Below, piece by piece: positions 1-64,000 of a stretch of DNA of 64,000 nucleotides (position 1 is the first letter of the stretch; each line of letters begins with the position of its first letter). The notes beneath the pieces are model-generated. The model saw nothing but the letters and a program-made list of their open reading frames with translations. It did no database searches and was not told the origin of the DNA. The stretch spans positions 813,128 to 877,127 of the forward strand of contig OZ240228.1 of NCBI GenBank assembly GCA_965197795.1. The letters are read 5' to 3'. A program made the position numbers and the translations under genes. Source of the stretch: Dehalococcoidia bacterium. Its GTDB lineage: Bacteria > Chloroflexota > Dehalococcoidia > DSTF01 > WHTK01.

Positions 1-939
1 GCCGAGGCAGTCGAAGACCGCGGTGCGCGCGTAGTTATTGAGCGGTAGCTCCGCCAGCGCGAGCACGGATCGGCCCGCTGGCGTCTCGCTGAGCGGTGTA
101 CCCGGCAGCGGCGAGACCGGTATGCCGGCGCTTTGCAGGGCGAGGGCGAGGACGCCACGGTACGAAGCGTCGGCGCCGTGCAAGACGGCGATCTCGTGCA
201 GCCCGATGCCGGCTTCGAGCGAGTGAAGGACCTCGCGCGCTGCCTCACGCGCCTCGCTGGCAGGGTCCGGGGCGAGGACGAAGGCGGTCTCAGGCGAGGT
301 TGCGGGCGTTTCGAGCTGTTTGAAACGGGACGAGCTCGCGACCCGGCGCAAGGCCTTGAGCAGCGCGTCGGCGCCGGCGCTAAGCGCACCCGGAGGCAGG
401 ACGTAGATGTCTCCCATGTCGTTGATCACCGGGGAGCCGCCACGCGACACCACCTCCGTCGCGGCGTCGAAGAGGTCTTCTTCGTCGTAGAACGACGCGG
501 TCTGGGCGCGAAAGATGGCGTAAAGGCGCGTGACCTCCGGGAGCAGGCCGCTGTCGAGGCGGCTGCGAACTTCGTCGGGACGGAAGCCGCCTCGGCGAAG
601 CCGGGTAAAGCTCTGTCGTGGCACGCGCGCGAAGCTGGTGAGGTCGGAGACCTCCGCGAGGTCGGCGCGAGCCTCGTGCGCGATCTGGCCGGCAAGGTAA
701 TCGCCGATCGGCCGGGCGAGCGGCGATCGGCCCTGACGCGCCAGGGTGGCGGCACCGAGGAGCTCGGCGATGCGAGGCAGCGTCTCGAAACGGACGCCGG
801 CGAAGGGGCCGATCTCGGCGAGCTGGCGGCGGAGATGTATGGCCGCGACGTGCGAGGGAACGATGACAGTCGTGGGCGCCAGAGGATCGTCGCGCCTCGC
901 GCGTGCGATGGTCCGAAGGGCGGCTAATGCGGCGGGCAT
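1..939 (-). CDS. AddB/AdnA-like double-strand-break repair helicase-nuclease subunit; N-terminal part only, the gene continues beyond the window start
   Basis: Manual minus-strand translation from ATG at 939 gives MPAALAALRTIARARRDDPLAPTTVIVPSHVAAIHLRRQLAE..., open to position 1. This resembles the degenerate helicase N-terminus of AddB/AdnA. It is absent from the ORF track because no stop falls inside the window. Confidence 0.45.
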   Translation of the reverse strand, partial: MPAALAALRTIARARRDDPLAPTTVIVPSHVAAIHLRRQLAEIGPFAGVRFETLPRIAELLGAATLARQGRSPLARPIGDYLAGQIAHEARADLAEVSDLTSFARVPRQSFTRLRRGGFRPDEVRSRLDSGLLPEVTRLYAIFRAQTASFYDEEDLFDAATEVVSRGGSPVINDMGDIYVLPPGALSAGADALLKALRRVASSSRFKQLETPATSPETAFVLAPDPASEAREAAREVLHSLEAGIGLHEIAVLHGADASYRGVLALALQSAGIPVSPLPGTPLSETPAGRSVLALAELPLNNYARTAVFDCLG

Positions 940-1147
940 CAGACCGGCAGCATAATGGGAATCGTCGCACGCGAAAAGACGCGTGACGTTTCGGACAAAC
1001 TACCGAATCACGCTTCCTGCATTCGCCGCGTAAACTACAGGGCGAAGCATCGAATCGAATCGAGACAGTGAGCATAGCCAACCCCGCGAATCCCCCGACC
1101 CCGCAAGAGGGCTTCGACGGCGCCTGGGACCGCGCAGGAACCGGCCC

Positions 1148-1732
1148 GTGGTCATAGAGGACGCACGGATTAAGCGCGCCCGGGAAGGTGACCTCTCGGC
1201 GTTCAACGAGCTGGTCATCGAGTACCAGTCCCTTACGGTCAATCTCTGCTTACGGATGCTGGGCCAGCGGCAGGCGGCGGAAGATGCGGCGCAGGAGGCG
1301 TTCATCAACGCCTGGCGCAGCGTTGGCAACTTCCGCGGCGATTCGTTTCGGGCCTGGCTGCTGCGCATCGCTGCCAATCTGTGCCGCGACGAGCTGAGAC
1401 GACGCGGCCGGCGGCCCTCGTCATCGCTGGATACGGCCCTGGAGGCAGGCATGCCGGATCCGCCGGATGACGAACCGTTGCCCGAGGAAAGCGCGCTCTC
1501 CTCGGAGTTGCGCGACAACCTGGAAGTGGCGCTGGCCGAGCTGCCGGAGGAGCAGCGCGTCGCCATCATGCTGTGCGACGTCGAGGGACTCGACTACGCC
1601 GAAATCGCTGTGACGATGAAGACGTCGTTGGGTACCGTGAATTCACGCATCGCCAGGGGGCGGATGCGGATGCGCGAAGTGATGCTGAGACAACCGGAAC
1701 TTCTTCCGACGCGATTTCGTCAAGGAGGTTAG
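1148..1732 (+). CDS. ECF (sigma-70 family, RpoE-like) RNA polymerase sigma factor
   Basis: Sigma-70 region 2 (FNELV, AAQEAFINAWR) and region 4 (LPEEQRVAIMLCDVEGLDYAEIA) motifs are present. The gene ends with a TAG stop. Confidence 0.85.
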   Translation: MVIEDARIKRAREGDLSAFNELVIEYQSLTVNLCLRMLGQRQAAEDAAQEAFINAWRSVGNFRGDSFRAWLLRIAANLCRDELRRRGRRPSSSLDTALEAGMPDPPDDEPLPEESALSSELRDNLEVALAELPEEQRVAIMLCDVEGLDYAEIAVTMKTSLGTVNSRIARGRMRMREVMLRQPELLPTRFRQGG

Positions 1733-1734
1733 AG

Positions 1735-2583
1735 ATGCAGAGCATGACCTGGTTCCGACGCAGCGCTCACTTGGAGAACGAGCTGTCCGCTTATGTGGAC
1801 GGCGAACTGAGTGAGCGTGCCCGCCGTGCAGTGGAGACGCACCTGGCGACCTGTGAGGCGTGTTCGGTGGTGCTCCAAGAGCTACAGGACACGAAATCAC
1901 TGCTGAGCCAGCTGCCGAAGTTGGAGCCGCGTCGCTCCCTGGCCCTGGGGCCGGAGTTCGCCATCGAGCGAAGGGTGGCGGCGCCGCGGCGCACGTCGTT
2001 TACATTCGCCCCGGCGGTGGCGCTGACCGTGCTGGTGGCACTGCTCTTCGTCGACGCGCTTGATTCGAGGGACGGCTCCAGCCAGGAGGGCGCGTCAAAC
2101 GTCGCGGACACGACGGCGGCGTTTGACCTGGCGCAGCGGACGGAAGCCAGCGCCGGCCTGGCGGCCGAGCCGACAAAGGCAGGAGACGACGAACGCACGT
2201 TGGGTGCGGCGGAATCCGCCGTTCAGCAAGACGGTACGGCGGGCGCCATCGACTCGGCTGCGGGCATAGCGCGCGATGACGCGCCAGCCGCCGCAGCCGG
2301 GGGCGCGTTGGCTCAGCTGGCGCAAGACCCCACGTCAGAGCCAGAAGCGGCGGCGGTTTCGCCAACCGAGGTTGCTCCCGAGGTTGCGACCGGCGGAGCC
2401 AGCGGTGCTGCTGCTGAATCGACGTTGGAGGCGCCGCAGGAATTGAGCCCACTGGCAGGTCCCGAAGACTCTTCCGGCGGCGTGTCCACCCTTCGCATGC
2501 TGCAGGTAGTCGCGGCGCTGGCGTTCGTCGCGTCGCTACTGGCCGTGTTCTTGCCGCGAATCATGGGAAGACAGGAAAGGTAA
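1735..2583 (+). CDS. anti-sigma factor (zf-HC2 zinc finger plus one TM helix, Ala/Gly-rich extracytoplasmic tail)
   Basis: ATG at 1735 lies 8 nt after an AGGAGG RBS. Motifs: LSAYVDGELS...HLATCEACS. A TM segment AVALTVLVALLFV is present. It sits immediately downstream of the ECF sigma gene. Confidence 0.7.
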   Translation: MQSMTWFRRSAHLENELSAYVDGELSERARRAVETHLATCEACSVVLQELQDTKSLLSQLPKLEPRRSLALGPEFAIERRVAAPRRTSFTFAPAVALTVLVALLFVDALDSRDGSSQEGASNVADTTAAFDLAQRTEASAGLAAEPTKAGDDERTLGAAESAVQQDGTAGAIDSAAGIARDDAPAAAAGGALAQLAQDPTSEPEAAAVSPTEVAPEVATGGASGAAAESTLEAPQELSPLAGPEDSSGGVSTLRMLQVVAALAFVASLLAVFLPRIMGRQER

Positions 2584-2592
2584 CCAAACAAG

Positions 2593-3330
2593 ATGAAACC
2601 CAAGGCTTTTCTAATCACGCTCGTGGCGGGATTGGCCCTTCTGGCCGTGGCATGTGGCGACGGCGACACCTTCGTCACGTCCGGCGTCTCCGGTCAGAAC
2701 GGCGTCAGCGGGTCCGGCACCGGCACGGCCGTCGGCGAACCGGACGTGATGGTGCTCAACGTCGGCGTTTCGGTGGAGCGTGAGAGCATCGCTCAGGCGC
2801 GTGAGGATGCTGCCAGCGCCGAGGCGGCCGTGATCGACGCGCTCAAAGACAATGGCGTCGATGAGGACGACATTCAGACCGTGCAGTTCAGCATCAGCCC
2901 GCGGTACAACTTCTCGCGCCTCGACAACGAAAGAGAGATCGTCGGTTACGTGGTGAGCAACGTCGTGACGGCAAAGGTGCGTGACCTGGACAAGGCCGGC
3001 GACGTGCTCGACGCGGCGACGTTGGCCGGTGGCGACGACGCCGTGGTGCAGGGCATCTCGTTCAGCATCGATGACCCGACGGAGCTGCGGGCGCAGGCCC
3101 GGGAAGAGGCCGTGAAGAACGCGCGCGAGCAGGCTGCACAGCTGGCAAGTCTCGCGGGCGCCAACCTCGGCCGACTGATCTCGATCTCGGAGAGCAGCTT
3201 CTCCCCGATCTTCGAGCGATCGATTACAGGCGGCATTGGTGGAGGGGCAGCAGACGTGGTTCAGACGCCGATCGAGGCCGGTCAGCTAGAGATCAGGGTC
3301 ACCGTAAACGTCCTGTATGCCGTCAACTAG
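2593..3330 (+). CDS. SIMPL-domain (DUF541) lipoprotein
   Basis: Signal peptide with lipobox LAVAC. The region VQFSISPRYNF...GYVVSNVVTAKVRDLDKAGDV...ARE.A..NAREQA is typical of SIMPL / 26 kDa periplasmic immunogenic proteins. Confidence 0.75.
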   Translation: MKPKAFLITLVAGLALLAVACGDGDTFVTSGVSGQNGVSGSGTGTAVGEPDVMVLNVGVSVERESIAQAREDAASAEAAVIDALKDNGVDEDDIQTVQFSISPRYNFSRLDNEREIVGYVVSNVVTAKVRDLDKAGDVLDAATLAGGDDAVVQGISFSIDDPTELRAQAREEAVKNAREQAAQLASLAGANLGRLISISESSFSPIFERSITGGIGGGAADVVQTPIEAGQLEIRVTVNVLYAVN

Positions 3331-3342
3331 CCAAGGGCCGGA

Positions 3343-3384
3343 CGCATAGAAGAAGGCAGCGTTCAACGCTGCCTTCTTCTATGC
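3343..3384. terminator. rho-independent terminator hairpin (12-bp stem GAAGAAGGCAGCG/CGCTGCCTTCTTC, 5-nt loop) followed by a T-rich tract
   Basis: Perfect inverted repeat directly after the SIMPL stop codon, followed by tatgccctttt. Confidence 0.55.
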
Positions 3385-3446
3385 CCTTTTCGCCTCGTCG
3401 CGTAGAATCCGGCTAAATAAGATTGCGGGGGCCAAGCTACGTCCGT

Positions 3447-4073
3447 CCTGAGCGACCGCAGCATCCGAGAAGAAATCGACGCCGGACGATTAGTCATCGA
3501 TCCGTGGGAGGATCGCTTCCTGCAGCCGGCCAGCATCGATATGCGCCTTGGCGACAAGGCACTGGTGTTCCGAAATCACCGCGAATCGGTCACCGACGTG
3601 AAGCGAGACATGTCCCACCTCACGGAGGAAGAGGACATCGACGAACTAAAGCCGTTCGTCCTGCACCCGGAGAGTTCATTCTCGCAGCGACGTTCGAGAG
3701 CGTCCGCATTCCCGACAACATCGTGGGCCGGCTGGACGGAAAAAGCTCCCTGGGACGGCTCGGCCTGATCGTCCATTCGACCGCCGGCTTTGTGGACCCT
3801 GGGTTCGAAGGGACGATCACCCTGGAGCTCACCAACATCTCGAATCTTCCGATCACGCTCTACGCGATGATGCCGGTGTCTCAGATATCGTTCATGTACC
3901 TGTCGACGCCGGCGGAGAAGCCGTACGGCGGCAATCGCTCGAAGTACCAGGGTCAGCGCGGTCCGCAGCCGAGCCGATACCACTTGAACTACCTGCAGCC
4001 AGGCTTCCCGCAGCATGGGGATAGACCTCTGGCTCCTCGACGTCAGGGACGGCGCGGCAGCGGCGACAAATGA
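3447..4073 (+). CDS. dcd: dCTP deaminase (Dcd) with an apparent -1 frameshift (missing G in a GGG run near 3670) and no ATG start (CTG at 3447)
   Basis: N-terminus [45 protein letters not shown]...KPFVLHP in one frame. Then [56 protein letters not shown]...[12 protein letters not shown] in the +1 frame. The junction is cacccgg|agagttc, where cacccgggagagttc is expected. Confidence 0.7.
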
Positions 4074-5179
4074 CCGAGCCCTCCGGTTTGATGCGACAGG
4101 CGCTCGACCTGGCGCAACAGGCCCACGGATGGAGCAGCCCGAACCCATGGGTCGGCGCGGTGCTAGTCAACGCCGGACGCATCGTGGGGCAGGGCTACAC
4201 GCGCCCGCCGGGCGGCCCGCACGCGGAAATCGTGGCGTTGGATGAGGCCGGTGACGCCGCGCGTGGTGCGACCCTCTACGTTACGCTGGAGCCGTGCAGC
4301 CACCAGGGCCGCACGCCGCCTTGCACGCTGGCGTTGGTCGCGGCGGGCGTCACGAAGGTCGTTTACTCCCTCGAGGACCCCGACGCGCGCGTCTCGGGCA
4401 ACGGGCACCGGCAGCTCGAGGAAGTCGGCGTCGAGGTTGAAGTCGGGGATGGCGCCGAGTCCTCGGCGCGCTTGCTGGAGGCGTACATCAAGCACCGCAA
4501 GACGGGCCTGCCATTTGTCATCGCGAAGTATGCGGCCAGCATGGACGGGCGCATCGCCGCTGCTAGCGGCGACTCGCGCTGGGTTAGCGGACCGACGACG
4601 CTGCGCTGGACGCACGATGAGCGGACGAAGGTGGACGGGATCATGGTCGGCGCCAGCACCGTCGTCGTCGATGACCCGCAGCTGACGGCGCGTCCCGGCG
4701 GCGAGCTGGCCGAACGCCAACCGCTACGCATCGTGCTGGACAGCACGGGGCGTATCTCAGCCGGCGCCGGCGTCCTTTCGGCCGTGGCGAAGACGCTTGT
4801 CGCGACCACGGCGCGTTCGTCCAGCGAATGGCGCCGGTCGATCGAGGACGCCGGAGCCGAAGTGCTGGTGCTGGACGAGGATCAGGATGGCCGCGTCCCC
4901 TTGCCTCAGCTGCTGCGCAAACTCGGCTCACGCGGCGTCGTTACTCTGTTGCTGGAAGGCGGCAGCGTGCTGCTGGGGTCGTTCTTCGACCAGCGTTTGG
5001 TCGACAAAGTGACGGCCGTGATCGCGCCGATGGTCATCGGGGCGGCGGACGCGCCGGCGGCGATCGCGGGACGCGGGGCGCAGGTCATGAGCGAGGCGGT
5101 CCATCTCTCTGATGCCACGGTCGATCGGTTGGGCGATGACGTGCTGCTGACAGGTTATCCCGACTGGTCGCAGGCTTGA
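4070..5179 (+). CDS. ribD: bifunctional diaminohydroxyphosphoribosylaminopyrimidine deaminase / 5-amino-6-(5-phosphoribosylamino)uracil reductase
   Basis: Deaminase zinc motif HAEIVAL...[14 protein letters not shown] followed by the reductase domain ([25 protein letters not shown]). Start overlaps the dcd stop (ATGA). Confidence 0.9.
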
Positions 5180-5200
5180 CGCACCGTTGCACGCACGATC

Positions 5201-6015
5201 CTATCGCGGAGACGTCCCTTCGCTCTGCTTTCGCGCCCGCAGCGAGAACATGAAAGGCAGCTGTAGCGGGTTGTCCGGCAGCTCGAAGTAGCCGTCGGCG
5301 CGTTTCTGCATCTGAGGCAGCCTGGGGAAGCAGCCGTACGTGAACTCGTGCAGGCAGTCGAGCTGCAGGCCGGCGTCGATCGCGGCACCGACGATCTCGC
5401 CGAGGCCATGCGCGAAGTCGTAGGAGCGCTTGTGGTCCAGCTGGACGCGATCGTCGGCGTAGCTGTGGCCGGAGTCGTCGGCCAGCGGCTGCGCTCCGAG
5501 GTAGGGAAACACGAGCCCGATCTCGTTCTCGTCCAGCATGTCGGCCACGGGATGGCCGTCGATGAGGTAGAAGACGCCACCGGGCTTGAGGAAGCCCGCC
5601 GCGATCTGGAACCAGGTTGGCAGGTCGGGCAACCAGCAGAGCACGCCCTACGAGGCGAAGACGACGTCAAAGCTGCCTGACAGGACTTCCGACAGTTTGT
5701 AGACGTCCGTCTCGATGAAGCGGGCGTCGAGTCGCAGCTCCTGGCCAGGGAGCGCGCGGCAGCGATAGCCGGGGCCGAGAAGTCGACGCCGGTCACAAGA
5801 GCGCCTTCGCGGGCCCAGGACAGCGTGTCCATGCCGAAGTGGCACTGCAGATGCAGCAGCGTCTTGCCGGCTACTTCTCCCAGCTCACGGCGTTCGATTG
5901 GCAGCAGGCTGGATCGTCCCGCCTTGAAGGACGCGACGTCGTAAAAATCGGACGCCAGGTGAATCGGGACACGAGCGTCCTAGTTGCGGCGGTTGGCGTC
6001 GATGAACTGGTTCAT
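5201..6015 (-). pseudogene. class I SAM-dependent methyltransferase pseudogene with two in-frame TAG codons at expected Trp positions and a -1 frameshift
   Basis: Minus-strand translation reads MNQFIDANRRN*DARVPIHLASDFYDV...LLHLQCHFGMDTLSWAREGALVTGVDFSAPAIAAARSLAR, then a frameshift at about 5740, then ELRLDARFIETDVYKLSEVLSGSFDVVFAS*GVLCWLPDL...LKPGGVFYLIDGHP. The TAGs are at 5982-5980 and 5650-5648. The frameshift is a G missing from agggag. Confidence 0.7.
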
Positions 6016-6223
6016 GTCGAGAATTGTAGGTGAACGAGCTGCTTCGGCCGACGCAGCGCCGGCTGCTCGCTGCTCGCAATGGAGTTCGTTGCCCTTTGCG
6101 AGCCATCCCGCGCCAGCGGGAGGCGTGGCAATCTCGTCGCTTCATCGGCCTACGGTCGTTGCCCGTTCGCGTCGATGCCCTTACCATCAGCTTCACGACT
6201 AGACATAGCGTGGCGGGGGCAAC

Positions 6224-6838
6224 GTGTTCACGGGCATCGTCGAAGAAGTGGGGACGGTCCGATCGATCGGGCCGGGGCGTCTGGTGATCAACGCCAAGCG
6301 GGTCACATGGGGCACCAATCTGGGCGACTCCGTGGCCGTGAACGGCTGTGATCTAACCGCCGTCTATCTGGACGAGGATGGCTTCCATGCCAACGTCATC
6401 GAAGAGACCTACGCGCGCACCAACTTAGGCGACCTCAAGGTCGGCGATCGAGTCAACCTGGAGCGCGCCTTGACCCTGGCTGGACGGATCGGCGGTCACC
6501 TGCTGCGCGGCGTGATCGAGCACACGGGGACCTTGAGGTCGTTCGAACCACAGGAGCACTCGATTGTAGCCCGGTTCAACGCGCCGTCGGAGATCCTGCG
6601 CTACGTCATCGTGAAGGGACCGATCGCGGTCAGCGGCGCATCGCTGACGGTAATAGATAAGGACGACGAGACGTTCTCCGTAGGGTTGATACCGTTCACC
6701 CAGGAGCACACCAACCTGATGAATTTGAACCCTAACGATAGGGTAAACTTGGAATCAGACATCATCGCCCGCTACGTCGAGCAGCTGCTCGACGAGCGAT
6801 ACGGCGAAGGGGATCCTCGCTCGGCGGAAAGGCTCTGA
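6224..6838 (+). CDS. ribE: riboflavin synthase alpha subunit
   Basis: MFTGIVEEVGTV...AVNGCDLTAV...GHLLRGVIEHTG...SLTVID is the duplicated lumazine-binding fold. Confidence 0.85.
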   Translation: MFTGIVEEVGTVRSIGPGRLVINAKRVTWGTNLGDSVAVNGCDLTAVYLDEDGFHANVIEETYARTNLGDLKVGDRVNLERALTLAGRIGGHLLRGVIEHTGTLRSFEPQEHSIVARFNAPSEILRYVIVKGPIAVSGASLTVIDKDDETFSVGLIPFTQEHTNLMNLNPNDRVNLESDIIARYVEQLLDERYGEGDPRSAERL

Positions 6839-6840
6839 GT

Positions 6841-8115
6841 ATGATGAGGGCGCAGGTGACGCGGGCCGTCTCGCGCGACGACAAAGGCGAGAGCGTGATG
6901 GCCACGGTGGAGGAAGCGATTGAGGAGTTTCGCGCCGGCCGCTTCGTGATCATCACCGATGACGAAAGCCGCGAGAACGAGGGCGACCTCGTCATCGCGG
7001 CGGACTTCGCGACGGCGGAGAGCATCAACTTCATGGCCAAATACGGCCGTGGCCTGATCTGCATGCCGATGACGGGCGAGCGACTGGACGAGCTGGGCAT
7101 CCCGATGCAGGTCAGCCCACAAGACAATGCATCGCTGTTCGGGACCGCCTTCACCGTGTCGGTTGAAGCGCGCCGCAACGTGACCACCGGCATCTCCGCG
7201 GCGGACCGCGCCGAGACGGTTCGCGTCCTGATCGATCCAAGCACGAAGAGGCACGATCTGGCGATGCCGGGCCATCTCTTCCCGCTGCGCGCCAGAGAAG
7301 GCGGCGTCCTGGTTCGCGCCGGCCAGACGGAAGCGGCGGTGGACCTCGCCAAAATGGCAGGTCTGTACCCGGCCGGCCTGGTCTGCGAGATCATGAATAC
7401 CGACGGCACGATGGCGCGCCTGCCGGACCTGAAGCGGTTTGCCCAGCGTCATCATCTCAAGATCGTCAGCATCGAGCAGATGATTGGCTATCGTCAGCAG
7501 CATGAGCGCCTTGTCGAGCGCGTGACGGAGACCGTGATACCGACGATCCATGGCAGCTGGAAGGCGATCGCATATCGCAGCATCGTCGACCCGGACGAGC
7601 ACGTGGCGCTGGTGATGGGTGATATCGACCACGGCGAGCCAACGTTGGTGCGCATGCACAGCCAGTGCGTGACGGGGGACGTGTTCCAAAGCATGCGTTG
7701 CGATTGCGGCGAGCAGCTCGAGAAGGCGATGCAGCTGATCGGCGCCGAGGGACGGGGCGTCATCGTCTATATGCGGCAGGAAGGTCGTGGCATAGGCTTC
7801 CACAACAAGCTGCGCGCCTATGCGTTGCAGGATGACGGCCTCGACACCGTCGAGGCGAACGAAGCGTTGGGCTTTGAAGCGGACCGCCGCGATTACGGAA
7901 TAGGCATGCAAATCCTGCAAGACCTTGGTCTGCAGAAGATCCGGTTCCTGACCAACAACCCGAGCAAGCGCCTCGGCCTGGAGGGCTACGGCCTCGAAAT
8001 GGTCGAACGCGTGCCGATCATCGTCGAGCCGAACGAATTCAACGCCCAATACCTTCAGATCAAGGCAGAGAAGCTGGGTCACCGCTTCGACGACGACCCG
8101 ATGAACATCGACTAG
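6841..8115 (+). CDS. ribBA: bifunctional 3,4-dihydroxy-2-butanone-4-phosphate synthase / GTP cyclohydrolase II
   Basis: DHBP synthase motifs (DDESRENEGDLVIAAD, LICMPM) are followed by GCH-II motifs (CVTGDVFQSMRCDCGEQL, YMRQEGRGIGFHNKL). The true start may be the ATG at 6898. Confidence 0.9.
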   Translation: MMRAQVTRAVSRDDKGESVMATVEEAIEEFRAGRFVIITDDESRENEGDLVIAADFATAESINFMAKYGRGLICMPMTGERLDELGIPMQVSPQDNASLFGTAFTVSVEARRNVTTGISAADRAETVRVLIDPSTKRHDLAMPGHLFPLRAREGGVLVRAGQTEAAVDLAKMAGLYPAGLVCEIMNTDGTMARLPDLKRFAQRHHLKIVSIEQMIGYRQQHERLVERVTETVIPTIHGSWKAIAYRSIVDPDEHVALVMGDIDHGEPTLVRMHSQCVTGDVFQSMRCDCGEQLEKAMQLIGAEGRGVIVYMRQEGRGIGFHNKLRAYALQDDGLDTVEANEALGFEADRRDYGIGMQILQDLGLQKIRFLTNNPSKRLGLEGYGLEMVERVPIIVEPNEFNAQYLQIKAEKLGHRFDDDPMNID

Positions 8116-8118
8116 TCA

Positions 8119-8589
8119 ATGACGCGCACCCTCCTCGAGGATCTCGACGGCTCCAACGTCAGCGTCGCTGTTGCCGTCGCTCGATTCAACACGCTGATCA
8201 CCGAACGCTTGCTGGTCGGCGCTCTGGAGGGGCTGGACGCGTTGGGCGTCGACGAGCAACGGCGTGTGGTCGCCTGGGCGCCAGGGAGCTTCGAGTTGCC
8301 GTTTACGGCGCAGCGACTGGCCGAGACGGGGCGCTACGACGCGGTGGTCTGTCTGGGCTGCGTGATCAAGGGGGAGACGGACCACAACGAGTACATCAAC
8401 CAGGCGACGGCCCTGGCGCTGCAGAACGTGGGCCGAGAGACCGGCGTCCCAGCGATCTTCAAGATCATCACGGCCGACACGCTTGAGCAGGCGCTGGCGC
8501 GCTCGGGAGAAGGCACGTCGAACTGGGGCTACGAGGGCGTGCAGACGGCCGTGATCATGGCAAACCTGCGGCGCAACCTGGTCGAGTAA
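8119..8589 (+). CDS. ribH: 6,7-dimethyl-8-ribityllumazine synthase
   Basis: VAVAVARFNTLITERLLVGA...GSFELPF...AVVCLGCVIKGET.H.EY is the classic RibH signature. Confidence 0.9.
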   Translation: MTRTLLEDLDGSNVSVAVAVARFNTLITERLLVGALEGLDALGVDEQRRVVAWAPGSFELPFTAQRLAETGRYDAVVCLGCVIKGETDHNEYINQATALALQNVGRETGVPAIFKIITADTLEQALARSGEGTSNWGYEGVQTAVIMANLRRNLVE

Positions 8590-8607
8590 CGGGCCGCGAG
8601 ATCGTTC

Positions 8608-8988
8608 GTGTTACACGCGAGATTCCAGGTCGGCCAGAAGGCGTTCATCGAGAAGGACGGAGAGATCCTCGTGCTGTTCCGCCCGGAAGCGTTGTTCGAC
8701 TTTCCCGGCGGCCGGATCGACGAAGGTGAGCGAGACCTGGTGGCTGCCTTGCGACGAGAGGTGCGAGAGGAGACGACGTTGGAAGTCGAGGTGGGCGCTC
8801 CGTTCGCGACGTGGCTCGGACGTCAGGAGACAGTGTTTCTCGTAGGCTATCGCTGCCGCTACGTTTCGGGGGACGTCCGCCTCAGCGAAGAACACGTCGA
8901 TTTTCGCTGGGTGACGTCGGAAAGCTACGACAGCCTGGATGATGCCAGTGCTCCGTTCGAAGTGCTGCGACGCTACTTCGAGGGTTAA
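8608..8988 (+). CDS. NUDIX hydrolase
   Basis: Nudix-box-like GGRIDEGERDLVAALRREVREETTLEV. Confidence 0.6.
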   Translation: MLHARFQVGQKAFIEKDGEILVLFRPEALFDFPGGRIDEGERDLVAALRREVREETTLEVEVGAPFATWLGRQETVFLVGYRCRYVSGDVRLSEEHVDFRWVTSESYDSLDDASAPFEVLRRYFEG

Positions 8989-9052
8989 CCGAGACGTAAC
9001 CGGAGCTGACGGGGGTGTGTGCTATCATCCCCAGGTATCCCGGAGGGGCCTT

Positions 9053-9409
9053 TTGATTGACACCGAGCCGACCGAACAGCCGGAGCTGGACGATGGCGAC
9101 TGGCAGAGCCAGGGAGAATCTCCCGACCCCAGCGCGCTAAGCGCGCTGCACCTGGCGCATCGCGTCGTCGACAAGTTTCCTGAGCTGACCAAGCGCTATC
9201 AGAAGTTCATCGGTACCGCGGCGGTCGTTTCGTCGGCACTGATCGTGCTGGCGAGCATCGCGGTGGCACGGCGCCTCAACCGCGGCGAGTCGGCGGAGGA
9301 TATCCTCAACTCGATTACGTCCGAGGAAATCGAGAACGCTGGCAAGGAGAAGCCGGAGAAGCCGGGACAAGCCGACAAGAGCGATGAGAAGCGCCGCTTC
9401 TTCCACTAA
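9053..9409 (+). CDS. hypothetical small membrane protein (start uncertain)
   Basis: TTG at 9053 follows GGAGGGG. One hydrophobic helix (AAVVSSALIVLASIAVA) and a charged Lys/Glu-rich tail. Confidence 0.35.
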   Translation: MIDTEPTEQPELDDGDWQSQGESPDPSALSALHLAHRVVDKFPELTKRYQKFIGTAAVVSSALIVLASIAVARRLNRGESAEDILNSITSEEIENAGKEKPEKPGQADKSDEKRRFFH

Positions 9410-9460
9410 CCGACAGCCGCGACGCCCCTGCATTCAACTGTCAATCGGACCGTAGTCACC

Positions 9461-10267
9461 CTACCCGGCGTTGACGGGGTGATGAATCGCGCCCCATTCG
9501 GAATCCGGCAGGCGCAGAAACTGCCAGCCGGCTGGCGCCTCGGGTAGGCCCAGGTCAGGAGACGCCTGCCAAGACGTCCAGGTATCGTCGAAGGGCGGCT
9601 TGGCGGCCTCGATCAGGCCGATGACCTCGCGGACGTGGGCGTGCAGGAGGTCGGCTTCTTCTCGCGTGTAAATGCCTCGGGCGACGAAGTGCTCCATCTG
9701 GTCGGCGTCCTTGATCGCGTAGCTGCGATCCGGCCGCACGACGATGTCCAGCACTTCGTCGGTGACGTCGAAGCCAAGCTCGGTGCCCTGGAATGGTGCG
9801 ATGATGTCGACTTTCCAGCCGTAGAAGTGGCCGGTGACTGGTTCGGCTGGGGACGGCTTGTCATCGAACAGCCGGCCGCTACCGACCCGACTCAGCTCTA
9901 CGTCGTAGCCGTGTGAGGGCTCACCGAGGAAGAAGTAGCGGACCCAGGGAGCCGGCCCGCTGCCGGATTCGAAGAACAGGTCGACGTGATAAGGCTTGCC
10001 GGGAAAGAGGAGCCTCAGCGAGTCGCCGATGGTCACGCGCGGCTGGCGCATACGCTGCTCCACGATGTCCCAACGCCAGAGCTTCGTGCCCTGCGGCAGG
10101 TAGAGCGCAACGATTTCGTCGCTATCCTCGACAACCGAGTACGGCCAGCCGGGCAGGTTGGCGATAGTGTCACCCCTGATCGCGGTGTAAACGCGAGTCG
10201 AGCGCGTTTGCAGCGGATCGCGCAGGATGATGTTGTCGCCTGGTTGCCAGCCGTCGTGCATATCCAA
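9461..10267 (-). CDS. DUF402 family protein (FomD/YgaC-like nucleoside diphosphatase fold)
   Basis: 268-aa ORF with DUF402-like core (WKVDIIAPFQGTELGFDVTDEVLDIVVRPDRSY...). Assigned from recalled family features, not a search. Confidence 0.5.
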   Translation of the reverse strand: MDMHDGWQPGDNIILRDPLQTRSTRVYTAIRGDTIANLPGWPYSVVEDSDEIVALYLPQGTKLWRWDIVEQRMRQPRVTIGDSLRLLFPGKPYHVDLFFESGSGPAPWVRYFFLGEPSHGYDVELSRVGSGRLFDDKPSPAEPVTGHFYGWKVDIIAPFQGTELGFDVTDEVLDIVVRPDRSYAIKDADQMEHFVARGIYTREEADLLHAHVREVIGLIEAAKPPFDDTWTSWQASPDLGLPEAPAGWQFLRLPDSEWGAIHHPVNAG

Positions 10268-10313
10268 AGTCTAGGCCCGAATGCAGAAATGTCGTAGGCC
10301 GCTTGACTTCTTA

Positions 10314-10323
10314 GAACATGTTT
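10314..10323. promoter_or_regulatory. candidate LexA/Cheo-type SOS box (GAACATGTTT) between a -35-like TTGACT (10304-10309) and the dinB start
   Basis: GAAC-N4-GTTt palindrome with one mismatch to GAAC-N4-GTTC, about 20 bp upstream of dinB. DinB is classically LexA-regulated. Confidence 0.4.
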
Positions 10324-10343
10324 GCTATTGCTGATGCGCGGTG

Positions 10344-11567
10344 ATGCGGCAGATATTCCACGTAGACCTGGACGCCTTCTTCGTGGCCGTGGAGCAGGCG
10401 CGCGACCCGTCACTCCTCGGCAAGCCGGTCATCGTGGGCGGCGACCCGAGCGGGCGAGGCGTCGTAGCGACGGCCTCGTACGAAGCGCGCGTCTTCGGCG
10501 TTCACTCGGCGATGCCGTTGCGCACGGCGAAACGTCTGGCGCCGCAGGCGATCTTCCTGCGCGGCACTTTCAAGGAGTATCAGCGAGTATCGAGCGCCTT
10601 CCACGCGATTCTCAGCCAATACAGCCCGCTGGTGGAGTCGGGTGGTCTGGACGAGGCATATATCGACATAACGGGCTGTGAGCCCCTCGTCGGCACACCC
10701 GATCAGGCGGCTGCCACGATGAGGCGCCGTATTCAAGAGGAGCTTCATATCGCGGCCTCGGTGGGCATCGCGACCAGCCGGCTGGTCGCGAAAGTGGCCT
10801 CGGACGCTGCCAAGCCGGACGGCGTCAAACGCGTGCCGGAAGGTGAAGAGGCGGCGTTCCTGGCGCCGATGCCGCTGAGTGCGCTGCCGATGCTGGGACC
10901 GTCTATGGAGAAGAAGCTGGCACAGCTCGGGTTGAGCACGCTGGGCCAGCTGGCGTCTCTACCGGTCTCAACTCTGGAGGGCCTGTTCGGAAGACACGGC
11001 GCGGTGATCTGGCAGCGCAGCCACGGCATCGATGCGTCGCCGGTAGGCGGCGAACCACACTCGCGATCGATCAGCCGCGAGGGTACTTTCGGCTCAGACG
11101 TCAGCGACCCCGAGCACCTGCGCGCGGTCTTGCGCGCTTTCAGCGAGAGCGTCGGCTCGCAGCTCCGGCAGCAGGGAAAGCGGGCTCGTACGGTCACTTT
11201 GAAGCTGCGCTATGAGGACTTCACGACCCTGTCGCGTAGCAAGACAATGGCCCGGCCTGTCAGCAGCAACGAGGCGATTTTCGAGGCGGCGGATGCATTG
11301 TTGGCAAGGATTCGTCAGACGGAGAAGCGCCCGGTGCGGCTGATCGGCGTTGGGGCCAGCGGGCTGGTCGAGGACGTCGTGCAGTTGAGCCTGGAGCCAT
11401 CGGACGAGACGAAGTCGGAATCGCTCAGCGAGGCGTTCGACCGGGTGCGGTCGAAGTACGGCACGCGCAGCCTGCAGACCGGCCGGACCGCCTTCGACGG
11501 CGCAACCCGGAGCGATGACGCGGTGTTCGACCGCAGCACCGGCCTGTCGTCCCAGATGGACCACTGA
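10344..11567 (+). CDS. dinB: DNA polymerase IV (Y-family)
   Basis: MRQIFHVDLDAFFVAVEQ...PVIVGG...SYEAR.FGV...GLDEAYID...SVGIA. RLVAK.ASD..KP is canonical DinB. Confidence 0.85.
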   Translation: MRQIFHVDLDAFFVAVEQARDPSLLGKPVIVGGDPSGRGVVATASYEARVFGVHSAMPLRTAKRLAPQAIFLRGTFKEYQRVSSAFHAILSQYSPLVESGGLDEAYIDITGCEPLVGTPDQAAATMRRRIQEELHIAASVGIATSRLVAKVASDAAKPDGVKRVPEGEEAAFLAPMPLSALPMLGPSMEKKLAQLGLSTLGQLASLPVSTLEGLFGRHGAVIWQRSHGIDASPVGGEPHSRSISREGTFGSDVSDPEHLRAVLRAFSESVGSQLRQQGKRARTVTLKLRYEDFTTLSRSKTMARPVSSNEAIFEAADALLARIRQTEKRPVRLIGVGASGLVEDVVQLSLEPSDETKSESLSEAFDRVRSKYGTRSLQTGRTAFDGATRSDDAVFDRSTGLSSQMDH

Positions 11568-11647
11568 GCCGTGCTTCTGGTAGCGCGAGGGCCTAAAATG
11601 GTTCTTGATTCGAGCTCGAAGGGTCGCGGTTTACGAGGGGAAATGTA

Positions 11648-12298
11648 GTGGAAGCCACTCCAGGCTCGTCACGCAGCCGCAGCGGAAGCTGGGTTAGCTT
11701 GCGGCGCGCTTGCGAGATTCTCGGCGCAGATGAGTCCACGCTGCGGCGCTGGGCTGACGCCGGAAGGCTGCGGATCTACCGGACGCCTGGAGGGCATCGG
11801 CGCTTCTCACTCGGTGACCTGGAGAGCATGGTGTCGGGTGAAGGCCGGCATCATGGCGCCGAGGAAGTGGAGCGACTTGCGGTCGCGCGGATCAGAAAAC
11901 AGCTGCAGCGGGCGCGAGAGGACGATCAGGGCTGGTACGGCCATATCCCAGAAGAGAGCCGGCAGCGGCTGCGCGACCTTGGCAGACGCCTGGTCGAGAT
12001 GGCCAGCGAGTACATGGAGAAGGGGACGCGGCGCAGCAGCCTGCTCGATGAAGCCCTTGACGTCGGCCGCGAGTACGGCCGCATCCTGATCGAGGCCGGA
12101 TTGCCGCTGCCCAGCGCCGTCGGCGCCTACATCGGCTTCCGCAAGACGATTGATGAGACGACGAACCAGACAGCTCTGCGTGAGTCGCTGCCGGTGGAGG
12201 AAGCGCTGTCCGCATCAGGGCACGTGCACGCGCTCGGCGACCAGGTGCTCCTGGGGATGACGGCGGCGTATGAGGCGCTGTCGGCTAACGGGGAATGA
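11648..12298 (+). CDS. helix-turn-helix (MerR/excisionase-type) DNA-binding regulator with an uncharacterised C-terminal domain
   Basis: N-terminal VSLRRACEILGADESTLRRWADAGRL..YRTPGGHRRF is an HTH_17-like motif. Confidence 0.5.
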   Translation: MEATPGSSRSRSGSWVSLRRACEILGADESTLRRWADAGRLRIYRTPGGHRRFSLGDLESMVSGEGRHHGAEEVERLAVARIRKQLQRAREDDQGWYGHIPEESRQRLRDLGRRLVEMASEYMEKGTRRSSLLDEALDVGREYGRILIEAGLPLPSAVGAYIGFRKTIDETTNQTALRESLPVEEALSASGHVHALGDQVLLGMTAAYEALSANGE

Positions 12299-12672
12299 CG
12301 TGACGAACGGACGATCGCGCCGCGGCCGGGGTTCGATGAACGGCAGAGAGCGAAAGCTTGTCAGCGACCTCTCGCAGCCGAACTCAATGATGGCTGGGCG
12401 GACGAGGGAGATAGGGCAAAGAGCCCGAAAGGACCTCGAGAACCAGATCAACGCGGAGCCGTTCGAAGAACTGACGGATTCCGAGCTGAATGACTGGGAG
12501 CGGGATCAGGCCATCGCCAGAGAACGCATGAGGCGCGAGGGTCTGATCTGAGCTGATTTAGGTAATCGGGACAATCACGCAGGACGGATTGGAAGTTGTT
12601 CGACGCGAGCCAGCTTCCAGAATAGTCGGCTTCTTCTTAGCTTCTAGACGCGACTCACGATAAGCTAAGCGG

Positions 12673-13524
12673 GTGAACCAGGGCGCGATAATCGAAGCCG
12701 TGGCGTTCGACTGCTACGGCACGCTGATCGACTTCGGCGATGAGGCTTACATTCGCGCCTATGGCACCATCTGCCGTGATCAGGGCCTTTCGCTCACCGG
12801 CGAGGTGCTGTATCAGAAGTGGATGGAGATCTGGCGCCGGCTGGTCGATGACGGACGTCTGGCGGCCACAACCGACGCTGTTCCGGGGCCCAATACGCCG
12901 GGCGCGCTGAGTGAGACGGTCCAGATCCCACCGCATCAGCAGCACCACGCCGCCAGGAGCCGCAATCGCCCGATCGACGGGCCCGTGCCGCCGTTCCGTA
13001 GCTACCGCGAGGAGTGGACGGAGCATTTCGCGTTGTGCTTTGAGGAGCTCGGCGTGCAGGGCGACGCGGCGGCCGGCCACGAGCATCTGCGCCGAATGCT
13101 GGCGGAGGCGCCTGCTTTCGAGGAGGCGCTACGCACCGTCGAGACCATCGGCCGCAAGCTACCCGTGGCAATGATGTCGAACGCGGATGACGACTTCCTG
13201 TTCCCCGCGTTGGGCCGAAACGCCTTGACCTTCCCCGTCGTCCTGTCCTCCGAAGAAGCGCGCGCCTACAAACCACACCGGTCGATCTTCGAGCTACTTA
13301 GCGAGCGCCTGGGCGTTGCGCCGCAGAACATCCTCTACGTCGGAGATAGCCTGGTCGCCGACGTGAACGGTTCGAGGAACGCCGGCATGCGCGCTGCCTG
13401 GATCAACCGATCTGTTGATAGCAAGGACGCCAGCGACTGGGCCGGTATGGGACGTGATACGGCGGAGCCCGACTGCGAGGTCAGGCGCCTCGACGGGTTG
13501 ATCGAAGCGCTCGAGCTGCGATGA
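12673..13524 (+). CDS. HAD-superfamily hydrolase
   Basis: Motif I AVAFDCYGTLID and motif IV YVGDSLVADVNGSRNAGM. Confidence 0.65.
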   Translation: MNQGAIIEAVAFDCYGTLIDFGDEAYIRAYGTICRDQGLSLTGEVLYQKWMEIWRRLVDDGRLAATTDAVPGPNTPGALSETVQIPPHQQHHAARSRNRPIDGPVPPFRSYREEWTEHFALCFEELGVQGDAAAGHEHLRRMLAEAPAFEEALRTVETIGRKLPVAMMSNADDDFLFPALGRNALTFPVVLSSEEARAYKPHRSIFELLSERLGVAPQNILYVGDSLVADVNGSRNAGMRAAWINRSVDSKDASDWAGMGRDTAEPDCEVRRLDGLIEALELR

Positions 13525-14810
13525 AGCGAAAGACGGAACGTTCGCGGCAGGTCTTCGAGGAGGCCCAGCGTTATATGCCAGGCGGCGTCAACAGCCCCGT
13601 GCGCTCCTTCCGAGGCGTCGGCGGCGATCCCGTTGTCGTGGCGTCCGCAGCGGGTGCTCGGATCACTGACGCCGACGGCAATTCGTATATCGACTACTGC
13701 GGCTCCTGGGGACCGCTGATCCTGGGGCACGCGGACCGCGAGGTCGTCGATGCGGTCCAGCGAGCCGCCGCCAGAGGCTTGACCTACGGCGCCGCGACCG
13801 AGGCAGAGGTGGAGCTGGCTCGGCTCGTCTGCCAGTACGTGCCGTCGATCGAGATGGTGCGCTTTGTAAGCTCCGGTACAGAGGCGACGATGTCAGCGAT
13901 CCGCGTGGCGCGCGGGCATACCGGCCGCAGCAAGATCGTCAAGTTCGAGGGCTGCTACCACGGTCACGCCGACGGGCTGCTGGTCCAGGCCGGCTCCGGC
14001 GTCGCCACGCTCTCGTTACCGGATAGCGCAGGCGTGCCAGCCTCGTACGCAGGCGAGACGCTGGTAGCGCCCTACAACGATATCGAGGCCGTCAGCGCTT
14101 TGTTCGAGCGCTGGGGCGATGAGATCGCGGCGGTGATTGTCGAACCGGTCGCGGCGAACATGGGTGTGGTGCCGCCCGCCGCCGGTTTCCTCGAGATGCT
14201 GCGCACCTACTGCAGCGATAACGGGGCGCTGCTGATCTTCGACGAGGTGATCACGGGCTTTCGAGCCGGGCTCGGCGGGTACCAGGCGTATGCCGGCGTC
14301 ATGCCGGACCTCACTTGCCTGGGCAAGGTGGTGGGGGGCGGGATGCCCGTTGGGGCCTATGGCGGCCGGCGCGAGGTCATGCAGCAGGTGGCGCCCTTGG
14401 GCCCCGTCTACCAGGCGGGCACGCTTTCGGGCAACCCGTTGGCGATGGCGGCAGGCATCGCGACCCTGACACGACTGGCGCAACCAGACTTCTACGAGAC
14501 GCTGGACGCGAAAGCATCACGACTGGCGGATGGCATAGCGGCGGCGATTGCCCGCCATGAAGTTCCAGCAAGGCTCAGCAGGGTTGGCTCGATGATGACG
14601 CTTTTCTTCGCCGCAGAAGCCCCTCATGACTACGCGAGCGCACGCCAAGCCGACGCTCAGGCATACGCTCGCTTCTTCCACGCGTTGCTGGACGCCGGAG
14701 TGTACTTCCCGCCCTCGCAGTTCGAGGCGGCGTTCGTGTCGGCGGCGCACAGCGATTCGGACATCGACACGACGATCGCTGCGGTCGACGCTGCCCTTGG
14801 GGTGGACTGA
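13521..14810 (+). CDS. hemL: glutamate-1-semialdehyde 2,1-aminomutase
   Basis: YMPGGVNSPVR..R.VGG.P......G.R..D.DGN.Y.DY..SWGP...GH, with SGTEA and LIFDEV..GFR motifs. Confidence 0.9.
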   Translation: MKRKTERSRQVFEEAQRYMPGGVNSPVRSFRGVGGDPVVVASAAGARITDADGNSYIDYCGSWGPLILGHADREVVDAVQRAAARGLTYGAATEAEVELARLVCQYVPSIEMVRFVSSGTEATMSAIRVARGHTGRSKIVKFEGCYHGHADGLLVQAGSGVATLSLPDSAGVPASYAGETLVAPYNDIEAVSALFERWGDEIAAVIVEPVAANMGVVPPAAGFLEMLRTYCSDNGALLIFDEVITGFRAGLGGYQAYAGVMPDLTCLGKVVGGGMPVGAYGGRREVMQQVAPLGPVYQAGTLSGNPLAMAAGIATLTRLAQPDFYETLDAKASRLADGIAAAIARHEVPARLSRVGSMMTLFFAAEAPHDYASARQADAQAYARFFHALLDAGVYFPPSQFEAAFVSAAHSDSDIDTTIAAVDAALGVD

Positions 14811-15292
14811 TGGCGCGTTGGGCCGACGTAGAAGCGGCGGACGCCGGCTTCGCGGCCGCGGTGCGGTCTCTGTTCGACGCGCACGTCCACAAGGTCATGG
14901 CGACCATACGGGCCGACGGCTCGCCTCGAGTCAGCGGTATTGAAGTGACGTTCTCCGATGGCGACATTTGGTTCGGGTCGATGGCAGACGCGCGAAAGCT
15001 GGACGACCTGACGCGCGACCCGCGCCTCGCGCTGCACTGTACGCCGGACGACCCTCCGCCGGATCCGACCCTGTGGAGCGGCGATGCGAAGCTATCCGGG
15101 CGCGCTGAGGAGGTGGACGACACGGAGCGCCTGAAGTCGATGGGTGACGGTGGCGATGGCGCGTCTACCGGCCGCTTGTTCCACGTCGACCTAAGCGAGG
15201 TCGTCCTGACCAGGGTGGGGGACCCGCCAGACCATCTTGCCGTGACGCTCTGGACGCCGGAGGGCGGCATCAAACGTCTCCAGAGCCACTGA
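14810..15292 (+). CDS. pyridoxamine 5'-phosphate oxidase family (PPOX class, probably F420/FMN-binding) protein
   Basis: 160-aa ORF with PPOX split-barrel-like segments (MATIRADGSPRVSGIEVTF.DGDIWFGS). Weak assignment. Confidence 0.5.
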   Translation: MARWADVEAADAGFAAAVRSLFDAHVHKVMATIRADGSPRVSGIEVTFSDGDIWFGSMADARKLDDLTRDPRLALHCTPDDPPPDPTLWSGDAKLSGRAEEVDDTERLKSMGDGGDGASTGRLFHVDLSEVVLTRVGDPPDHLAVTLWTPEGGIKRLQSH

Positions 15293-15419
15293 CGGAGGGC
15301 TTCCCGCGGCGTTCGCGGCAGGGCTTGGACGGTTGATCGATTTTCGCTTGTCCGCGACTTCGAGCCGGTCTATACTTCCCTCAATCTTTAGTAAATTGCT
15401 TAGCTACGTGAGCGAATAA

Positions 15420-16553
15420 ATGAAAGTCACCTGCACTCAGGAAGCCCTTTCGCGCGGACTCAGCGTTGTTGGCAGGGCGGTCGCTGCACGCAGCACCCTG
15501 CCGATTACGTCTCACGTTTTGATCACGACTGAGGATGACGGGAAGCTACGCCTCTCGGCCACCAATCTCGAGATCACGATGAACTACTGGATCGACGCGG
15601 AGATAGGCGAGCCGGGTTCGGCGGCGGTGCCGGCGCGACTGCTGACCGACTTCGTAAACACGCTGCCGTCCGACCGAATCACGTTGGAGCTGTCGCCTCG
15701 GTCTCGACAGCTTAAGGTCGAGTGCGCGCGTAACGAGGCCCAGATCAGCGGCCTCGACGCGGAGGATTTCCCGCCCACGCCGGTCGTCCAGGACGGCATC
15801 GAAGTCCAGTTGGAGGCGAAAGGCCTGCGTCAGGCGATCGCTCAGACCGTGTTCGCAGCGGCAACGGACGATTCGCGGCCCGTGCTCACCGGCGTCGACA
15901 CGAAATTCGACGACAACCTGCTGACGCTGGCGGCCTCGGACGGATTCCGGCTTTCCGTCTACAAGCTGCCCCTGGCAGCATCGGTGGAAGCAACAGAGAT
16001 CGTCGTGCCATCACGCGCGCTCTCAGAACTGAGCCGTCTGCTGGCCGAGCAAGACGAAGCGGTGACGCTGCGAACGAACGCGGCGAAGACGCAGGTGCTG
16101 TTTCGCTTGGCCAACGCCGAAATGGTGGCGCAGCTGATTCAAGGCACGTTCCCCAACTTCAACCAGCTGATTCCGCCTAGCTCCACCAGTCGCGCCGTGG
16201 CGGAGGTGGGCGAATTCTTGCGCGAGACGCGGACGGCCTCGGTGTTCGCCCGCGACGGTTCTGGGATTGTGCGTCTCGTGGTTACGCCAGGGCAGGGTGT
16301 GACGCCCGGCAAGATCGTAATCTCGGCACGCGCCGAAGAAGTGGGCGATAACGAGGGCGAGATCGACGCGGCCGTCGAAGGCGAGGGCGTGAAGATCGCG
16401 TTCAACGGCAAGTACTTGCAAGACGTCCTGCAGGCCCTCGAGACCGGGCAGCTCGCGATGGAGACGACGGGTCCCTCCAGCCAGGGCGTCTTCAAGACGC
16501 TAGGAGACGACAACTACGTCCACGTCATCATGCCGATGTTCGTTCAATGGTGA
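15420..16553 (+). CDS. dnaN: DNA polymerase III beta subunit (sliding clamp)
   Basis: 377 aa with three-domain clamp signatures (LRLSATNLEI, TGVDTKFDDNLLTLAASDGFRLS, IAFNGKYLQDVLQAL). Confidence 0.85.
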   Translation: MKVTCTQEALSRGLSVVGRAVAARSTLPITSHVLITTEDDGKLRLSATNLEITMNYWIDAEIGEPGSAAVPARLLTDFVNTLPSDRITLELSPRSRQLKVECARNEAQISGLDAEDFPPTPVVQDGIEVQLEAKGLRQAIAQTVFAAATDDSRPVLTGVDTKFDDNLLTLAASDGFRLSVYKLPLAASVEATEIVVPSRALSELSRLLAEQDEAVTLRTNAAKTQVLFRLANAEMVAQLIQGTFPNFNQLIPPSSTSRAVAEVGEFLRETRTASVFARDGSGIVRLVVTPGQGVTPGKIVISARAEEVGDNEGEIDAAVEGEGVKIAFNGKYLQDVLQALETGQLAMETTGPSSQGVFKTLGDDNYVHVIMPMFVQW

Positions 16554-18086
16554 TAAACCGACGCGAGGTTTTGGGACCTGCGAGTCGTCCAATGGCAGCA
16601 CTCCGGCAACCGTCGCCCGCTCCTGGGTCGCCGTCACGCTGACCTGGAGCGCTTCCAGAATCTGCTCGCGGTCGCGCTCGCTGGCTCGATCGAGCCAGGC
16701 TCCGACCGCCGTGCAGGCCGAGTGCAATGCCGCTTCGTCCATGGCTCCGTAGGCTGACGCGTCTAGTGGCTGTAGCGACTTGAGCCGCTCGGTGATCACC
16801 TCCTGCTGCCGCCGGATGTCGGCCAGTTCAGTCTCGACCACGTCCTCATTGACTTCGCCGTAGCCGAACAGGCGCACGAGCCGTGCCTCCCGCTTCTTGA
16901 GCGATTTGAGCTGGGCGTCTAGGCGACCGGCCTCTTCGGGGTCGGTGTCGGAGTCCGCCGAGCGTGTGAGCTCGCGAAGCACCACCTCCGGCGAGGCGAG
17001 CAGCCGCCGCATCTCGGTCCAGGCTCCCGCCTCCAGGGCGTCGGCCCTCACGTAGCGCCCCGAGCATTCGCGCCCGGTGTTGGTGTCGTAGGAGTGGTGG
17101 CAGCGATAGTAGCTGTACTCGCGCCCCTTGCTCTTAAGCGTCTGGCCGACCATGGCGCCGCTGCAGATCCCACAGCGGGCCCGCCCGCCCAGAGCGTAGT
17201 GGCGGTGGGTGCCCTGCCGCCGCGCTCGCTCCGGATCATGGAGGATCGTCTGCACGCGGCGCCATATGGCGGCGTCGATGATCGGGGGCGAGGCTCCGGG
17301 TACCGCAATGTGCTCGTCGAGCGGTCGCTCGATGACCTCGCTGCGGCGCCGGCCGTTTGCGGCGCGTGAGCTAACGCGCTTTGTGCGCCGGTAGACGGTG
17401 TGGCCGGTGTAGGTCTCGTTTGTCAGCACGCGCCGGATGGTGAGCGGGTACCAGCGGCCACCGGCCAGCGCCGGGATGGCAGCCTCGTTAAGCTCGCGTG
17501 AGACCGCCGAGAAGCTCCTCGTCTCGGAGTAGCGCTCGAAGATGCGCCGCACGACGGTCGCCTGGAACGGCTCGAGCTCGCGCTGACCCGTTGCCTGCTC
17601 ATAGGTGTAGCCATAGCAACCGGCTCCGGTCCCCTGCGGCAGGCGGCCCGACCGCGCCCGCTCCACCTTGCCGCGCATTGTTCGCTCAGCAATCTTCTCC
17701 CGCTCGAACTCGGCGGCAAACGCCTTAACCGATCGCAGGAGCTGACCCGTCGCGGTGTCCTCGAAGTTCTCGGTCACGAACTGAAGAGAGACTCCACGCT
17801 CCTCCATCTCCTCGACGAGGATGGCTACGTGAGTCTGCTTTCTGCTGAGCCGGTCAAGGGCATAGGAGAGGACCACGTCAACCATCGCCTTTGCGGCCAA
17901 GGCCCGAACCTCGGTTAAGCCAGAACGCTCAAGACTGAATCCGCTGGCTGAGTCCCTAACAGTCCCCTCCACCGTCCAGCCATTCTTCTCGGCCAGCGCA
18001 AGACAGGCCCTCTCCTGGGTATCGAGCGAGGTGCCTTTACGTTCCTGAGCATCGGTTGAAACACGGCTGTAGATCACGCACTGCAT
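16500..18086 (-). CDS. large serine recombinase (serine integrase)
   Basis: N-terminal resolvase catalytic domain MQCVIYSRVSTDAQ...SLDTQ. Recombinase domain and zinc ribbon (CGICSGAM...YYRCHH) follow, with a coiled-coil C-terminus. Its 3' end overlaps the dnaN 3' end by 54 nt on the opposite strand. Confidence 0.85.
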   Translation of the reverse strand: MQCVIYSRVSTDAQERKGTSLDTQERACLALAEKNGWTVEGTVRDSASGFSLERSGLTEVRALAAKAMVDVVLSYALDRLSRKQTHVAILVEEMEERGVSLQFVTENFEDTATGQLLRSVKAFAAEFEREKIAERTMRGKVERARSGRLPQGTGAGCYGYTYEQATGQRELEPFQATVVRRIFERYSETRSFSAVSRELNEAAIPALAGGRWYPLTIRRVLTNETYTGHTVYRRTKRVSSRAANGRRRSEVIERPLDEHIAVPGASPPIIDAAIWRRVQTILHDPERARRQGTHRHYALGGRARCGICSGAMVGQTLKSKGREYSYYRCHHSYDTNTGRECSGRYVRADALEAGAWTEMRRLLASPEVVLRELTRSADSDTDPEEAGRLDAQLKSLKKREARLVRLFGYGEVNEDVVETELADIRRQQEVITERLKSLQPLDASAYGAMDEAALHSACTAVGAWLDRASERDREQILEALQVSVTATQERATVAGVLPLDDSQVPKPRVGLSPLNEHRHDDVDVVVVS

Positions 18087-18113
18087 TGATCCCTCGAATC
18101 CTCACTCTTCCAA

Positions 18114-18347
18114 TCAACGAGGCCGGCTGCCGCGACGCCGCCAGTCTTCGAGTTCCTTCTTCGCATTTCTGCCGCCAGGGCCGAATCTATGGCGACTCAG
18201 GAACTCGGGAACTCCTCCGTATTCAAGAAGAATCACTGCGGATTCGGCCACCTTGTCATGACCGGCCAGAAAGAAAGAGCCACGGCGGGCCTCCTTGCCA
18301 CAACCACACCAGCAATACCCGGTCGGGATCAAACGTTGGCCTGTCAT
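18114..18347 (-). CDS. small Cys-rich hypothetical protein (GYCWCGCG...FLAGHDK)
   Basis: ATG at 18347 preceded by AAGG. The short zinc-ribbon-like motif resembles small accessory ORFs of recombinase modules. Confidence 0.3.
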   Translation of the reverse strand: MTGQRLIPTGYCWCGCGKEARRGSFFLAGHDKVAESAVILLEYGGVPEFLSRHRFGPGGRNAKKELEDWRRRGSRPR

Positions 18348-18396
18348 CCTTGAACCTCTTTCTTGAATTGTATGCAAGCATGCTATCCACGCCACG

Positions 18397-19395
18397 TCAA
18401 GCGTCTCGGGCAGCATCAAGGGCTTCTTGTGCATGAAGCTGATCATGCCGATGAAGCATCCGGTCAATGGATGCGGCACGGCGTCGCCCTAGTACTAGTC
18501 GGATCGAATGGTCGTCAAAGTCCATGCTTCGCAACCATGCGGCAAGCGTGGCCACTAGTTGCGGACGAGTCGCCTTCGGCCAGCCTGCAAGCACGCAACT
18601 TGCCCGGAGACTATCCCGGAAGGCTCTTTCTGAGAGTCCTGCGTCGGAAGGACGACCTCGAAGGACGAAGGCATCTCGGTCAAGCCCGGAAGCCAGTCCG
18701 TGCTTCAGCAGCGACTGCGCACCTGGTCCGACCACGAAGACAGTAACCCGATGCCCTCGCCGCATGACCTTAGCTTCCCAATACGGGGTCAGGCCGTCAT
18801 CGTGCCACGTTAGGTCTCGCCATCTGAGCTCACACATCTCCTTCACATCGATCCCGCTAAAACATGCCAACGCAGCAATTGCACCTGAGATCGGGGTCCG
18901 GGTGATCCCGGCATTCAAGATGTGCTCCAAGGCGTCGGCAGTTGGTGTTGGCCCCGGCATGCGTCGCCGACTTCTGGAGCCGGGTACGGACACGCCCGCG
19001 TCGTACCAGCCCTTGACCGCTTTCTTGGGAAGAGCAGCCTGGAACATCCGCACTCGCTGGCGCCCAAGGTAAGGCGATACACCCATCATGAGGAATCGCT
19101 GAAAGGCGCGGATGCGCGTGAGTACGGTGGCCATTCCAAGCCCCTTACTCGCCTTCTCAATTAGCATCGCGGCCGCCTCGGGATCGCCACGGAGTTCTCG
19201 AAGGCTGACGCTGGTCAATTCCTCCGACAGACGCGCAAGACTCCGAAGCTGAGAAACCTCCGAAGCTACCGTAGAGGCTGCTCCGCCCAGGTCTCTGCGC
19301 CACGTCTGGAAGACAGACAACTCTTCAAGGGATGGAACAGACAGCGGGACCGCAGGGCCAGGTTGGAAAAGTTTCCCTTGAGCATCCATGCTCAC
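18397..19395 (-). CDS. tyrosine-recombinase-like protein (no catalytic Tyr found in its C-terminal region); second gene of a tandem pair
   Basis: 332 aa. Its start overlaps the upstream recombinase stop by 4 nt. It has an integrase-like fold with R..H..R-like residues but no C-terminal Tyr. Possibly a degenerate or accessory paralog. Confidence 0.45.
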   Translation of the reverse strand: MSMDAQGKLFQPGPAVPLSVPSLEELSVFQTWRRDLGGAASTVASEVSQLRSLARLSEELTSVSLRELRGDPEAAAMLIEKASKGLGMATVLTRIRAFQRFLMMGVSPYLGRQRVRMFQAALPKKAVKGWYDAGVSVPGSRSRRRMPGPTPTADALEHILNAGITRTPISGAIAALACFSGIDVKEMCELRWRDLTWHDDGLTPYWEAKVMRRGHRVTVFVVGPGAQSLLKHGLASGLDRDAFVLRGRPSDAGLSERAFRDSLRASCVLAGWPKATRPQLVATLAAWLRSMDFDDHSIRLVLGRRRAASIDRMLHRHDQLHAQEALDAARDA

Positions 19396-20669
19396 TTCAT
19401 CTCCACCAGCACCGTGGGAAGTTGGGCTGGACCACCGTTTTCAGGGGCAGTCGAGAGAGACGACAATCGAGTCCTTAGGCGCGTCAAGGACGGCTGAACA
19501 TAGTGATCGTCCATTCGGCGCGGACTGGTCCAGTTACCAGCCAGCGAAGCGACTGAACGCGAAACGAGCGTCGTCGCGAGAGTTGCAAAAGCCCTTCTAT
19601 AGCCGTGAGCGGTGAATGCCTCAACACCAGCCTGAGAACACGCGACAGCCAAATCCCTCGACCATTGTCGGTATGTCCAGGCCCCCGCCGTTATCCGTCT
19701 CCAGAAGGGGCCAGGCACACCAAATCCGATGCGCTCCGAATGAACAAATGCCCTTGCCCACGTATTGAAGGCCACGACATAGGCCTCCAACGCATCGAGA
19801 GCGGCCTTCGGCACGGCCACCTCGAAGGGCTGGACGGAACTCTTTGCCTTGAGGATCATGCGGCCTTGACCATTAGGAAGCCTGTGCAAGTCAGCGCCGT
19901 CTAGTCGAAGGAGGGCACCTATTCGTAGACCTCGATCCGCCAGTAGGCACAGTAGCGCCTCGTTGCGGGAGCCAATCCAGCCCTCACCGCGACTCAGGAC
20001 ATGCCGAACCGCTTCGGCCTCGTCGGGCGTGGGCATTCGGCCTCCACGACCACGAGACCAGCCAACGGGCAATCGGTAGCCGGTTCCGACTAACTCGGCG
20101 ACCTGTTGGAGAGCCTGATCGACATTGCCCGCTGGTTGGGGCAAGCCGAACTGTTTGAGCTCGACCTCCATCAGGAGTGCGAATGCTCGAGCCACACTGC
20201 GTCTCTGGGAAGCGAGCCATGCTGTAATGCTCCGTCCGCCATCTGACGCCATTCCACTAGCCAAGGTCTTTCCCAGTAGATCAAGGTCCGAATAGAACCT
20301 AACCAATGAGACCGGCTCGCCCAGGAGCGTTGTCGCAAGCATCAGCGAATCACGCAGTACCCAGGAGTATTGCCGAACTGTCGCCGCTGTGAAGCGGTTG
20401 GCGACCCGCCTGCCAAACTCCGCAATGAGCGCTGCGTCGTCTGCAGGTAGGCTGGCCACCCGCCCAGTTCGTCGCTTGAGGTCCCGTGACTCAGCGCCGC
20501 AACCTGGTAGAGCCTGCTGAACGTCAGTGCCGATCTTTGCAATCTGTTCGTCTAAGTCGACTGCCGATCTTTGCTTAGTAGTTTCCGTGTCAAGCTGCGA
20601 CCAGAATGTCTCGGTGTCTTCCGCAGAACGGCAACCAAGAAGGGGTTGCGCTGAAGTCGGCGCCTTCAC
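19392..20669 (-). CDS. tyrosine recombinase/integrase (true start probably downstream of 20669)
   Basis: C-terminal catalytic motifs AHGYRRAFAT...LAGNW...DHYV (H-x-x-R ... Y). An N-terminal SAM-like core-binding region is present. Repeat unit occ1 lies within the 5' region annotated by the ORF track. Confidence 0.7.
   Translation of the reverse strand: MKAPTSAQPLLGCRSAEDTETFWSQLDTETTKQRSAVDLDEQIAKIGTDVQQALPGCGAESRDLKRRTGRVASLPADDAALIAEFGRRVANRFTAATVRQYSWVLRDSLMLATTLLGEPVSLVRFYSDLDLLGKTLASGMASDGGRSITAWLASQRRSVARAFALLMEVELKQFGLPQPAGNVDQALQQVAELVGTGYRLPVGWSRGRGGRMPTPDEAEAVRHVLSRGEGWIGSRNEALLCLLADRGLRIGALLRLDGADLHRLPNGQGRMILKAKSSVQPFEVAVPKAALDALEAYVVAFNTWARAFVHSERIGFGVPGPFWRRITAGAWTYRQWSRDLAVACSQAGVEAFTAHGYRRAFATLATTLVSRSVASLAGNWTSPRRMDDHYVQPSLTRLRTRLSSLSTAPENGGPAQLPTVLVEMK
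20525..20581 (-). repeat. bipartite repeat unit, copy 1 (reverse orientation, degenerate B half)
   Basis: cagtGCCGATCTTTGCAATC-[14]-GACTGCCGATCTTTGCTTAGTAG, compared with reverse-complement unit GACTATCGATCTTCGGAGTC-[13]-GACTGTCGATCTTTGCTTAGTAG. Confidence 0.6.
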
Positions 20670-20847
20670 GAACTGGTCTCATTGTCTAAGTCTCGGATGG
20701 AGACTTCGGCAAAGATACGGCGCCACAACTCCAGCCAGGCAGGGGTCAGTTCTGGGACTGCTTGCCAGTCCACTTGCACAGCAATGGCGCTCACCCTCGG
20801 CTTGGCCGAACGTGGACAAGGGTCTGACGGGTGGTGTTCGCTCATAC

Positions 20848-20997
20848 AGGTAGCCCCCGAGAGGCCTGGCCTGCCAGTCTGGCGCTCTCGGGGGCTTGGT
20901 CACCGCCAGTGGCGGTTGCCCACGAATTGGGTTGGCAGGCTTGAACCTCGTTGGTTCTTGCCTGTAAGGCGTGACGAAGGGCGTCACATCGTGACGG
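20848..20997. repeat. conserved ~150-bp palindrome-rich segment at the 3' flank of the 391-aa gene; a second copy (~85% identical) is at 58608-58757
   Basis: Shared ggtagcc.ccgagaggcc.ggcctgccag...ggttgcccacg.att...gaacctcgttggttctt.cctg.aa.ggcgtgacga...gcgtcacatcgtgacgg. It contains CGTGACG/CGTCAC inverted repeats. Confidence 0.6.
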
Positions 20998-21009
20998 AGT
21001 CCATCACGG

Positions 21010-22185
21010 CTAAGTGGTTATCTTCCACTCGATGGCTTCTTCGGGCTCATAGGAGAAGCTGGCGCCACGTTTAACTGAGTGCTTCAAGTGACTCGCGAGG
21101 GCTGGCAAGATATCCGCAAGCTGATCCTCGACTCGGTCGAGGGCATGAGAGATGCTTGTGCGCGCCTTCTCCGCTGGCCCTTGAACGCGGCGAGGCCGGC
21201 TCCCGAGTCCAATGACCTGCCTTAGTTGTTTCTGCAATGACGACAGCTCATCCTGCTCCTCATTGGAGAGCAGCCCGCTTCTCTTGCGGGCGTCTAGCTC
21301 GGCAATCCGTCGCTGGTAGTCCCGTCGGGCATCCGTGTCTATGACCTGATCGGACTCCATTTCATCTATTCTCAATTCATCGTCGTGACTTGGCAGCGAG
21401 CCGGCTGACGGACCCGATAGGGCCAGCAGCTCGAGAGCACCGATCCTCTTGCCGGGATTGGCGAGCAGATGGGACAGATACGCCAGCCCGACATAGTTCC
21501 GGACCGTCTTGCTTACACCCGTCCATGTGGCGGTCCAGTGTTGGCCGGATTTCACCAGCGCGTACCCAGGGAGCGTCTCCAAGCGACCGAACTCCGGGAT
21601 CTCTACTGATAGTCTTGCGTCTTGCTCACGAAGCATCGCCGGCAGCGAGCACACTCTGCCTGCCAGCCACTGGGGCACGTCCTCGCTCAGAACCACGAAG
21701 AGCGCTTGCTTCCGCCCGCCACTCGGCGCGAATAGCGCCGGTGCATCCGGCCAGCCCACACCCCTGAGGAGATGCACCTCCAGACCTTGACTGGAACCTA
21801 GACTCCAGTGGCGCCCGCGCATTGCTTCACGAGGGGTCCTCCCTGTCTCCAAGACGCGGACAAGTTGTGCCGCGATGCCTTCGATGGAGATACGCCAGCG
21901 CTTTAGCAGGATCGCGTCCAATTCAACCCTGCCGTTCAGGGGGCAGTAGATGTAGGCCGGAGCGCCGTCTTCGCCGAAGGTGACAGTTTCTGAATGAGGC
22001 TCGTCGCATTCGGTGCAGCTCACTCGTGATTGGGACCCGGTCGGTTCTAGCAGGCCTAACTCCGCAAGCGACCGGACGGCGCCTTCCGGCCAGCTTTGGG
22101 TCTCGTCGCCCAGAACCAGCTTCGGGGTATCTCCTGGAAGGTCAGCCCGAATCAACAGCTCGGTCGCAATGTCGATCAGTGTCAC
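21010..22185 (-). CDS. hypothetical protein (391 aa, Cys-x2-Cys zinc-ribbon-like N-terminus, coiled-coil C-terminus); first gene of an uncharacterised two-gene operon
   Basis: No family recognised. The C-terminal ~85 aa are paralogous to the fragment at 58765-59000. Confidence 0.5.
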   Translation of the reverse strand: MTLIDIATELLIRADLPGDTPKLVLGDETQSWPEGAVRSLAELGLLEPTGSQSRVSCTECDEPHSETVTFGEDGAPAYIYCPLNGRVELDAILLKRWRISIEGIAAQLVRVLETGRTPREAMRGRHWSLGSSQGLEVHLLRGVGWPDAPALFAPSGGRKQALFVVLSEDVPQWLAGRVCSLPAMLREQDARLSVEIPEFGRLETLPGYALVKSGQHWTATWTGVSKTVRNYVGLAYLSHLLANPGKRIGALELLALSGPSAGSLPSHDDELRIDEMESDQVIDTDARRDYQRRIAELDARKRSGLLSNEEQDELSSLQKQLRQVIGLGSRPRRVQGPAEKARTSISHALDRVEDQLADILPALASHLKHSVKRGASFSYEPEEAIEWKITT

Positions 22186-23387
22186 ACGCCTACTAGCTCC
22201 CCGATGACACGCTCCAGATTGGACTCCGTAAGAGCCTTCCTAATGATCCCGTCGATGCCCTCGTGGTCGAGAAGGCACCCATTTCGAGCAAGGGTGAAAG
22301 TCTTCGTTCTTCCGCGTCGCTTCTTGCCAATCGGTCGGAACTGAGCCTGGAGTTTCACCCGCTCAACATCCATCAAGAAGAACGGGTATTTGTCCGTGGC
22401 CTCGCCTGGGACCACCGACCAGTACCGGCTTGCCACGTTGAGGACGCCCTTTCCAGGTGGCCCTCCAACCTCAACTGTTACGCTGCGTCTTCCGTCCCTA
22501 TCCCTGACATTCACCCACTTCACCTCGATACTTTCGAGTCCAGTGGGTGGATCGATGTAAAACTCGAAGGACTCGTCCTTCAGGCGATTGAGGTCATAGA
22601 TGGTCGCGGGGCCTCCGTCAGGCGGAAGGTTCATCCCCATCGCGACGATTCCAAACAACTGCTGGAGGTCTCTTACCTTCTTCTTGGTCCCCTGACAGAA
22701 GACCTCCAAATTACCCGTGTCGGGGCAGTAGAAGAAGAGCAAATCAGAAGCGGGCCGAATTTTCCGCCTAATCAACTCATCGGCCGCGTATTCGAGGACC
22801 GTCGTACCGAAGTCTTCGGGGTACGCGAGAAAAAGCGTGCCAGTTGCCCGCTCAAGGTGCTCGACCTGACAGTGAGAGCCACGTCCTTCCTCGCGCAGTA
22901 GATAGGCGGTGAGCTCGCTCGAGAGTCTCTTGATGACTGCGGCGCCTGTACTCGGGTGAAGGTCTTTCCCGATGAAGCGGCGCCGCCAGTATCTGCCATT
23001 AAGGGTATCTGCGGCTCGGAAGCGCACCAAGTCTGCGAATAGCTCTGGCCACTTTAGCAGTAGCCACAGGGCAGCGTCGTAGCTGCTTTCCAGAGCCGTG
23101 AGAACGTCTGTGAGGTCGAGCTCTCGCGCCTTTGCTTCCTGATAGATGACGTGCTGGCCATCATCATCAGCGAGGTCATAAACATCTTGGAGGTCCTGCT
23201 CCACATCAATCCGCCTGTCCGGAGGAAGGTCTTGAATGGCCGCACCTAAAGCTTCAACGTCACACTCGTCTTCCTCCAGGAATTGCTGGCCAAGAAACAG
23301 GTCCCGAGAAAGGAGGTACTCTCGGAGGAGATTCCACTCGAATTGACGCAAGACTCCTTTAGTTGAAAACGCATAGCGGTGACTCAT
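22182..23387 (-). CDS. hypothetical protein (401 aa), translationally coupled (4-nt overlap) to the downstream 391-aa gene
   Basis: Long clean ORF with no recognisable motifs. Its stop overlaps the start of 21010..22185. Confidence 0.5.
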   Translation of the reverse strand: MSHRYAFSTKGVLRQFEWNLLREYLLSRDLFLGQQFLEEDECDVEALGAAIQDLPPDRRIDVEQDLQDVYDLADDDGQHVIYQEAKARELDLTDVLTALESSYDAALWLLLKWPELFADLVRFRAADTLNGRYWRRRFIGKDLHPSTGAAVIKRLSSELTAYLLREEGRGSHCQVEHLERATGTLFLAYPEDFGTTVLEYAADELIRRKIRPASDLLFFYCPDTGNLEVFCQGTKKKVRDLQQLFGIVAMGMNLPPDGGPATIYDLNRLKDESFEFYIDPPTGLESIEVKWVNVRDRDGRRSVTVEVGGPPGKGVLNVASRYWSVVPGEATDKYPFFLMDVERVKLQAQFRPIGKKRRGRTKTFTLARNGCLLDHEGIDGIIRKALTESNLERVIGELVGV

Positions 23388-23613
23388 AGCGGGCCTCGTT
23401 TAGAACAAGGGGCGGGGACCCCAACTGACAACTCATCCGGGTCATCTCGTGAACAGTTTCCGATTCCCCTGTCAGGCCCGCAATACCCTGGCGGACTATA
23501 GGCACGCGAAAGTCATCCACATATCGAAACAGCAGATTCGAGACGCGACTACCGGAAGGACTTGCGGCACAGCTCTAGCGGCCAGCTGAGCCAATCCGAG
23601 GAGGATGAGTGGG

Positions 23614-24315
23614 TTATGCGCGCTCGATTGCCACGGTGCCGTCCTCTTGCACCCAGGCGAGGGAGAAGTTCACGGTCCCGCTTAGCCAGGACACCTTTTC
23701 CGAGAGGTTGCGGTAGGTGATGAATTCCGGTAGAGCGAGCATTAGGTCGGCCGTGGAGTCCTCTCCGTGCCAGGCGCAGACCTCGAAGAAAGCGCCGTAG
23801 AACCAGTTTCTAGCCTGGGTGAATGGCGTCGTTCTCTCAGTTCCAGCCGGCCTTCCCTTGACGCTAGCCCAAAGCTCTCTGCCGTCCTTGCGGACCACTA
23901 TGTCCTTGCCGTGCTCGCGCGAGGACGTATCGGCGACGCGGACCACGTCGAAGCCTTCCTTCACAAGGTGACGAACGACCGCTGCCTGCACGTTCCCTTC
24001 CCAGAACCACGGCCGGTCAGAAATGACGGTGGCCGCGACCTGAGGTTTCTGCGCTGGCGAGGCCACGAAGTAGTTTCGGATGCCGTCTTCCTCTTGCCGG
24101 CGCACGATTAGTCCGGCGGACGCGAGCTCTCTACATCTCTGGTTCACCTGCGCGTGGTGCTTCACACCGAGCGCCTGGCGCAGATCCGAATCTGTCACAC
24201 CTGACGAAGAGGCGCTCATATAAGCGAGGATGGCGTCCTTGATGGTCTTCCTGCCCTTCCCTAGCTTCTGCTTCCTGGCCATCCGCCTGTTCGGGGTGGG
24301 AGGCTTCGAAGTCAT
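23614..24315 (-). CDS. winged-HTH protein with an uncharacterised C-terminal domain (possible restriction-endonuclease-like fold)
   Basis: Internal ATG at 24315. wHTH: LAYMSASSSGVTDSDLRQALGVKHHAQVNQRCRELASAGLIVRR. C-terminal: GFDVVRVAD...EHGKDIVVRKDG...VKG. Confidence 0.45.
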   Translation of the reverse strand: MTSKPPTPNRRMARKQKLGKGRKTIKDAILAYMSASSSGVTDSDLRQALGVKHHAQVNQRCRELASAGLIVRRQEEDGIRNYFVASPAQKPQVAATVISDRPWFWEGNVQAAVVRHLVKEGFDVVRVADTSSREHGKDIVVRKDGRELWASVKGRPAGTERTTPFTQARNWFYGAFFEVCAWHGEDSTADLMLALPEFITYRNLSEKVSWLSGTVNFSLAWVQEDGTVAIERA

Positions 24316-24753
24316 CAGACTGCAACAATCGATCTGTGTCGAGTGCCCATCACCCATCAGAGGACGGATAACCATGCGAGCGGCAGTATAACTGCTCACC
24401 GGAAACGTGATCGCAGCCTGACGATCCGTGGACGGCTGGCCAAGCGAGTCCACTTAGACTCTGGTTTCCGGCACTGGCAGCGCTGACCCGCTACGCACCA
24501 ATCCAGCGACCCGCCCTCGGCAAACAGACACTCACCGCTTGCCGACCAGAACCGCGCTTGCGGCCCGTAAAATGGGTCCCCGGCTCCTGCCTGGTGGCAG
24601 CAAGTTGCGGATTACCTACTCCCAAGGTGCTTTCTCGAGGTTCAGATGAGTCACGAGCGAACAGATGGCAGCAGTCCACCAGAGCGCGGCTTCTGTCTGA
24701 GGTGCGCGGAACGCCGCAACGCAACCTCGCCGTGGACCTGCTGCAGAAGCTGA

Positions 24754-25104
24754 TCAGGGCGAACTCTCCACCCAGAGTCGTTTTTCTGGCGGCAGCCTTA
24801 CGCCGGGGCCATCAACTGGGGGGTCACCGATCTCGAGGTAGGCGCAAAACGCTGGGTGAATCGAGTACCTGATTGGGCCTCGTGGCCTGCGGTTTCGTGC
24901 GTGCGACTGAATCTTCGGAACACCCGAGAGCTCGTGGACGAATCGAAAGTCCCCATCTCCAACTTCCAGTCCAAGGAAGCCCCGAGCAATGAGATGGTTC
25001 TGCACGCTCTCTACCTGCTGTTCTGCAACGCCGGCCCTCTCGATTGCTTGACGGACTTCGGCCTCTGGAAGGACCGACCTTTGCCCGATGAATTCGTACA
25101 GCAC
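24754..25104 (-). CDS. hypothetical protein; possibly the C-terminal piece of a fragmented gene that extends to about 25500 in other frames
   Basis: Protein-like stretches continue upstream in two other frames (MKQAANS...LLRVIEERF..., then ...ILPRPWDLIQSCNAAIGAAV...). Confidence 0.25.
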   Translation of the reverse strand: MLYEFIGQRSVLPEAEVRQAIERAGVAEQQVESVQNHLIARGFLGLEVGDGDFRFVHELSGVPKIQSHARNRRPRGPIRYSIHPAFCAYLEIGDPPVDGPGVRLPPEKRLWVESSP

Positions 25105-25570
25105 GTTCTCGATCTCTTCGACTGTGATACCGTTCTCAACCGTGAGAGATTCAAGGGCGAATTGAGAGTACCAGCTTCTGCGATTCGTACGTCCCCGGGT
25201 TCAACTCGACTATGCCGGTGATTTACTGCAGCACCAATTGCTGCGTTGCAAGACTGGATAAGATCCCATGGTCGGGGCAAGATCCGCTCGATAATGTAGT
25301 CGCGGGTCGGTATGCCGTTGATCTGCTCACGGAAGAACGCTCCCCGAGGTGAGAGGGGTCAGTCCCCTCGCGCTGATTCCGCCAGAAAGCGTTCTTCGAT
25401 CACCCTAAGTAGGAGTTCAGGATCGGTCCAAGCCAACCGCTGAACCGGCAGCTTGTCTGGCTCGCGCGCCGCAGAAGGGGTCGTAGCCGAGTTGGCCGCC
25501 TGCTTCATTGGTCCTTGCTTGCGTAACAGGTCCTTGCAGTTTCCTGCGTTTTCCCTGCTGTTTTGAAGCT

Positions 25571-25626
25571 GGAGCCACTGACTTTTAATCCGTCGGTCCT
25601 GGGTTCGAATCCCAGAGGGCCCACCA
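25571..25626 (+). tRNA. tRNA-Lys(UUU) 3' fragment: anticodon arm, variable loop, T arm, acceptor 3' strand and CCA; the 5' acceptor strand and D arm are absent (att-site remnant)
   Basis: ACTGA-CTTTTAA-TCCGT / CGGTC / CTGGG-TTCGAAT-CCCAG / AGGGCCC-A-CCA. The anticodon loop matches bacterial tRNA-Lys. No complementary GGGCCCT 5' strand is upstream. Confidence 0.6.
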
Positions 25627-26046
25627 CCAACCCTGCATCAGAGCACATATGGCTCAGAGTTCTGAGGACCCTGGACGAACAGAGCAGGCTGAGGACGGCG
25701 ACGACTGCGAATGAGATGGCCACGAGCGTCTGGCCGGCGGCGAGGAAGGCAAGAGCCGACAGACCGAACACTGCCATTTCGACCAGAAACCTGCCTGTGT
25801 CAGTCAGCCACGCCGCTGACTTCGGCGCGACCAGCTTCCACCAAACGAAGATGGCCGCGCCAGGCGCCAATGACGATCCCTTCCGCCAGATTGTCGCCCG
25901 CGTGGATGCCCCAGTACATGAGGGCCAGCAGGGCGCACAGTTCGAGGAGGCGACGGCTATCGCGAATCGCGCCCTCTCAACGGAGAATCCCTAGCTCCCG
26001 CCGGAGCTCGTCCTTCGCAACCTTCCAACCGAGAACAGCGAGGCGC

Positions 26047-27633
26047 TCAGGGCAAGTCAAGGACGGAGTCGAACTCTTCCCTTACTTTCATATCCGGCGT
26101 AATCAACTTAGCGAGTACATCTGCCGAAAACTGCGAGGGGTTTTCTCCGATCCCTTCGGTGTCGCCCAAGACACTCTTCGCAACATCGAACACTACACCC
26201 AGGGCTCCTTTCGCCGACCCGTTCGGACGAATCGCCCCATCGCGGGCTACCTTGAGTTGATCGGCCGCGTTTTCTACGCGGGAGCCTCGATCGCCTACCA
26301 GTGCATCAAGAACTTCGTCATCTAGAAGGTACGACTCCAAGGAGTGGCGTTCGAGCACTCTTAGATTCGGATCACTCTTGAGTAGGCGGGTACGGTTCTC
26401 TGGAGTAAGGTCATCGCGGTCGCGCAACTTTAGAAGACGCGTCCCTGGCGCAATCACCGAAGCTATCTGAGCCGCCTGTTCAAGCTCGCCCTTGCCCCCG
26501 CTGGACTTGAACTCCACCCGTGGGTGCAGGTCACGGAAGACCTGCCGGTATATCCGTTCGTCCCACACGGGAACTCGGTCACTCACTTGGCTCCCCTCGC
26601 AAATAACCAGAACCTCTGGAGCGAGAAGCCTAGCCAGATCGTCCAAGGCAACGGACATCGCCTCACGCAGGAGTTGGCCTGAGGGCTGGGACGGCTTGAG
26701 TTGGACATCTGGGGCTGGCCCCTTGACCTGTCCGAAATCCAAGAAGGCAACCCGGCCGGGCTCGGCGGTGGACATGTCGAACGCTCTACGGATCATCCCG
26801 ACAGAGTGAGTGGCGATCCACAACTGCGATCCATCTGGGAGAAGCCGTATGAGCTCAGTGAGCACAGAGGCCTGCACGGCGGGGTTGAGGTGGATCTCAG
26901 GCTCGTCAAGGCAAATCAGGGGGGTGCCCAGCTCTGTCGCCGCAATGTGGACATCCAACAGCAGGTCGAAAACGGCCTTCTCCCCGCCGGAGAGGCTCTC
27001 GTATCGGAATCGTCGGATGTCGTCCCTAGTAAAGTAGAAAGAACCGTTCGATGTAGCATCCCCCAACCCCGTGAAACGCAAATGCGGCAACACGCGTGTG
27101 AGAGAGTCTTGCACTGGCGCCAGCGTGGCCCTAACCGTCTCAAGGTCTCGAACGGCATCACTGCTCTCCAAGTTCGATAGGACCGGAACGAAACTCGCGA
27201 CGAGCCGCTGATAGTGCTCACCGAGAGCTTCGTCTGTCTCGACCATGCGGTCGAAGGATTCACGGCTGCGAAAGTCTTGCTGTCTCTCGATGGAATTCGC
27301 CAATACGTCTGGAGTATTTCTGTGGGCAGTTCGCACATGAACGAGCGGACCCAAGGGTTCTGAGGATCCAGAATCATCACCGTCGTGCAGGGTAACCTCA
27401 GGTCTGCCAAACGTGCCCGTCTCAGAATCGAAATAGTCACCGGAAAAGCCTCTACTCATAGTTCTGCCTTTGTGCCGTGCCCATTCAAGAAACGCGTCAA
27501 AGACGGAAGACTTGCCCGTCCCGTTCGGGCCGAGCATCACCACGAGTTCGACGTCGACACCTAGCGCCTGGATCCCTAAAGAACCGAAGCGCTTGAACTT
27601 GCTGGGAATCCTGACTTCCGATACACGCATGAG
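26047..27633 (-). CDS. OLD-family (or fused PARIS-like) ABC-ATPase + Toprim nuclease
   Basis: Start MRVSEVRIPSKFKRFGSL...VMLGPNGTGKSSVFDAF (Walker A). ABC signature LSGGEKAVFDLLL and Walker B LICLDEPEIHLNP. C-terminal Toprim: VLVICEGSQVSDRVP...LKLRDRDDL. Confidence 0.75.
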   Translation of the reverse strand, partial: LMRVSEVRIPSKFKRFGSLGIQALGVDVELVVMLGPNGTGKSSVFDAFLEWARHKGRTMSRGFSGDYFDSETGTFGRPEVTLHDGDDSGSSEPLGPLVHVRTAHRNTPDVLANSIERQQDFRSRESFDRMVETDEALGEHYQRLVASFVPVLSNLESSDAVRDLETVRATLAPVQDSLTRVLPHLRFTGLGDATSNGSFYFTRDDIRRFRYESLSGGEKAVFDLLLDVHIAATELGTPLICLDEPEIHLNPAVQASVLTELIRLLPDGSQLWIATHSVGMIRRAFDMSTAEPGRVAFLDFGQVKGPAPDVQLKPSQPSGQLLREAMSVALDDLARLLAPEVLVICEGSQVSDRVPVWDERIYRQVFRDLHPRVEFKSSGGKGELEQAAQIASVIAPGTRLLKLRDRDDLTPENRTRLLKSDPNLRVLERHSLESYLLDDEVLDALVGDRGSRVENAADQLKVARDGAIRPNGSAKGALGVVFDVAKSVLGDTEGIGENPSQFSADVLAKLITPDMKVREEFDSVLDLP

Positions 27634-27753
27634 TTCTGGTCCTACACCCACCCGAAAAGGGGCCCCTCTGTCACGCTCTCGGTCTGGTCGACGTATTCGT
27701 CGGCATCCCCGTTGGCTGCGCAATTCTTCAATCGCGACACCACTCGACAAGGA

Positions 27754-28074
27754 TCAAGTAGAGGTCTGCCAGCTTTCAGCAAAAGCCGCAACCTCACTCT
27801 CGGTCTTCGGATGGCAAGCCCTATGAACCAAGGCTCCGTTGCCAAGTTGCGTCAGCCCACCTTTGTGATGCTCCTTCACATGGTGAATTTCCGCCTCAGG
27901 CCAGTTTACTTCTGAGTGGCATCGAGATGGTAAAGCATGCTGATCCTTGCTGGCGCGCGTCACGAAGGCATTGGCGCGTTGTTCGACAGAGCTTGGAGGC
28001 TCAGAGCCGCTTTCGGCGTTACGTCCTAGCTCGTTATAGCCAAGCCCACCCGGAGGCTTCTGAGTGGACCCCAC
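27754..28074 (-). CDS. small HNH endonuclease, directly upstream of the OLD-family gene
   Basis: EIHHVKEHHKGG...GNGALVHRACH (H-N-H spacing). 120-nt gap to the OLD start on the same strand. Confidence 0.5.
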   Translation of the reverse strand: MGSTQKPPGGLGYNELGRNAESGSEPPSSVEQRANAFVTRASKDQHALPSRCHSEVNWPEAEIHHVKEHHKGGLTQLGNGALVHRACHPKTESEVAAFAESWQTST

Positions 28075-28119
28075 ACTGGATCGAGGCTCATGTGCCAGCG
28101 CAGGAATGGCGTCCTTCGC

Positions 28120-28470
28120 CTATTCGCCTCGCCGCCATACGGTGGGGTCGCAGAATACGAGGCGCCACAGCGCAGAATCGGAGCCATACCCGAAGCTGCC
28201 GTCAGGCTCCTCGACGATCCAACGGCATTCGAAGGACCCGGGCGTGTCGTTCACGGTTGCATCGCCCCTCGATAGCCAGATGGCCGGCGCAGTGTTCTCC
28301 ATCTCGGTTACGCGAAAGTCCGAGAGGTCGAAGCCTTCAAACGCCTCATGCAGTCGCCCGGCCATCTGGCCCAGCGATTTCTCCCCTTTATCGAGCCGCC
28401 TAGTCGGGAAGCGGGCAAGCGCACCGAAGTTCCGCTCACGCCAACCGGTCAGGAACTCAACGGTCAGCAC
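28120..28470 (-). CDS. hypothetical protein
   Basis: 116-aa ORF with protein-like composition. Function unknown. Confidence 0.3.
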   Translation of the reverse strand: MLTVEFLTGWRERNFGALARFPTRRLDKGEKSLGQMAGRLHEAFEGFDLSDFRVTEMENTAPAIWLSRGDATVNDTPGSFECRWIVEEPDGSFGYGSDSALWRLVFCDPTVWRRGE

Positions 28471-29936
28471 GTGGATCTCGTGGTCGTCGAAGCGAGCATC
28501 GGGAACCGAGAGATGCGCCGCCCCAGGGGATACGAAGGGGATAGCGTCGGCAAATGTGGGGGCTCATCCTGAGAATGACGCTGTCCAATCCGAACTGCTA
28601 CTCCGCGCTTTGCAGCGGCTTCCGCTGTCTTCTCGAGCAGCTGACCGATGACCTTGTGGCTAGTTGCCGTGACGCCAACCCTCTTCCCAGCAGCCGCCAG
28701 GTCCACGATCATCTCCGCACCGACTGTGGTCTTGCCGGAGTCCGGCGGCCCCTGCACAGCGAGGTAGCTGGCATCCAGCTGAGCCACGAGGCGACGAGCA
28801 GCCGCCTCGGCTGGTTCGTCTGGGCTAGCAAGACTGTCGCCGTTTGGCTGACCAGCGTTGGGAGGCTTTCGTAGCAAGAGGTCTCGAGCAGCTCGAAACG
28901 GCCCCGCTGCGTCGATGCCGTTGTCGATCACCCACTCTGCGATTCGTCGCAGGTTGGCTTGCTGCTCCGGCGTGCGAATATCCTCGAGTGGCACCAAGGA
29001 AGTAGGACTTGGTGGGTCAGCGTTCCTGCCTCGCTTGATCTCGATGGTGCTTGAATCGTCGTCGATAGCGACAACCGTGCCGACGCGCTGACCATCCTGC
29101 GCGGGATCGCGAGGCGTGGAGCCGACGGTGATCTTGTGGTCTTGGGGTGGAAAGCGGAAGCGGTAGATAATCGACTGCCTCTCCTGGCCGACCGGGCCGT
29201 CCGCAATGAGGTCCCCCATGGCGTCGGGCTCCGCAACGCGTTCTTCATCGGTCAGATCGTTGACCAGGTAAAAGTAGCGCCACCACATCGACTTCTCTTC
29301 GCGGCGGTGCCAGCTGAGAAGCTGCGCCAATAGCCGACGTCCCTGCTCCTCGGCGCTGCGGCTGGAAGGGTCTTCGGAAACGCCAGCGACCAGCTTTCCC
29401 GTCAGTTCGAGCGTCAACGCGAGCAACTGCGTCAGATCCTCACTTGCGGTGCCGCTGTCCGCTGCAGGCCTCGGTAGTTCCCCTCCGAGGTCAGCCGCCA
29501 GTTGAGTTCGTAGTGTTTCTAGCCAATCGCGTAACCGCCAAGTGGAGACGCAATCGTCTTTGTTGTATTCCTCGATGCGCTGCAGGATTTCTGGGTCATC
29601 TTCAACCTCGCCACCGAGCTCAAGCCAGGTCTCGAAGGCAACGATGCTCGAACCCGCGTCACGCAAATCGACTGTACGAGTGAACCCGTAGAGGGGTTCC
29701 AGCTTCTTGATCGAGTAGCTCTCGACGGAGGCACGGATGCCCTGACGCACAGCTCGAAACAGATCGACAAAGACGCCGCCACGGAGGAGCCGGTCGACTT
29801 CGTCCTCGCGCGTACCGTAGCGACCCATGAGACGACGCACGGCGGTCTGCTCGTAGGCAGCGTAGTGGTAGATATGAAGGTTTGGGTCCGCTTCGAGACG
29901 GAGCATGACGAGATCGATAAACGCCTCGAACGCCAT
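28464..29936 (-). pseudogene. fragment of a RecB-like nuclease / RNase-H-like exonuclease / SF1 helicase (TM0106-type) gene, truncated at both ends
   Basis: YprB-like 3'-5' exonuclease region (IYHYAAYEQTAV...KDDCVSTW). Walker A LAVQGPPDSGKTTV...VGVTATSHKVIGQLLEK follows, then the frame decays. The N-terminal PD-(D/E)XK part is absent and an IS3 orfA lies immediately upstream. Confidence 0.55.
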
Positions 29937-29939
29937 GTG

Positions 29940-30320
29940 TCAAGTAGATAATCCCCGTTTTTTGAGGACCAGCACCTCCAGCGACGGCTCTGCCACCAGC
30001 TGCTGCAGGCGCTCGTTGTCGCGCTTGAGGCTCGCCACCTCCAGCTGCGTGGCGTCGCGCACCGTCTCGGCTGCAAGCCTCGTCTTGCCAGCCTCCATGA
30101 ACTCCTTGAGCCAGGCGTAGTAGACGTTGGGGTTGATGCCCTCCCGGCGGCAGAGGTCTGACACCCTGGTCTCGCGCCGGAAGCCCTCCAGCACGACGCG
30201 GACCTTCTCCTCCGCCGTGAACTTGCGCCGAGTCGTCCGACGCACTTGCTGGATGAATTGCCGCGTCTCGTCCTCGACCGGCATCGCCTCAGCGGCTGGA
30301 ATCCTGCGCATCCTCGGCAT
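29940..30320 (-). CDS. IS3-family transposase OrfA (HTH); no OrfB present
   Basis: MPRMRRIPAAEAMPVEDETRQFIQQVRRTTRRKFTAEEKVRVVLEGFRRETRVSDLCRREGINPNVYYAWLKEF is a typical IS3/IS911 OrfA. Confidence 0.7.
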   Translation of the reverse strand: MPRMRRIPAAEAMPVEDETRQFIQQVRRTTRRKFTAEEKVRVVLEGFRRETRVSDLCRREGINPNVYYAWLKEFMEAGKTRLAAETVRDATQLEVASLKRDNERLQQLVAEPSLEVLVLKKRGLST

Positions 30321-30525
30321 GTCTCGCTCCTTCTGCCGACGGTAACCTACCGCCACTACAGGAAGCCAGAGCAACCTCAGTCATCCATTAACAATTGCTA
30401 ACTCTGTGTCCGGATTTCGCTGACGGGGAACAGTGCAAGCCAGCGACCAAAGTCTCCATTAGAAATCAGGCCGAAAAGTCCGGATTTCGCCGAAGACGTA
30501 CAGCAAGAGTCCTCGCTGTTCAGGA
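29940..30525 (-). mobile_element. IS3-family remnant (orfA plus left-end IR beginning TGAACAGCG...); orfB is deleted
   Basis: The minus-strand end at about 30525 begins TGAAC, and two GTCCGGATTTCGC direct repeats lie in the leader. It ends 2 bp before repeat unit copy 2. Confidence 0.5.
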
Positions 30526-30527
30526 CC

Positions 30528-30581
30528 GACTATCGATCTTCGGAGTCTGGCGATCGCCCTGACTGTCGATCTTTGCCTAGT
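30528..30581 (-). repeat. bipartite repeat unit, copy 2 (reverse orientation)
   Basis: GACTATCGATCTTCGGAGTC-tggcgatcgccct-GACTGTCGATCTTTGCCTAGT. Nearly the exact reverse complement of copy 5 (47899-47954). Confidence 0.8.
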
Positions 30582-31286
30582 CTCCTCGGTCCACTAACGT
30601 TGGTCTCGCGTGCCGCTTCGTACGAACTCCGTAAGTCGTCCAATTCAACGCATGTGATTCGGTGTGCACACGGTTCACCCGTGTAAGCGTAAGGAGGGAC
30701 ATCGCGCCCATCCGGGGCATTGTCAGTCTTATTCTGATTACACTTCTCGCACAGCAATTGCAAGTTAGTGAGTTCCGAGTGACTTCTTATCGGTATGATG
30801 TGATCCACCGTTAGCTGGTCCGTAGAGTACATGAGCTTATCGCACCTGTTGCACACCAGACCTTGCTTGTATGCAAGCAAGGTCTTCGCTTGGAATTTCT
30901 TGGGGGTGTTTATCCATCTCTGTAACTGGTGATGTGGCAGCTCATTACCGTCGACTTTGTCGTTAGATCGCTTTTTAATATCATCGATTAGGTCGTCGAT
31001 AGTGTGGTAATTGGTACCATCCAAAAGCTCACTGAACATCTCATCGAGTACTCTGGCAACCTCGCTGAACCGCTCGCCAATGCCTCGCATTGAGGCCAAA
31101 GCTTCTGTTTGAGGCAGACTGTTTGAGCTTGGACTAGAGTCCGCGTCCAGGTGAAGGATCGTGCTTTTTTCACCGCAGTCTTCGCATTGCTCAACGGTAG
31201 TAAAGCTTCCGCGGTTAGTCTCCCTCCTGTCGATTTCTTTCCATCTATGAATAACTTGGACTTCGTGCATGGAGCTTTTGTTCATT
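30530..31286 (-). CDS. HNH endonuclease (lower-GC gene); its C-terminal ~18 codons are encoded by the repeat unit
   Basis: HNH motif DHIIPIRSHSELTNLQLLCEKCNQNK. GGAGAGG RBS before the ATG at 31286. The C-terminal LGKDRQSGRSPDSEDR is the translation of repeat copy 2. Confidence 0.7.
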
Positions 31287-31449
31287 TTGCGTACCTCTCC
31301 AGCACGGGGGATCAACGAGTGCCCCGATACCCACCTGGCGAATGGTCAGCCAGTGCTAATTTCTGACATTCTATCTGGAGATGCCTCAGTGCCAAGCCTT
31401 CGTCGTCAAATAATGAACCAAGCCGCCGCGGAGCAGAGGAGACGTTGCT

Positions 31450-31974
31450 GTGCCCAAGCCCCTAACTGCTCTGGGGAGCAGAGCGGCTATCGACCAGGCG
31501 CTGTCCCGGCTTGCCCGCAAAGGGGAACTCATGTGGGTCTGCCAGGGCGTCTATGTCCGGCCCATCCAGACCCGCTTCGGCCCTCGCCCGCCCGCCGTCA
31601 AAAAGGTGATCGTGTCCCTGTCCACACTCTGGGGCGAGACGATTGTACCTTGCGGCGGCGAGGCGGCGAACGCCCTTGCACTCACTACACAGGCGCCAGT
31701 GCGGTCGGTTTACTTGACCTTCGGCCTCAATCGTTGGCTGACGCTCGGTGAGTTGACAGTGGATCTGCGTCATGCCCCCGTTGGCAGTTGGCGGCGCCAC
31801 ACCGGCTGGCCGGCGAGGCAGTCGTGCCCTGTCCTGGCTGGATCCCGGGAGACGAACCTGGACATGATTGGCCGCAAGCTCTCAACCGAAGACTTGCAGG
31901 AGCTGGCCGAATCGCGTGCTGTGATGTCTTCCTGGATAGCAGAATCCATGAGCGCAATGGTTGGCAATGGCTGA
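31450..31974 (+). CDS. AbiEi-like (type IV TA antitoxin / transcriptional regulator family) protein; no AbiEii partner present
   Basis: N-terminal motif LSRLARKGELMWVCQGVYVRP matches the AbiEi_4-type consensus (G.L.R..RGVY). GTG start after GGAGGAG. Confidence 0.55.
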   Translation: MPKPLTALGSRAAIDQALSRLARKGELMWVCQGVYVRPIQTRFGPRPPAVKKVIVSLSTLWGETIVPCGGEAANALALTTQAPVRSVYLTFGLNRWLTLGELTVDLRHAPVGSWRRHTGWPARQSCPVLAGSRETNLDMIGRKLSTEDLQELAESRAVMSSWIAESMSAMVGNG

Positions 31975-32082
31975 CATGTCGTTTCAGTCGCTTTCCCCCG
32001 ACGACGCGGTGGCGGGGGAGCAGACGCGCAACACGACCAACCTGTTCGACGGGTTCTTGCCACCCCGGACTCGGCGCCGCGA

Positions 32083-32138
32083 CTACTAAGCAAAGATCGA
32101 CAGTCCCGCAGGAACCCGGACTCCGAAGATCGATAGTC
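32083..32138 (+). repeat. bipartite repeat unit, copy 3 (forward); start of a 297-bp segment near-identical to 48721-49016
   Basis: CTACTAAGCAAAGATCGACAGTC-ccgcaggaacccg-GACTCCGAAGATCGATAGTC. Confidence 0.85.
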
Positions 32139-32337
32139 TAGCCGTACAAGGTGGTCTGCTTTGGTCTAGGCGAAGACATGGCGTTACCCATCGAAAGCCA
32201 CCGCCGTGACCAGAGCCGAGCATACCGTTCCAGTCACTCGACTGCGAGCTAGCGCGGCAAGACAACGGTCAGCTCGAAGGGATAGCCTTTACTCGCCACC
32301 GCACGAACATGGTGGAGTGTGCACCTAGTGAACAGGC

Positions 32338-32655
32338 CTAGCGTCTCCCGAAGCCCCCGTCGTGCAGTACCGTCTTGCGGCTATGGCAGGTCTGGCACAG
32401 CGCCCGCAGGTTGTCAGCGGCATCGGTCCCACCTCGAGACAACGGCCGGATGTGGTCAATCACCGTAGCCCTGGCGCCGCAGGCTATACAGCGTGGTTGA
32501 CGAGCCAGCACCCTGCGGCGAAGGCTTTGCCACGCGGAACCGTAGCCTCGGCGCGCTGTTGTGGGACGCTGTGCCTGGTGAGCCAGGCAGCGCGCCGACC
32601 GCGTGAGCACGGTGCAGCCAGGCTCAGAACAGGGCGCGGGCAGCCGGCGACGCAT
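32338..32655 (-). CDS. phage-type HNH endonuclease (copy 1)
   Basis: CxxC ... HIRPLSRGG ... NLRALCQTCH. 105 aa. A paralog (~85% identical) is at 48975..49298. Confidence 0.7.
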   Translation of the reverse strand: MRRRLPAPCSEPGCTVLTRSARCLAHQAQRPTTARRGYGSAWQSLRRRVLARQPRCIACGARATVIDHIRPLSRGGTDAADNLRALCQTCHSRKTVLHDGGFGRR

Positions 32656-33011
32656 GGCCGAAGTATAGCGATGGAGGGTTTGGAGCCAACTCCTGAATCT
32701 GAGGTGGAGGGTTTTCAGGAAGTACTAGTAGACACCCAGCCTCCTAGTGATCGCGAGGCCTTTCCGCAGAACGATCCACAACCCTCCACACCATCCATGG
32801 CGGCCCGCGAAAAAGTTAAATCAGGCAATCCTTCCGACCGCGCAAAACCCGTCTTTCATTTTTCCGAAAAAACAGGGGTTGGTTTGGCACCCCGCCGGGC
32901 GGCCGTTTCGAGTCTGGCTCCGGGCGGATCAGACTCAAAACGTGTTTGGCACAAATCGGCAAGTTTTGTGCAAAAACAGGCCAAAAAGTGCACACCGCCG
33001 AGCAGGCGCCC

Positions 33012-33393
33012 ATGACTAGCGGGCGGATACCGAAGCAGAACGCCGACCGTCTGACGACGCATTCGTCGGAGGTCAACGAGGAGCTGCGGCTCCCCGGCAA
33101 AGTGCGTGCCCGGCAAGGTGCACCCACCGGCGGCTCCGGCCCACTGGCCGGAGAACGCACAGAAGTGGTATCGCCTGCTCCGGCGGTCGGGGCAAGCCGC
33201 GCTGCTCGACTACAGCGATTGGGCGCTGGCTTTGGCGGGCGGAGCTTCGAGAGATCAGCGCCGGACCCGACACGATTGGCGCGAGGATCGCTTCGCTTGC
33301 TCAATTGGTGTCAATGCCACGATCTCCCTGACCGCTCCTCATCAAGGTCAAACCGCTCTCCGGAAGCGTTGCCGGTCGCTGTCAGGGCCGTGA
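33012..33393 (+). pseudogene. phage terminase small subunit remnant (frameshifted by a 16-bp tandem duplication near 33100 and diverged at the 3' end)
   Basis: MTSGRIPKQNADRLTTHSSEVNEELRLPGKV matches the intact copy at 49511. ggcaaagtgcgtgccc is duplicated. The downstream frame gives HPPAAPAHWPENAQKWYRLLRRSGQAALLDYSDWALAL, then unrelated sequence. Confidence 0.5.
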
Positions 33394-34084
33394 CCCTCGC
33401 CCTCGAACGGGACTCCCCAGGAATTGCCTCTGCGCCGGGCGTGCACTCGGCGAGCACGGGGATGAGCGTCCTCAGGTGCGGGGTCAAGTGCGCCTCGTCC
33501 AGCAGTACCAGGCTATCGGTCCCCGCCATGGCGGCGTCTATTGGGCGCAGTGTCGATCCATAGCCGCGAAACAGGAGCCGTGAGCCGTACATCGGCAACG
33601 TACACAGGAGGACCGTCGGGCGTGACGGGTCGGCCGGCGCCCGCGAGGCGACTCCCCCGCGCAGCCGGATTACATCGAGCGCTGGTGCGGCTGGCAGGGC
33701 AGAAAGGGAACTGAGACGCTCCGCGACTCCGCCGAGAACATCTCTGGCATGTCCCGAGAGGCCGGCCGAACCGGGATCCGCGAGCACCTTCGCAAGTCTC
33801 TCGGCGTGTTCTGCGGTTGAGTCCACCAATAGGCGCCGGTTGACGACCCACCAAATACGGGTCGGTGCTGTCCGTTGCGCTGGCTCCCGATCCGCCTGCG
33901 ACGCAAGCCACCACACCGCGATGTCCAGGCACGCGGTCTTCCCTGCGCCTGTCGGAACGCCAACCTCTGCGGGCCACTCCTCGGTCTCAGCGACCCGTTC
34001 GGCCAAGCGCGCCTGCCAGGGAAAGGGCTCGCGCCCATTGATCGACCAGTAGAAGTCAGCGAAGGTCGGCGCGGGAGCCATCAT
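33311..34084 (-). pseudogene. cas3: Cas3 helicase (type I-G/I-U style, no N-terminal HD) N-terminal fragment of about 258 aa
   Basis: FADFYWSINGREPFPWQARLAERV...VGVPTGAGKTACLDIAVWW (Q motif and motif I). ...LRGG...TVLLCTLPMYGSRLLFRGYGSTLRPIDAAMAGTDSLVLLDEAHL matches the Cas3 helicase core. The ORF stops after ~258 aa where the terS remnant begins. Confidence 0.55.
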
Positions 34085-34119
34085 CGTTAACCGGGAAGGT
34101 GTTCGCTCGTCATGCCGGA

Positions 34120-34886
34120 CTACCGAGCGGTACGCAGAGCCCAAAGCCGCGCTGTCGCCCGGAGCCGATCGCGACCGGCCCTGAAATCGCTCCACTGAAC
34201 CACAGCTCGACGTGAGAGTAGGGAAGCGCTGGTTTGCCTGGTCGATTCACCTCCACGGGAGCGAGGTCGAGTGCACCCGGGACCAGCGCGGTACGCGATG
34301 GAGTGCATTAGTGCCGGGAACTGCGACCGGCTCACCGAGGCGCCGCGTTCGGTCCACTTCTTATACAGGAGGTTCCAGAGATCGAGATCTCCAGCCTGGG
34401 GCACGTTGATTACGGTGCTGCCGTCGTGATCTGGAACGAACGCGGCGGCACCAACAGTAGACGGGAGTGTCCCGGTCGTGACGCGGACGCGCACCGGCGA
34501 GTCCGAGGAGCCGAGGTAGCCACCCGGGCGGCGCGCCGACGAAGCGCATCAACGATCGCGTCCTCGCGCGGGTTCACCTCCCACGAGTAGCCAACGTGGG
34601 GATAGCGGGGGGCGACCCGCACTCCTGCGCGGCTGAGCGCACCCGAACGGCCCACGTACTCGTGGTGAGTCTCCTTGGCTGCGCTGTCCCCGTGCCGAAC
34701 GACGTACTGCGGCTGAAGCGGCTGGTGAAATGGTTTCGGGTCAGCATAGATGACCGGCGGCGGCAACTGCTCGAACCAATCCAGCTCCGCGCCATCGGTC
34801 ACTCGGCACGCCTCTCCCGTCCCGTCGGCAGCCACTAGTGCTGCGAACAGACGCACTGGAGACGGCTGCCACTCGCCACTGCTCAA
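34120..34886 (-). pseudogene. Csb2 (Cas5/GSU0054 family, type I-G/I-U) N-terminal fragment with an internal frameshift
   Basis: EWQPSPVRLFAALVAADG resembles the WPPSP.RLF.ALVAA signature of GSU0054/Csb2. The reading frame switches near 34495. Total coding is about 255 aa of an expected 500. Confidence 0.4.
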
Positions 34887-35237
34887 GAGACCGGTGTTGG
34901 CGGTCCTGTCCGGATCACCGCGAAACGTCCCGTGGCCGACCGAATGCCGCCGCCGGACAGGGCGAGGCCCACAAGGTTATTTGTTACAGAAGGCTTTCCG
35001 GGAGCGGGACGGCGTCACGCCCGACATCCTCTCGCTCCCTGCTTACCCATTTCTCGACCTCGTCCTCGAAGACAGGGTCGAAGGCAGGTCTGTAGTACTG
35101 CGATCCTTCCTCTGGGGAGCTACCGAGGGGGGGTTTACTGCACCTAGGAATCCCTTTAGATGTTTAGAAACATGCTCTCGCGCGCTTCTGAGGTTCATGT
35201 CGCCAGTTCCTCCTCTTCTTTGCAGGCCCAAAGTGGG

Positions 35238-36349
35238 CTACCACTGCCACCAGACGCTGTCCCACTCGGCCCGGAGGTCAGTGGATGCCCTGGTGGACAT
35301 GACGTCTGATGCCGAGACGGTCTCACCTGGCTGCAACTCTTGGCCGCCTGGGACAGGAGCGAGCCTCCATTGCCGTCCGGTGGGGACGGTACCCTCCGAT
35401 ACGGCGAGTGTCAGCCGTGGCCCCTTGGTGGTGTCTTCAGCTTTGACGACCGTGCCCCTGACCGTCTCGCGGAACATGTCCCATTCGGGCCCGGTAGCTT
35501 TCAGGAACGGGTTGCAAGCGCCCCGGAACGGACAATGATCACATGTCTCCGCCGACGGACTTGCGAGCGAGCCTTCGGACGGTGACCGGCTAACGGCCTC
35601 GTTGAACTCTTCCAGTAGCCGGTAGGCCTCCCTGCCCTGCTCCTCCACTAGGGCCTTGTCCAGTTGGGCCGAGACCCTGGTGCCGTCCGTCCTCTGCAGT
35701 GAGACGACGTCTGGCCACTCACCGTGCTGGTCATGCCAGATGAAGGCGTATAGGAGCAGCTGCCTCCCGTAGCTGGAGTCCGGCCCGAGGGAGGGTTCCG
35801 GCCAGGAGACTCCGTTCTTGATGTCGACTAGTTCTAGCCGGCCGTTGCCTGACTCCACGCGGTCGACCCGTCCGACGAGAAGACCGTCCTTTGTCTCGGT
35901 CCACTCCTCGACGGCTACGCTGCCACGCGCCGGTTGCCCGCCCGCTTCCCGTGGGGCAACCCTCCGGCGGGCTACTTCTGATACTGCATTGACAAGCCTT
36001 ACCCTGGTCAGTTGGTACCTCGGCCAGCGCTCTGGCGGAGGTGGTTGGAGTCCGTCCGGTTCGGACTTTAACTCCTCAACGCGAGCGGCGATCAGTGCCT
36101 CCCACTGTGACCCGACTGCGGTCTCAACCGCGTCTTCATCTAAGCCGTCAAACTCCCCGCGGGCCAGCGCCTCATAGACCCCGTGCACCGCAGTGCCGAG
36201 TAGGGCCCACGTGGACTGTTGCTGCGCCGCTGCGAAGCCCTCGTCCAGGCCGAATGCCACGCGGAGCTGACAAGACCGCAGTCCTTCCAATGTGGAGTGG
36301 CTGGCCCGCTTGAGTGGTGCGAATGTGACCTCGCCAGGCCTTTGCAAGG
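35238..36349 (-). CDS. Cas4-like PD-(D/E)XK nuclease with a C-terminal Cys cluster (start uncertain, overlaps the DruE-like stop)
   Basis: LELVDIKNG (D/ExK) and CDHCPFRGACNPF (Cas4/AddB-type Fe-S Cys motif). It lies immediately downstream of the 1793-aa helicase gene on the same strand. Confidence 0.6.
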
Positions 36350-39300
36350 TTAGGATCCGTTGAGCCAGCTGATGATGTCCACCGAGTGGTGCAGGAGCGA
36401 GAAAAGGTCGGAGGCCCTGATCTCCTGCGCCCCATGCCTCACCATTTGATCCTCCGCCTCCGCCTGCTCGGCTGTATAGAAGGAGCTGTCCGACCGCCAT
36501 AGAGGGTGACCGAAGAAGACTGCGCGGTGGCTGTCCGGCATCGATGCTGTCCAGAGCCCCCCGACCTGGTCGACCTGGGCCTCAGGGAAGCACTCAGCGA
36601 AGCCCCGTACAAGCCGGTCTGCCGTAAGTTGCCAGCGGCTGAAGTCCAATGGCAGGCCCCGGACAAGGTCGTTGACGTCGAGCGCCAGCCGCCAGTCCAA
36701 GAGTGCGTGGACGTGCCGGTTGTCGTAGTGCCGTAGGCAGTCTGGACATGACGTGAGGCACTCGTCCGCGTGGTCCTTCCTCAAGAATCGGTCGCCCAAG
36801 TCCTCTTCGATCCGCTTCAGTACCGAGTTGAGTACTTCAGGTCGGCCTAACTGTGAGCAGTAACCCGCGCCGTTCTCTAGAGTGTCGGCCAGGAAGACCC
36901 GGGCCGTGGGCTCGTCGCCAGAGGACACTGGCTGGAGGCCGGCCCTGACCTCGAGTGGCCCGACGTCCAGCTCAGTCGTGGCCGCTAACCGGAAGACCTC
37001 AGCGAACGACCACAGGGCCGCCCGGCCGGCCGGCATGTGCGCCCGGTTCGTGGAGATCACGCCAGTCGGGCCTGGCAGGTCCTGGCTTTCAACCGTCAAC
37101 GTCAGGACATCGGTCGGGCTGATGCTCCCGATCGCGGCTGTGAGCGTAGGCTCCCGGCCCGTGAGTCCGGCGACTCGGTGCGGTACTTCCGTGTACGTGT
37201 CAGGGTCAGCCACGACGTAGGAGTTGTGGTCGAACCGGTGCATGGCGAACAGCTTTTGGTCGTTGTCGTTGATGCTGAACAGGTCTGCCCCCGGGATAAC
37301 ATCGGTAGTCGCCCCCCCGACGTCGAAGCTGTCTGCGCCCGTCGGGCCATACGCGAGCTGGGGGAACCCGGCGCCGTAGCCACGCTCTACCTCGTCGTCG
37401 TAGTCTCCGGGTTGGAAGTCAGTCCGGAACCCCAATGGTTGGTAGAGGTCGAATGAGTCCATCGCGCTGTCGCACGCCGGGCAGTCGTCACCCGCTGCCT
37501 CGGCGACTGTGACCGCCTGGCAGACTGGGCACCTCCTTACGTGGACTGGTGTGCCTAATGGGTTGGTGACGGGGACCGGGCGGCTCCCTACGAATTCCCA
37601 GGCCGCGAACCCGATGGCCCGGTGGAGCTGCTTGTCCTTCAGCACTTCCGAACCTGGGGCGAAGCTCGATATGGCGATGTCGAGTGCTCGGTCGGATACG
37701 GCTGCACCGTCGTCGAGTGGGCCGCGCGGCGGGCGGCCGTAGAGCTCCCTTACTCGGCTCGGGAAGCCGAACATCGGCAGGACGCCGGCGTTAGCTAACC
37801 GCTCGCTCAGCTCGGGTTGGATGTACGTCTCACTGTTGACTATCTCGTCGATCTTCGCGGCAAGGCCTTCCCGAGCCCAGGCTGATAGGACGGCGAGGTC
37901 ATCGGCACTGAGCCCTGTAAAGGCTGTCAGGCGTTGGACAGCATCGCCTGCTTCCGCAGCATGGGCCAGCCAAGGTACGACGGAGTCCCTGTACTTGGCC
38001 TGCCAGTCGCTTGCGGCGCCGAAAGCGCCGTGCGTACTGTCCCGGGTTTGCCTTGGTCTCTGGTCAGCGGGCACCTGGAGGAAAGCGAGCCGGAGGATTT
38101 CTGAGGCGATCACCCTGCGCACGATTTCGGCCCGGTCGAGGTCGAGGTAAGGGGGAGGTGGCGGGTCGCCTGTAATCCGTTCTGAGTGCAGGAAGTAATA
38201 CTCGTCGTGCGAGCGGTCCCGACACAGCGTCAGGGCGAACGAGAACGGCTGCCCTTTACGGCCGGCTCGCCCGACGCGTTGTTGGTAGTTGAACCGCTGC
38301 GGCGGCATATTGGCCATCATCACGGAGCGGAGCGAACCAATGTCGACGCCGACCTCCATGGTCGTCGTCACGCTGAGGACGTCAATCCCGTGTGTCAGGT
38401 CGGTTTCCTTCGGTTCCCCGAGGAAGGCTCCTTTGAACCTCCTCTGGCGGCCGCGTTGTTCACTCAGCGGCTTCGTCTGCCCTGTCAGCTCCTCGACTGC
38501 GAGGCGGCGAGACTCGTCGCGAGTGAGCCAGGTGAAGTAGTCCTCGTCTATTCCGCCGGTCCAGACTTCCAAGCTGCCACTACAACCACGGAACGTGCAC
38601 GCTCCCGCCGCCTGGTGCAAGTGGAGGCGCGTGCACTTTTGGCACTTCCAGAGCTGCTCCCCAGACGCCCTCACGACGCTGAGTGCGGCCATCTGGAGGT
38701 TCCAGTTGTCGTCGACTACGCCGGACGACCTAAGGGCGTTCTCGACTGCAGAGGTCAGTTCCCCTTGCCCTATGGAGTGGTTGGCCGCGGCCCTTGCAAG
38801 GTACAACCGGAGTGGTGGCGGGACAGTTGTAGACGGGTACTGTTCTCCTTCGCGCGGGTGCCGCCCCGCCAGGCCGAGTACCCGGACGCTCCCGAGTATG
38901 ACTTCCCGCGCGGCTGCGTCTGGCAACGGGATGTCTGCCGTGCTCAGACGGGACGGTTCCAGGTAGCCGAGCCCGATGGACTCAAAGTCTCTTCCGGCGC
39001 TGTCGAAGAGTAACGTGGCGAGGTAGACCTCAAGCTGTCGTCTCAAGTCTTCCTCGACCTGGAGGCTTTCAGCTGGCGAAAGCTGCTGCCATGTCGCTCC
39101 TGTCGGGGGAGGGAACGCCCTCCACCACTCGAGGCCCCGTGGCCGTTGGAGGCTCGCCTTGGGGCCGCCGGGGTTGACGCCCAGTGTTGAGAGGGCTTGC
39201 TCTACTTTGGCGAGGAGGTCTGTCCAGGCGAGCCGGTCGCCCCTGTTGCCCTGCTGGGACTCGAAGTCCTCTATGGTGAGCTTCGCCTCCTCGTCGTCAG

Positions 39301-41731
39301 GGACGCGGTTCAGGATCCTGTAGGCTGCCCACACGTCAGGCCAGGTCCTCGCGTACAGGCTCCGTTGACTCTCCTCGTCGGGGCTGAGGTCAGCTCCAGA
39401 CGAAGCCTTCCTGAATAGGTCGGGAGCAGCGACTACCCTCTCTAGTTCTTTATCCATGACCTGCCGGACCAAGTTCCGGAAGTGGTTGAGTTCGAGCCCC
39501 GCAGCCGTTTGGGCAGCATCGTCGCGGCTGTCGTTGAAGACAATGGTGCGACCATCTTCGGGATTTTCGCCCATGGAGCGGACGAGGCGGTCGAGGACGA
39601 CCTGGCCCACGCGGGCGAAGCCCGTGCGGTGGCCTCTTATAGGGCTGCGCACAACCCCCCGGAAGAATGTAGACAGCTGCCTACTGTTTGGCTGCTGTGA
39701 ACCGCAAGCGGGACAGACTTCAGGCAAGGCCGCCACCTTGTGCCGTTCCGTCGGTATGTCGGCCACGTTCATAAATGTACCGGTCGCCGGACCCGCGGCT
39801 CTCGTGAGCATGCCTAGGCGGGGGTCGTAGTCGGCACCCAAAAGCGAGAAGGTGGTCCGCTTGCTCACACCGGGAGCGGTATGGTGCCAGGGGTCGAGCT
39901 TGAGCTCTGGGTCGTTCTGCCGCCTAGGCCAATACCACATGAACTCGCCCCATGTCCGGCGGTTTACCAGTGCCGACTCTTTAGAGGGGACGTCGTCTTC
40001 GGTAGGGCCGAGGAACCACTCCGTTGGTTGTGGGTCGGCAGTCCGGACCGCGAATCCGCCCAGGGAAACGTCGCCGCACTGGTCGCAGTACAGGAGCTCG
40101 AGGACTCGTGAACCACAGGAGCAAGTCGGGGTCGGCCGTGAGTAGAGGCGCCCGACCCTCCGTTGCGGGGAGTGCCAGTCGTCCTGGCCCGGCGCGCTAC
40201 AGTTGGGGTTGCTGCAGGCCCAGACCCCTGGGACGTTCCGGACAAACAAATGGGCACGGAACGGTATGGCATCCCCACCAGACTGGAGTGCCAACCCATC
40301 GAGGACTGCGTTCAACGCCGACGTGTCCCCATCGGGCTTGGTATCGAAGATGAGCTCTTCGAGGTCTCTGAGCTTGCGTGGCTTGACCTGACCGTCAGGT
40401 CCGGTGCAGGCCACTGCGACGACTGTGGCCACTTCCATCTCTCTGAGCGCCTTCCGTAGTGTGTCACTGCGGATCTCCGGCCCGAGGGCGTCGATTTCTC
40501 GGAGCGCCTCTCGCGACAGCGGCCTGGCCGCCTTCAGCGCCCGTGGCACGCCGGGGATGACGGTGAAAGTAGAACGGTCTACGCCGAAGAACTGCTCGAG
40601 GTACTCGTAGCTCGACTCTGAAGACTCCGGCAATGAGGCGCTGGTGCCAATGCACCTCAGCTGTGGCGAGTCCGGTGTCAGCCCGAGCCTGCTCAGGAAG
40701 TTGCGCACTACTAGCGCGACCTCTGTTCCTTGGGAGCCACGGTAGGTGTGAAGCTCGTCGACTACCAGCGTGAAGACATTTGACTTGTCCTCGGCTAGCC
40801 AATCCCTGGTCGCCCGGAAGAGGTGTGCCTCTCTCTGCCGCATCAGCATCACGTTGAGCATCGAGTAGTTCGTAACGAGGACGTCGGGCGGGGCCAAAAG
40901 CATGTCCCAACGGGTCAGGAGTTCCCCCTGGGTCGGGTCCGGGAACTGTGACCATAGTTCGAGGTCAGATATGCCGATGTCCCGCGACTCTGCCTCTATC
41001 TTGCGGAGCTCGTTCATAACCTCCCGGACGCGCTCCGTCCCCGTGTGCTCTGGGAGGTCGCCGGGTCCTAGCGTGACGCCGGTATAGCGGCCGAAGTAGA
41101 AACGCCTCCCACTGGAGCGTTCCCCGAGTAGGACCGCCCGGCGGAGGCGGGCTATCTGGTCTTCGACCAGCGCATTGGTCGGGTAGAGCACCGCAGCGCG
41201 GACTGCTGCCGTCCGGCCATCGTCTTTCCGCACACCACTAAACGGCTGCCGTCCCCTGGACTGGTCCCACCATTTGTCTGGTTGGGGCGGGGCGGGCCAA
41301 TTGTGGCGTTCTGCTTCCGACAACAGGCGGGCGAAGACGGGCAAGAGGAAGCTCTCGGTCTTGCCAGAGCCCGTCCCGGAGGTGACGACGGGGTTGTGGA
41401 CACCGCTGTCTTGAAAGGCGGCCCGGAGTGATGCGGCCTGGTGCGGCCTCAGTTTGAAACCCCCGTCCTCGGCTGAAAAGAGCATCCGGCCCAGCGTGTC
41501 TGCGACTGCTTGGCTGAGGCCGACGTCGGCACAGACCTGGCGTATCGACTCAACCGAGTCGTAGGGCAAGACCGGTTCAAGGAGCGGGTCGGTGAAGATG
41601 ACGTCGTCTCGGCTGAGCAGGTCGCGCCGCTCGGCCCGGATGCCAGGGTCGTCGAGGCGGAAAGCAGTATCGTAGTACCGGAGGTAGGCCTCACGGACCG
41701 ATGTGTAGACAGTAAGGGGCTGTGGGTTCAC
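36350..41731 (-). CDS. DruE-like giant DEXH-box helicase with zinc ribbons and a DUF1998-like C-terminal region (1793 aa)
   Basis: Motif I VTSGTGSGKTESFLLP, motif II VVDELHTYRGSQGTEVA, helicase-C MEVGVDIGSL...QRVGRAGRKGQP. Cys4 clusters CSNPNC...CSCGS...CDQCG and CPVCQ...CPACD. Size and architecture match Druantia DruE. Confidence 0.7.
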   Translation of the reverse strand: MNPQPLTVYTSVREAYLRYYDTAFRLDDPGIRAERRDLLSRDDVIFTDPLLEPVLPYDSVESIRQVCADVGLSQAVADTLGRMLFSAEDGGFKLRPHQAASLRAAFQDSGVHNPVVTSGTGSGKTESFLLPVFARLLSEAERHNWPAPPQPDKWWDQSRGRQPFSGVRKDDGRTAAVRAAVLYPTNALVEDQIARLRRAVLLGERSSGRRFYFGRYTGVTLGPGDLPEHTGTERVREVMNELRKIEAESRDIGISDLELWSQFPDPTQGELLTRWDMLLAPPDVLVTNYSMLNVMLMRQREAHLFRATRDWLAEDKSNVFTLVVDELHTYRGSQGTEVALVVRNFLSRLGLTPDSPQLRCIGTSASLPESSESSYEYLEQFFGVDRSTFTVIPGVPRALKAARPLSREALREIDALGPEIRSDTLRKALREMEVATVVAVACTGPDGQVKPRKLRDLEELIFDTKPDGDTSALNAVLDGLALQSGGDAIPFRAHLFVRNVPGVWACSNPNCSAPGQDDWHSPQRRVGRLYSRPTPTCSCGSRVLELLYCDQCGDVSLGGFAVRTADPQPTEWFLGPTEDDVPSKESALVNRRTWGEFMWYWPRRQNDPELKLDPWHHTAPGVSKRTTFSLLGADYDPRLGMLTRAAGPATGTFMNVADIPTERHKVAALPEVCPACGSQQPNSRQLSTFFRGVVRSPIRGHRTGFARVGQVVLDRLVRSMGENPEDGRTIVFNDSRDDAAQTAAGLELNHFRNLVRQVMDKELERVVAAPDLFRKASSGADLSPDEESQRSLYARTWPDVWAAYRILNRVPDDEEAKLTIEDFESQQGNRGDRLAWTDLLAKVEQALSTLGVNPGGPKASLQRPRGLEWWRAFPPPTGATWQQLSPAESLQVEEDLRRQLEVYLATLLFDSAGRDFESIGLGYLEPSRLSTADIPLPDAAAREVILGSVRVLGLAGRHPREGEQYPSTTVPPPLRLYLARAAANHSIGQGELTSAVENALRSSGVVDDNWNLQMAALSVVRASGEQLWKCQKCTRLHLHQAAGACTFRGCSGSLEVWTGGIDEDYFTWLTRDESRRLAVEELTGQTKPLSEQRGRQRRFKGAFLGEPKETDLTHGIDVLSVTTTMEVGVDIGSLRSVMMANMPPQRFNYQQRVGRAGRKGQPFSFALTLCRDRSHDEYYFLHSERITGDPPPPPYLDLDRAEIVRRVIASEILRLAFLQVPADQRPRQTRDSTHGAFGAASDWQAKYRDSVVPWLAHAAEAGDAVQRLTAFTGLSADDLAVLSAWAREGLAAKIDEIVNSETYIQPELSERLANAGVLPMFGFPSRVRELYGRPPRGPLDDGAAVSDRALDIAISSFAPGSEVLKDKQLHRAIGFAAWEFVGSRPVPVTNPLGTPVHVRRCPVCQAVTVAEAAGDDCPACDSAMDSFDLYQPLGFRTDFQPGDYDDEVERGYGAGFPQLAYGPTGADSFDVGGATTDVIPGADLFSINDNDQKLFAMHRFDHNSYVVADPDTYTEVPHRVAGLTGREPTLTAAIGSISPTDVLTLTVESQDLPGPTGVISTNRAHMPAGRAALWSFAEVFRLAATTELDVGPLEVRAGLQPVSSGDEPTARVFLADTLENGAGYCSQLGRPEVLNSVLKRIEEDLGDRFLRKDHADECLTSCPDCLRHYDNRHVHALLDWRLALDVNDLVRGLPLDFSRWQLTADRLVRGFAECFPEAQVDQVGGLWTASMPDSHRAVFFGHPLWRSDSSFYTAEQAEAEDQMVRHGAQEIRASDLFSLLHHSVDIISWLNGS

Positions 41732-44700
41732 GAAGTCACCTTTTCCCAGAGCAGCGATGCGACATCAGGGGGTACAGCCTGGTAGACGGAAGCCCTGTCG
41801 GAGCGACTAACCGGCGGCAAGCCAGAACAGAGCGTGGCCACGCGTCCGTAGAGTCCCGGCAGTTCGCTTCCGGCCCGGACGACCAATTCCTCCTCGGCAG
41901 GACTGTAGCTACAGGCCGGAGCCTCCGAGAGAGTGGCTGCCCACAACTTGGCGAGACGTGTCTCAGCCTGCTTGTAAACCTTTCCGTCATAGACAGCTAC
42001 TACTCGGGGGTGGGCTGGGAACCGATAAGCCGCGGTTTCGGTCAAGTCTGAGCAGTCCTGCCAGCGGTTAGATGGGGGGTCGAACTTTTGGACACCGAAG
42101 CGGGTAGGCGGAGTGATCTCGCGGGCCTGGGCCATCAGAGAAGAGAAGGGTGGCAATAGGGCGAGGGCTTCCCTTGTCGGGTCGGCACGTGCAGTTATCT
42201 CGTGGCCCAGGTCTGAGAGCTTCTCGGTGACGAATTCAACCTGACCACGCGTCAGTCCCTCCACCCTGTACCTTTTGGGGCCGTTGGCTGGCCGGGTAGT
42301 AACCACGTTGCCGCCAGCGTCCGAGACTTCTTTTTCTAGCGCCTCGACCAGCGTTTTGCTGCGTCGTCCACACAGCACAGCCGAGCCAGCGTCTGAGGAG
42401 AACGCCAAGACGGATGGCGCGACTGACCATGCCGTTGGTCGCATTTCCGCGGCGGAGAGCGCGACGTCGATATGGCCTAGGGCGACGAGTTGTCTCATGG
42501 ACTCGACAGCAAAGAGCGCAGAGTCTTCCAACTGCCTGGCGAGCTTCTCAAAGCTGCTCCAGAGGCCAGCGCCCTCGTAGGAGAGAGCTTCCAGGAGAAG
42601 GTCGAAGTCTTCTCCAGAAGTCGTGCGTGTAATGCCGAGGGCTGGCAAGAGCCTTGGCCGAAGGTCACGACGAGAGGACGGCAGTACCGTCTGGGCGCCG
42701 GTCTTTGGACGTCTCCTCCGCGGACTCGGCGGGAAGTGCCGGGACTTATTGCAGTTCTTACAGTAACCAGAGTGGGGACGATAGAAGCCAGAGAGGTTGG
42801 TCACCGCCTGAATGACCCAGTGGTGGGCACCTGTCAGACAGCCTTGGGCCGCGAGGGAGATTGGGGCAGTCTGGATAGCAGGGAGCTCATCGACTTCGTC
42901 CTCTTCTGGCCAAGGTTGAAGCTCCTCGGACAAGGCTTCAGGAGGGAGACCACTTCTGTTGCTGACCGCCTCTCCGTCTGAGGTAACGAGGACCCCTGAC
43001 AAGCTCGCGTTAGGGGCAGAATCGCTTGAGGAGGCTGATATAGCGCCAACTGGTGGGCCCGATAGGTCGTGACCAAACCAGGCGGTTGATGGCCCAGGAC
43101 GGGGGTGGTCAGCAGACCTGAGTCGTAGGGAAGCACTCGCGACGACCCTACCTCCGTCCTCTAAGAGGGCCAAGAAGTCGCCTTCTCCTAATCCACGTCC
43201 AGACAACTGGAGGACCGTGCTGCTCTCTACTGGCTCTTCGGCCAGCGCCACTTCTTTCGAGCGGTGTCCGTCCAATTCGTCAGCGTAGACCGCCAGCTTG
43301 AGGGTCTTCGTGTCGTGTGCGTTGGCGATCACGTCAGGCGGAGCGGAAACCAACCAGACGCTATTCCTGAGGCGGACTCCACCGTGGAGCTCGACCGACG
43401 TCCAAGACAGAGGCATCAAGGGGGACAAGTCGAGGTCTGTGCTGTCGAGGAGCCCGAGCACCTGCACGCTTGAGAACAGCGTCCAGCCTTCGGGCCCGTT
43501 CACAACTGTGCCCTGCGTGTGCCTCTTATAGCCGTCTCGTGCTATCCGTGTCAGCACGTCCTCCACACGGTCGGCCAACCGGTCAACAACTAGGAGCAGA
43601 CACTCGCGACCGAGCTCGACATTTCCGGCTTCGACGTACTCCCCGAGCGATTCGTCTGAGGTGAGGACGACGACGCTGCGGGGGTTTCGGACTATTGAGG
43701 AATCACCCTGGGAGGACTTAAGGTCAACCGTCCCGAGCAGGATGTCAGGGATAGAGACCAGCTCCGCGTCTTCAACTTCCAGCCAGCCCTTCACTTCACC
43801 TGGCCGGAGGTGGACTTCACCGCCAAGCTCTGCGAAAGCCAGCTGGGCGGCTTCCGCGGAACCAGGCTGCAGCACAAAAGGGCCATTCTGGAGCGAACCG
43901 GAGTCAGAGACGGCGAGTGAAAGCCTGAGGGTAGGGTGCGGCAGTCGCCTGAAAGTCGCGACGAGCGACAGACGCGCCCTCCTCCGGAGCGCGCTGTCGG
44001 TGGATTCCCGTGACACGCCGTCCCAGGCCTTTAGCTCTCCGCCGGCGATCTCAGCTACTCGTTCCCGGACTTCTACCCGGCGCCACAGCCGCTTCACCGT
44101 TTGGCTTAGCTTCGAGTGAGGGACCCAGTCCTGTAGGAGCCTCAGCATGTCGGCCCGGCTGATTACTTGGCCAGGCCGCAGGTCGTAGGCATCGAAGAGG
44201 TCGGGAAATGCCTCCCTGTCCTGTTCTCTTAACAGGGCCTGGGACAAAGGGATGCTTACGTGTATGCGGTGGTCGAGAGGGACAGCGGTCGGTACTCCGT
44301 GCTCACTTTCTTGTTCCCGCATCCAGGCGTTAAGTTGCCTCCAGAACTGGTCAATGGCGGCGTACTCTTCTTCGACTGCCTTTCGTTGTGCTTCCTGGAG
44401 GCCTAGTCCTTCGGTCAAGGGGGTGTAGAAGTTGTTACCGGCGTGCTCCAGGGTGTTCTTCATCCTGGAGGCGACCAAGCAGAAGAACGCCAGCAGGCCA
44501 ATGAACAGCGGGTGTCCACTACGACCTTTACTTGCCCAGTCGTCGAGGAAGACTTGGTGCCAATAGAAGAGGTGTGACAAGTCTCCGCCACGGTCCAACG
44601 TAGCGAGGACTGCAGACTGGAAGTCATCAACTGACCCCAGCTCCGCGTATTCACCTATCTCATTCAGTACGTCTTCGTCTGTATCTAGATAAACCGGACG

Positions 44701-44805
44701 GTCTCGGGCCACATCAGGCGAAAAGTACCGCTCGAAGATCGCGTCGTTCCAGTGGAGGTAAGGCCTCCACGCATTGAGTACTGGCCCCGAACCGGACTCA
44801 CCCAT
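41728..44805 (-). CDS. DruH-like large protein of unknown function (1025 aa), translationally coupled to the DruE-like gene
   Basis: 4-nt overlap with the downstream DruE-like start. Size and position fit DruH of type III Druantia, but no diagnostic motif is recognised. Confidence 0.4.
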   Translation of the reverse strand: MGESGSGPVLNAWRPYLHWNDAIFERYFSPDVARDRPVYLDTDEDVLNEIGEYAELGSVDDFQSAVLATLDRGGDLSHLFYWHQVFLDDWASKGRSGHPLFIGLLAFFCLVASRMKNTLEHAGNNFYTPLTEGLGLQEAQRKAVEEEYAAIDQFWRQLNAWMREQESEHGVPTAVPLDHRIHVSIPLSQALLREQDREAFPDLFDAYDLRPGQVISRADMLRLLQDWVPHSKLSQTVKRLWRRVEVRERVAEIAGGELKAWDGVSRESTDSALRRRARLSLVATFRRLPHPTLRLSLAVSDSGSLQNGPFVLQPGSAEAAQLAFAELGGEVHLRPGEVKGWLEVEDAELVSIPDILLGTVDLKSSQGDSSIVRNPRSVVVLTSDESLGEYVEAGNVELGRECLLLVVDRLADRVEDVLTRIARDGYKRHTQGTVVNGPEGWTLFSSVQVLGLLDSTDLDLSPLMPLSWTSVELHGGVRLRNSVWLVSAPPDVIANAHDTKTLKLAVYADELDGHRSKEVALAEEPVESSTVLQLSGRGLGEGDFLALLEDGGRVVASASLRLRSADHPRPGPSTAWFGHDLSGPPVGAISASSSDSAPNASLSGVLVTSDGEAVSNRSGLPPEALSEELQPWPEEDEVDELPAIQTAPISLAAQGCLTGAHHWVIQAVTNLSGFYRPHSGYCKNCNKSRHFPPSPRRRRPKTGAQTVLPSSRRDLRPRLLPALGITRTTSGEDFDLLLEALSYEGAGLWSSFEKLARQLEDSALFAVESMRQLVALGHIDVALSAAEMRPTAWSVAPSVLAFSSDAGSAVLCGRRSKTLVEALEKEVSDAGGNVVTTRPANGPKRYRVEGLTRGQVEFVTEKLSDLGHEITARADPTREALALLPPFSSLMAQAREITPPTRFGVQKFDPPSNRWQDCSDLTETAAYRFPAHPRVVAVYDGKVYKQAETRLAKLWAATLSEAPACSYSPAEEELVVRAGSELPGLYGRVATLCSGLPPVSRSDRASVYQAVPPDVASLLWEKVTS

Positions 44806-44908
44806 GTTCCACCTGCAATGTCCGTAGTCGTTCTCCCACGATTAAGAGATTGACGAATGCTAATCGCACTTAAGTGGAGGCGTAAAGGACTGAAGGTTGG
44901 AAGGTTCG

Positions 44909-45601
44909 TTACAAGGAAGAATCGCAGATGGATGTCAGCGGACACACCGTGCAGGCGGGCCTCACGTAGCGGCAGACTGTCGAACCGAGGTCGAGCAGTG
45001 CCCAGTTGAAGGTCATGTGCTGTGGTTCAGGCAAGAGCGCAGTGGCGAGCTCCTGGACGGGGCTCAGCCGAGGGGTGGGGCCTAGTTGGTCTCTGAACAC
45101 GCGTCCGAGCACGCGGACTACATTCGAATCGACTACCGCTGAAGGGACGTCGAATGCAAAAGACAGCACTGCACGAGCGGTATAAGGGCCGACGTGAGGC
45201 AACGCAGAAAGCTCTTCGAAGGAAGCAGGGATACTCCCGCCGTGTTTCTCCATGAGGACGCCCGCAAGCGCCTTCAGCCCGACTGCGCGCTGGGTATACA
45301 GCCCGACGGGCCTTAAAACACCTGAGAGTTCGTCTATCGGTGCGCGTCCCAAGCTTGCTAAGTCCGGGTACTGCTCCAAGAATTCTGGGAACGCGCGGGC
45401 TGCTGCGCGTGCCGTCGTCCGCTTCAGAAGCAGTTCTGCAATAAGCACCTCGTAAGGGGGGATGCCTCGGCGGCGCCAAGGAAATTCTCGGAACGCTGAT
45501 GGAGCCCACGCCAAAAGCAAACAGGCGAACTCGCTCAACGCCTTCGACACCTGGGTCTGGTTGCCGTTCTCCCCCACGTGACGAGCATAGCCTGGGTTCA
45601 A
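44909..45601 (-). CDS. HhH-GPD DNA glycosylase (MutY/Nth-like catalytic domain with a [4Fe-4S] cluster; no MutY C-terminal domain)
   Basis: PWRR...PYEVLIAELLLKRT, LGRAPIDELSGVLRPVGLY.QRA, LPHVGPYTARAVLSFAF...DSNVVRVLGR, C.YVRPACTVCPLTSIC. Confidence 0.7.
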   Translation of the reverse strand: MNPGYARHVGENGNQTQVSKALSEFACLLLAWAPSAFREFPWRRRGIPPYEVLIAELLLKRTTARAAARAFPEFLEQYPDLASLGRAPIDELSGVLRPVGLYTQRAVGLKALAGVLMEKHGGSIPASFEELSALPHVGPYTARAVLSFAFDVPSAVVDSNVVRVLGRVFRDQLGPTPRLSPVQELATALLPEPQHMTFNWALLDLGSTVCRYVRPACTVCPLTSICDSSL

Positions 45602-45689
45602 CCAGCTGTCCCATGTTCATGCAGGACGGGCCCGAGAGCCGAACATTGTTAGAATTCCCCAGCAGTACCCTCGCTACAGGTGGTAAGAG

Positions 45690-46436
45690 ATGACGACGCC
45701 ACAGGCCTCAGATGCCGCCGAACAGATTGTTCAGAGCGTAATGGCTAAGTATGTGGACAAGAGAGTTGCCTACTACCGGGATACGTCACTGCTCTCGAAG
45801 CTACTCCAGAAGGATCACTTGATTTTCGCTCTAAAGGGCGCGAGCACTGTGGAAGAATGGGTCATTGAGGCCTTAGCAGCCCATGAGTCCTCCTCTGAGG
45901 AGACCGTGATGGGCAACGCATGGCAGCAGATCCTGACCGACCTTTCACAATCGGTAGGGGCGGGTGACCTCTTCGTGGAGAAAGCGGGGACGCTATGGGT
46001 CATCGAAATGAAGAGTCAGACCAATACCTTGAACTCGACGGCCCTCGCTCAGACGTTGCGCGTCCTGAAAACAAAAGTAATTGAGCAGTCCCGGGTCCAC
46101 GCTCCGGGGCGTCGGGGTGTAAGACCAATGATTGGAGTCATCCGAGGGCCTGCCAGCGACGTGGACAGGGTGTTCGTTGCGGCCTCACCGGAGAACCGGG
46201 ATATCGACGGCTTTCAGTATCACTATATGGTTGGTACACCGTTTCGGGCCTGGCTCACAGGTATCGCTAACCCAGCGCAGTTGGTAACGGACCTCGCCGA
46301 GACCTCGGAGCGAGTTTCCAACGCCCGCGCGGCATGTCGGCTGAGGTTGGCCGCTGAAATGGAAGCAGTCCTGGCTCAGGAAGGCCTAGCCAGCAATATT
46401 GAGTCCGTTATTAGGTTGGTTGCCGGCAAGCTTTAG
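45690..46436 (+). CDS. putative type II restriction endonuclease, convergent with the C5-methyltransferase
   Basis: PD-(D/E)XK-like GDLFVEKAGTLWVIEMKSQ. Tail-to-tail with the dcm gene (3-bp gap). Confidence 0.4.
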   Translation: MTTPQASDAAEQIVQSVMAKYVDKRVAYYRDTSLLSKLLQKDHLIFALKGASTVEEWVIEALAAHESSSEETVMGNAWQQILTDLSQSVGAGDLFVEKAGTLWVIEMKSQTNTLNSTALAQTLRVLKTKVIEQSRVHAPGRRGVRPMIGVIRGPASDVDRVFVAASPENRDIDGFQYHYMVGTPFRAWLTGIANPAQLVTDLAETSERVSNARAACRLRLAAEMEAVLAQEGLASNIESVIRLVAGKL

Positions 46437-46438
46437 GA

Positions 46439-47755
46439 CTAGATGCTTGCTTCTGCGTAGGCCTTGACCGCAGCTGGCTCCGGTAGAAGTTCGCTAGCTG
46501 GTTGGAGCGGCGGTTGCGTTCGCTCTCCGTGTCCCGTGTCCCTAGGCTCACCCTCCGAAGTTCTTATAAGTGCACGTCCGATGGCCTCCCCAAGGCTGAC
46601 CGGAACGGCGTTCCCCAGTTGTTTGTACTTGCTCGCCGTCCTTCCGGCGAGCAAGTAGGTGTCAGGGAAGGTCTGAATCCGTTTGTACTCTTGGACTGAG
46701 AGCGGCCTGGTCTCCGTCGGGTGACAAAGGCCGGTTGCTAGCTGCGCCGGGCTGGTCGTAACCGTCGGTGACGGTTCGTTAAGCGAGAGTCGCCGCCAGA
46801 AGCCGACCCTGCCGCCCGTGGACTGGAGTGCACCTCCCATCGCACGTTCTAAGAGGCCTTCGGCAAATAGGTCTGCGTTGTCCCTGAGGTGACGCCAGTT
46901 CCTGCCCTGCGGTATCAGTGAATAGACCCGCGCTCTAAATGGACTGTACGGCGAGAACTCGGGTGGCCCTAGCGGATCCGGGACGAATGCGTCTCCCAGT
47001 GTCACCCATGGCTGCCGTCCCTCTCCCGGGTGTGAGGCGATCAGCCGGCTTTTCTTGGTGCCCACAGGTGCGCCGTGGGTGGGGCGCACGAGGTCTTGTA
47101 CCGTGAGCGGCCGGCCGGCCTCCCCGAGGAACTCCTGCGACCTGAACTCGTGCTCGCGGCTCCCGAGGACGACCACGCGCGTCCGCCGCTGCGGCACGCC
47201 GTAGTCGGCCGCGTCTACAAGGCCGGCCACGACCTCATAGCCGAGGGCCTCAAAAAGGGGCCGGATAAATGACTTGTAGAGGCTCCCGAGCTCTTCACCG
47301 GGCTGGAGCGGCACGCTGCCTTTTCCCCTCGCTGACAAGGGGCGGTGTTGAAGTGCAGCGGACAACAGCCCTCGGACGTTCTCGAAGACGAAGAACCGGG
47401 GCATTGCAGTCTTTACTATTTGGAAGTAGTGGTCGACAAGCGCGCCCCTCGGGTCATTCAGCGACTGCCGGTGGCCAGCCGTCGAGAACGCTTGGCAGGG
47501 TGGGCCACCCGTCACCGTGAAGGCCTCGCCTTGCTCCAGGCCCGCGGCGGCAAGCAGTTCTGCCCCGTTAACTTCGGTGATATCTGAGAACAGGGCGTTT
47601 GATGGGATCTCGAAGTTCTGACGCAGCGTCTCCTGAGAGTCGCGGTCGACTTCGACCCAGGCATTGAACCGGAGGCCAGCGTTCTCCAGCCCAAGATCCA
47701 GCCCACCAGCACCGGAGAATAGCGAGATAGAAGGGTCGGCGGGGGACGGTAACAT
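46439..47755 (-). CDS. dcm: DNA (cytosine-5)-methyltransferase
   Basis: Motif I ISLFSGAGGLDLG, motif IV GGPPCQAFS, ENV, QRRTRVVVLG, TFPD...GNAVP. Confidence 0.85.
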   Translation of the reverse strand: MLPSPADPSISLFSGAGGLDLGLENAGLRFNAWVEVDRDSQETLRQNFEIPSNALFSDITEVNGAELLAAAGLEQGEAFTVTGGPPCQAFSTAGHRQSLNDPRGALVDHYFQIVKTAMPRFFVFENVRGLLSAALQHRPLSARGKGSVPLQPGEELGSLYKSFIRPLFEALGYEVVAGLVDAADYGVPQRRTRVVVLGSREHEFRSQEFLGEAGRPLTVQDLVRPTHGAPVGTKKSRLIASHPGEGRQPWVTLGDAFVPDPLGPPEFSPYSPFRARVYSLIPQGRNWRHLRDNADLFAEGLLERAMGGALQSTGGRVGFWRRLSLNEPSPTVTTSPAQLATGLCHPTETRPLSVQEYKRIQTFPDTYLLAGRTASKYKQLGNAVPVSLGEAIGRALIRTSEGEPRDTGHGERTQPPLQPASELLPEPAAVKAYAEASI

Positions 47756-47796
47756 CACTTGCCCTCTAGAGGGATAATTTAGCTCTAAGCGAGCCA

Positions 47797-47818
47797 CATG
47801 TCGATCTTTGCTTAGTAG
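47797..47818 (-). repeat. repeat unit half-copy (reverse A half only), copy 4
   Basis: aTGTCGATCTTTGCTTAGTAG, 78 bp upstream of forward copy 5. The two form a short inverted pair. Confidence 0.6.
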
Positions 47819-47898
47819 CGCGTCACCTTCAGAGTCAACGGGCGTGGAGATAGGCGTCGGAGCAATCTGGTCGGGGGGATTCGTATCTCGTGGAAACA

Positions 47899-47954
47899 CT
47901 ACTAAGCAAAGATCGACAGTCAGGGCGATCCCTAGACTCCGAAGATCGACAGTC
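47899..47954 (+). repeat. bipartite repeat unit, copy 5 (forward)
   Basis: CTACTAAGCAAAGATCGACAGTC-agggcgatcccta-GACTCCGAAGATCGACAGTC. Reverse complement of copy 2. Confidence 0.8.
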
Positions 47955-48387
47955 GACCCTGAACAGGGAGGCCTGCCTGGCCTCGAGAAAAACTCACCGA
48001 AAGGCAGCGCGGTTGAGTCTCCTCTGCCACGTTGTGCCGCCGACGGTCGACCTCTCTTCTGGATGCCACAGCTGCAAGCCGCTGCCACCGCAGCAACTGG
48101 CACCCAATTGCTTCAATGGCGCTGGAGGCAGGCCTATCATTGCCATCTAATCCTCCGGCAGCAGACCGGGCGAAAGTTCAGATAGCGAGGCTAACAACCG
48201 GGGGGCTGGAAACTGAGTCAGAACGATGTCGGAGTGGTGGTTATGGCACAAGTAGTGGCGGAAATCTCACGGCCCGGAGCTGCACACAACTCCAATTTGA
48301 GGCGATTGACCGGCTCCTAGTCTCGGAACCCGTAGCTGAGGACTCAGCACCATAACTGTTGGACCCAACCCTAGCGAGGCAGCCCCC

Positions 48388-48720
48388 GTGGATTACGTCG
48401 TCAAGCCCTTCTCGCCGACCGAGCTTTCGGCCAGGCTCCGAGCGGCCCTGCGAAGGCGGGCCGTGTCCGAGCCGTCCGTGCTGGGCGACCTGGTTGTCGA
48501 CTACGCCGACCGCAGGGTGACCTTTGCCGGTCGTCCAGTCGAGTCGATGGCAATCGAGTACCGGCTGCTTGTCGAGGTTTCAGCGAACGCCGTGCGGGTG
48601 TTGACCTATGACCATCTACCGCAACGGGTCTGGGACGAGAAGAGCAGCAGCGACATGCGCCCCATGCGCATCATCGTAAGCAAGCTCCGTCGCAAGCGCC
48701 GACCACGTCGACAACCCCAT
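48388..48720 (+). pseudogene. C-terminal winged-helix (OmpR-type) fragment of a response regulator, cut at both ends
   Basis: PFSPTELSARLRAALRR...LVVDYADRRVTFAGRPVESMAIEYRLLVEVS...RVWDEKSSSDMRPMRIIVSKLRRK is a trans_reg_C domain. No receiver domain is upstream. The 3' end runs into repeat copy 6. Confidence 0.55.
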
Positions 48721-48775
48721 CTACTAAGCAAAGATCGACAGTCCCGCAGGAACCAGACTCCGAAGATCGATAGTC
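48721..48775 (+). repeat. bipartite repeat unit, copy 6 (forward); tip of the left ~230-bp terminal inverted repeat
   Basis: CTACTAAGCAAAGATCGACAGTC-ccgcaggaacca-GACTCCGAAGATCGATAGTC. Homology continues inward to about 48950 and is mirrored at 58040-58238. Confidence 0.85.
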
Positions 48776-48974
48776 TAGCCGTACAAGGTGGTCTGCTTTG
48801 GTCTAGGCGAAGACATGGCGTTACCCATCGAAAGCCACCGCCGTGACCAGAGCCGAGCATACCGTTCCAGTCACTCGACTGCGAGCTAGCGCGGCAAGAC
48901 AACGGTCAGCTCGAAGGGATAGCCTTTACTCGCCACCGCACGAACATGGTGGAGTGTGCACCTAGTGAACAGGC

Positions 48975-49298
48975 CTAGCGTCTCCCGAAGCCCCCGTCGT
49001 GCAGTACCGTCTTGCGCCCGCGGCAGGACTGGCACAGCGCCTGAAGGTTGGCCCAGGCATCGGACCCGCTCCGAGATTTGGGGCGGACGTGGTCAACGAC
49101 CGTAGCCCTGGCACCACAAGCTACGCAGCGCGGCTGGCTCGCCAGGACCCGGCGACGGAGGCGTTGCCAAGCACCACCGTAGCCACGACTAGCAGTAGTA
49201 GGGCGCTGCACTTGGTGTCTGAGGCACCGCGCCGACCGTGTGAGGACGGTGCAGTCCGGCTCAGAGCAGGGAGCGGGCAACCGGCGGCGCATGGCCAC
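48975..49298 (-). CDS. phage-type HNH endonuclease (copy 2)
   Basis: 107 aa, about 85% identical to 32338..32655. Located just upstream of terS/terL, as in HK97-like packaging modules. Confidence 0.7.
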   Translation of the reverse strand: MAMRRRLPAPCSEPDCTVLTRSARCLRHQVQRPTTASRGYGGAWQRLRRRVLASQPRCVACGARATVVDHVRPKSRSGSDAWANLQALCQSCRGRKTVLHDGGFGRR

Positions 49299-49510
49299 AG
49301 GATAACCGAGTCGCCTCGCGAAAAAGTTAATCTAGGCAACCCCCCAGACCGCGCAAAACCCGTCTTCCATTTTTTCCGAAAAAACAGGGGTTGGTTTGGC
49401 ACCCCTCCGGACGGCGTTTCGAGTCTGGCTCCGGGCGGCCCAGATTCAAACCGCCCCGGTCCATTTCGGCTCAAAAGAGGCCGAAAAGTGCTCACCCAGA
49501 CGGCTATCCC

Positions 49511-49939
49511 ATGACTAGCGGGCGGGTGCCGAAGCAGAATGCAGACCGTCTGACCACGCATTCCTCGGAGGTCAACAAGGAGCTGCGGCTCCCCGGCAAG
49601 GTGCACCCACCGAAGGCCCCGGTGCAGTGGCCTGAGAACGTCAAGAAGTGGTACGGCCTGCTGCGGCGATCCGGGCAAGCCGAGCTGTTCGACTACAGCG
49701 ACTGGGCGCTGGCCCTCCAGGCTGGAGACTGCCTGACCTACGCCCGGGCGTCAATCGTGAAGAGTCCATGGGCGGCCGTGCAGTGGATGCGCACGTTCGA
49801 CGCCATGTACGCCCGCCTCGGCGCTACGTTCATCGACCGGCGGCGCGAGCGGCTGGAGCTGCACAGGGGCGACGTCATCGAGGAGGAGAGTGAGGCACCG
49901 GACACCATCATGGCGTATCGGGAGCGTTTCGGCGAATGA
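49511..49939 (+). CDS. phage terminase small subunit
   Basis: MTSGRVPKQNADRLTTHSSEVNKELRLPGKVHPPKAPVQWPENVKKWYGLLRRSGQAELFDYSDWALAL, directly preceding the terminase large-subunit gene. Confidence 0.6.
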   Translation: MTSGRVPKQNADRLTTHSSEVNKELRLPGKVHPPKAPVQWPENVKKWYGLLRRSGQAELFDYSDWALALQAGDCLTYARASIVKSPWAAVQWMRTFDAMYARLGATFIDRRRERLELHRGDVIEEESEAPDTIMAYRERFGE

Positions 49940-50979
49940 AGGCGCTGCGGACGCTCCCCGAGGGCTTGCCCGGGCCGGCCCAGAGCATCGGCTGGTGGGT
50001 GGCCGACTGGTGTGAGCGCAACCTCGAGGTCCCAGACGGCCCGGAGGCCGGTAAGTCATGGCGCTTCACAAGGAGCAAGGGAGGTTCCTGCTGTGGTGGT
50101 ACGCCATCGATGAGAAGGGCCTGTTTCGCTACCGCTACGGCGTCCTACAGCGGGCGAAGGGTTGGGGCAAGGACCCGCTGGCGGGCGCGATCGCGCTATG
50201 TGAGCTGATGGGGGCCGTGCCGTTTTGACCGGATCGAGGGCGGCGTCGCCTACGCAAAGCCGGAGGCTTCACCGTGGATTGCCATCGCGGCGGTAGCGGA
50301 GGAGCAGACGCGCAACACGACCAACCTCTTCGACGGGTTCCTTCCTCCCCGGACGCGGAGACGGTACAAGATGCAGGTCGGCAAGAAGATCTGGCGCGCA
50401 ACGGTCGGCGGCCGGACGGGGGAGATTCCGCCTCGCGCCACGTCTTACCGCACGGCCGAGGGCGCTCGGCCGACGGCCTACATCCTCGGCGAGACGCAGC
50501 ACTGGCGCGCGGAGAACCACGGCCACGACATGTACGCGGCGATCCAGCGCAACCTGGGCAAATCGCGCGAGGGCGCGGCCCGTGCGCTGGCGACCACCAA
50601 CGCCTTCCGCCCAGGTGAGGACAGCATCGCCGAGCGTGACTACGACGCCTGGTTGGAGCAGTCGCGCGGCGGCCGGGTCGACATCCTTTATGATTCAGTG
50701 GAGCCTGTACTGGCGGATGACTTCGATGAGGACGACGACGAGGTGATGATGGAGGGCATCGCGGTAGCTTACGGCGACTCGCTCCCGTTCATATCGCCGT
50801 CCCGGATCATGGCGGAGGTCAGGTCGCCGACGGTTACCACGGCCGACGCGAAGCGCTTCTACCTCAACCTCCGTGTAGCCGGTGCCGGTGCCTGGATGAA
50901 CCCTTCGGCCTGGGACGCGAGCTACCGATCGCGCCTCGCGTTCCCTCTCTCCCGAACGAAAATCTGCTCAGGGACCTAG
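49936..50979 (+). pseudogene. phage terminase large subunit, N-terminal two-thirds, with two frameshifts (about 50065 and 50225), truncated
   Basis: Three frames join to give ...SWRFT|EQGRFLLWWYAIDEKGLFRYRYGVLQRAKGWGKDPLAGAIALCELMG|DRIEGGVAYAKPEASPWIAIAAVAEEQTRNTTNLFDGFLPPRTRRRYKMQVGKKIW... This is the terminase_1-type ATPase domain. The ORF ends at about 350 aa. Confidence 0.6.
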
Positions 50980-51969
50980 ACTCTGACCACTTCAAGACCT
51001 CCAAGGCTAAGCTAGATGAAGCGGCTGGTATTGCAGAGTCCGCGCTCCGAGAGTCGGACGAGGACCGTTCAATTGGACTATGGCAGCGGTTGTTCAGGAC
51101 AAGATTCCCGCAGCGAGTCGATTGAGGTCTGCGTTAGCTCCAGATGTCGTCGAAGCAGACCAGGTGCAGGTCTTCGCGAGAGAGCGGCGGTTGAGCGTCT
51201 AAGGTAGCCGGGCCAGCCTCCGGCCCAACGGCGTCCATTGAACGGACCTGGCTAATCACAGGCTCAATGTTCTGGTCTCGCTGGAACTGTTCGTAGACCC
51301 GCCGCAGGTCTCGGATGGCGGTATGGGTCATCGGGGACCGTAGGCGCTCACCGCCTCTCTGACCTCGGCCCGCTTGACGGATGGGCTGTTCAGGTACCCT
51401 CGCAGCAGCGTTATGATCGTCTGTTGCAACGGGTCCAGGATTCTGGGGGGGGGGGCGGCGGCTTCCACCGCCTGCTGTTCGCGCACGGAGCCGAGGATGT
51501 CGTTGATTACCCTGTCCTGGATGGCGAAGACATCGGGCCGCAACCGTGGAGTATTAGCGCAACTGGCGGCGGTCCCAATCCGGCCGCCGTGAACAGCGCA
51601 AGCCCCGCTACGAACCGGCAGGAGGCCAACTCGGACGGCTGCCTGGCCGGGATGGCGGCCACTGCCCCGACGTGCGTAGCAGCCAGACCCGCACCAAAGT
51701 GGGGCGGGTGAAAAGTCTAGAGCTCACTCGCCTGTAGAGCGTGGTTGGCCATCGTTTATACAGTCGCGAAATAAGCTTTTGGGATCAGGTTGAATCTGAG
51801 CGGCGCGATTTTGAATCTGCGGGCGCGTGCAAAAACACGTCAAAACAGGCCTAAAACATGCAAAAACAGGCCAAAAGGGCGATATGTGTTGGTTGATCAA
51901 TGCGTGTGCGATGAGGCTTCGATGAACAGCGGTGAGTGGTACGCTTGAGTGAGATAGCCCAGGAGGCAG

Positions 51970-52371
51970 ATGATGGCCAAAAGTAGCGGCGGCGGCGGCG
52001 GGCGTAAGCCTCAGCCGACGGCGCTCAAGGTACTGAAAGGCAACCCGGGCAGGCGCCCACTCAACGAGGCTGAGCCCAAGCCCGAGGTGCTCTTACCGAG
52101 CCCGCCGGCACACCTGCCGCCCGCGGCCCGCCGGGAGTGGCGCCGCTCCGGCGCGTTCCTGGTGGAGATGGGGCTGATGACTGACCTGGATGTGGCGGCG
52201 CGGGCCGCGTACTGCGTGGCGTATAGCCACTGGGTAGACGCCGAGCATCAGATGCGCAAGCACGGCATACTCATGAAGTCGACTCGAGGGGAGCCGACAC
52301 GGAGTCCGTACTGGTTCATTTCAACGAAATCGATGGACTTGATGCGGTCGTTCCTGCTCGAGGCTGACTGA
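51970..52371 (+). CDS. phage terminase small subunit, P27 family
   Basis: GRKPQPTALKVLKGNPGRRPLNEAEP...LPPAARREWRR...GLMTDLDVAARAAYCVAYSHWVDAE matches the P27 TerS consensus. Confidence 0.65.
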   Translation: MMAKSSGGGGGRKPQPTALKVLKGNPGRRPLNEAEPKPEVLLPSPPAHLPPAARREWRRSGAFLVEMGLMTDLDVAARAAYCVAYSHWVDAEHQMRKHGILMKSTRGEPTRSPYWFISTKSMDLMRSFLLEAD

Positions 52372-52905
52372 CTTCGAGAAGCTTTACCCGTCCTTGCTAT
52401 AAGTAAGCGGCCTGCGTGGACGTCGTCGAGGTCCCGATCGGTGATCTCCGTCCGGATTCCGCCAACCCGCGCCGCATCTCTACTGAGCCGGCCGAGGCCA
52501 TGAGGCACTTGACCGTAGGCCATGCCACGCCCTGAGGAGAATGGCTCATTCGACGTCTCAGAACCTGAACGGCCGGCTTCGACCTAAGCCGTCCAGGCGA
52601 GGCGAGGGATTGCGCACGGGCGTCTAGAGTGCCGAGGTGGATATCGTCACCGCGGATTGCAACGTGTCTTCTCCTGCTCAACTTCGACACGCGCGGCGCG
52701 CGCCGCGGGGGCGATCGCACGGCCTCTCTCACGAGTGCAAGCGCTCTATGCGCAGCGTAACCCACCAAGCTATCGGATTAGCGTCGGTAGCGTCGGCCGT
52801 TCCGTCTCTTGATAGCTCCACTCGCGGAAGCCACCTCAGCGACGAGCTTGGCGTGCGCAAGTGCCGGCGTCGGATTTCGCCCTTGGCCTTTTGCCTTCGG
52901 CATAA

Positions 52906-53247
52906 CTGCCTCCAAGCGCTGCATCCAATTACGGAGACTGGCCTGACTCTCGAGCGGAAGAGAAGGGAATTGATGTCGCTCTTGCGATCGATTTCGTCAC
53001 GGGGGCTGTGGACCGCACCTACGATGTGGGGGTCATTCTATCGACCGACACCGCCTTGAGGCCTGCCCTCGAATGGGTGATGGCTCGTTACACGGAGTAT
53101 CCGCGAGCTGAAGCTGCGGCCTGGCGCGGTCAGCTCGCCCGTAAACGCCTACAGGTTAGGGTCAATGGGCGTCAATCATGGTGCCACTTGCTGGATCGCG
53201 AGGTCTACGATGCAGTGGCTGATGAGACGGATTACAACGTTGCATGA
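52906..53247 (+). pseudogene. NYN/LabA-like (PIN-fold) domain remnant lacking the N-terminal part
   Basis: Hand translation gives ...RAEEKGIDVALAIDFVTGAVDRTYDVGVILSTDTALRPALEWVMAR..., resembling the NYN core (DValA.D....YD..vLvSgD.DF.P). The frame opens after a TAA at 52903 with no start codon. Confidence 0.35.
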
Positions 53248-53400
53248 GTCTTGCCCTTCCCATCCCAGGACTCTCTTGGCGATCTCGCGGCCCACTTTTG
53301 CCCTCAGGAAAATTTGAACCAACTGCCTTCTGAAGATACCGCGCGTGGCAAGGCAAGTCGTGTACGTACGGAGCATCCACCTCCGGTGGCTCCTGAGGAC

Positions 53401-53453
53401 AGGTGAGCATACCCTTATAGAGGAACGCTCTTAAGGGTATGCTCACCTGTCCT
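53401..53453. other. perfect 20-bp inverted repeat hairpin (GACAGGTGAGCATACCCTTA-13 nt loop-TAAGGGTATGCTCACCTGTC) overlapping the helicase gene stop
   Basis: Seen directly in sequence. Candidate terminator or protein-binding site. Confidence 0.5.
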
Positions 53454-55277
53454 TAGATAACCGGCGACTGTCCTGCGACTTGCACCGGCCAGCTGTGCCA
53501 CGCCGCTGGTTGTAATTGGCGCGCACCTCTTCTGCAGTTGTAACACAGCACTGCGGATCCGTCTCTCCGCATCCTCGCGGCGCCGGTCGTTAAGCTGCGA
53601 CGACTCACTGTTGGTTATTAGCTCGTCAACATGGAGCCCTGGTACTGGGTGGCTCGTATGCAGAACAACCCGAAGCTGCTGCCGTGTTGAACCAATGCAC
53701 TTCGAGAGGAGAGCAGGTTGCTCAAGCGTGAAAATACGGGCTCGCTGGATAGATTGTTCCATCTCGTCTTCACGTGCTGCTCGCAGAAGTTCAGCAACGC
53801 GAGGATCAATGCAGTCCACTACGTCGACCTCGTATCCTTGTCCGCCGAAGACTCGAGGTGATAGCACCATCCGGCCACTCACCGGTGGCTCGTTCGTATG
53901 CAATACCTGCGCCAGGAAGAATAGATCCTGCAGAGACGGCATCGGCCGTCCCACGAGGTGCAGCCTCTCCACGTCTGCGAGCGCGTTGGTGCCGCGAACG
54001 CTGCCAAACGTCACTACCTGCTCCTCGGCAAAGCCATCGGAGACGAGGCCTGCTCGCATCCCGCGAAAACAGATGACACCTTCTTTTTCGGGAGGTAGTG
54101 GGAGCGATAGCCGTTCAGAGTTGATCTCGGCCCGGACTTGGAGGGCTTTGTTCGCGTTACTTAGCACTGTGTGGCCGTTCGTGGTGGCTGCATACTGGAC
54201 CACCTTGACGTTTTGTGGCTTGCGGATAGCCACATCGATATCTGGCAGCCTCTCGTGATCGCGGGTTAGATGATGAACTAGGGTGGTCACCGGAGTGGCG
54301 TCAAGGAGCAGTAAGTCCAGCTGCGATAAGAGCGCCTCTCCTATCCTGCTCCTGACATGGTGCTTGAGGTTCCAGACCTCGATGCCGTCTAGGCTGAGAC
54401 GTAGCCGGCTGTTGAAGTCATCCCCAGCTTTGAATGAGCCGAGCTCATCTTGCAGAGTAGCGAAGAGGGTGTCGAGAGTCGCGGGTGGGGCTCTCTCCAC
54501 GGATTCACGGCTGACTAGACCTTGCTCATCTGCCGTAGGCTTCGGAAGCCTGGTCTGTTTGGGCAGCGCCTCAATCAAAGTCACGATGTCGAATCCGTAG
54601 CGGCGGGCGGTTCTCGCAAGCTGATCCCACGCATGGCCCCCTATCAGCCTCACGGGGCCACCGTCTTCGCGACATGGGACTTCCAGGGCTGCGTGGCTGA
54701 GGATTGCCAGTAGCCTGCGTAACCCGGTTCGGCGTTTGCCTCGCAGGAGCTTATAAGCGCGTACTAAGTCTTCTCTACTAATGTAAATGCGCTCTACTAG
54801 GGCTCGCATGAGGTCGGCATCGTCCACTACCAGGAGCCTGCCGCCGGCCAGGAAGTTGCGGTTAAAGAGCTGCTCGGCAGCGGCGACTCGTGGTCCAGCC
54901 TGTTCAAACTGACGCCAGTAGGCGCAATCGTTGCGTATTGGGCAGCGTGGCTTGTCGCTCCGGCCGCAGGCCAAGTCTTCCACGCTATGTCCGGATTGTG
55001 CCAAGGCCTCTACGACATCGTGACGATGACAGTTGCCGGGATGCCGGCCCTCAACTAAGACGTAGCCGTGCTCGGCTGCCAACTCGCGCGCGAGGCGAAG
55101 TGAACCCGTGACAATGCGCGTATTCACGCCTCGCCTGTGCACAGCTTCGGCAACTGCTGTGGTCTTGCCGACACCAGGTGAGCTTTTAATCAGTTGCGCC
55201 TTCACTCCCGATGTCCCGCCTTCGATGAACTGGCGGATGGCTTCTGTTGTGTCACGACGCGCCGTAGCCAATGGCAC
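53415..55277 (-). CDS. P-loop ATPase, putative replicative helicase of the element (primase-associated)
   Basis: Walker A SSPGVGKTTAV and Walker B LLVVDDADL. 620 aa. Located directly downstream of a Zn-finger/Toprim primase gene. Confidence 0.4.
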   Translation of the reverse strand: MPLATARRDTTEAIRQFIEGGTSGVKAQLIKSSPGVGKTTAVAEAVHRRGVNTRIVTGSLRLARELAAEHGYVLVEGRHPGNCHRHDVVEALAQSGHSVEDLACGRSDKPRCPIRNDCAYWRQFEQAGPRVAAAEQLFNRNFLAGGRLLVVDDADLMRALVERIYISREDLVRAYKLLRGKRRTGLRRLLAILSHAALEVPCREDGGPVRLIGGHAWDQLARTARRYGFDIVTLIEALPKQTRLPKPTADEQGLVSRESVERAPPATLDTLFATLQDELGSFKAGDDFNSRLRLSLDGIEVWNLKHHVRSRIGEALLSQLDLLLLDATPVTTLVHHLTRDHERLPDIDVAIRKPQNVKVVQYAATTNGHTVLSNANKALQVRAEINSERLSLPLPPEKEGVICFRGMRAGLVSDGFAEEQVVTFGSVRGTNALADVERLHLVGRPMPSLQDLFFLAQVLHTNEPPVSGRMVLSPRVFGGQGYEVDVVDCIDPRVAELLRAAREDEMEQSIQRARIFTLEQPALLSKCIGSTRQQLRVVLHTSHPVPGLHVDELITNSESSQLNDRRREDAERRIRSAVLQLQKRCAPITTSGVAQLAGASRRTVAGYLRTGEHTLKSVPL

Positions 55278-55293
55278 GCCCGTGACGACAGCG

Positions 55294-56457
55294 CTACTGA
55301 TTGCCGAAGGCCTTACTGGCCGCCGTTCGCCGATGCCGGGAGGAGCGAAGCACCTCGACCGAATGCGCGCCGTCCCCCAGCGAGAAGCAAGTCGTCAAGA
55401 CCCTTCGGCCCGCCCACCTCGTCACCCTCCCACACAGCCCGGAAGACCGGCAGGCCCGCATCAAACAGCTCCCGCAGCCACCGTTCTCTTGCGCGCGTGG
55501 TGTTTGGATTGTCCTCTTCGTCGAGTGCAACGATGACTCGGCCCGGGTGAAGGTCGCAATCACGCCAACGTGGTGAGCGCTAAGCGATTGGCCGGCCAGG
55601 CCCATGACCGTCACTTCACCCAGCCGATGCGCCACGTGGGCTTTGATGCCGCCCTCGGTCAGGTATAGATCACCGCCCGGTTCGGGAATTCCTGCTATGT
55701 GGTAAAGCCCGGCCGTGCGTGTGCCCCGTGCTGTTTCGTACTTGCCGCCGACGAACTTGAACTGAAGCCCAGTGATCAGACTCGTCTCATCTCGATAAGG
55801 CACGGCGTAGGCCTCTTGACTTCCAGAGGTGCGAAAGCTCGTGCGCCCGTTCTTATCGACGAAGCCGGGCCATCGCCTGAGGTATCGCTCCCCGAAGCGG
55901 TTCACTAGGTTAAGGAGAAAGCGCTGGACACTGCTGCCCCTGCGTGGTAGAGAACAATAGCCGACCTCCCGGACGTCATCGTCCGTTAGTCCGCGCCGTC
56001 TGAGGTCGGCCCGCGCCTCCGGTCGAAGGTCTAGGAGACTCAGTGCCGCGGTATAAATGGCGTCGACCTCATCTCGGCTTAGGTCTGGAGCCTTACTGGA
56101 AGCCCTAATGCGGGGCTGGGGGCGTTCAACAGAGGGCGGGAAGTCATGCTCAAGCCCGCATGGACATCGCCCGGAGAGCAGATGTTTGTACGCAGGCGGG
56201 TGGGTCTCTATGTCGAGCTGTGCCCTGCCGGCATGCTCGTGACGCGTGCAATATGTTGTTATGCGGAGCGAAAAACCGGCACACCGGACTCCACGCTCTC
56301 GCGGCAGGCCGGAATGACCGCCGCAAACTGGGCACGGGAACAACCGGCTATGGCGCTGGAGATTAGCCTTCCCAATCTGCACCTCTCGCACGACCTGATC
56401 GTTCATGGCAGACGCACTCGACATCTCGCGGTGATCGGCGGCCAGGTCCTGGTTCAT
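55294..56457 (-). CDS. zinc-finger + Toprim DNA primase, apparently frameshifted near 55565
   Basis: CPVCGG...C...C zinc finger. Toprim E (YLTEGGIKA) in the main frame. DxD (RVIVALDEEDNP...) continues in the +2 frame after cacccgggccgag. Confidence 0.45.
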   Translation of the reverse strand: MNQDLAADHREMSSASAMNDQVVREVQIGKANLQRHSRLFPCPVCGGHSGLPRERGVRCAGFSLRITTYCTRHEHAGRAQLDIETHPPAYKHLLSGRCPCGLEHDFPPSVERPQPRIRASSKAPDLSRDEVDAIYTAALSLLDLRPEARADLRRRGLTDDDVREVGYCSLPRRGSSVQRFLLNLVNRFGERYLRRWPGFVDKNGRTSFRTSGSQEAYAVPYRDETSLITGLQFKFVGGKYETARGTRTAGLYHIAGIPEPGGDLYLTEGGIKAHVAHRLGEVTVMGLAGQSLSAHHVGVIATFTRAESSLHSTKRTIQTPRAQENGGCGSCLMRACRSSGLCGRVTRWAGRRVLTTCFSLGDGAHSVEVLRSSRHRRTAASKAFGNQ

Positions 56458-56828
56458 GCAGCACCGCCCGTTGTGCCGGACTGCCGCTCACCGTTATCGC
56501 CGGACGCGGCGGGGTCCTCAACAGGCGCGAAGTCGTCGGCTATAGACTTGAGAATCTCCCGCCACAGCGCATCCCAAGCCGGTGCGCGTGGCCCCGCCGT
56601 CCAGGCCGCCGCAAATCGCGGAGATCGATACCTCGCCGCGGGTTTGCCTCCGGCCTCCTGAACCTCGGTGCTGAGGAGGCCGTCAACGTGCTGCCGGTCG
56701 ACCATGCGCTTGCCGGAGGGGAGTTGAAGAAAGGGCAGCCAGCCCCGGTCAAGCCACCGACGTACCGTGCGAGGATGCACGTCGCACTGCGCCGCGACTT
56801 CCGAGACCGAGAGATATTTGTCCGCCAT
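56454..56828 (-). CDS. excisionase/MerR-type HTH DNA-binding protein
   Basis: LSVSEVAAQCDVHPRTVRRWLDRGWLPFLQLPSGKRMV is an Xis/HTH_17 motif. 4-nt overlap with the primase start. Confidence 0.5.
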   Translation of the reverse strand: MADKYLSVSEVAAQCDVHPRTVRRWLDRGWLPFLQLPSGKRMVDRQHVDGLLSTEVQEAGGKPAARYRSPRFAAAWTAGPRAPAWDALWREILKSIADDFAPVEDPAASGDNGERQSGTTGGAA

Positions 56829-56891
56829 TCGCGCAGAATGCCGCGCAGTGACACGGTCGATGCGGACACGCCAATGCCCGCAAAAGGGTAA

Positions 56892-57758
56892 TTATTGCAA
56901 TGTAAGGCCCGAGGCTTTGGCGAACCGACTGACAGCCTTGCGAATGGCGTCTGAAGAAACGTCGTGCCCATCCAGTTGCAACTCCCGAGCCCGCTTCTCG
57001 TAGCTCAATTTGGGGTCGAGTAGATGGGAAGCCGTCCACCGAGCGTGCAGCTTGAGTTTGGCGGCCTTCGGGACCTGCCATTCGCCGGTGCCGAGGGCCA
57101 GGCCGCGCAGACGGAGCCGAACGGGATCTATCTGTCTATGAACCGAACGCCTCTCCCGCTTCCACAGCGGTCGCTTGAGATGAATTTCGATCTCTAACGT
57201 GTCCACGTCGGCAAGACGTGGCTCATGTGCGGAAACAGACAGGTCCCCGATGACCGTCTCGGCGCCGTCATTGAGAGTGACCGGGGCTGAGGTTTCCAGG
57301 ACCCAGCCAACTGCCCCGACGAGACCGATAAACCCATCTAAGCCGGACTTCACGCGCCTGAGGTGAGAAGCAACCACGAAGGGCTCGGCCCACCGATTGT
57401 GCAGCCGCCAGTCCATGCACAAGCGGCCTACATCACCCTGGTACGCTTTGACATGGTGGCGCTGCGAGCTTCGGAGACGAATCCCGTCGTCGCGGCCGTA
57501 TTGCCGCTGTAAGGGAGTAGACACTTCTTGCTTGAGCCAGGTCGACAACCGCGCCGGCGACCGTGGAAGCCTGTTTGGTCTGTGATGGGCAAGCCGCGTG
57601 ATGATTCGGCGGTTTTGTTCGTAGATGGCCTCGAGGCCTGAGTGAAACTTTTCGCCCTGGGCGCTCTTGTCCTGGTACATGGCTTGAAGTAGTAAGCCGG
57701 TCAGGCGGACCTGGCTATCAGTGAGCGTTAGCCCTCTATGATCGCCGCCTCGTGGCAT
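56892..57758 (-). CDS. hypothetical protein (288 aa)
   Basis: Clean ORF in the replication/regulation module. No motif recognised. Confidence 0.35.
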   Translation of the reverse strand: MPRGGDHRGLTLTDSQVRLTGLLLQAMYQDKSAQGEKFHSGLEAIYEQNRRIITRLAHHRPNRLPRSPARLSTWLKQEVSTPLQRQYGRDDGIRLRSSQRHHVKAYQGDVGRLCMDWRLHNRWAEPFVVASHLRRVKSGLDGFIGLVGAVGWVLETSAPVTLNDGAETVIGDLSVSAHEPRLADVDTLEIEIHLKRPLWKRERRSVHRQIDPVRLRLRGLALGTGEWQVPKAAKLKLHARWTASHLLDPKLSYEKRARELQLDGHDVSSDAIRKAVSRFAKASGLTLQ

Positions 57759-58182
57759 CCGACTACACCATTACCGGAGAGACTCTCAAAAGGTTGCTCA
57801 GACCGGATGATGCGCTGGCGGCGAAACCGTTCGTTAGACGGAACGCGACCCCTGGCGAGCGTCCACAGACTGGCATATCGACCGTCCCCGCGGTTCCCTT
57901 CGCTACCCGCGTCCGACCACTGGTCTCCTAGTATAGGGAAGCGCGAAGGTCACGCGGAACGGAAGGCCTACCGCCGAGGCGCTGTTTATCAACGATGAAC
58001 AGTCATCCCGATGTTCGTCCAGTGGTGAGTAAAGGCTATCCCTTTAGGCTGACCGTTGCTTTGCCGCGCTAGCTCGCGGTCGAGTGACTGGAACAGAATG
58101 GTCTGCTCTGGTCACCGCGGTGGCTTTCGATGGCTAACGCCATATCTTCGCCTAGACCAAAGCAGGCCACGTTCTACGGGCT

Positions 58183-58238
58183 GACTGTCGATCTTCTGAA
58201 TCTGACTTCCTGTGAGACCGTCGATCTTTGCTTAGTAG
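58183..58238 (-). repeat. bipartite repeat unit, copy 7 (reverse); tip of the right terminal inverted repeat
   Basis: GACTGTCGATCTTCTGAATC-tgacttcctgtga-GACCGTCGATCTTTGCTTAGTAG. Confidence 0.8.
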
Positions 58239-58607
58239 TTGTCGCCGCCGTTGAAGTCTGCTCGCTGAGCTGCGAGTGGGAAGCAACCAGGCTCGGTGCC
58301 GGATCATCGGTGGAGGAGACAGCGCTGGGAGCGGCATCAATCCGGCCACCGTTCAGCCCGTTGTGCTCAAACTCCAGACACAACTGCAGAGCGCTCATCG
58401 CCCTGGGCCGTACGCGTCGGGGAGCCTGAGCCGGCATCTCCCGCTGCGATGTCTCGAAAGATGCGCTGCCAGAGCTCTGTCCAAGCAGCGTTCCGGGTTC
58501 CGGCCACCCAGGTTGCCTCGATGGCAACTTGTTCTGCCGCTGAACTCTGCTTCACGCGACTGGGGTTCGCTGGACCTGATACTCGACGTTTGCGCGGCTT
58601 GGCCAAA

Positions 58608-58757
58608 GGTAGCCTCCGAGAGGCCCGGCCTGCCAGCTGGCGCTACCCTGGGGCTTGGTTACCGCCTTCAGCGGTTGCCCACGGATTATTGGTCGGCAGG
58701 TCGAACCTCGTTGGTTCTTACCTGCAAAGGCGTGACGACGAGCGTCACATCGTGACG
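58608..58757. repeat. second copy of the conserved ~150-bp palindrome-rich 3'-flank segment (see 20848-20997)
   Basis: About 85% identical to 20848-20997, including CGTGACGacgagCGTCACatCGTGACGG. Confidence 0.6.
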
Positions 58758-58764
58758 GCCGCCG

Positions 58765-59000
58765 TCACACCGAGGGGGCGATTCGCCAATGCACCGGCTC
58801 GTCGGGTGCGTAGACAAACACGGCCCCGCGCCGAATGCATCGCTGGAGGTGTATAGCGAGTGAGGGCATCACTTCTGCAAGGCTTGATTCAACGCGACCG
58901 ATGGCCTTGGAGATGTTTGTGCGGGCTCTTTCCTGGGGCCCTGCCACCCTGCGAGCCTTCCCGCCCAGTCCAATCACACGCGACGGGCACCGGAGCTGAT
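58765..59000 (-). pseudogene. C-terminal fragment (~80 aa) paralogous to the 391-aa protein at 21010..22185
   Basis: VIGLGGKARRVAGPQERARTNISKAIGRVESSLAEVMPSLAIHLQRCIRRGAVFVYAPDEPVHWRI aligns with VIGLGSRPRRVQGPAEKARTSISHALDRVEDQLADILPALASHLKHSVKRGASFSYEPEEAIEWKI. Confidence 0.45.
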
Positions 59001-59001
59001 A

Positions 59002-59913
59002 GCGACTGAGGCAGAGGCGCTGCAAGAAGTCTGGAGGCGCCGAGCCGAGGGCGAGTCCATGGGGGAACTCGCTGCATGGCTGAACGACCTCGGCTTCAAG
59101 ACTCGGGAAGGCAATCGGTTCACCGCCCACGCGATCAAAGACATCTTCAACAACCGCTTCTACCTTGGCTTGGTTATCTACCGTGGCATCGAATATCCGG
59201 GGCAGCACGAGGCGCTGATCTCGCGGTACGTCTTTGACCAGGTGCAGGAAAGACGCGGTGGAATCCGAGCACCACGTAAGGTCTGGCAGGAAACAGGTGT
59301 GTTGCAGGGATTCATCTCGTGTGGCCTCTGTGGCAACCCTCTGCAGTCGGACCGGTCCCGCTTCGGCAAGCCCATGTACCGAGAGCGTCACGGCCACCAG
59401 TGTGAATCGAATGGACACTCGGCAATGGCAGATGTCTTCGACAATGAGTTAGGCGTGATCCTGCGCAGCCTCGAGCTTGAACCAGCATGGTGTGACCGCA
59501 TCGCACACCTGGCGGTGTCTGACTACCAAGGGCCCAGCGAAGCGGAACTTCGCAACAGACTGAGGAAGTTGGGCGTGGCTTACGTTGAAACCGGCATGTC
59601 AGATGCCCGGTACAGACATCGAAAGGCAGAGTTAGAAGATCAGATCAAGGCAGCCAGTGCGGTCGTGCCGCCTTCTTATGAAGAGGCAGCGGCTCTACTC
59701 TTGGATTTGGAAGCACTCTGGAAAGAGGCTACGCCGGAAGAACGTCGAAAGCTCATCAGCCCGCTGATCGAACGCGTCTACGTGGACATGGAGCTAAAGC
59801 TTGTGGGGGCGATCACGCCAACGCCGGCATTCAGGGCTCTACTGCGGTGTGCGGTACAAAGAGCGGCTCCAACATCATCCTGGTCTCTCAAGAGGACATG
59901 CAAAGGCCGGTGA
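59002..59913 (+). pseudogene. large serine recombinase, C-terminal two-thirds only (resolvase catalytic domain missing)
   Basis: The open frame from 58888 reads ...APELIATEAEALQEVWRRRAEGESMGELAAWLNDLGFKTREGNRFTAHAIKDIFNNRFYLGLVIYRG...CGLCGNPL (recombinase domain and zinc ribbon). No S-containing N-terminal domain. Confidence 0.6.
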
Positions 59914-59943
59914 TTTCTTGGTGGAGACGGGGGAGAATCGAAC
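59912..59943 (-). repeat. 31-bp direct repeat resembling a tRNA/tmRNA 3' end on the minus strand (…TTCGATTCTCCCCCGTCTCCACCA), copy 1
   Basis: ATTTCTTGGTGGAGACGGGGGAGAATCGAAC. The reverse complement ends GTTCGATTCTCCCCCGTCTCCACCAAGAAAT. Second copy at 62159-62189. Confidence 0.55.
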
Positions 59944-60727
59944 TCGGCGGTAGAACTTCCACAGACGTCCGCAGATGACCTTCATCGAGTACCGTAGATT
60001 CAATATGTTCACTCATCAGTCCGCTAACGGTTGCAGAAGGTCACCAAAATCCGCCGGTGCTGTTGTCGGAACTGTTGTCAATTCAGGGATCGATAGTCTC
60101 TGAGAAGCGAAGAACTTAGGTGCAATTGGAGCGATTCTAACCATGCCACGGAGGCAGCGTGCGGGCCGGCCCTGCATCTGGCGCTGGCAAGTGAAGTCAG
60201 AAGTGTAGGAGAAGGGTGGGAAGGAGACTGCGGTGAGACTCTTGGGCCAGCCAAGTGAGCATGACTCTCGACCTCTACAGACATGTCACGCCGATTATGC
60301 AGAGGGCCGCGGCCGACGCGATGGAGGAAGTCCTGACCTCAGGCTGACCCGAAACTCCGAATCCTCATCTTGGGACCGACGGATTAAAAGTAGGACGGTG
60401 GTGAGAGGCCCCAGAAGGCCCCGTCTTGAATCTGAGTTACTCCCGTTTCGAGCATCTTTCTCGGCGAGTTCGTTGGTCTGCCAGCCGATTAACTCTCTGG
60501 TAATTCCTTGGAATTCGCAAGAATTCGGATTAACTGGAATTAATTCAAAGACACGCAATTTTCTCACTGGATCCGGTGGGGCGGGTCTTCGACAGAGCCA
60601 AAGCGAGTCGAACGACAAGCGATTCAAACGGCGAGCCTTTACGGGTGATTCGTCACGACGCTGTGACAGAGACACTGGAACAGAGCGCAGCCCCGTTGTC
60701 AGTTGCGACAACGGGGCTGCGTCCTTC

Positions 60728-61750
60728 TCAGACCTGTGCGAGCTGAGGAATGACTTTTGCAGGGTTGTGATGGAAGATCTTGATCTTCTCTTCTTCACTG
60801 AGCCAATCAAACGCGGCGATAACAGGAACAAGATCATCTCCTGGAACACCGTTTTCTGGGCGTGGGTGTCGACTAGATCCTGGAGCCTCGACACCAAAGC
60901 ACATCTGGTCGACTCCTTTTTGTCGAATCGCTGCAGTGAGGTAGTTCACCTCAGGTGCATTGGTATCGAAGAAGAGGTTCTTCGTCGTATCCCGAGACGG
61001 TAGGTGTGGATCACCCTGGACAAAGCGGTCGAGTGCTCCACCGCAGTGACAGATGATGAACTTGATATTTGGAAAGCGATCGAAGACGTCTCCGTGACCG
61101 AGCAGCTGCGTAGCGAAAAACTGCTCGACGTAAAATGCCATCTGGTAGTTCTGAGGAATAATTCTCAGCCGACGATCCAAGACGTTCGATGCATGGACGA
61201 TGATCGGGATGTTGCGTCCTTCGCACTCTTCATAGAGCGGATACCAGTAGTCTTCGTGCATTCCTGGCGTTTCACGCTTGCCACCTGGGTCGGGGTTGAC
61301 ATAGGTCGCGACGAAGCCGTACTCGTCAATGCATCGACGAAGTTCAGGCAGCACGTTTGAGGTGTCTTTGTACTCTGAGACGAATGGTAGCTGCGATGCG
61401 CCAAGGAATCGATCAGGGTAGTAGGTGCACTGTTGGTAGATCATCTCGTTGACCTCTCGGCACCAACTCTCCAGCAGATGATCTTGCATCCAAGCCATGT
61501 GGTTAAGTGGGCGAGGGCCAATGACTTGGACATCAATGTTGCGGTCGTCGATGTACTTCACATGGTTTGCAGCGGCCCAGCGAAAGTCCTCATCAGTGAT
61601 TCGGAAATTTGCGGGCAGTCCCTGCCCTGCCTTTAATACCGTGCCAGTTCTGGCAGTGTTTGATCCAAGTAATTGCACAAGCGTTGCGTTCGCCCCAGTT
61701 GGCACGCTGACGTGTGCGTGCACGTCAAGAACTTTGATCCCGTTGTACAT
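60728..61750 (-). CDS. amidohydrolase-2 family (TIM-barrel metal-dependent hydrolase/decarboxylase), lower-GC cargo gene
   Basis: VLDVHAHVSVP...HASN...ICHCGGALD...FDTNA is a PF04909-like pattern. The gene and its upstream region are visibly AT-richer than their surroundings. Confidence 0.6.
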   Translation of the reverse strand: MYNGIKVLDVHAHVSVPTGANATLVQLLGSNTARTGTVLKAGQGLPANFRITDEDFRWAAANHVKYIDDRNIDVQVIGPRPLNHMAWMQDHLLESWCREVNEMIYQQCTYYPDRFLGASQLPFVSEYKDTSNVLPELRRCIDEYGFVATYVNPDPGGKRETPGMHEDYWYPLYEECEGRNIPIIVHASNVLDRRLRIIPQNYQMAFYVEQFFATQLLGHGDVFDRFPNIKFIICHCGGALDRFVQGDPHLPSRDTTKNLFFDTNAPEVNYLTAAIRQKGVDQMCFGVEAPGSSRHPRPENGVPGDDLVPVIAAFDWLSEEEKIKIFHHNPAKVIPQLAQV

Positions 61751-62158
61751 ATAGCCCCCTTAGTGGTGATTCCTAGCCCCGACATTCCCCATATCAACTG
61801 GCTTGGCGGCATCGGGTATGCCTCCCGCCACCTGAAAAGTACGTCCTCCCTGGCAAACGGTCAATCTGCGCTCTCCACACGCACTTCGCCACCCGGTTCA
61901 CCTCCCAAGATATGCTCGACTTGATGGCCGAACCCGAGCTGAGCCCACAGTGAGCCTCTGAGCTATTGGGTCATGCGGATATCACGACAACCTTGCGAAT
62001 CTACTCCCACGTGCTCCCAAGCATGCAAGAGGAGGCCGCGACGGCAATGGATCGAATCTTTGAAGCATGAATTAGTGGCGTCTCTGGATGTTGTCAAAAC
62101 TGTTGTCTATGACACTAGAAAAGCTCCCGAATCTCCGATTTCAGATTCAAAAGCTAGT

Positions 62159-62189
62159 TATTTGTTGGTGGAGACGGGGGAGAATCGAA
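62159..62189 (-). repeat. 31-bp tRNA/tmRNA-3'-end-like direct repeat, copy 2
   Basis: ATTTGTTGGTGGAGACGGGGGAGAATCGAAT. One mismatch to copy 1 over the core 26 bp. Confidence 0.55.
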
Positions 62190-62372
62190 TTCGTCCCACG
62201 TGGTGCCGTGATTGTCCTTAGGTGTCCTCAGCCGTCCGCCACAGACTCGACCTAGTTCGCTGTTCGTCCGTCACTGGTTTCTTTTGTTCGTGGTGGGATT
62301 CTGTGGTTGCTGTCAGCGTTGCTGTCAAAGGAGGGGGGGTGGGGGCCGGACTTTTCTTGCACGTCCGTATTA

Positions 62373-62622
62373 ATGTGGACGGATGCTACCTGTAACCATC
62401 TAACGGGCTGCACCAAGGTCAGTCCTGGATGCGCCCACTGTTACGCCGAAGCGCTCACGCTGAGGTTCAAGAGTGGTGGCCCGTATCCTCGGGGAGTAGG
62501 CAGTGTCAAAACGCATCCCGAGAGGCAGACACTCCTTACGATGGAAATCACCTCGCCGAATCTTCGTCAACAGTATGAGCGACCTCTTCCATGAAGACGC
62601 GCACTCACGATGACATTCCCAC
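62373..62622 (+). pseudogene. phage Gp37/Gp68 (DUF5131) protein fragment, frameshifted and truncated
   Basis: [26 protein letters not shown]...HPER. A shifted frame gives [21 protein letters not shown] followed by a stop. Confidence 0.5.
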
Positions 62623-62773
62623 GGCTCAGGACGCGGTTAGGGCAGTTGGGTCGGCGTGGCGCAATCCCGACGCTCTGGAGCCCACCTATGCCTTCGCCTG
62701 ACTTGCTTAATACTCGTTGCTCTCGCGGGCCGGTTTTGGTTAGGTCGGACGATGACCTTGGCGCAAATCGCCG

Positions 62774-63212
62774 TCAGCCGTTTCCGCCGTAGCTTGCTTG
62801 CCCGGCGGACCGCCACAAAGAAATGGCTTCGAAGGCCAGGATGACAATGGCCAGGGCGGTCAGGTGGCCCCATAACCCGGCGGTAGCTTCATGATTAGGG
62901 GCTATCTTGTCGGCGTATTGCATAAGGAAGCGGACCCACACGACGGCCACCAGGGCGGTGATCACGTCCCGGGGCATCTGAGTCAGGTGATTGCCGGCCC
63001 GGCTGCGAATTCTCAGCGAATCGCCCACGTTGACCAGGACATTGAAGCCCATGACTATCAGCGCCGCCGGATCGGCGATGTAGTCCCAGATGAACTCGCT
63101 TACCGCCTTGTTGTAGGGGTAGTAGAGCTCGTTGAACAGGACCGCAACCGCGGTAATCCCACCCAGGACTGCCAGCCATTTTCGCCACTGTTCCATAGCA
63201 AGCAACACTTTC
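62774..63212 (-). CDS. hypothetical integral membrane protein
   Basis: Four hydrophobic helices (LAVLGGITAVAVLF, ALIVMGFNVLV, ALVAVVWVRFL, ALAIVILAF). Start chosen at MKVLLAMEQW. Confidence 0.35.
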
Positions 63213-64000
63213 ATGAGGGTTGTTATTATTTTACCCAGGGAGTATGGCGGGCCGGACTGTACAAAATCGAAAACCGAGGCCCCTTCGGTAATCAACCCCC
63301 ACCCGATGGCATGGTATCGTGTACGTCAGCGCGGCCTCGTTCCCCACCACCTCGATGCCCTTCACGAAGTTCCGAATCAAGGCTCGTCTCTCCAGCAGCA
63401 GTGCAGATCGACCCTTTGCTGCTCCAACAAACCGGCAGCCTCCTCCCGCATAGTCGTCAGCTTGACCCTGCCTGTGTCTCAACGAGAGCATGCGGGATAA
63501 AGGGCCTCTAGGGCTTCGTAGAGACGCTTCAGCCTAGTCTCCACGTTCCCAAGCTTTACCTCGATGGCCTTCAGCGCTCGTCCAACTCCCCTGCCATGAC
63601 GTACTCGACGCTCAAGTCATGGTCTTGGGGTCTACGCCGGTGCTGCTGAGCGCCTCTATGTGACAGAACATCGGAGTCCTGAAGCATGACGCAGATGGCC
63701 GTACCGGGAGGGCGGGTCAAAAGTCCAAAAGTCATCGCGTCAAGGGAGTGTGGTTGGCAGACGCGCGCGTGGTCGCGAAATAAGCTTTTTGGGATCGGTC
63801 TGAATCTGAGCGCTGCAAATTCGTATCTGAGGACATGAGCAAAAACACGCCAAAACTGGCCAAAACAATGCATTGGGCCACTTTCGCGATAATGCGTATC
63901 CGACGATGCGTCCACGGACGCATCAAGCGCTGACCATCCTGCCGGCATGCAGGTAGCCGTGCCAGGTGGAGCCGGCGACGTCGATCAAGATTGAGAGTGG

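What the first reader, a model, noticed from the sequence alone, without database searches (positions are those of the whole stretch)
35238..45601. Druantia type III-like pair (DruH-like 1025 aa and DruE-like 1793 aa) embedded in a four-gene co-directional cluster with an HhH-GPD glycosylase and a Cas4-like Fe-S nuclease
Gene order on the minus strand is MutY/Nth-like glycosylase, 1025-aa unknown, 1793-aa DEXH helicase with zinc ribbons, then a PD-(D/E)XK plus Cys4 nuclease. Start and stop codons overlap at the helicase/DruH junction and at the nuclease/helicase junction. Canonical type III Druantia is DruH plus DruE only. A tightly linked glycosylase and a Cas4-like nuclease are not part of the described system, as far as I recall. 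They could be accessory effectors of a variant system. This is the best candidate here for an undescribed defense architecture.
Basis: partly seen in the sequence, partly recalled or inferred. Interest (0 to 1): 0.8.

Follow-up and report, generated by a model that had tools for sequence, protein, structure and literature searches.

The report
Druantia type II operon beside restriction-modification module
This stretch holds a catalogued anti-phage system (Druantia type II-like: DruF, DruE helicase, DruK nuclease) next to an ordinary restriction-modification unit whose glycosylase probably repairs damage caused by its own cytosine methylase, so it is a new example of known kinds rather than a new defence architecture.

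Summary
The four minus-strand ORFs are real and their domain calls hold, but the interpretation needs correcting.

- **Type.** The 1025-aa protein is DruF (Druantia type II), not DruH. It matches PADLOC DruF2 over its full length (502 bits) and gives no DruH hit. The helicase is DruE2 (1630 bits).
- **Nuclease.** It is a genuine, conserved partner. It follows DruE directly in 8 of 35 related loci, and in all four nuclease homologues whose contigs I examined. It already has a PADLOC profile, DruK.
- **Glycosylase.** It is not a Druantia part.
  - Its closest relatives (55-59% identical) lie in the same methylase/endonuclease/glycosylase module in contigs with no Druantia genes.
  - It resembles Mig.MthI, the T:G mismatch glycosylase.
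  - In 9 of 35 Druantia loci a Vsr gene is present instead.
- **Methylase link.** 31 of 35 long-DruF loci carry a C5 methylase within 10 kb. None of 10 short-DruF loci does.

Verdict: a new member of a known kind, of modest interest. One thread is worth following: in 22 of the 31 methylase-bearing loci a predicted endonuclease gene accompanies the methylase.

The parts
35238..36347 (-). DruK-like PD-(D/E)XK nuclease with a Cas4/AddB-type Fe-S cysteine set, 369 aa. TTG start lies 2 nt after the DruE stop.
   Evidence: PADLOC DruK PDLC00060, 151.6 bits, full length; Pfam PDDEXK_1, 75 bits. Residues invariant in 9 homologues: C26, G51..H55, D162..E165, D175-x-K177, Q196..Y200, C269-x2-C272-x5-C278. 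The 369-aa product is on public record. It follows DruE directly in 8/35 loci and in 4/4 reverse look-ups.
36350..41731 (-). DruE: YprA/MrfA-like SF2 DEXH helicase with zinc-binding modules and an MZB (DUF1998) domain, 1793 aa.
   Evidence: PADLOC DruE2, 1630 bits over 4-1791; DruE4, 1510; DruE1, 571; DruE3, 389 (partial). Pfam DEAD, Helicase_C and MZB (23.3 bits). PDB 9wae_A helicase, 556 bits. Walker A 119-125, DELH 325-328, six CxxC pairs.
41728..44805 (-). Long-form DruF (DruF fused to a DruL-like C-terminal domain), 1025 aa. No enzymatic fold; 4-nt overlap with druE.
44806..44908 (-). 103-nt gap between the glycosylase gene and druF; a possible own promoter for druFEK.
   Evidence: Read from the sequence. 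No consensus sigma-70 site was found here, so a promoter is only inferred from the spacing.
44909..45601 (-). Mig-type (MutY/Nth superfamily) monofunctional HhH-GPD glycosylase with a 4Fe-4S loop, about 213-230 aa. Probable T:G (5mC deamination) repair enzyme of the R-M module.
   Evidence: Pfam HhH-GPD and HHH. PADLOC PDLC03398 'Type II nicking endonuclease', 110 bits over 12-214/221. PDB 1kea (Mig.MthI), 118 bits, full length; no MutY C-terminal domain. TIGR01084 mutY scores 154 bits against a cutoff of 286.5. E56, Y140, D158, C210/217/220/226. The nearest relatives lie in M/R/glycosylase modules.
45690..46436 (+). EcoO109I-like type II restriction endonuclease, 248 aa. Convergent with the methylase gene; the stops lie 2 nt apart.
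   Evidence: Pfam RE_EcoO109I, 37.4 bits (cutoff 22.5). D93 ... E106-x-K108. A gene of the same size, position and orientation occurs in L050-L053; the one in L052 has a weak RE_EcoO109I hit on record. The product is on public record.
46439..47755 (-). C5 cytosine DNA methyltransferase, 438 aa. It is the M of the R-M pair and the DruM-equivalent.
   Evidence: Pfam DNA_methylase, 188 bits; TIGR00675 dcm, 177 bits; PADLOC MTase_II, 268 bits, and DruM2, 230 bits. Motifs FSGAGG 13, PCQ 86, ENV 125, QRR 189, GNAV 381. 51-53% identical to the methylases of L050/L052/L053. The 438-aa product is on public record.
47776..47804 (-). Promoter-like site just upstream of the methylase start.
   Evidence: Consensus scan, 9 of 12 matches. 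The number of sites in the region is no more than chance gives, so this is weak.

Best explanation
The region is a composite of two known kinds of defence unit, joined through one enzyme.

**Unit 1 (44909-47755): a mobile type II restriction-modification module.**
- A C5 cytosine methyltransferase marks host DNA.
- A convergent EcoO109I-like endonuclease cuts unmarked DNA.
- A Mig-type HhH-GPD glycosylase removes thymine from the T:G mismatches that arise when 5-methylcytosine deaminates. This is the job Vsr does for Dcm.

**Unit 2 (35238-44805): a Druantia type II-like operon, druF-druE-druK.**
- DruF is a non-enzymatic partner built of winged-helix and Ig-like domains.
- DruE is the YprA-like helicase.
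- DruK is a Cas4/AddB-like Fe-S nuclease.

**Link.** The methylase most likely also serves as DruM, the self-marking component that type II Druantia needs.

**Shown here:** the identity of all six proteins, intact catalytic motifs, and the gene linkages across genomes.

**Inferred:**
- DruF/DruE engage unmethylated or end-bearing/single-stranded foreign DNA and unwind it.
- DruK supplies the nuclease activity. DruE of types I and II is reported to carry only an inactivated Vsr-like nuclease domain.
- The glycosylase acts on T:G mismatches.
For: **Profile identities**
- DruE2 1630 bits, DruF2 502 bits, DruK 152 bits, all full length.
- C5 methylase and RE_EcoO109I above their curated cutoffs.
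- The glycosylase matches Mig.MthI (1kea) over its full length. It has Tyr at the Mig Y126 / EndoIII K120 position and no MutY C-terminal domain (PMC2926615 for Mig's role in 5mC deamination repair).

**Neighbourhoods**
- Of 35 species-level loci with long DruF plus DruE, 31 have a C5 methylase within 10 kb. In L022 its start overlaps the DruE stop.
- None of 10 short-DruF (type IV-like) loci has one.
- 8 of 35 have DruK directly after DruE.
- 13 of 35 have a T:G repair gene: Vsr in 9, HhH-GPD in 4.

**Reverse look-ups**
- Four of four DruK homologues lie directly after DruE, behind a DruF (or a split DruF-like pair of genes), with a C5 methylase nearby. In the contig of P0146 the order is WYL, DruF, DruE, DruK, then Vsr and the methylase.
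- The glycosylase's nearest relatives sit in methylase -> <- 249-aa gene, (DndB), glycosylase modules without Druantia (L050-L052). In L053 such a module abuts DruK/DruE.
- Methylase and glycosylase identities track each other: 51-53% and 55-59%.

**Literature**
- Types I and II carry methyltransferase modules, and type I modifies the host genome (10.64898/2026.05.12.722862).
- DruE of types I and II has an inactive Vsr-like C-terminal domain (10.1101/2025.09.15.676423).
Against: - No experiment here shows defence, methylation, or any enzyme activity.
- The methylase scores slightly higher on a generic type II MTase profile (268 bits) than on DruM2 (230 bits). It clearly belongs to an autonomous R-M module, so its use by Druantia is inferred only from co-occurrence statistics.
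- No DruG-like gene is present, so the locus does not meet the four-gene definition of type II (DruM, DruF, DruG, DruE).
- The endonuclease's similarity to EcoO109I is modest (37 bits). It shows no significant pairwise similarity to the equally placed gene of L052.
- The T:G specificity of the glycosylase is inferred from family resemblance and context.
Confidence: 0.72

Rival explanations
1. Two unrelated systems that merely sit side by side in a defence island. The methylase serves only its endonuclease. DruF-DruE-DruK works without any DNA modification, like PADLOC's type IV Druantia.
For: - The M/R/glycosylase module exists on its own in other mobile elements.
- DruE also scores 1510 bits on DruE4, and the DruF C-terminus matches DruL4.
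- 103 nt and a divergent/convergent gene arrangement separate the two units.
- The window is a mosaic island holding other defence genes and decayed cas genes.
Against: - 31 of 35 long-DruF loci have a C5 methylase within 10 kb, against 0 of 10 short-DruF loci.
- The methylases belong to different lineages, yet one is always present.
- In L022 the methylase start overlaps the DruE stop.
- The M/R/glycosylase module recurs next to DruK/DruE in L053 in a different position and orientation.
Confidence: 0.18
2. One reading: a type III-like DruH/DruE pair extended by a glycosylase and a Cas4-like nuclease as accessory effectors, forming a new four-gene architecture.
For: - The four genes are co-directional.
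- The gene sizes resemble DruH/DruE.
- The nuclease is tightly coupled to the helicase.
Against: - No DruH profile hit; DruF2 matches end to end. DruE3 gives only a partial match of 389 bits against 1630 for DruE2.
- The glycosylase is absent from 31 of 35 related loci and lies on the opposite strand in the other 4.
- Its nearest relatives are in Druantia-free R-M modules.
- The nuclease already has PADLOC DruK profiles.
Confidence: 0.03
3. The glycosylase is an offensive enzyme, a base-excision 'restriction glycosylase' or a nick-maker. It damages foreign DNA and creates entry sites for DruE.
For: - PADLOC files the matching profile under 'Type II nicking endonuclease'.
- Restriction glycosylases exist (PMC10273834).
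- Type III DruE loads on exposed single-stranded DNA (10.64898/2026.05.13.724758).
Against: - The protein aligns over its full length with the repair enzymes Mig.MthI and the MutY catalytic domain, with repair-type catalytic residues.
- The module already has a conventional endonuclease.
- A Vsr repair nuclease is present instead in 9 of 35 loci.
Confidence: 0.05

Closest known systems
Druantia type II (DruM-DruF-DruG-DruE; Doron et al. 2018 as summarised in PMC8565338 and PMC13316683; called 'Type IV CoCoNuT' in 10.1101/2025.09.15.676423)
   Same: - DruE2- and DruF2-type proteins at full length.
- A C5 cytosine methyltransferase in the locus.
- The 4-nt overlap that couples druF to druE.
   Different: - No DruG, and no P-loop (CnuB-like) protein. 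The 650-aa NTPase that follows DruE in 12 proteobacterial relatives is replaced here by the DruK nuclease.
- DruF is the long form.
- The methylase comes with its own endonuclease and a glycosylase.
Druantia type IV (DruE-DruF-DruL; PADLOC, PMC8565338)
   Same: - The DruL-like domain is present, as the C-terminus of DruF.
- DruE scores 1510 bits on DruE4.
- DruK also follows DruE in a locus where two genes of 714 and 295 aa stand in place of long DruF, the sizes of DruF4 and DruL4 (L058).
   Different: Type IV is defined as lacking the methylase. Here a C5 methylase is present, as in 31 of 35 long-DruF loci. DruF and DruL are fused.
Druantia type III (DruH-DruE)
   Same: A large YprA-like DruE helicase paired with an upstream partner of about 1000 aa and no known enzymatic domain. 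The mechanistic work on DruE (3'-5' unwinding from exposed ssDNA) is the best available guide.
   Different: The partner is DruF, not DruH. DruE3 profiles match only partially. Type III DruE carries PLD-like nuclease domains and needs no methylase.
DISARM class 2 (DrmMII C5 methylase, DrmA helicase, DrmB DUF1998, DrmC nuclease)
   Same: The same logic: a cytosine methylase, a YprA-like helicase with DUF1998, and a separate nuclease. The methylase also matches DrmMII profiles (215 bits).
   Different: The helicase and DUF1998 are fused in one DruE. The nuclease is PD-(D/E)XK/Fe-S rather than PLD. The DruF partner has no DISARM counterpart.
Mig.MthI with the MthTI R-M system, and Dcm-Vsr
   Same: A repair enzyme for T:G mismatches encoded beside the 5mC methylase that causes them. 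The glycosylase matches Mig.MthI (PDB 1kea) over its full length.
   Different: That Mig.MthI lies next to an R-M system is from my own recollection of Horst & Fritz 1996; I could not read that paper here. The activity of the window's enzyme is untested.
Cas4 / AddB nuclease domain
   Same: RecB-like PD-(D/E)XK core with QxxxY, and one N-terminal plus three C-terminal cysteines (C...CxxCx5C).
   Different: It fails the Cas4 family cutoff (21 bits against 65). It has an extra C-terminal domain of about 90 aa. It is linked to DruE, not to cas1/cas2.

Membership tests
Druantia type III | Partner protein is DruH | tested here: not met
   No DruH profile among the PADLOC hits at E<=0.01. DruF2 matches at 502 bits, full length.
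Druantia type III | Helicase of the DruE3 type | tested here: not met
   The best DruE3 profile gives 389 bits in 5 partial stretches, against 1630 bits in one full-length stretch for DruE2.
Druantia type II | DruE with helicase core and DUF1998/MZB | tested here: met
   DruE2, 1630 bits. Pfam DEAD and Helicase_C above cutoff. MZB at 23.3 bits, just under its 24.2 cutoff.
Druantia type II | DruF | tested here: met
   PDLC00023, 501.8 bits, covering 11-1020 of 1025 aa and 4-1006 of 1011 profile positions.
Druantia type II | DruM cytosine methyltransferase in the locus | tested here: met
   A C5 methylase lies 1.6 kb upstream of druF. DruM2 profile 230 bits, but a generic MTase_II profile scores 268 bits. 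Its use by Druantia is inferred from 31/35 against 0/10 co-occurrence.
Druantia type II | DruG | tested here: not met
   None of the six genes hits a DruG profile. The gaps in the operon (2, 103 and 88 nt) leave no room for another gene.
Druantia type IV (PADLOC) | DruE + DruF + DruL and no methylase | tested here: not met
   A DruL-like domain is present but fused to DruF (64 bits). A C5 methylase is present in the locus.
PADLOC DruK | PD-(D/E)XK nuclease matching the DruK profile and encoded next to DruE | tested here: met
   151.6 bits over 3-346 of 347 profile positions. The start lies 2 nt after the DruE stop. The same position is seen in 8/35 loci and in 4/4 reverse look-ups.
Cas4 | Score above the TIGR00372 cutoff | tested here: not met
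   21 bits against a cutoff of 65. The fold and Fe-S cysteine pattern are shared, the family is not.
MutY (A/G-specific adenine glycosylase) | Score above the TIGR01084 cutoff and a C-terminal 8-oxoG-recognition domain | tested here: not met
   154 bits against a cutoff of 286.5. The protein ends at the Fe-S loop (230 aa) and aligns only to the catalytic domain of MutY structures.
Mig-type T:G mismatch glycosylase | Catalytic-domain-only MutY/Nth relative with catalytic Asp, no catalytic Lys, a 4Fe-4S loop, encoded beside a 5mC methylase | tested here: met
   1kea aligned over 24-227 at 118 bits. D158, Y140 (at the Mig Y126 position), C210-C226. A methylase lies in the same module here and in L050-L053.
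Mig-type T:G mismatch glycosylase | Excises T (or U) opposite G | not testable with these tools
   Needs a glycosylase assay on T:G oligonucleotides.
Type II restriction-modification system | Methyltransferase with an adjacent endonuclease of a known type II family | tested here: met
   RE_EcoO109I, 37.4 bits (cutoff 22.5), with D93...E106-x-K108, convergent with the C5 methylase. The recognition site is unknown. RGGNCCY occurs 66 times against 90 +/- 10 expected, a weak depletion.
Anti-phage defence system (any) | Protects against phage | not testable with these tools
As far as the papers read show, type II Druantia has no published mechanism.

The most novel reading that the evidence does not exclude
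In this Druantia clade the helicase module may not merely borrow a methylase. It may be functionally coupled to a complete restriction-modification pair.

- Proposed mechanism: the endonuclease makes the first cuts in unmethylated DNA. DruF/DruE load on the resulting ends or single-stranded regions. DruK, or another nuclease in other loci, then destroys the fragments.
- Support: a predicted endonuclease gene accompanies the methylase in 22 of the 31 methylase-bearing long-DruF loci. These are MvaI/BcnI x9, GmrSD-like x5, AspBHI-like x2, and one each of NgoMIV, SacI, DUF4420, GIY-YIG, HNH and Mrr. The window's EcoO109I-like enzyme fits this pattern.
- I did not find this stated in the papers I read.
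Probability: 0.2. Interest if true: 0.6.

Novelty: new member of a known kind. Interest (0 to 1): 0.3.

Why it matters
Type II Druantia has no published mechanism. This locus and its 35 relatives offer three concrete handles on it:

- A dedicated Fe-S nuclease, DruK. It is named in PADLOC-DB, but my full-text search found no paper that mentions it. It may supply the nuclease activity that DruE of types I and II is reported to lack.
- A near-obligatory C5 methylase, which points to modification-based discrimination of self from non-self.
- A frequent endonuclease partner for that methylase.

For annotation, the lesson is practical. A MutY-like gene next to a defence operon is best read as the deamination-repair companion of a nearby 5mC methylase, not as a defence effector.

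Tried and rejected
- **Literature on DruK.** A full-text search for 'Druantia' plus 'DruK' found no paper. The PADLOC paper and its supplements do not mention DruK. Its status as 'known' therefore rests only on the profile names in PADLOC-DB.
- **Source contig.** The window's own DruF is not on record as a called gene, so the contig and organism could not be retrieved. The cluster look-up gave no names or accessions.
- **Genome scan query.** The 18-sequence DruF alignment was too divergent to seed the scan. A 7-sequence subset worked.
- **Endonuclease.** No PDB relative by sequence, no significant pairwise similarity to the equally placed L052 gene, and no phmmer hit in the 47 loci. Its assignment rests on the Pfam hit, the D...ExK motif and its conserved position.
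- **DruK against PDB by sequence.** No hit.
- **DruF.**
  - The profile found nothing meaningful in PDB.
  - No AAA+/McrB-like fold was seen. DruF is therefore probably not the 'inactivated CnuB homologue' that Bell et al. report in type II operons. The 650-aa P-loop protein of the proteobacterial loci is the better candidate, but it is absent from this window.
- **RNA genes.** tRNA scan and Rfam found nothing in the window.
- **Promoters and terminators.** The scan found no more than chance gives.
- **RGGNCCY counts.** Only a weak depletion, and the enzyme's true site is unknown.
- **Horst & Fritz 1996 (PMC452288).** Could not be read.

Full report
**What is in the sequence**

- The 1025-aa stop and the 1793-aa start overlap by four bases.
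- The nuclease most likely starts at TTG 36347, two bases after the helicase stop. That 369-aa product is the one on public record, while the 420-aa form is not. The matching profile also begins only at residue 67 of the long ORF.
- The glycosylase is separated from the 1025-aa gene by 103 nt, and its start codon is uncertain.

- Glycosylase: HhH-GPD plus a 4Fe-4S loop.
- Helicase: a DEXH helicase with several CxxC pairs and a marginal MZB/DUF1998 hit.
- Nuclease: a PD-(D/E)XK nuclease with one N-terminal and three C-terminal cysteines.

Two genes lie directly upstream, outside the given coordinates.

- A 248-aa + strand gene (45690-46436) matches the EcoO109I restriction endonuclease family above Pfam's cutoff. 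It has a D...ExK motif.
- Convergent with it, with stops two bases apart, is a C5 cytosine DNA methyltransferase carrying all the classical motifs (46439-47755). Its 438-aa product is on public record.

**Which Druantia type**

Against the PADLOC profiles:

| Protein | Best match | Other matches |
|---|---|---|
| Helicase (1793 aa) | DruE2, 1630 bits, one stretch over the whole protein | DruE4 1510; DruE1 571; DruE3 389 (partial only) |
| 1025-aa protein | DruF2, 502 bits, end to end | C-terminal 290 residues match DruL4; no DruH hit |
| Nuclease | DruK, 152 bits, full length (described as 'PD-(D/E)XK nuclease superfamily') | weak Cas4 hits (26 and 21 bits) |

The pair is therefore DruF/DruE of the type II lineage, not the type III DruH/DruE pair. 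The nuclease partner is already catalogued, although I found no paper that mentions DruK. PADLOC's paper defines type II as DruM-F-G-E and type IV as DruE-DruF-DruL without a methylase.

**What the glycosylase is**

- It aligns over its full length with Mig.MthI (PDB 1kea, 'possible G-T mismatches repair enzyme') and with the catalytic domain of MutY.
- It stops at the Fe-S loop, so it lacks MutY's C-terminal domain. It scores well below the MutY and Nth family cutoffs.
- It has the catalytic Asp (D158). It has Tyr (Y140) where EndoIII has its lyase lysine and Mig has Y126, so it should be monofunctional (PMC2926615).
- PADLOC's matching profile (110 bits) sits among R-M components as a 'Type II nicking endonuclease'.

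**Related loci**

DruF homologues are rare and divergent: 18 proteins, at most 34% identical. A scan of one genome per species gave 47 loci. I called ORFs in them and searched these with the window's proteins. Thirty-five loci have a long (about 1000 aa) DruF followed by DruE.

| Feature in the 35 long-DruF loci | Count |
|---|---|
| C5 methyltransferase within 10 kb | 31 |
| DruK directly after DruE | 8 |
| 650-aa P-loop protein directly after DruE | 12 |
| T:G repair gene (Vsr 9, HhH-GPD glycosylase 4) | 13 |

- The methylases come from several different lineages and lie on either side and either strand. In L022 the methylase start overlaps the DruE stop.
- None of the 10 loci with a short, type IV-like DruF has a C5 methylase within 10 kb. 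This serves as an internal control.
- The eight DruK loci are all Actinomycetota or Chloroflexota. The twelve P-loop loci are Proteobacteria.
- All four glycosylase genes lie on the strand opposite to DruF. The co-directional four-gene arrangement of the window is therefore not conserved.

**Reverse checks**

- *DruK.* I examined four DruK homologues on contigs long enough to read. All lie directly after DruE, behind a long DruF (three contigs) or, in L058, two genes of 714 and 295 aa, the sizes of DruF4 and DruL4. Each has a C5 methylase nearby. In one contig the order is WYL regulator, DruF, DruE, DruK, then Vsr and the methylase. DruK is thus a dedicated Druantia companion.
- *DruK residues.* An alignment of nine DruK proteins keeps the N-terminal Cys, G..H, D..E, D-x-K, Q...Y and CxxCx5C invariant. 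This is the Cas4/AddB pattern.
- *Glycosylase.* Its closest relatives (55-59% identical) sit in a recurring module: C5 methylase, a convergent gene of about 249 aa (with a weak RE_EcoO109I hit in L052), sometimes a DndB-like gene, then the glycosylase. Three such contigs carry recombinases and no Druantia genes (L050-L052).
- *Co-inheritance.* The methylases of these modules are 51-53% identical to the window's. Methylase and glycosylase are therefore inherited together.
- *A second junction.* In L053 the same module abuts DruK and DruE in a different position and orientation. In L004 a related glycosylase lies next to an NgoMIV-family endonuclease on the far side of DruK.

**Reading**

The window holds a mobile type II R-M module with a built-in T:G repair enzyme, placed next to a druF-druE-druK operon. 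Nearly every long-DruF locus has some C5 methylase, so the methylase probably doubles as DruM.

- A recent preprint states that types I and II carry methyltransferase modules and that type I modifies the host genome (10.64898/2026.05.12.722862).
- Another reports that DruE of types I and II has only an inactivated Vsr-like nuclease domain (10.1101/2025.09.15.676423). That gives a rationale for a separate nuclease.
- Work on type III shows DruE unwinding 3'-5' from exposed single-stranded DNA (10.64898/2026.05.13.724758).

From these I infer the following, none of which is shown here. DruF/DruE engage foreign DNA that is unmethylated or has ends or single-stranded regions. DruK degrades that DNA. 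The glycosylase only limits the mutational cost of 5mC.

**DruF itself**

An AlphaFold2 model from 18 sequences (pLDDT 75.9, pTM 0.72) shows four regions:

- a helical N-terminal domain;
- Ig-like beta-sandwich domains;
- a disordered Cys-containing linker;
- C-terminal winged-helix domains.

**An unplanned observation**

In 22 of the 31 methylase-bearing long-DruF loci a predicted endonuclease gene accompanies the methylase:

| Endonuclease family | Loci |
|---|---|
| MvaI/BcnI | 9 |
| GmrSD-like | 5 |
| AspBHI-like | 2 |
| NgoMIV, SacI, DUF4420, GIY-YIG, HNH, Mrr | 1 each |

The window's EcoO109I-like gene fits this pattern. The helicase module may be functionally coupled to a whole R-M pair, and not only to the methylase. 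I rate this as possible but unproven. Defence islands also gather such genes by chance, and several of the partners are modification-dependent enzymes that would not fit a simple shared-methylase scheme.

**Context**

The block sits in a mosaic, lower-GC mobile region containing:

- a serine recombinase and an integrase-like gene at 16.5-20.7 kb;
- an AriA/OLD-like ATPase;
- an HNH gene;
- truncated type I-G cas3 and cas5/6 fragments just downstream of druK;
- phage terminase small-subunit genes.

A direct repeat of about 1.2 kb (32006-33230 and 48720-49713) brackets the 16.5-kb stretch that holds the cas fragments, Druantia and the R-M module.

**Verdict**

It is a type II-lineage Druantia of the DruK-bearing, long-DruF form, lacking DruG, next to a standard R-M plus repair module. 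I rate it a new member of a known kind, with interest about 0.3. That score comes mainly from DruK, the near-obligatory methylase and the frequent endonuclease partner, which give testable leads into the unknown mechanism of type II Druantia.

Noticed in passing
window 32006-33230 and 48720-49713 (also 50290-50363; inverted partial copy 58011-58239): A direct repeat of about 1.2 kb (77-97% identical in blocks) brackets the 16.5-kb stretch holding the cas fragments, Druantia and the R-M module. The right copy continues into an intact Terminase_7 small-subunit gene (49391-49939). The left copy is only the truncated 5' part. This looks like recombination between two related phage-like elements, or a tandem insertion.
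   Followed up: partly
window 30508-30581, 32082-32143, 47898-47974, 48720-48781, 58178-58241: A unit of about 62 nt (ACTAAGCAAAGATCGACAGTC ... GACTCCGAAGATCGATAGTC) occurs five times in both orientations at the edges of several modules. No Rfam family matches it. Its function is unknown.
   Followed up: no
window 33311-34886 (-): N-terminal fragments of type I-G/I-U Cas3 (first ~230 of 836 profile positions) and Cas5/6 (Csb2) lie directly downstream of druK. This is a decayed CRISPR-Cas locus with no array detected nearby.
   Followed up: partly
window 26047-31315 (-): More defence-type genes lie downstream: a 567-aa AAA_21/OLD-like ATPase with AriA/AriAB and PtuA profile hits, an RNase H-like/AAA_11 protein (MkoA-like), and an HNH protein with weak PtuB hits.
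   Followed up: no
window 16500-20669 (-), GC shift near 17500: A large serine recombinase (16500-18086) and an integrase-like gene (19392-20669, below Pfam's cutoff) sit where GC falls from about 0.65 to about 0.59. This is a likely boundary of the mobile region that carries the island.
   Followed up: no
L013, L014, L020, L023-L025, L027/L059, L028, L037; also L004, L005, L015, L016, L035, L006, L012, L011, L017, L018, L030, L033, L001: In 22 of the 31 methylase-bearing long-DruF Druantia loci the C5 methylase is accompanied by a predicted endonuclease. The families are MvaI/BcnI x9, GmrSD-like x5, AspBHI-like x2, and NgoMIV, SacI, DUF4420, GIY-YIG, HNH and Mrr once each. I did not find this stated in the papers read.
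   Followed up: partly
proteins P0049-P0116 (relatives of the glycosylase): Many close relatives of the glycosylase (about 290 aa) carry an N-terminal Xre-type HTH (HTH_3/HTH_31) fused to the HhH-GPD domain. This is reminiscent of R-M controller proteins.
   Followed up: no
L007, L012-L015, L020, L023-L025, L027, L028, L037 (gene directly after DruE): A conserved 634-675-aa protein with weak P-loop NTPase hits (nSTAND_NTPase5, AAA_19) follows DruE in 12 proteobacterial loci, where actinobacterial loci have DruK. It matches no PADLOC Druantia profile. It may be the 'inactivated CnuB homologue' of Bell et al..
   Followed up: partly
L048 9800-19100: A multiply frameshifted, evidently decayed DruF-DruE-DruK locus in an uncultured actinomycete, with methylase and Vsr fragments upstream.
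   Followed up: no
window 48388-48846 (+): An ORF resembling the C-terminal DNA-binding half of an OmpR/PhoB-type response regulator, apparently truncated, lies at the right edge of the island. This was judged by eye from the translation and not scanned against profiles.
   Followed up: no

What the first reader, a model, noticed from the sequence alone, without database searches (positions are those of the whole stretch)
48721..58238. Phage-satellite-like 9.5-kb element bounded by ~230-bp terminal inverted repeats
Long TIRs are unusual for integrase-mobilised satellites or PICIs and are more typical of transposons or protein-primed linear replicons. This element nonetheless carries a packaging module (HNH, TerS, TerL pseudogene, P27 TerS) and a P4-like replication module (Zn-finger/Toprim primase, P-loop helicase, Xis). 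It carries no integrase of its own. It is inserted into a response-regulator gene (fragment at 48388-48720). Several of its genes are frameshifted, so it is probably decaying.
Basis: partly seen in the sequence, partly recalled or inferred. Interest (0 to 1): 0.7.

Follow-up and report, generated by a model that had tools for sequence, protein, structure and literature searches.

The report
Recombination-site copies, not transposon ends
The two 230-base inverted repeats are real. They are gene-less copies of a recombination module that normally sits beside the dnaN gene in these Dehalococcoidia, so the 9.5 kb between them is a patchwork of decayed phage DNA in a recombination hotspot, not one self-contained mobile element.

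Summary
The inverted repeat is confirmed: 48721-48949 against 58002-58238, 200 of 229 aligned positions identical. It is not a unique pair, because the window holds seven copies of its outer tip in both orientations.

Each 230-bp unit has four parts:
- an outer one-armed site, CTAC|TAAGCAAAGATCGAC;
- a second box 33-34 nt further in;
- about 125 nt of spacer;
- a copy of the last 20-31 nt of dnaN.

In a related genome the same unit is simply the sequence downstream of dnaN. In this window and at least seven other genomes or contigs, a module of a large serine recombinase, a degenerate tyrosine-recombinase-like protein and a tyrosine recombinase fills that position. The dnaN 3' end lies inside the serine recombinase's 3' end, as ssrA does in the Dehalococcoides ssrA islands.

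Breakpoints between genomes fall exactly at the tip. There are no target duplications.

The interior is a mosaic:
- the left block, unit-HNH-TerS, is duplicated at 32 kb;
- the right block, unit-p288, recurs elsewhere attached to unrelated genes;
- the primase-helicase (DnaG-like plus XPD/DinG-like, not the P4 type) has two frameshifts;
- its relatives in other genomes lack these repeats.

The parts
48721..48949 (+). Left 230-bp unit (site S6). Tip and box 1 at 48721-48743, box 2 at 48763-48775, about 125 nt of spacer, and an antisense copy of the dnaN 3' end at 48930-48949 (TCGCCACCGCACGAACATGG).
58002..58238 (-). Right 230-bp unit (site S7). Tip and box 1 at 58216-58238, box 2 at 58183-58195, and a sense copy of the dnaN 3' end at 58002-58028 (GTCATCCCGATGTTCGTCCAGTGGTGA). 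This copy is a direct repeat of the true dnaN end at 16524-16553.
48388..48720 (+). Response-regulator fragment, truncated at both ends and frameshifted. It is joined to the left tip at its own codons ...GAC AAC CCC ATC TAC.
48975..49298 (-). HNH endonuclease gene. It belongs to the block unit-HNH-TerS, which is duplicated at 32083-33230.
49391..49939 (+). Terminase small subunit, Pfam Terminase_7.
49936..50979 (+). Terminase large subunit remnant. Only the N-terminal part is present, read in different frames and truncated at 50979.
51970..52371 (+). Second, orphan terminase small subunit (P27 family, Terminase_4). An 86-nt upstream repeat at 51777-51862 also occurs at 63787-63872.
53346..56385 (-). 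Primase-helicase pseudogene. It combines a Zn-ribbon, a DnaG-type Toprim primase and an XPD/DinG-like Fe-S SF2 helicase. It is read in three frames: 56385-55408, 55552-55370 and 55376-53346.
56454..56828 (-). HTH_17 (excisionase/MerR-like) DNA-binding protein.
56892..57758 (-). p288, function unknown. It is linked to the right unit and is C-terminally truncated relative to its only relative (351 aa, L021). Homology to L021 ends at 56976.
58239..58998 (.). Native-type flank of a tip, 97% identical to the flank in L017, including a 3' fragment of a p391-like gene (58780-58998, minus strand).
16500..20581 (-). Resident recombinase module. It holds a large serine recombinase (16500-18086, whose last 54 nt overlap dnaN's 3' end), a degenerate tyrosine-recombinase-like protein p332 (18397-19395), the tyrosine recombinase YR425 (19392 to about 20560), and the native tip S1 (20559-20581).
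32083..32312 (+). Third full-length unit (S3), 99% identical to the left unit. Its tip is joined to a 74-nt TerL fragment (32006-32079).
47796..47975 (.). Two facing tips: S4 (47796-47818, minus strand, only 20 nt of arm) and S5 (47899 to about 47975, plus strand, diverged unit type), separated by an 80-nt spacer that is conserved in L003.
30508..30583 (-). Tip S2, of the same diverged unit type as S5. It faces S3 across 1.5 kb.

Best explanation
The two 'terminal inverted repeats' are two oppositely oriented, gene-less copies of a recombination module that in this Dehalococcoidia lineage is anchored to the 3' end of dnaN.

The full module reads dnaN, then converging on it a large serine recombinase (LSR), a degenerate tyrosine-recombinase-like protein (YR'), a tyrosine recombinase (YR), two 13-nt boxes and the tip.

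The module has two recombinogenic borders.
1. The dnaN 3'-end sequence is embedded in the LSR's 3' end. This is the same arrangement as dsiB and ssrA in the Dehalococcoides ssrA islands. I infer that it is the LSR's attachment site.
2. A one-armed site overlaps the 5' end of the YR gene. It reads (C)AACTAC|TAAGCAAAGATCGAC, with a second box 33-34 nt further in. I infer that it is the YR's site. It exchanges DNA with other tips and with CTAC-bearing pseudo-sites, which produces insertions, deletions and inversions.

The 230-bp unit keeps both borders and loses the genes.

The 9.5-kb segment is what lies between two such units placed tail to tail. The same architecture is seen with complete modules in L015 and L019.

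The contents come from at least three sources:
- unit-HNH-TerS-TerL remnant;
- an orphan P27 TerS;
- an HTH plus frameshifted primase-helicase, joined to a separate unit-p288 block.

The structure, the copy census, the breakpoints and the mosaic content are shown by the data. Which enzyme acts at which border is inferred, as is the order of events (tandem accretion followed by inversions).
For: 1. The unit contains a dnaN 3' end. The inner 20-31 nt of every full unit align to dnaN's last codons and stop. In L003 the unit is continuous with the intact dnaN gene.

2. The three-recombinase module next to dnaN is conserved. It occurs with the same synteny in the window, L002, L004, L014, L017, L018 and L020, and as a deleted form in L009. 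The LSR and dnaN overlap by 54 nt. YR425 has the R..HxxR..W..Y residues. p332 has Asp in place of the first Arg, and its relatives score as Phage_integrase.

3. The tip is a crossover point.
- Thirty sites show -1 C in 29 of 31 cases, -2 A in 30 of 31, CTAC in 19, otherwise unrelated outer flanks, and a box spacing of 33-34 nt in 27 of 29 (the 31 rows include one probable chance match at window 1252).
- L014 is collinear with the window (87%) up to the S1 tip exactly, then jumps 733 bp to a CTAC inside p391.
- At S7, identity to L017 is 97% outside the tip and 78% just inside it.
- The L005 (empty) and L007 junction falls at GTCAAC|TAAGC.
- L003 has CTACAACTAT where the window has the S4 arm.
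- The response-regulator and TerL junctions both fall at TAC.

4. The two boxes share a DNA motif that is read in different frames. The conservation is therefore at the DNA level.

5. Tail-to-tail pairs of complete modules occur in L015/L016 and L019, meeting at a single dnaN-like repeat.

6. The interior is a mosaic.

7. There is a precedent: the ssrA islands have the repeat embedded in the dsiB 3' end and form tandem islands (PMC3146451).
Against: - No enzyme activity was tested, and no excised circle or alternative orientation was observed.
- The roughly 125 nt between box 2 and the dnaN repeat has no clear homology to the full module. 'Deletion derivative' is therefore only one possible origin for the short form; it could instead be the ancestral empty state.
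- LSR integration alone would not multiply the unit. Explaining three full copies needs incoming DNA that carried its own unit, or some other form of duplication.
- The inner borders differ (20, 26 and 31 nt of dnaN), so they are not one fixed crossover.
- Inverted tips would be expected to give inversion, yet no orientation polymorphism is documented.
Confidence: 0.72

Rival explanations
1. The segment 48721-58238 is one non-autonomous phage satellite whose 230-bp TIRs are its termini. It is mobilised as a unit in trans, for example by the resident tyrosine recombinase acting on both tips, and it inserted into a response-regulator gene.
For: - The arms point inward, as transposon ends do.
- A candidate trans-acting recombinase exists 28 kb away.
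- Other 'arms-inward' pairs exist: 32083...47818 in the window, and L015 and L019.
- The gene content resembles a satellite: two TerS genes, HNH and a primase-helicase.
Against: - No second copy of the segment was found in any collection searched.
- There is no target duplication, and the other half of the response regulator is absent beyond 58238.
- Each unit is linked to a different block that is found on its own elsewhere.
- There is an internal breakpoint at about 56976, and the P27 TerS gene is oriented opposite to its order in L012.
- The flank outside the right tip is the native-type flank of such tips, 97% identical to L017.
- The units contain a dnaN fragment, which is not expected of transposon ends.
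Confidence: 0.08
2. Each 230-bp unit is itself a miniature non-autonomous mobile element, MITE-like, that inserted independently next to HNH (twice) and next to p288. The inverted pair would then be coincidental.
For: - The units have two discrete borders.
- They sit in at least five different contexts: L003, L007, L021, and window S3/S6 and S7.
- S3 and S6 are 99% identical, while the adjacent genes are only 77-92% identical.
Against: - Unit-plus-p288 and unit-plus-HNH-TerS move as larger blocks with identical inner junctions.
- The inner border varies between 20 and 31 nt of dnaN.
- No target duplications are seen.
- In L003 the unit is simply the native sequence downstream of dnaN.
Confidence: 0.12
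3. The repeats are an assembly artefact or a recent inverted segmental duplication with no site-specific basis.
For: - Long inverted repeats can arise from fold-back chimeras in long-read assemblies.
- L019 carries 3.1-kb arms at 98% identity.
Against: - The two arms differ at 13% of positions.
- Each arm is closer to copies in other genomes than to its partner: the right arm is 92% identical to L003 and L007.
- The same sites recur in independent assemblies and samples.
Confidence: 0.02

Closest known systems
Dehalococcoides ssrA-specific genomic islands (DsiB/CcrB-type large serine recombinase; McMurdie et al. 2011, PMC3146451)
   Same: - The LSR gene lies against a single-copy essential gene, and the target's 3'-end repeat is embedded in the LSR's own 3' end.
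- Repeats of the target's 3' end mark the island borders.
- Strain-specific cargo accumulates downstream.
- The hosts belong to the same bacterial class.
- The window also carries ssrA-type repeats at 59898-59946 and 62145-62193, beside an LSR fragment.
   Different: - The target is dnaN, not ssrA.
- The module holds a YR/YR' pair instead of DsiA, RecF, ParB and Mom.
- There is a second, one-armed recombination site at the cargo side.
- Copies occur in both orientations, and as tail-to-tail pairs, not only as direct tandem arrays.
[quoted passage not shown]
   Same: - Paired or multiple tyrosine-recombinase genes sit at one end of an island with variable cargo.
- The recombination site lies right at the 5' end of the first recombinase gene.
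- There is no target duplication.
   Different: - In the window, one of the two YR-like proteins lacks the first catalytic Arg.
- A large serine recombinase is part of the module.
- Those elements have short termini, 13-34 bp imperfect repeats. Here a two-box arm is conserved on one side only.
- RIT elements have three YRs and 34-bp TIRs, which is not the case here.
Shufflon (Rci/sfx) and integron (IntI/attI) logic
   Same: - The resident tyrosine recombinase lies next to its primary site.
- Many copies of a site exist in which only one arm and the crossover region are conserved, as for sfx. This comparison rests on my own knowledge.
- Variable DNA accumulates and is rearranged at the site.
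   Different: - The segments are 1-17 kb and carry whole genes, phage remnants and defence systems, not C-terminal gene segments or single-gene cassettes.
- There are no attC-like hairpins.
- No orientation variants have been observed.
P4-like satellites and PICIs
   Same: - The region is small and holds TerS genes, HNH, an excisionase-like HTH protein and a primase-helicase.
- It has no structural genes.
   Different: - No integrase was detected and there are no direct att repeats.
- The helicase is XPD/DinG-like, not the D5/SF3 type of P4 alpha.
- The genes are broken.
- The segment is not a recurrent unit.

Membership tests
TIR-bounded DNA transposons (DDE type, Tn7/Mu-like, casposons) or protein-primed linear replicons | Terminal inverted repeats at the two ends of one element | tested here: met
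   200 of 229 positions are identical. However, the same end occurs 7 times in the window.
TIR-bounded DNA transposons (DDE type, Tn7/Mu-like, casposons) or protein-primed linear replicons | Target-site duplication flanking the ends | tested here: not met
   No duplication is seen for the pairs S6/S7, S5/S7 or S3/S4.
TIR-bounded DNA transposons (DDE type, Tn7/Mu-like, casposons) or protein-primed linear replicons | A transposase, Cas1 or PolB with terminal protein in the element, or in relatives that carry the same ends | tested here: not met
   Pfam and PHROGs found none in the ten larger ORFs of 48721-58238 that were scanned. The loci with tips carry YR and LSR genes or ordinary genes.
TIR-bounded DNA transposons (DDE type, Tn7/Mu-like, casposons) or protein-primed linear replicons | The same element present at several unrelated loci | tested here: not met
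   Scans of genome, metagenome and viral collections, and the contexts of protein relatives, found no second copy.
Phage satellites (P4-like, PICI) | Own integrase with direct att repeats at the borders | tested here: not met
   No integrase was detected inside, and the border repeats are inverted.
Phage satellites (P4-like, PICI) | P4 alpha-type primase with a D5/SF3 helicase, or a PICI Rep/Pri | tested here: not met
   The fold is a DnaG-type primase core plus an XPD/DinG SF2 helicase. The gene carries two frameshifts.
Phage satellites (P4-like, PICI) | Packaging-redirection genes (TerS, HNH, cos) | tested here: met
   Terminase_7 TerS, P27 TerS and HNH are present. TerL is only a remnant.
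LSR-driven genomic islands at an essential single-copy gene (ssrA-island or SCC type) | LSR gene abutting the target gene, with the target's 3' end embedded in the LSR's 3' end | tested here: met
   The LSR (16500-18086) and dnaN (15420-16553) overlap by 54 nt. The same arrangement is seen in L014, L017, L018 and L020.
LSR-driven genomic islands at an essential single-copy gene (ssrA-island or SCC type) | Repeats of the target's 3' end at island borders | tested here: met
   There is a direct repeat at 58002-58028. Inverted, more diverged copies lie at 48930-48949 and about 32292-32312. Further copies occur in L007, L008, L015, L019 and L021.
LSR-driven genomic islands at an essential single-copy gene (ssrA-island or SCC type) | Strain-specific cargo downstream of the module | tested here: met
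   L014 (module 87% identical at the nucleotide level) and L017 carry different genes beyond the tip.
LSR-driven genomic islands at an essential single-copy gene (ssrA-island or SCC type) | Demonstrated excision or integration (circular form, empty attB) | not testable with these tools
   This needs read-level data or experiments.
Tyrosine-recombinase inversion or capture systems (shufflon-like, integron-like) | Recombinase gene adjacent to a primary site, with multiple secondary copies in which one arm is conserved | tested here: met
   The tip overlaps the 5' end of the YR gene in 10 or more loci. Thirty sites have the arm conserved on one side only.
Tyrosine-recombinase inversion or capture systems (shufflon-like, integron-like) | Alternative orientations or occupancies of the same segment among close relatives | tested here: inconclusive
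   Deletion and replacement at the tip are seen (L014, L005/L007, L003). No inverted isoform of the same segment was found.
Recombinase-in-trio (RIT) elements | Three tandem tyrosine recombinases flanked by short TIRs | tested here: not met
   The module has one YR, one degenerate YR-like protein and one serine recombinase. A single module has only one tip.

The most novel reading that the evidence does not exclude
Dehalococcoidia may carry a previously undescribed island-building platform anchored on dnaN.

- A resident large serine recombinase would use the dnaN 3' end as its landing site.
- A tyrosine-recombinase pair, one member of which is catalytically degenerate, would use a one-armed two-box site as an attI-like capture and shuffling point for phage and defence DNA.
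- Gene-less 230-bp derivatives that keep both sites would spread through the region. Alone or as tail-to-tail pairs, they would seed new exchange points that mimic TIR-bounded elements.
Probability: 0.3. Interest if true: 0.72.

Novelty: new variant of a known kind. Interest (0 to 1): 0.5.

Why it matters
**For annotation.** Long inverted repeats around phage-like genes can be copies of attachment-site modules rather than element termini. Calling them a new TIR-bounded satellite class would be an error.

**For biology.** dnaN appears to be a second essential-gene anchor for genomic islands in Dehalococcoidia, alongside ssrA. Here the anchor comes with an unusual combination of one serine and two tyrosine-type recombinases, and with a site that is conserved on one side only.

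If the inferred activities are real, the module would explain how defence systems and phage remnants are collected and reshuffled next to dnaN in these poorly cultured bacteria. It could also provide new site-specific recombinases with defined sites: a roughly 60-nt two-box arm, and a 24-31-nt dnaN repeat.

Tried and rejected
- **The unit as an RNA gene.** Rfam at gathering threshold found nothing, ARAGORN found nothing, and the fold z-scores were -1.6 and -0.3. Rejected.
- **Target-site duplications.** None were seen at any tip pair.
- **DDE, Tn7 or Mu-type ends.** No transposase was found, and the tip does not start with TG. Rejected.
- **The element in viral collections.** No tip pattern and no relatives of the 620-aa helicase-half ORF p620 (53415-55277), YR425, TerS or p288 were found in IMG/VR.
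- **Sequence search against PDB.** Nothing useful was found for YR425, p332, p387 (the 387-aa primase-half ORF, 55294-56457) or p620.
- **An origin-of-replication hotspot, with dnaA next to dnaN.** The upstream gene is an aminotransferase. Rejected.
- **The flank outside S7 as a dnaN fragment.** It reads GGCGGCGACAACTAC, against dnaN's GGAGACGACAACTAC. tblastn gave no support, so this remains an unexplained resemblance.
- **The short unit as a proven deletion derivative of the full module.** Only the tip-proximal 77 nt or so and the dnaN repeat are homologous. The middle 125 nt is not. Left open.
- **Full reconstruction of the order of inversions and integrations.** This was not possible. The reciprocal joints, such as the rest of the interrupted TerL and the response regulator, are not in the window.

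Full report
**Observation**

The repeat finder gives arms 48754-48947/58011-58204 (194 nt, 87%) and 48718-48752/58207-58241. A global alignment gives 200 identical positions of 229, 87.3%. The outer 23 nt, CTACTAAGCAAAGATCGACAGTC, occur seven times in the window at 3 or fewer mismatches, against none in 100 shuffles.

The sites are S1 20581(-), S2 30583(-), S3 32083(+), S4 47818(-), S5 47899(+), S6 48721(+) and S7 58238(-). A third full-length copy, S3 at 32083-32310, is 99.1% identical to S6. Each end carries two direct copies of AAGATCGAYAGTC. Across 29 sites in all loci the spacing is 33-34 nt in 27 cases.

**Gene content**

Pfam and PHROGs confirm these calls:
- HNH, 48975-49298;
- Terminase_7 small subunit, 49391-49939;
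- a large-terminase fragment, 50371-50979;
- a P27 small subunit, 51970-52371;
- an HTH_17 protein, 56454-56828.

The 387-aa and 620-aa ORFs have no family hit, but they belong to a small family of 36 proteins. Members of about 1,000 aa fuse the two ORFs. A fused relative, P0010, maps onto the window in three frames: 56385-55408, 55552-55370 and 55376-53346. The window gene is therefore a pseudogene with two frameshifts.

An AlphaFold model of P0010 has pLDDT 75. Its N-terminal half matches DnaG-type primase cores, and its C-terminal half matches XPD/DinG-type SF2 helicases. Four nearly invariant cysteines fit an Fe-S domain; that last point is my inference. 'Primase plus helicase' is therefore right, but 'P4-like' is not.

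The response-regulator fragment is confirmed as Trans_reg_C positions 2-58 of 77.

**What the 230-bp unit is**

The inner 20-31 nt of each full unit are a copy of the last codons and stop of dnaN. In L003, a Dehalococcoidia MAG, the unit (92% identical to S7) is simply the sequence that follows the intact dnaN gene, with the tip pointing away from it.

In the window the true dnaN (15420-16553) is followed by three genes and then the native tip S1:
- a large serine recombinase (16500-18086, minus strand), whose last 54 nt overlap dnaN;
- a 332-aa protein;
- a tyrosine recombinase.

YR425 has the canonical R..HxxR..W..Y residues. p332 looks like a tyrosine recombinase with Asp in place of the first Arg, and its relatives score as Phage_integrase.

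This module, with the tip at the 5' end of the YR gene, is conserved beside dnaN in L002, L004, L014, L017, L018 and L020, and as a deleted form in L009. L010 shows the tip next to the YR 5' end, but the contig ends before dnaN could be seen.

The box motif is read in different frames at the two boxes, so the conservation is at the DNA level.

The 230-bp unit therefore keeps both borders of the module, the dnaN repeat and the two-box tip, without the genes.

**The tip is a crossover point**

Several independent comparisons place breakpoints at the tip:
- Across 30 sites the outside reads (A)C.ACTAC. Position -1 is C in 29 of 31, -2 is A in 30 of 31, and CTAC occurs 19 times. Beyond that the flanks are unrelated (one of the 31 rows, window 1252, is probably a chance match).
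- L014, whose module is 87% identical to the window's, is collinear up to the S1 tip exactly. It then continues at an internal CTAC of the p391 gene, 733 bp further on.
- At S7 the outside flank is 97.0% identical to the native flank in L017 over 743 nt. Identity falls to 78% in the 77 nt inside the tip, while the unit is 92% identical to L003 and L007.
- L005 has an intact PIN-like ORF where L007 has a unit joined at GTCAAC|TAAGC. The PIN-like reading is mine, from the sequence.
- L003 has CTACAACTAT where the window has the 20-nt S4 arm.
- The response regulator is joined at its own ...ATC TAC codons.
- The TerL fragment at S3 is joined at the TAC that an intact copy has at 50364.
- No pair of tips shows a target duplication.

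**The inner border**

The dnaN repeat is joined to different partners:
- dnaN itself;
- a second type of serine recombinase that reads into the repeat (L007, L015, L019);
- HNH (S3, S6);
- p288 (S7, L021).

The described Dehalococcoides ssrA islands have the same geometry. The LSR gene dsiB lies against ssrA with the ssrA repeat embedded in its 3' end, and the islands are tandem and bounded by the repeat (PMC3146451). I therefore infer that the dnaN repeat is the serine recombinase's attachment site.

The window also holds ssrA-type repeats at 59898-59946 and 62145-62193, beside a serine-recombinase fragment at 59059-59913. A partial tmRNA hit has E = 0.003.

**Tail-to-tail architecture**

L015/L016 and L019 carry two complete modules facing each other: tip-YR-YR'-LSR meeting LSR-YR'-YR-tip at a single dnaN-like repeat. 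S6...S7 is the same arrangement built from two gene-less units, with 9 kb between their dnaN repeats.

**The interior is a mosaic**

- The block unit-HNH-TerS occurs twice, at 32116-33230 and 48753-49713.
- The block tip-unit-dnaN repeat-p288 occurs in L021 with the same inner junction (88-91% identity). There it lies next to a NUDIX gene and is followed by SbcCD-like and UvrD-like genes. Homology stops at window 56976.
- The primase-helicase relatives in L011, L012 and L013 have no tips or inverted repeats. In L012 the order is primase-helicase, HNH, P27 TerS, TerL on one strand, unlike the convergent order in the window.

**Conclusion**

The reading as one TIR-bounded satellite does not.

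The best model is a dnaN-anchored recombination hotspot. Island and phage DNA accumulated there and was rearranged at two kinds of site. The 'TIRs' are two inverted gene-less copies of the module.

Which enzyme acts at which site, and the order of events, are inferences. The main gaps are:
- there is no activity or isoform data;
- the origin of the middle 125 nt of the unit is unknown;
- it is unclear how the full units were multiplied.

Noticed in passing
window 16500-20581, with L014, L017, L018 and L020: A conserved three-recombinase module (LSR, degenerate YR-like protein, YR) converges on dnaN with a 54-nt gene overlap. Between the window and L017 the LSR is 94% identical, but the YR pair is only about 49% identical. 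This suggests that the YR-tip part is exchanged independently of the LSR.
   Followed up: partly
L015 10102-18236, L016, and L019 9906-18279: Two complete recombinase modules lie tail to tail. In L019 the arms are 98.4% identical over 3.1 kb and include 260 nt outside the tips. One LSR type ends with DnaN's own C-terminal residues, MPMFVQW, because it reads into the dnaN-like repeat.
   Followed up: partly
window 59059-59946 and 62145-62193: A C-terminal fragment of a large serine recombinase ends in a tmRNA (ssrA) 3'-end repeat, and a second copy of the repeat lies 2.2 kb away. These look like remnants of ssrA-type islands. L012 has the identical 31-mer next to its primase-helicase element.
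   Followed up: partly
window 35238-47749: A defence-gene cluster lies between tips S3 and S4. It holds a PD-(D/E)XK nuclease, a 1793-aa DEAD/Helicase_C/MrfA-Zn protein, a 1025-aa protein of unknown function, an HhH-GPD glycosylase, an EcoO109I-like restriction enzyme and a C5 cytosine methylase.
   Followed up: partly
window 26047-31974: Between tip S1 and tip S3 lie an AbiEii-like AAA_21 ATPase (26047-27750), an RNase H-like plus AAA_11 helicase protein (28464-29936), a second HNH protein (30530-31315, overlapping tip S2) and a DUF6088 protein (31450-31974).
   Followed up: no
window 53346-56385, and proteins P0001-P0036: This is a small, unannotated protein family that fuses a DnaG-type primase to an XPD/DinG-like helicase with four conserved cysteines. 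It appears restricted to Dehalococcoidia-like phage or island regions.
   Followed up: partly
window 51777-51873 and 63787-63872: An 86-nt repeat (78% identity) lies upstream of the P27 TerS gene and again near the window's end. It contains tandem AAAACAYG.AAAACAGGCC motifs and could be a packaging or regulatory site.
   Followed up: no
window 53393-53456: A 25-nt near-perfect palindrome (96%) lies just downstream of the helicase stop codon. It is probably a terminator.
   Followed up: no
window 32083-32310 against 48721-48947: These two units are 99% identical, while the adjacent HNH and TerS genes are only 77-92% identical. This suggests recent exchange or gene conversion confined to the unit.
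   Followed up: no
window 58239-58262, L017 10120-10164, and L019: The conserved flank outside several tips, ...CTTCAACGGCGGCGACAACTAC, resembles the dnaN sequence 36 nt before its stop, ...GGAGACGACAACTAC. It is not clear whether this is a relic of dnaN or a preferred target.
   Followed up: partly
window 21010-24453: Three genes without family assignment (391, 401 and 279 aa) follow the native tip. The first two are conserved in the same position in L017, and a fragment of the first recurs at 58780-58998.
   Followed up: partly

What the first reader, a model, noticed from the sequence alone, without database searches (positions are those of the whole stretch)
59912..62189. Low-GC amidohydrolase cassette flanked by 31-bp direct repeats that look like a tRNA/tmRNA 3' end
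The two repeats (one mismatch) read on the minus strand as ...TTCGATTCTCCCCCGTCTCCACCA, a T-loop plus acceptor end. They bracket 2.2 kb containing an AT-richer region and an amidohydrolase-2 gene, and a serine-recombinase fragment ends 6 bp before the first repeat. This suggests serial integrations at a tRNA/tmRNA-type att core, with the intact RNA gene probably lying to the right beyond the window.
Basis: seen in the sequence. Interest (0 to 1): 0.5.

Follow-up and report, generated by a model that had tools for sequence, protein, structure and literature searches.

The report
Decayed genomic islands at tmRNA gene
The two repeats are copies of the last 24-27 bases of the tmRNA gene (ssrA), the scars left when mobile islands insert one after another into that gene; this is a well-known process already described in detail for the related genus Dehalococcoides, so the finding is real but ordinary.

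Summary
A 24-nt exact repeat lies at 59919-59942 and 62166-62189; it extends to 49 nt at 86% identity. It brackets the lowest-GC 2.2 kb of the window (53.2% against 61.7%). That segment holds one intact Amidohydro_2 gene, whose closest solved relatives are LigY and LigJ.

Read on the minus strand, the repeat is the T-loop, 3' T-stem, 3' acceptor strand and ACCA of the tmRNA of Dehalococcoidia/Chloroflexota. The same 21-mer ends an intact ssrA gene in most of 118 genomes scanned. In a MAG about 98.7% identical to the window, intact ssrA lies to the right in the predicted orientation. That is about 7.5 kb past the window-end equivalent.

The segment is the integrase-less remnant of tyrosine-integrase island(s). 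It carries two integrase C-terminal pseudogene pieces and a paired candidate arm-site motif near each end.

Left of repeat 1 is a truncated CcrB/DsiB-like large serine recombinase. Its ancestral frame read through the repeat. Homologues sit in the same position against ssrA in 12 other genomes.

This matches the tandem "ssrA-GI" arrays of Dehalococcoides (McMurdie 2011). It is a new member of a known kind, of low to moderate interest. The window lineage's own ssrA was not reached.

The parts
59002..59913 (+). Truncated large serine recombinase pseudogene (CcrB/DsiB-like). It keeps the Recombinase, zinc-ribbon and coiled-coil part only and belongs to the island to the LEFT of repeat 1. A frameshift near 59850-59858 creates the TGA at 59911. 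The ancestral frame continues as ORF 59847-59978 (...SQEDMQRPVISWWRRGRIELGG...) through repeat 1.
   Evidence: Pfam Recombinase E 1e-16 and Zn_ribbon_recom, with no Resolvase domain. It aligns to residues 238-524 of the full-length 606-aa L035 protein at 46% identity. The best NCBIfam hit is CcrB, below its cut-off. The alternative-frame ORF is and matches the L072/L020 C-termini.
59919..59945 (-). Direct repeat 1 (DR1): 27 nt identical to the ssrA 3' end, covering 3 nt of the 5' T-stem, the T-loop, the 3' T-stem, the 3' acceptor strand and ACCA. It is the ssrA-distal (attR-type) junction of the amidohydrolase segment and the ssrA-proximal (attL-type) junction of the serine-recombinase island on the left.
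   Evidence: There is a weak Rfam tmRNA hit at 59919-59972 (E 0.0063).
60061..60079 (+). Paired motif TGTTGTC-N4-CTGTTGTC, 119 nt inside DR1. It is a candidate arm-type integrase-binding site on the P-arm side.
   Evidence: There are only two such sites in 64 kb against 0.14 expected. The other is next to DR2.
60237..60347 (+). Tyrosine-integrase C-terminal relic 'intA' (...SMTLDLYRHVTPIMQRAAADAMEEVLTSG*), about 36 codons.
   Evidence: Translation. The box II-like LDLYRHV motif was seen by eye. It is too short for Pfam and is conserved in L001-L003 and L040. The L008 homology breakpoint falls inside it.
60686..60721 (.). Perfect 15-bp inverted repeat with a 6-nt loop, immediately after the amidohydrolase stop codon. 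It is a likely transcription terminator.
   Evidence: Inverted repeat I10.
60728..61750 (-). Intact 340-aa Amidohydro_2 gene, the only intact cargo gene. Its closest solved relatives are LigY (a C-C hydrolase of biphenyl-type lignin-fragment catabolism) and LigJ (4-oxalomesaconate hydratase).
   Evidence: PF04909 at 114 bits. PDB 5vn5/6e6i E 1.1e-40 and 6dwv E 1.1e-35. No NCBIfam equivalog. The identical protein occurs in 3 other assemblies.
61855..62070 (+). Tyrosine-integrase C-terminal pseudogene 'intB', about 70 codons with one in-frame stop and a probable frameshift. It contains HxLRH and LLGHADITTTLRIYSHV and ends 95 nt before DR2, convergent with ssrA.
   Evidence: Translations. Phage_integrase E 6.7e-6 on a repaired translation, 26.4 bits against a cut-off of 27.1. 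A homologous relic lies beside the intact ssrA of L043.
62089..62107 (+). Second copy of the paired motif TGTTGTC-N4-CTGTTGTC, between intB and DR2. It is a candidate P'-arm integrase-binding site.
62166..62192 (-). Direct repeat 2 (DR2): the ssrA 3' end with 24 nt exact and 26 of 27 overall. It is the ssrA-proximal (attL-type) junction of the amidohydrolase segment.
   Evidence: DR2 plus its roughly 75-nt left flank is homologous to the flank of the intact ssrA in L043 and to the L119 repeat.
62296..62594 (+). Start of the next island towards ssrA. It has a related paired motif (GTTGCTGTC-N3-GTTGCTGTC at 62296-62317, about 107 nt from DR2) and a DUF5131 gene fragment at 62307-62594.
   Evidence: Sequence. 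DUF5131 E 3.1e-13, covering only profile positions 2-57 of 243. A full-length DUF5131 sits in the corresponding place in L040.

Best explanation
The 2.2-kb segment is a decayed, integrase-less genomic island, probably the collapsed remainder of one or two tyrosine-integrase islands. It sits inside a tandem array of islands that inserted successively into the 3' end of the tmRNA gene ssrA of an uncultured Dehalococcoidia bacterium.

Each incoming element carried its own copy of the ssrA T-loop-to-CCA segment in its attP site. Recombination in or near the T-loop rebuilt a functional ssrA from the element's copy. The previous 3' end was pushed downstream, where it remains as a direct repeat. DR2 and DR1 are two such displaced ends.

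The element between them has lost its integrase. Only C-terminal relics remain, one of them directly inside DR2 with candidate arm sites. It keeps one intact low-GC cargo gene, a LigY/LigJ-like amidohydrolase.

Distal to DR1 lies an older island of a second type. It was driven by a CcrB/DsiB-like large serine recombinase whose gene abuts ssrA tail-to-tail and originally read through the att core. That gene is now truncated and frameshifted.

Shown: the identity of the repeat with the ssrA 3' end; the orientation and position of intact ssrA in a near-identical MAG; the recombinase relics and their conserved placement in other genomes; the low GC; and recurrence in independent assemblies. Inferred: the order of events; that the tyrosine-type enzyme made the DR2/DR1 junctions; that the TGTTGTC pairs are arm sites; and that the segment is now immobile unless an integrase is supplied in trans.
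For: Repeat identity and significance.

The repeat is the ssrA 3' end. The 21-mer scan found 118 stretches, all Chloroflexota/Dehalococcoidia or unclassified MAGs. ARAGORN calls an intact tmRNA ending in it in most of them. In the loci and window, 116 occurrences are intact-type and 13 are partial. The Rfam alignment shows the exact 24 nt to be T-loop, 3' T-stem, 3' acceptor and ACCA.

Array in a related MAG. CBDDBP010000006.1 has partial copies in L119 and L040 and intact ssrA in L116, all in the same orientation. Window 59543-61864 matches L040 at 98.8% and window 62892-64000 matches L116 1-1113 at 98.6%.

Serine recombinase. Domains are, the truncation and the CcrB-like best hit. Homologues lie convergent with and within about 100 nt of the ssrA 3' end or repeat in 12 other genomes. 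Two of these are full length with a Resolvase domain and read into ssrA (L035, L108).

Tyrosine integrase. The intB relic plus flank is homologous to the flank of intact ssrA in L043. An intact tyrosine integrase convergent with and reading into ssrA is present in L075.

Paired TGTTGTC motifs occur only near the two ends of the segment. Independent assemblies share the arrangement. A small integrase-less, repeat-bounded island next to ssrA is also seen in L094.

The published precedent has the same architecture: McMurdie et al. 2011, PMC3146451.
Against: The intact ssrA of the window's own lineage was not found. It is absent from the window and from about 9.5 kb beyond its right end in the 99%-identical ENA contig.

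In another relative (CAXXWO010000006.1) the amidohydrolase plus DR2 lies 417 kb from ssrA and is inverted relative to it (L008 against L091). The segment can therefore exist outside a simple array.

Structural variants break the segment at the two integrase relics: L040 lacks intB and DR2, and L008 lacks intA and DR1. It is therefore a mosaic rather than one clean element.

intA is too short for a Pfam call, and intB scores just under the Pfam cut-off even after manual repair. No distal repeat for the serine-recombinase island exists in the window.
Confidence: 0.85

Rival explanations
1. The segment is a serine-recombinase-type ssrA island that never had its own integration module. It would be a cis-mobilizable element in the sense of McMurdie 2011, whose two junctions were made by the DsiB-like enzyme, and the tyrosine-integrase relics would be incidental cargo debris.
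For: The 49-nt extended repeat includes, distal to both DR1 and DR2, about 21 nt that look like the last codons of the serine recombinase...MQRPVISWWRRGRIE against ...IQKLVICWWRRGRIE. Serine recombinases are the commonest recombinase found against ssrA in the sampled genomes. In Dehalococcoides, 15 ssrA islands lack an integration module.
Against: The intB relic lies where an island integrase is expected: 95 nt inside DR2 and convergent with ssrA. The same relic and flank abut the intact ssrA in L043. Paired TGTTGTC motifs near both ends fit arm-type sites, which tyrosine integrases use and serine integrases do not (established knowledge). An intact tyrosine integrase at ssrA exists in L075.
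Confidence: 0.1
2. The two repeats come from a local segmental duplication or from recombination between dispersed ssrA-end relics. They would not be junctions of site-specific integration at this place.
For: The region is a mosaic with breakpoints at the integrase relics. The segment occurs far from ssrA and inverted relative to it in CAXXWO010000006.1.
Against: Similarity between the two copies is confined to the ssrA core plus about 21 nt on one side. It stops at the T-loop on the other side, as expected for att junctions. Recombinase genes or relics flank both copies in the canonical orientation. The related MAG shows a co-oriented array ending in ssrA.
Confidence: 0.04
3. The repeats are parts of functional RNA genes, such as the acceptor piece of a two-piece (permuted) tmRNA or a tRNA-like element.
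For: There is a weak Rfam tmRNA hit on DR1 (14.9 bits, E 0.0063).
Against: ARAGORN finds no tRNA or tmRNA in the window or in L001-L003 and L122. No Rfam family reaches its gathering score. Sequence 5' of the T-loop does not pair with the T-stem in either copy. This lineage has a standard one-piece tmRNA.
Confidence: 0.01

Closest known systems
Dehalococcoides ssrA-specific genomic islands (ssrA-GIs) with the DsiB serine recombinase (McMurdie et al. 2011, BMC Genomics 12:287, PMC3146451)
   Same: Both occur in the class Dehalococcoidia. Both are tandem islands downstream of the single-copy ssrA, each bounded by ssrA or a direct repeat of its 3' end that starts in the T-loop. Both have low-GC cargo. 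In both, a CcrB-like large serine recombinase gene sits next to the ssrA-proximal junction on the opposite strand, with an ORF that runs into the repeat or ssrA and has no stop of its own. Both families include members that lack an integration module.
   Different: The host is an uncultured, high-GC (62%) Dehalococcoidia lineage, not Dehalococcoides. The repeat is longer: 24-27 nt from the first T-loop base, against 20 bp from mid T-loop. The cargo is an amidohydrolase rather than reductive dehalogenases. The repeat-bounded segment itself carries tyrosine-integrase relics, not dsiB. The window's serine recombinase is a truncated pseudogene. No DsiA, RecF, ParB or Mom/tRNA-like module was identified here. 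Direct sequence comparison with DsiB itself was not possible.
Tyrosine-integrase islands and prophages in tRNA/tmRNA genes (Williams 2002, NAR 30:866; Islander/TIGER resources, cited in PMC12884075)
   Same: Integration is into the 3' part of ssrA with reconstitution of the gene. A displaced 3'-end copy marks the far junction. The integrase gene lies at the ssrA-proximal end. There are candidate arm-type repeats on both sides of the core, and tandem accretion of elements.
   Different: The integrase here survives only as two C-terminal pseudogene pieces, and the element is reduced to 2.2 kb with a single cargo gene. The exact crossover position within the 24-27-nt identity block cannot be determined from sequence.
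SCCmec-type cassettes (CcrA/CcrB) and cis-mobilizable elements (CIMEs)
   Same: The serine recombinase family is closest to CcrB. Both show tandem accretion at one essential single-copy gene, and both include integrase-less units with att-like ends on both sides that an integrase could move in trans.
   Different: The target is ssrA rather than rlmH (orfX). No CcrA-like partner gene was found here. Trans-mobilization is untested.

Membership tests
Dehalococcoides-type ssrA-GI array (McMurdie 2011) | Lies downstream of the single-copy ssrA (within about 100 kb), co-oriented with it | tested here: inconclusive
   Met in the roughly 98.7%-identical MAG contig CBDDBP010000006.1, where ssrA (L116 7523-7879) lies about 37 kb upstream of the DR1 equivalent in the same orientation. 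The window lineage's own ssrA was not reached. In CAXXWO010000006.1 the segment is 417 kb away and inverted.
Dehalococcoides-type ssrA-GI array (McMurdie 2011) | Island bounded by direct repeats of the ssrA 3' end that begin in the T-loop | tested here: met
   The exact 24 nt run from the first T-loop base to CCA, and DR1 has 27 nt. This is longer than the 20 bp reported for Dehalococcoides.
Dehalococcoides-type ssrA-GI array (McMurdie 2011) | CcrB-like large serine recombinase (DsiB) gene at the ssrA-proximal junction, on the opposite strand, with its ORF overlapping the repeat | tested here: not met
   Not met for the 2.2-kb segment, whose ssrA-proximal end (DR2) carries a tyrosine-integrase relic. 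It is met in degraded form by the neighbouring island left of DR1. It is met in intact form in L035 and L108.
Dehalococcoides-type ssrA-GI array (McMurdie 2011) | Six-gene integration module (DsiB, DsiA, RecF-like, ParB, Mom-like with an embedded tRNA-like gene) | tested here: not met
   ORFs left of the recombinase fragment gave only HTH_17 or no Pfam hit. No tRNA-like gene was found. L002 has ParA-like and D12-methyltransferase genes beyond the recombinase, which is at most a loose analogy.
Tyrosine-integrase island in a tmRNA gene (Williams 2002 type) | Tyrosine recombinase gene at the end next to the RNA gene | tested here: inconclusive
   Only relics remain. intB scores Phage_integrase E 6.7e-6, at 26.4 bits against a cut-off of 27.1, on a hand-repaired translation. 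intA gives no Pfam hit. The placement is conserved next to intact ssrA in L043. An intact example is present in L075.
Tyrosine-integrase island in a tmRNA gene (Williams 2002 type) | attL/attR share an identity block made of the 3' part of the RNA gene, which stays intact after integration | tested here: met
   ssrA is intact in the related MAG despite downstream partial copies.
Tyrosine-integrase island in a tmRNA gene (Williams 2002 type) | Arm-type integrase-binding repeats flanking the core | tested here: inconclusive
   TGTTGTC-N4-CTGTTGTC occurs only twice in 64 kb against 0.14 expected, once inside each end of the segment. Binding cannot be tested here.
Cis-mobilizable element (CIME) | Intact att sites at both ends, no integrase, mobilizable by an integrase supplied in trans | not testable with these tools
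   Both cores are intact and no functional recombinase is inside. Excision or mobilization would need read-level or experimental data.

The most novel reading that the evidence does not exclude
In this Dehalococcoidia lineage, two unrelated recombinase classes share the same 24-nt ssrA T-loop-to-CCA core and build mixed tandem arrays: tyrosine integrases and CcrB/DsiB-like large serine recombinases. In both classes the recombinase ORF has no stop codon of its own and is completed by the antisense strand of ssrA. The tails seen are WWRRGRIEL..., LVETGENRTPRP... and GGDGGESNS... in the three frames. The enzyme's C-terminus would therefore change on integration and excision, which could act as a built-in directionality or expression switch.
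Probability: 0.15. Interest if true: 0.5.

Novelty: new member of a known kind. Interest (0 to 1): 0.22.

Why it matters
The finding extends the ssrA-island mechanism, known from organohalide-respiring Dehalococcoides, to uncultured high-GC Dehalococcoidia. It shows that the region downstream of ssrA is this lineage's main dumping ground for mobile DNA. Besides the amidohydrolase, the window holds a Druantia-type defence cluster, restriction-modification genes and prophage debris.

Practically, the 24-nt core is a handy marker for delimiting islands in Chloroflexota MAGs. The intact recombinases found in related loci (L035, L108, L075) are candidate site-specific integrases with a known, conserved attB. 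Nothing here challenges current understanding.

Tried and rejected
Seven lines of enquiry led nowhere or were rejected.

1. Looking for the intact RNA gene in the window and just beyond it. ARAGORN and Rfam found nothing in the window, L001-L003 or L122. Walking further was blocked because only window-encoded proteins can be looked up.

2. An early reading of the 17 nt after the T-loop as an 8+5 tRNA-Sec-type arm. This was rejected once the scan showed tmRNA with a 6-bp T-stem.

3. A third, degenerate repeat after the intA relic (around 60400-60440). Local alignment to the DR2 flank was no better than shuffles: score 21, with 6 of 500 shuffles at or above it, and covering only 13 nt. Rejected.

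4. Further repeat copies in the window that would mark the far end of the serine-recombinase island. None was found at up to 8 of 27 mismatches.

5. Using L088, labelled D. mccartyi, to obtain a genuine dsiB for comparison. No recombinase lies downstream there, so homology to DsiB itself remains untested.

6. Many long ORFs reading antisense through ssrA in other loci. Judged by eye from their composition, most look like spurious ORFs of high-GC DNA; only the L075 ORF was scanned against Pfam and was a real integrase.

7. The large protein-database searches, structure prediction and the metagenome scan were not used, because they were not needed for the verdict.
Full report
**1. Observation**

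The repeat exists as described. TGGTGGAGACGGGGGAGAATCGAA occurs at 59919-59942 and 62166-62189 and nowhere else in the window, even with 3 mismatches. None was found in 100 dinucleotide-preserving shuffles. Ungapped similarity extends over 49 nt at 86% identity (59898-59946 against 62145-62193).

The enclosed 59943-62165 is 53.2% GC against a window mean of 61.7%. It is the lowest of all 2.2-kb windows (profile). It holds one intact gene, a 340-aa Amidohydro_2 protein at 60728-61750 on the minus strand. That gene is followed by a perfect 15-bp hairpin (I10).

The same two-repeat arrangement is found in three other assemblies from different samples (L001-L003). It is therefore not an assembly artefact.

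**2. What the repeat is**

ARAGORN finds no tRNA or tmRNA in the window. Rfam gives only a weak sub-threshold tmRNA hit on repeat 1.

Nearly all are labelled Chloroflexota/Dehalococcoidia; the rest are unclassified 'uncultured bacterium' MAGs. In most of the 118 stretches the 21-mer is the 3' end of an intact tmRNA gene with an ...ALAA-type tag. Counted across the loci and the window, 116 of 129 occurrences are preceded by the ssrA T-stem, and 13 are partial copies.

The Rfam alignment of the L116 gene (167.5 bits) places the exact 24 nt as T-loop, 3' T-stem, 3' acceptor strand and ACCA. Repeat 1 adds 3 nt of the 5' T-stem. Upstream of that point, neither window copy resembles ssrA closely. 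Both copies are therefore displaced ssrA 3' ends, not genes.

**3. Where the intact gene is**

Contig CBDDBP010000006.1 (609 kb) is a Dehalococcoidia MAG 98.6-98.8% identical to the window where the two align. It carries three co-oriented features:

- a partial copy at about 345.6 kb (L119);
- a partial copy with the amidohydrolase at about 362.7 kb (L040, matching window 59543-61864);
- the intact ssrA at 399.5-399.9 kb (L116 7523-7879, minus strand).

L116 1-1113 matches window 62892-64000.

In the ENA contig closest to the window (99%; L001 and L122), colinearity with L116 stops about 800 bp short of ssrA. Different DNA follows, with no tmRNA in the roughly 9.5 kb available beyond the window end. 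That lineage has at least one more insertion, and its own ssrA was not reached.

**4. The recombinases**

*Serine recombinase, left of repeat 1.* The ORF at 59002-59913 has Recombinase and zinc-ribbon domains only. It aligns to residues 238-524 of a 606-aa homologue and so lacks the catalytic Resolvase domain. Its stop codon 5 nt before the repeat follows a frameshift. The alternative frame (ORF 59847-59978) reads ...SQEDMQRPVISWWRRGRIELGG through the repeat. That matches the C-termini of homologues in L072 and L020.

tblastn places homologues of this protein tail-to-tail with, and within about 100 nt of, the ssrA 3' end or a partial copy in 12 other genomes. In L035 and L108 the genes are full length, have a Resolvase domain, and run into ssrA without a stop of their own. 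The best NCBIfam hit is CcrB.

*Tyrosine integrase, inside the segment.* Two C-terminal relics lie on the + strand. intB spans about 61855-62070, contains HxLRH and LLGHADITTTLRIYSHV, and carries one in-frame stop and a likely frameshift. It scores Phage_integrase E 6.7e-6 on a repaired translation. intA spans 60237-60347.

intB ends 95 nt before repeat 2 and is convergent with ssrA. The same relic plus flank lies beside the intact ssrA of L043, and the flank also beside the L119 copy. An intact tyrosine integrase in this position, reading into ssrA, is present in L075.

A paired motif TGTTGTC-N4-CTGTTGTC occurs only twice in the window against 0.14 expected. One copy lies 119 nt inside repeat 1 and the other 59-77 nt inside repeat 2. 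This placement suits arm-type binding sites of a single tyrosine-integrase element. A related pair lies about 107 nt beyond repeat 2, at the edge of the next island, next to a DUF5131 fragment.

**5. Mechanism**

The best reading is successive site-specific integrations into ssrA. Each element supplies a replacement T-loop-to-CCA segment, so the tmRNA stays functional, and the previous 3' end is displaced downstream as a direct repeat.

Read in ssrA sense, from right to left in the window, the order is:

- ssrA;
- newer island(s);
- DR2;
- the tyrosine-integrase island remnant carrying the amidohydrolase;
- DR1;
- the older serine-recombinase island remnant.

The segment is a mosaic. L040 keeps DR1 and the amidohydrolase but diverges at the start of intB. 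L008 keeps the amidohydrolase and DR2 but diverges inside intA. Deletions or recombination at the integrase genes have therefore reshaped it, and it may be the collapsed remainder of two elements.

It has no working recombinase. Any present-day mobility would need an enzyme supplied in trans. That is inference and was not tested.

**6. Comparison with what is known**

This architecture was described for Dehalococcoides by McMurdie et al. 2011 (PMC3146451). That work reported:

- tandem ssrA-specific islands within 100 kb downstream of ssrA;
- a CcrB-like serine recombinase gene (dsiB) on the reverse strand at the proximal junction, always overlapping it and lacking its own stop codon;
- many islands with no integration module;
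- a related module on a deep-sea fosmid.

Integration into tRNA and tmRNA genes with gene reconstitution is also the textbook behaviour of tyrosine-integrase islands (Williams 2002, as cited in PMC12884075).

The present case differs in host lineage, repeat length, cargo, and the co-occurrence of tyrosine-type and serine-type relics in one array. The six-gene Dsi module was not found, and DsiB itself could not be compared directly.

**7. Cargo**

The amidohydrolase's closest solved relatives are LigY (E 1.1e-40) and LigJ (E 1.1e-35). Both are enzymes of lignin-derived aromatic catabolism. No NCBIfam equivalog matches. Its substrate is unknown.

**8. Verdict**

The feature is a new member of a known kind: a decayed island in an ssrA tandem array. 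Interest is low to moderate.

The only mildly novel aspects are two. Tyrosine and serine recombinases apparently share the same ssrA core. And across diverged family members, recombinase ORFs are completed by antisense ssrA sequence.

Noticed in passing
window 35241-48103 (minus strand): A Druantia type II-like anti-phage cluster by PADLOC. It comprises a DruK-like PD-(D/E)XK nuclease (35241-36500), DruE2 (36353-41731, 1630 bits), DruF2 (41731-44805, 502 bits) and a C5 cytosine methylase matching DruM2/MTase_II (46442-48103). An EcoO109I-like restriction endonuclease ORF lies at 45690-46433 (+).
   Followed up: partly
window 33314-34195 (-) and 26050-27750 (-): A 294-aa N-terminal fragment of a type I-G/U Cas3 (PADLOC Cas3g, E 8e-70), with no CRISPR array examined. 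There is also a 567-aa AAA_21 ATPase resembling AriA/OLD-family defence ATPases.
   Followed up: no
window 32006-33230, 48718-50358, 58011-58250, 20848-20997/58607-58758: Two diverged copies (79-88% identity) of prophage debris, comprising an HNH endonuclease and pieces that look like terminase large subunit by eye (Pfam found nothing in 50371-50976). A P27-type small terminase lies at 51970-52371. A 240-nt piece of the repeat is inverted just left of the serine-recombinase fragment, and another copy lies beyond the window end in L001.
   Followed up: partly
L083 3088-3291 (JBBDNH010000131.1): An intact tmRNA gene is followed by two further perfect copies of its T-arm-to-CCA end, each with the same roughly 70-nt spacer, at a 91-92-nt period. 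It looks like a tandem duplication of the ssrA 3' end rather than island junctions.
   Followed up: no
L008 and L091 (CAXXWO010000006.1, 2.18 Mb contig): In this relative, the amidohydrolase plus DR2 block (97% identical to window 60297-62375) lies 417 kb from the intact ssrA and in the opposite orientation. It sits next to a primase-like (BT4734/PriCT_2) gene. This suggests a large inversion or carriage on another element. The amidohydrolase reading frame is broken there.
   Followed up: partly
L035, L108, L072, L020, L075, L116 and other loci, at the ssrA 3' end: Recombinase ORFs of both classes run antisense into ssrA and are terminated only inside it, using different frames in different genomes (WWRRGRIELPVQ and LVETGENRTPRP; a third, GGDGGESNSPS, is seen in the L015 recombinase ORF but otherwise only in ORFs that look spurious). 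The enzymes' C-terminal tails therefore depend on the integration state.
   Followed up: partly
window 53415-57758 (minus strand): Left of the recombinase fragment lies a run of element-type genes with no family assignment (620 aa, 387 aa with a CxxC motif, 288 aa) plus an HTH_17/excisionase-like 124-aa protein at 56454-56828. It is probably the replication and regulation module of another integrative element.
   Followed up: no
L040 4810-6718 and window 62307-62594: A DUF5131 (phage Gp37/Gp68-like) gene is followed by a 384-aa partner ORF in the MAG. Only the first roughly 57 profile positions of a diverged DUF5131 survive at the corresponding place right of DR2 in the window.
   Followed up: no
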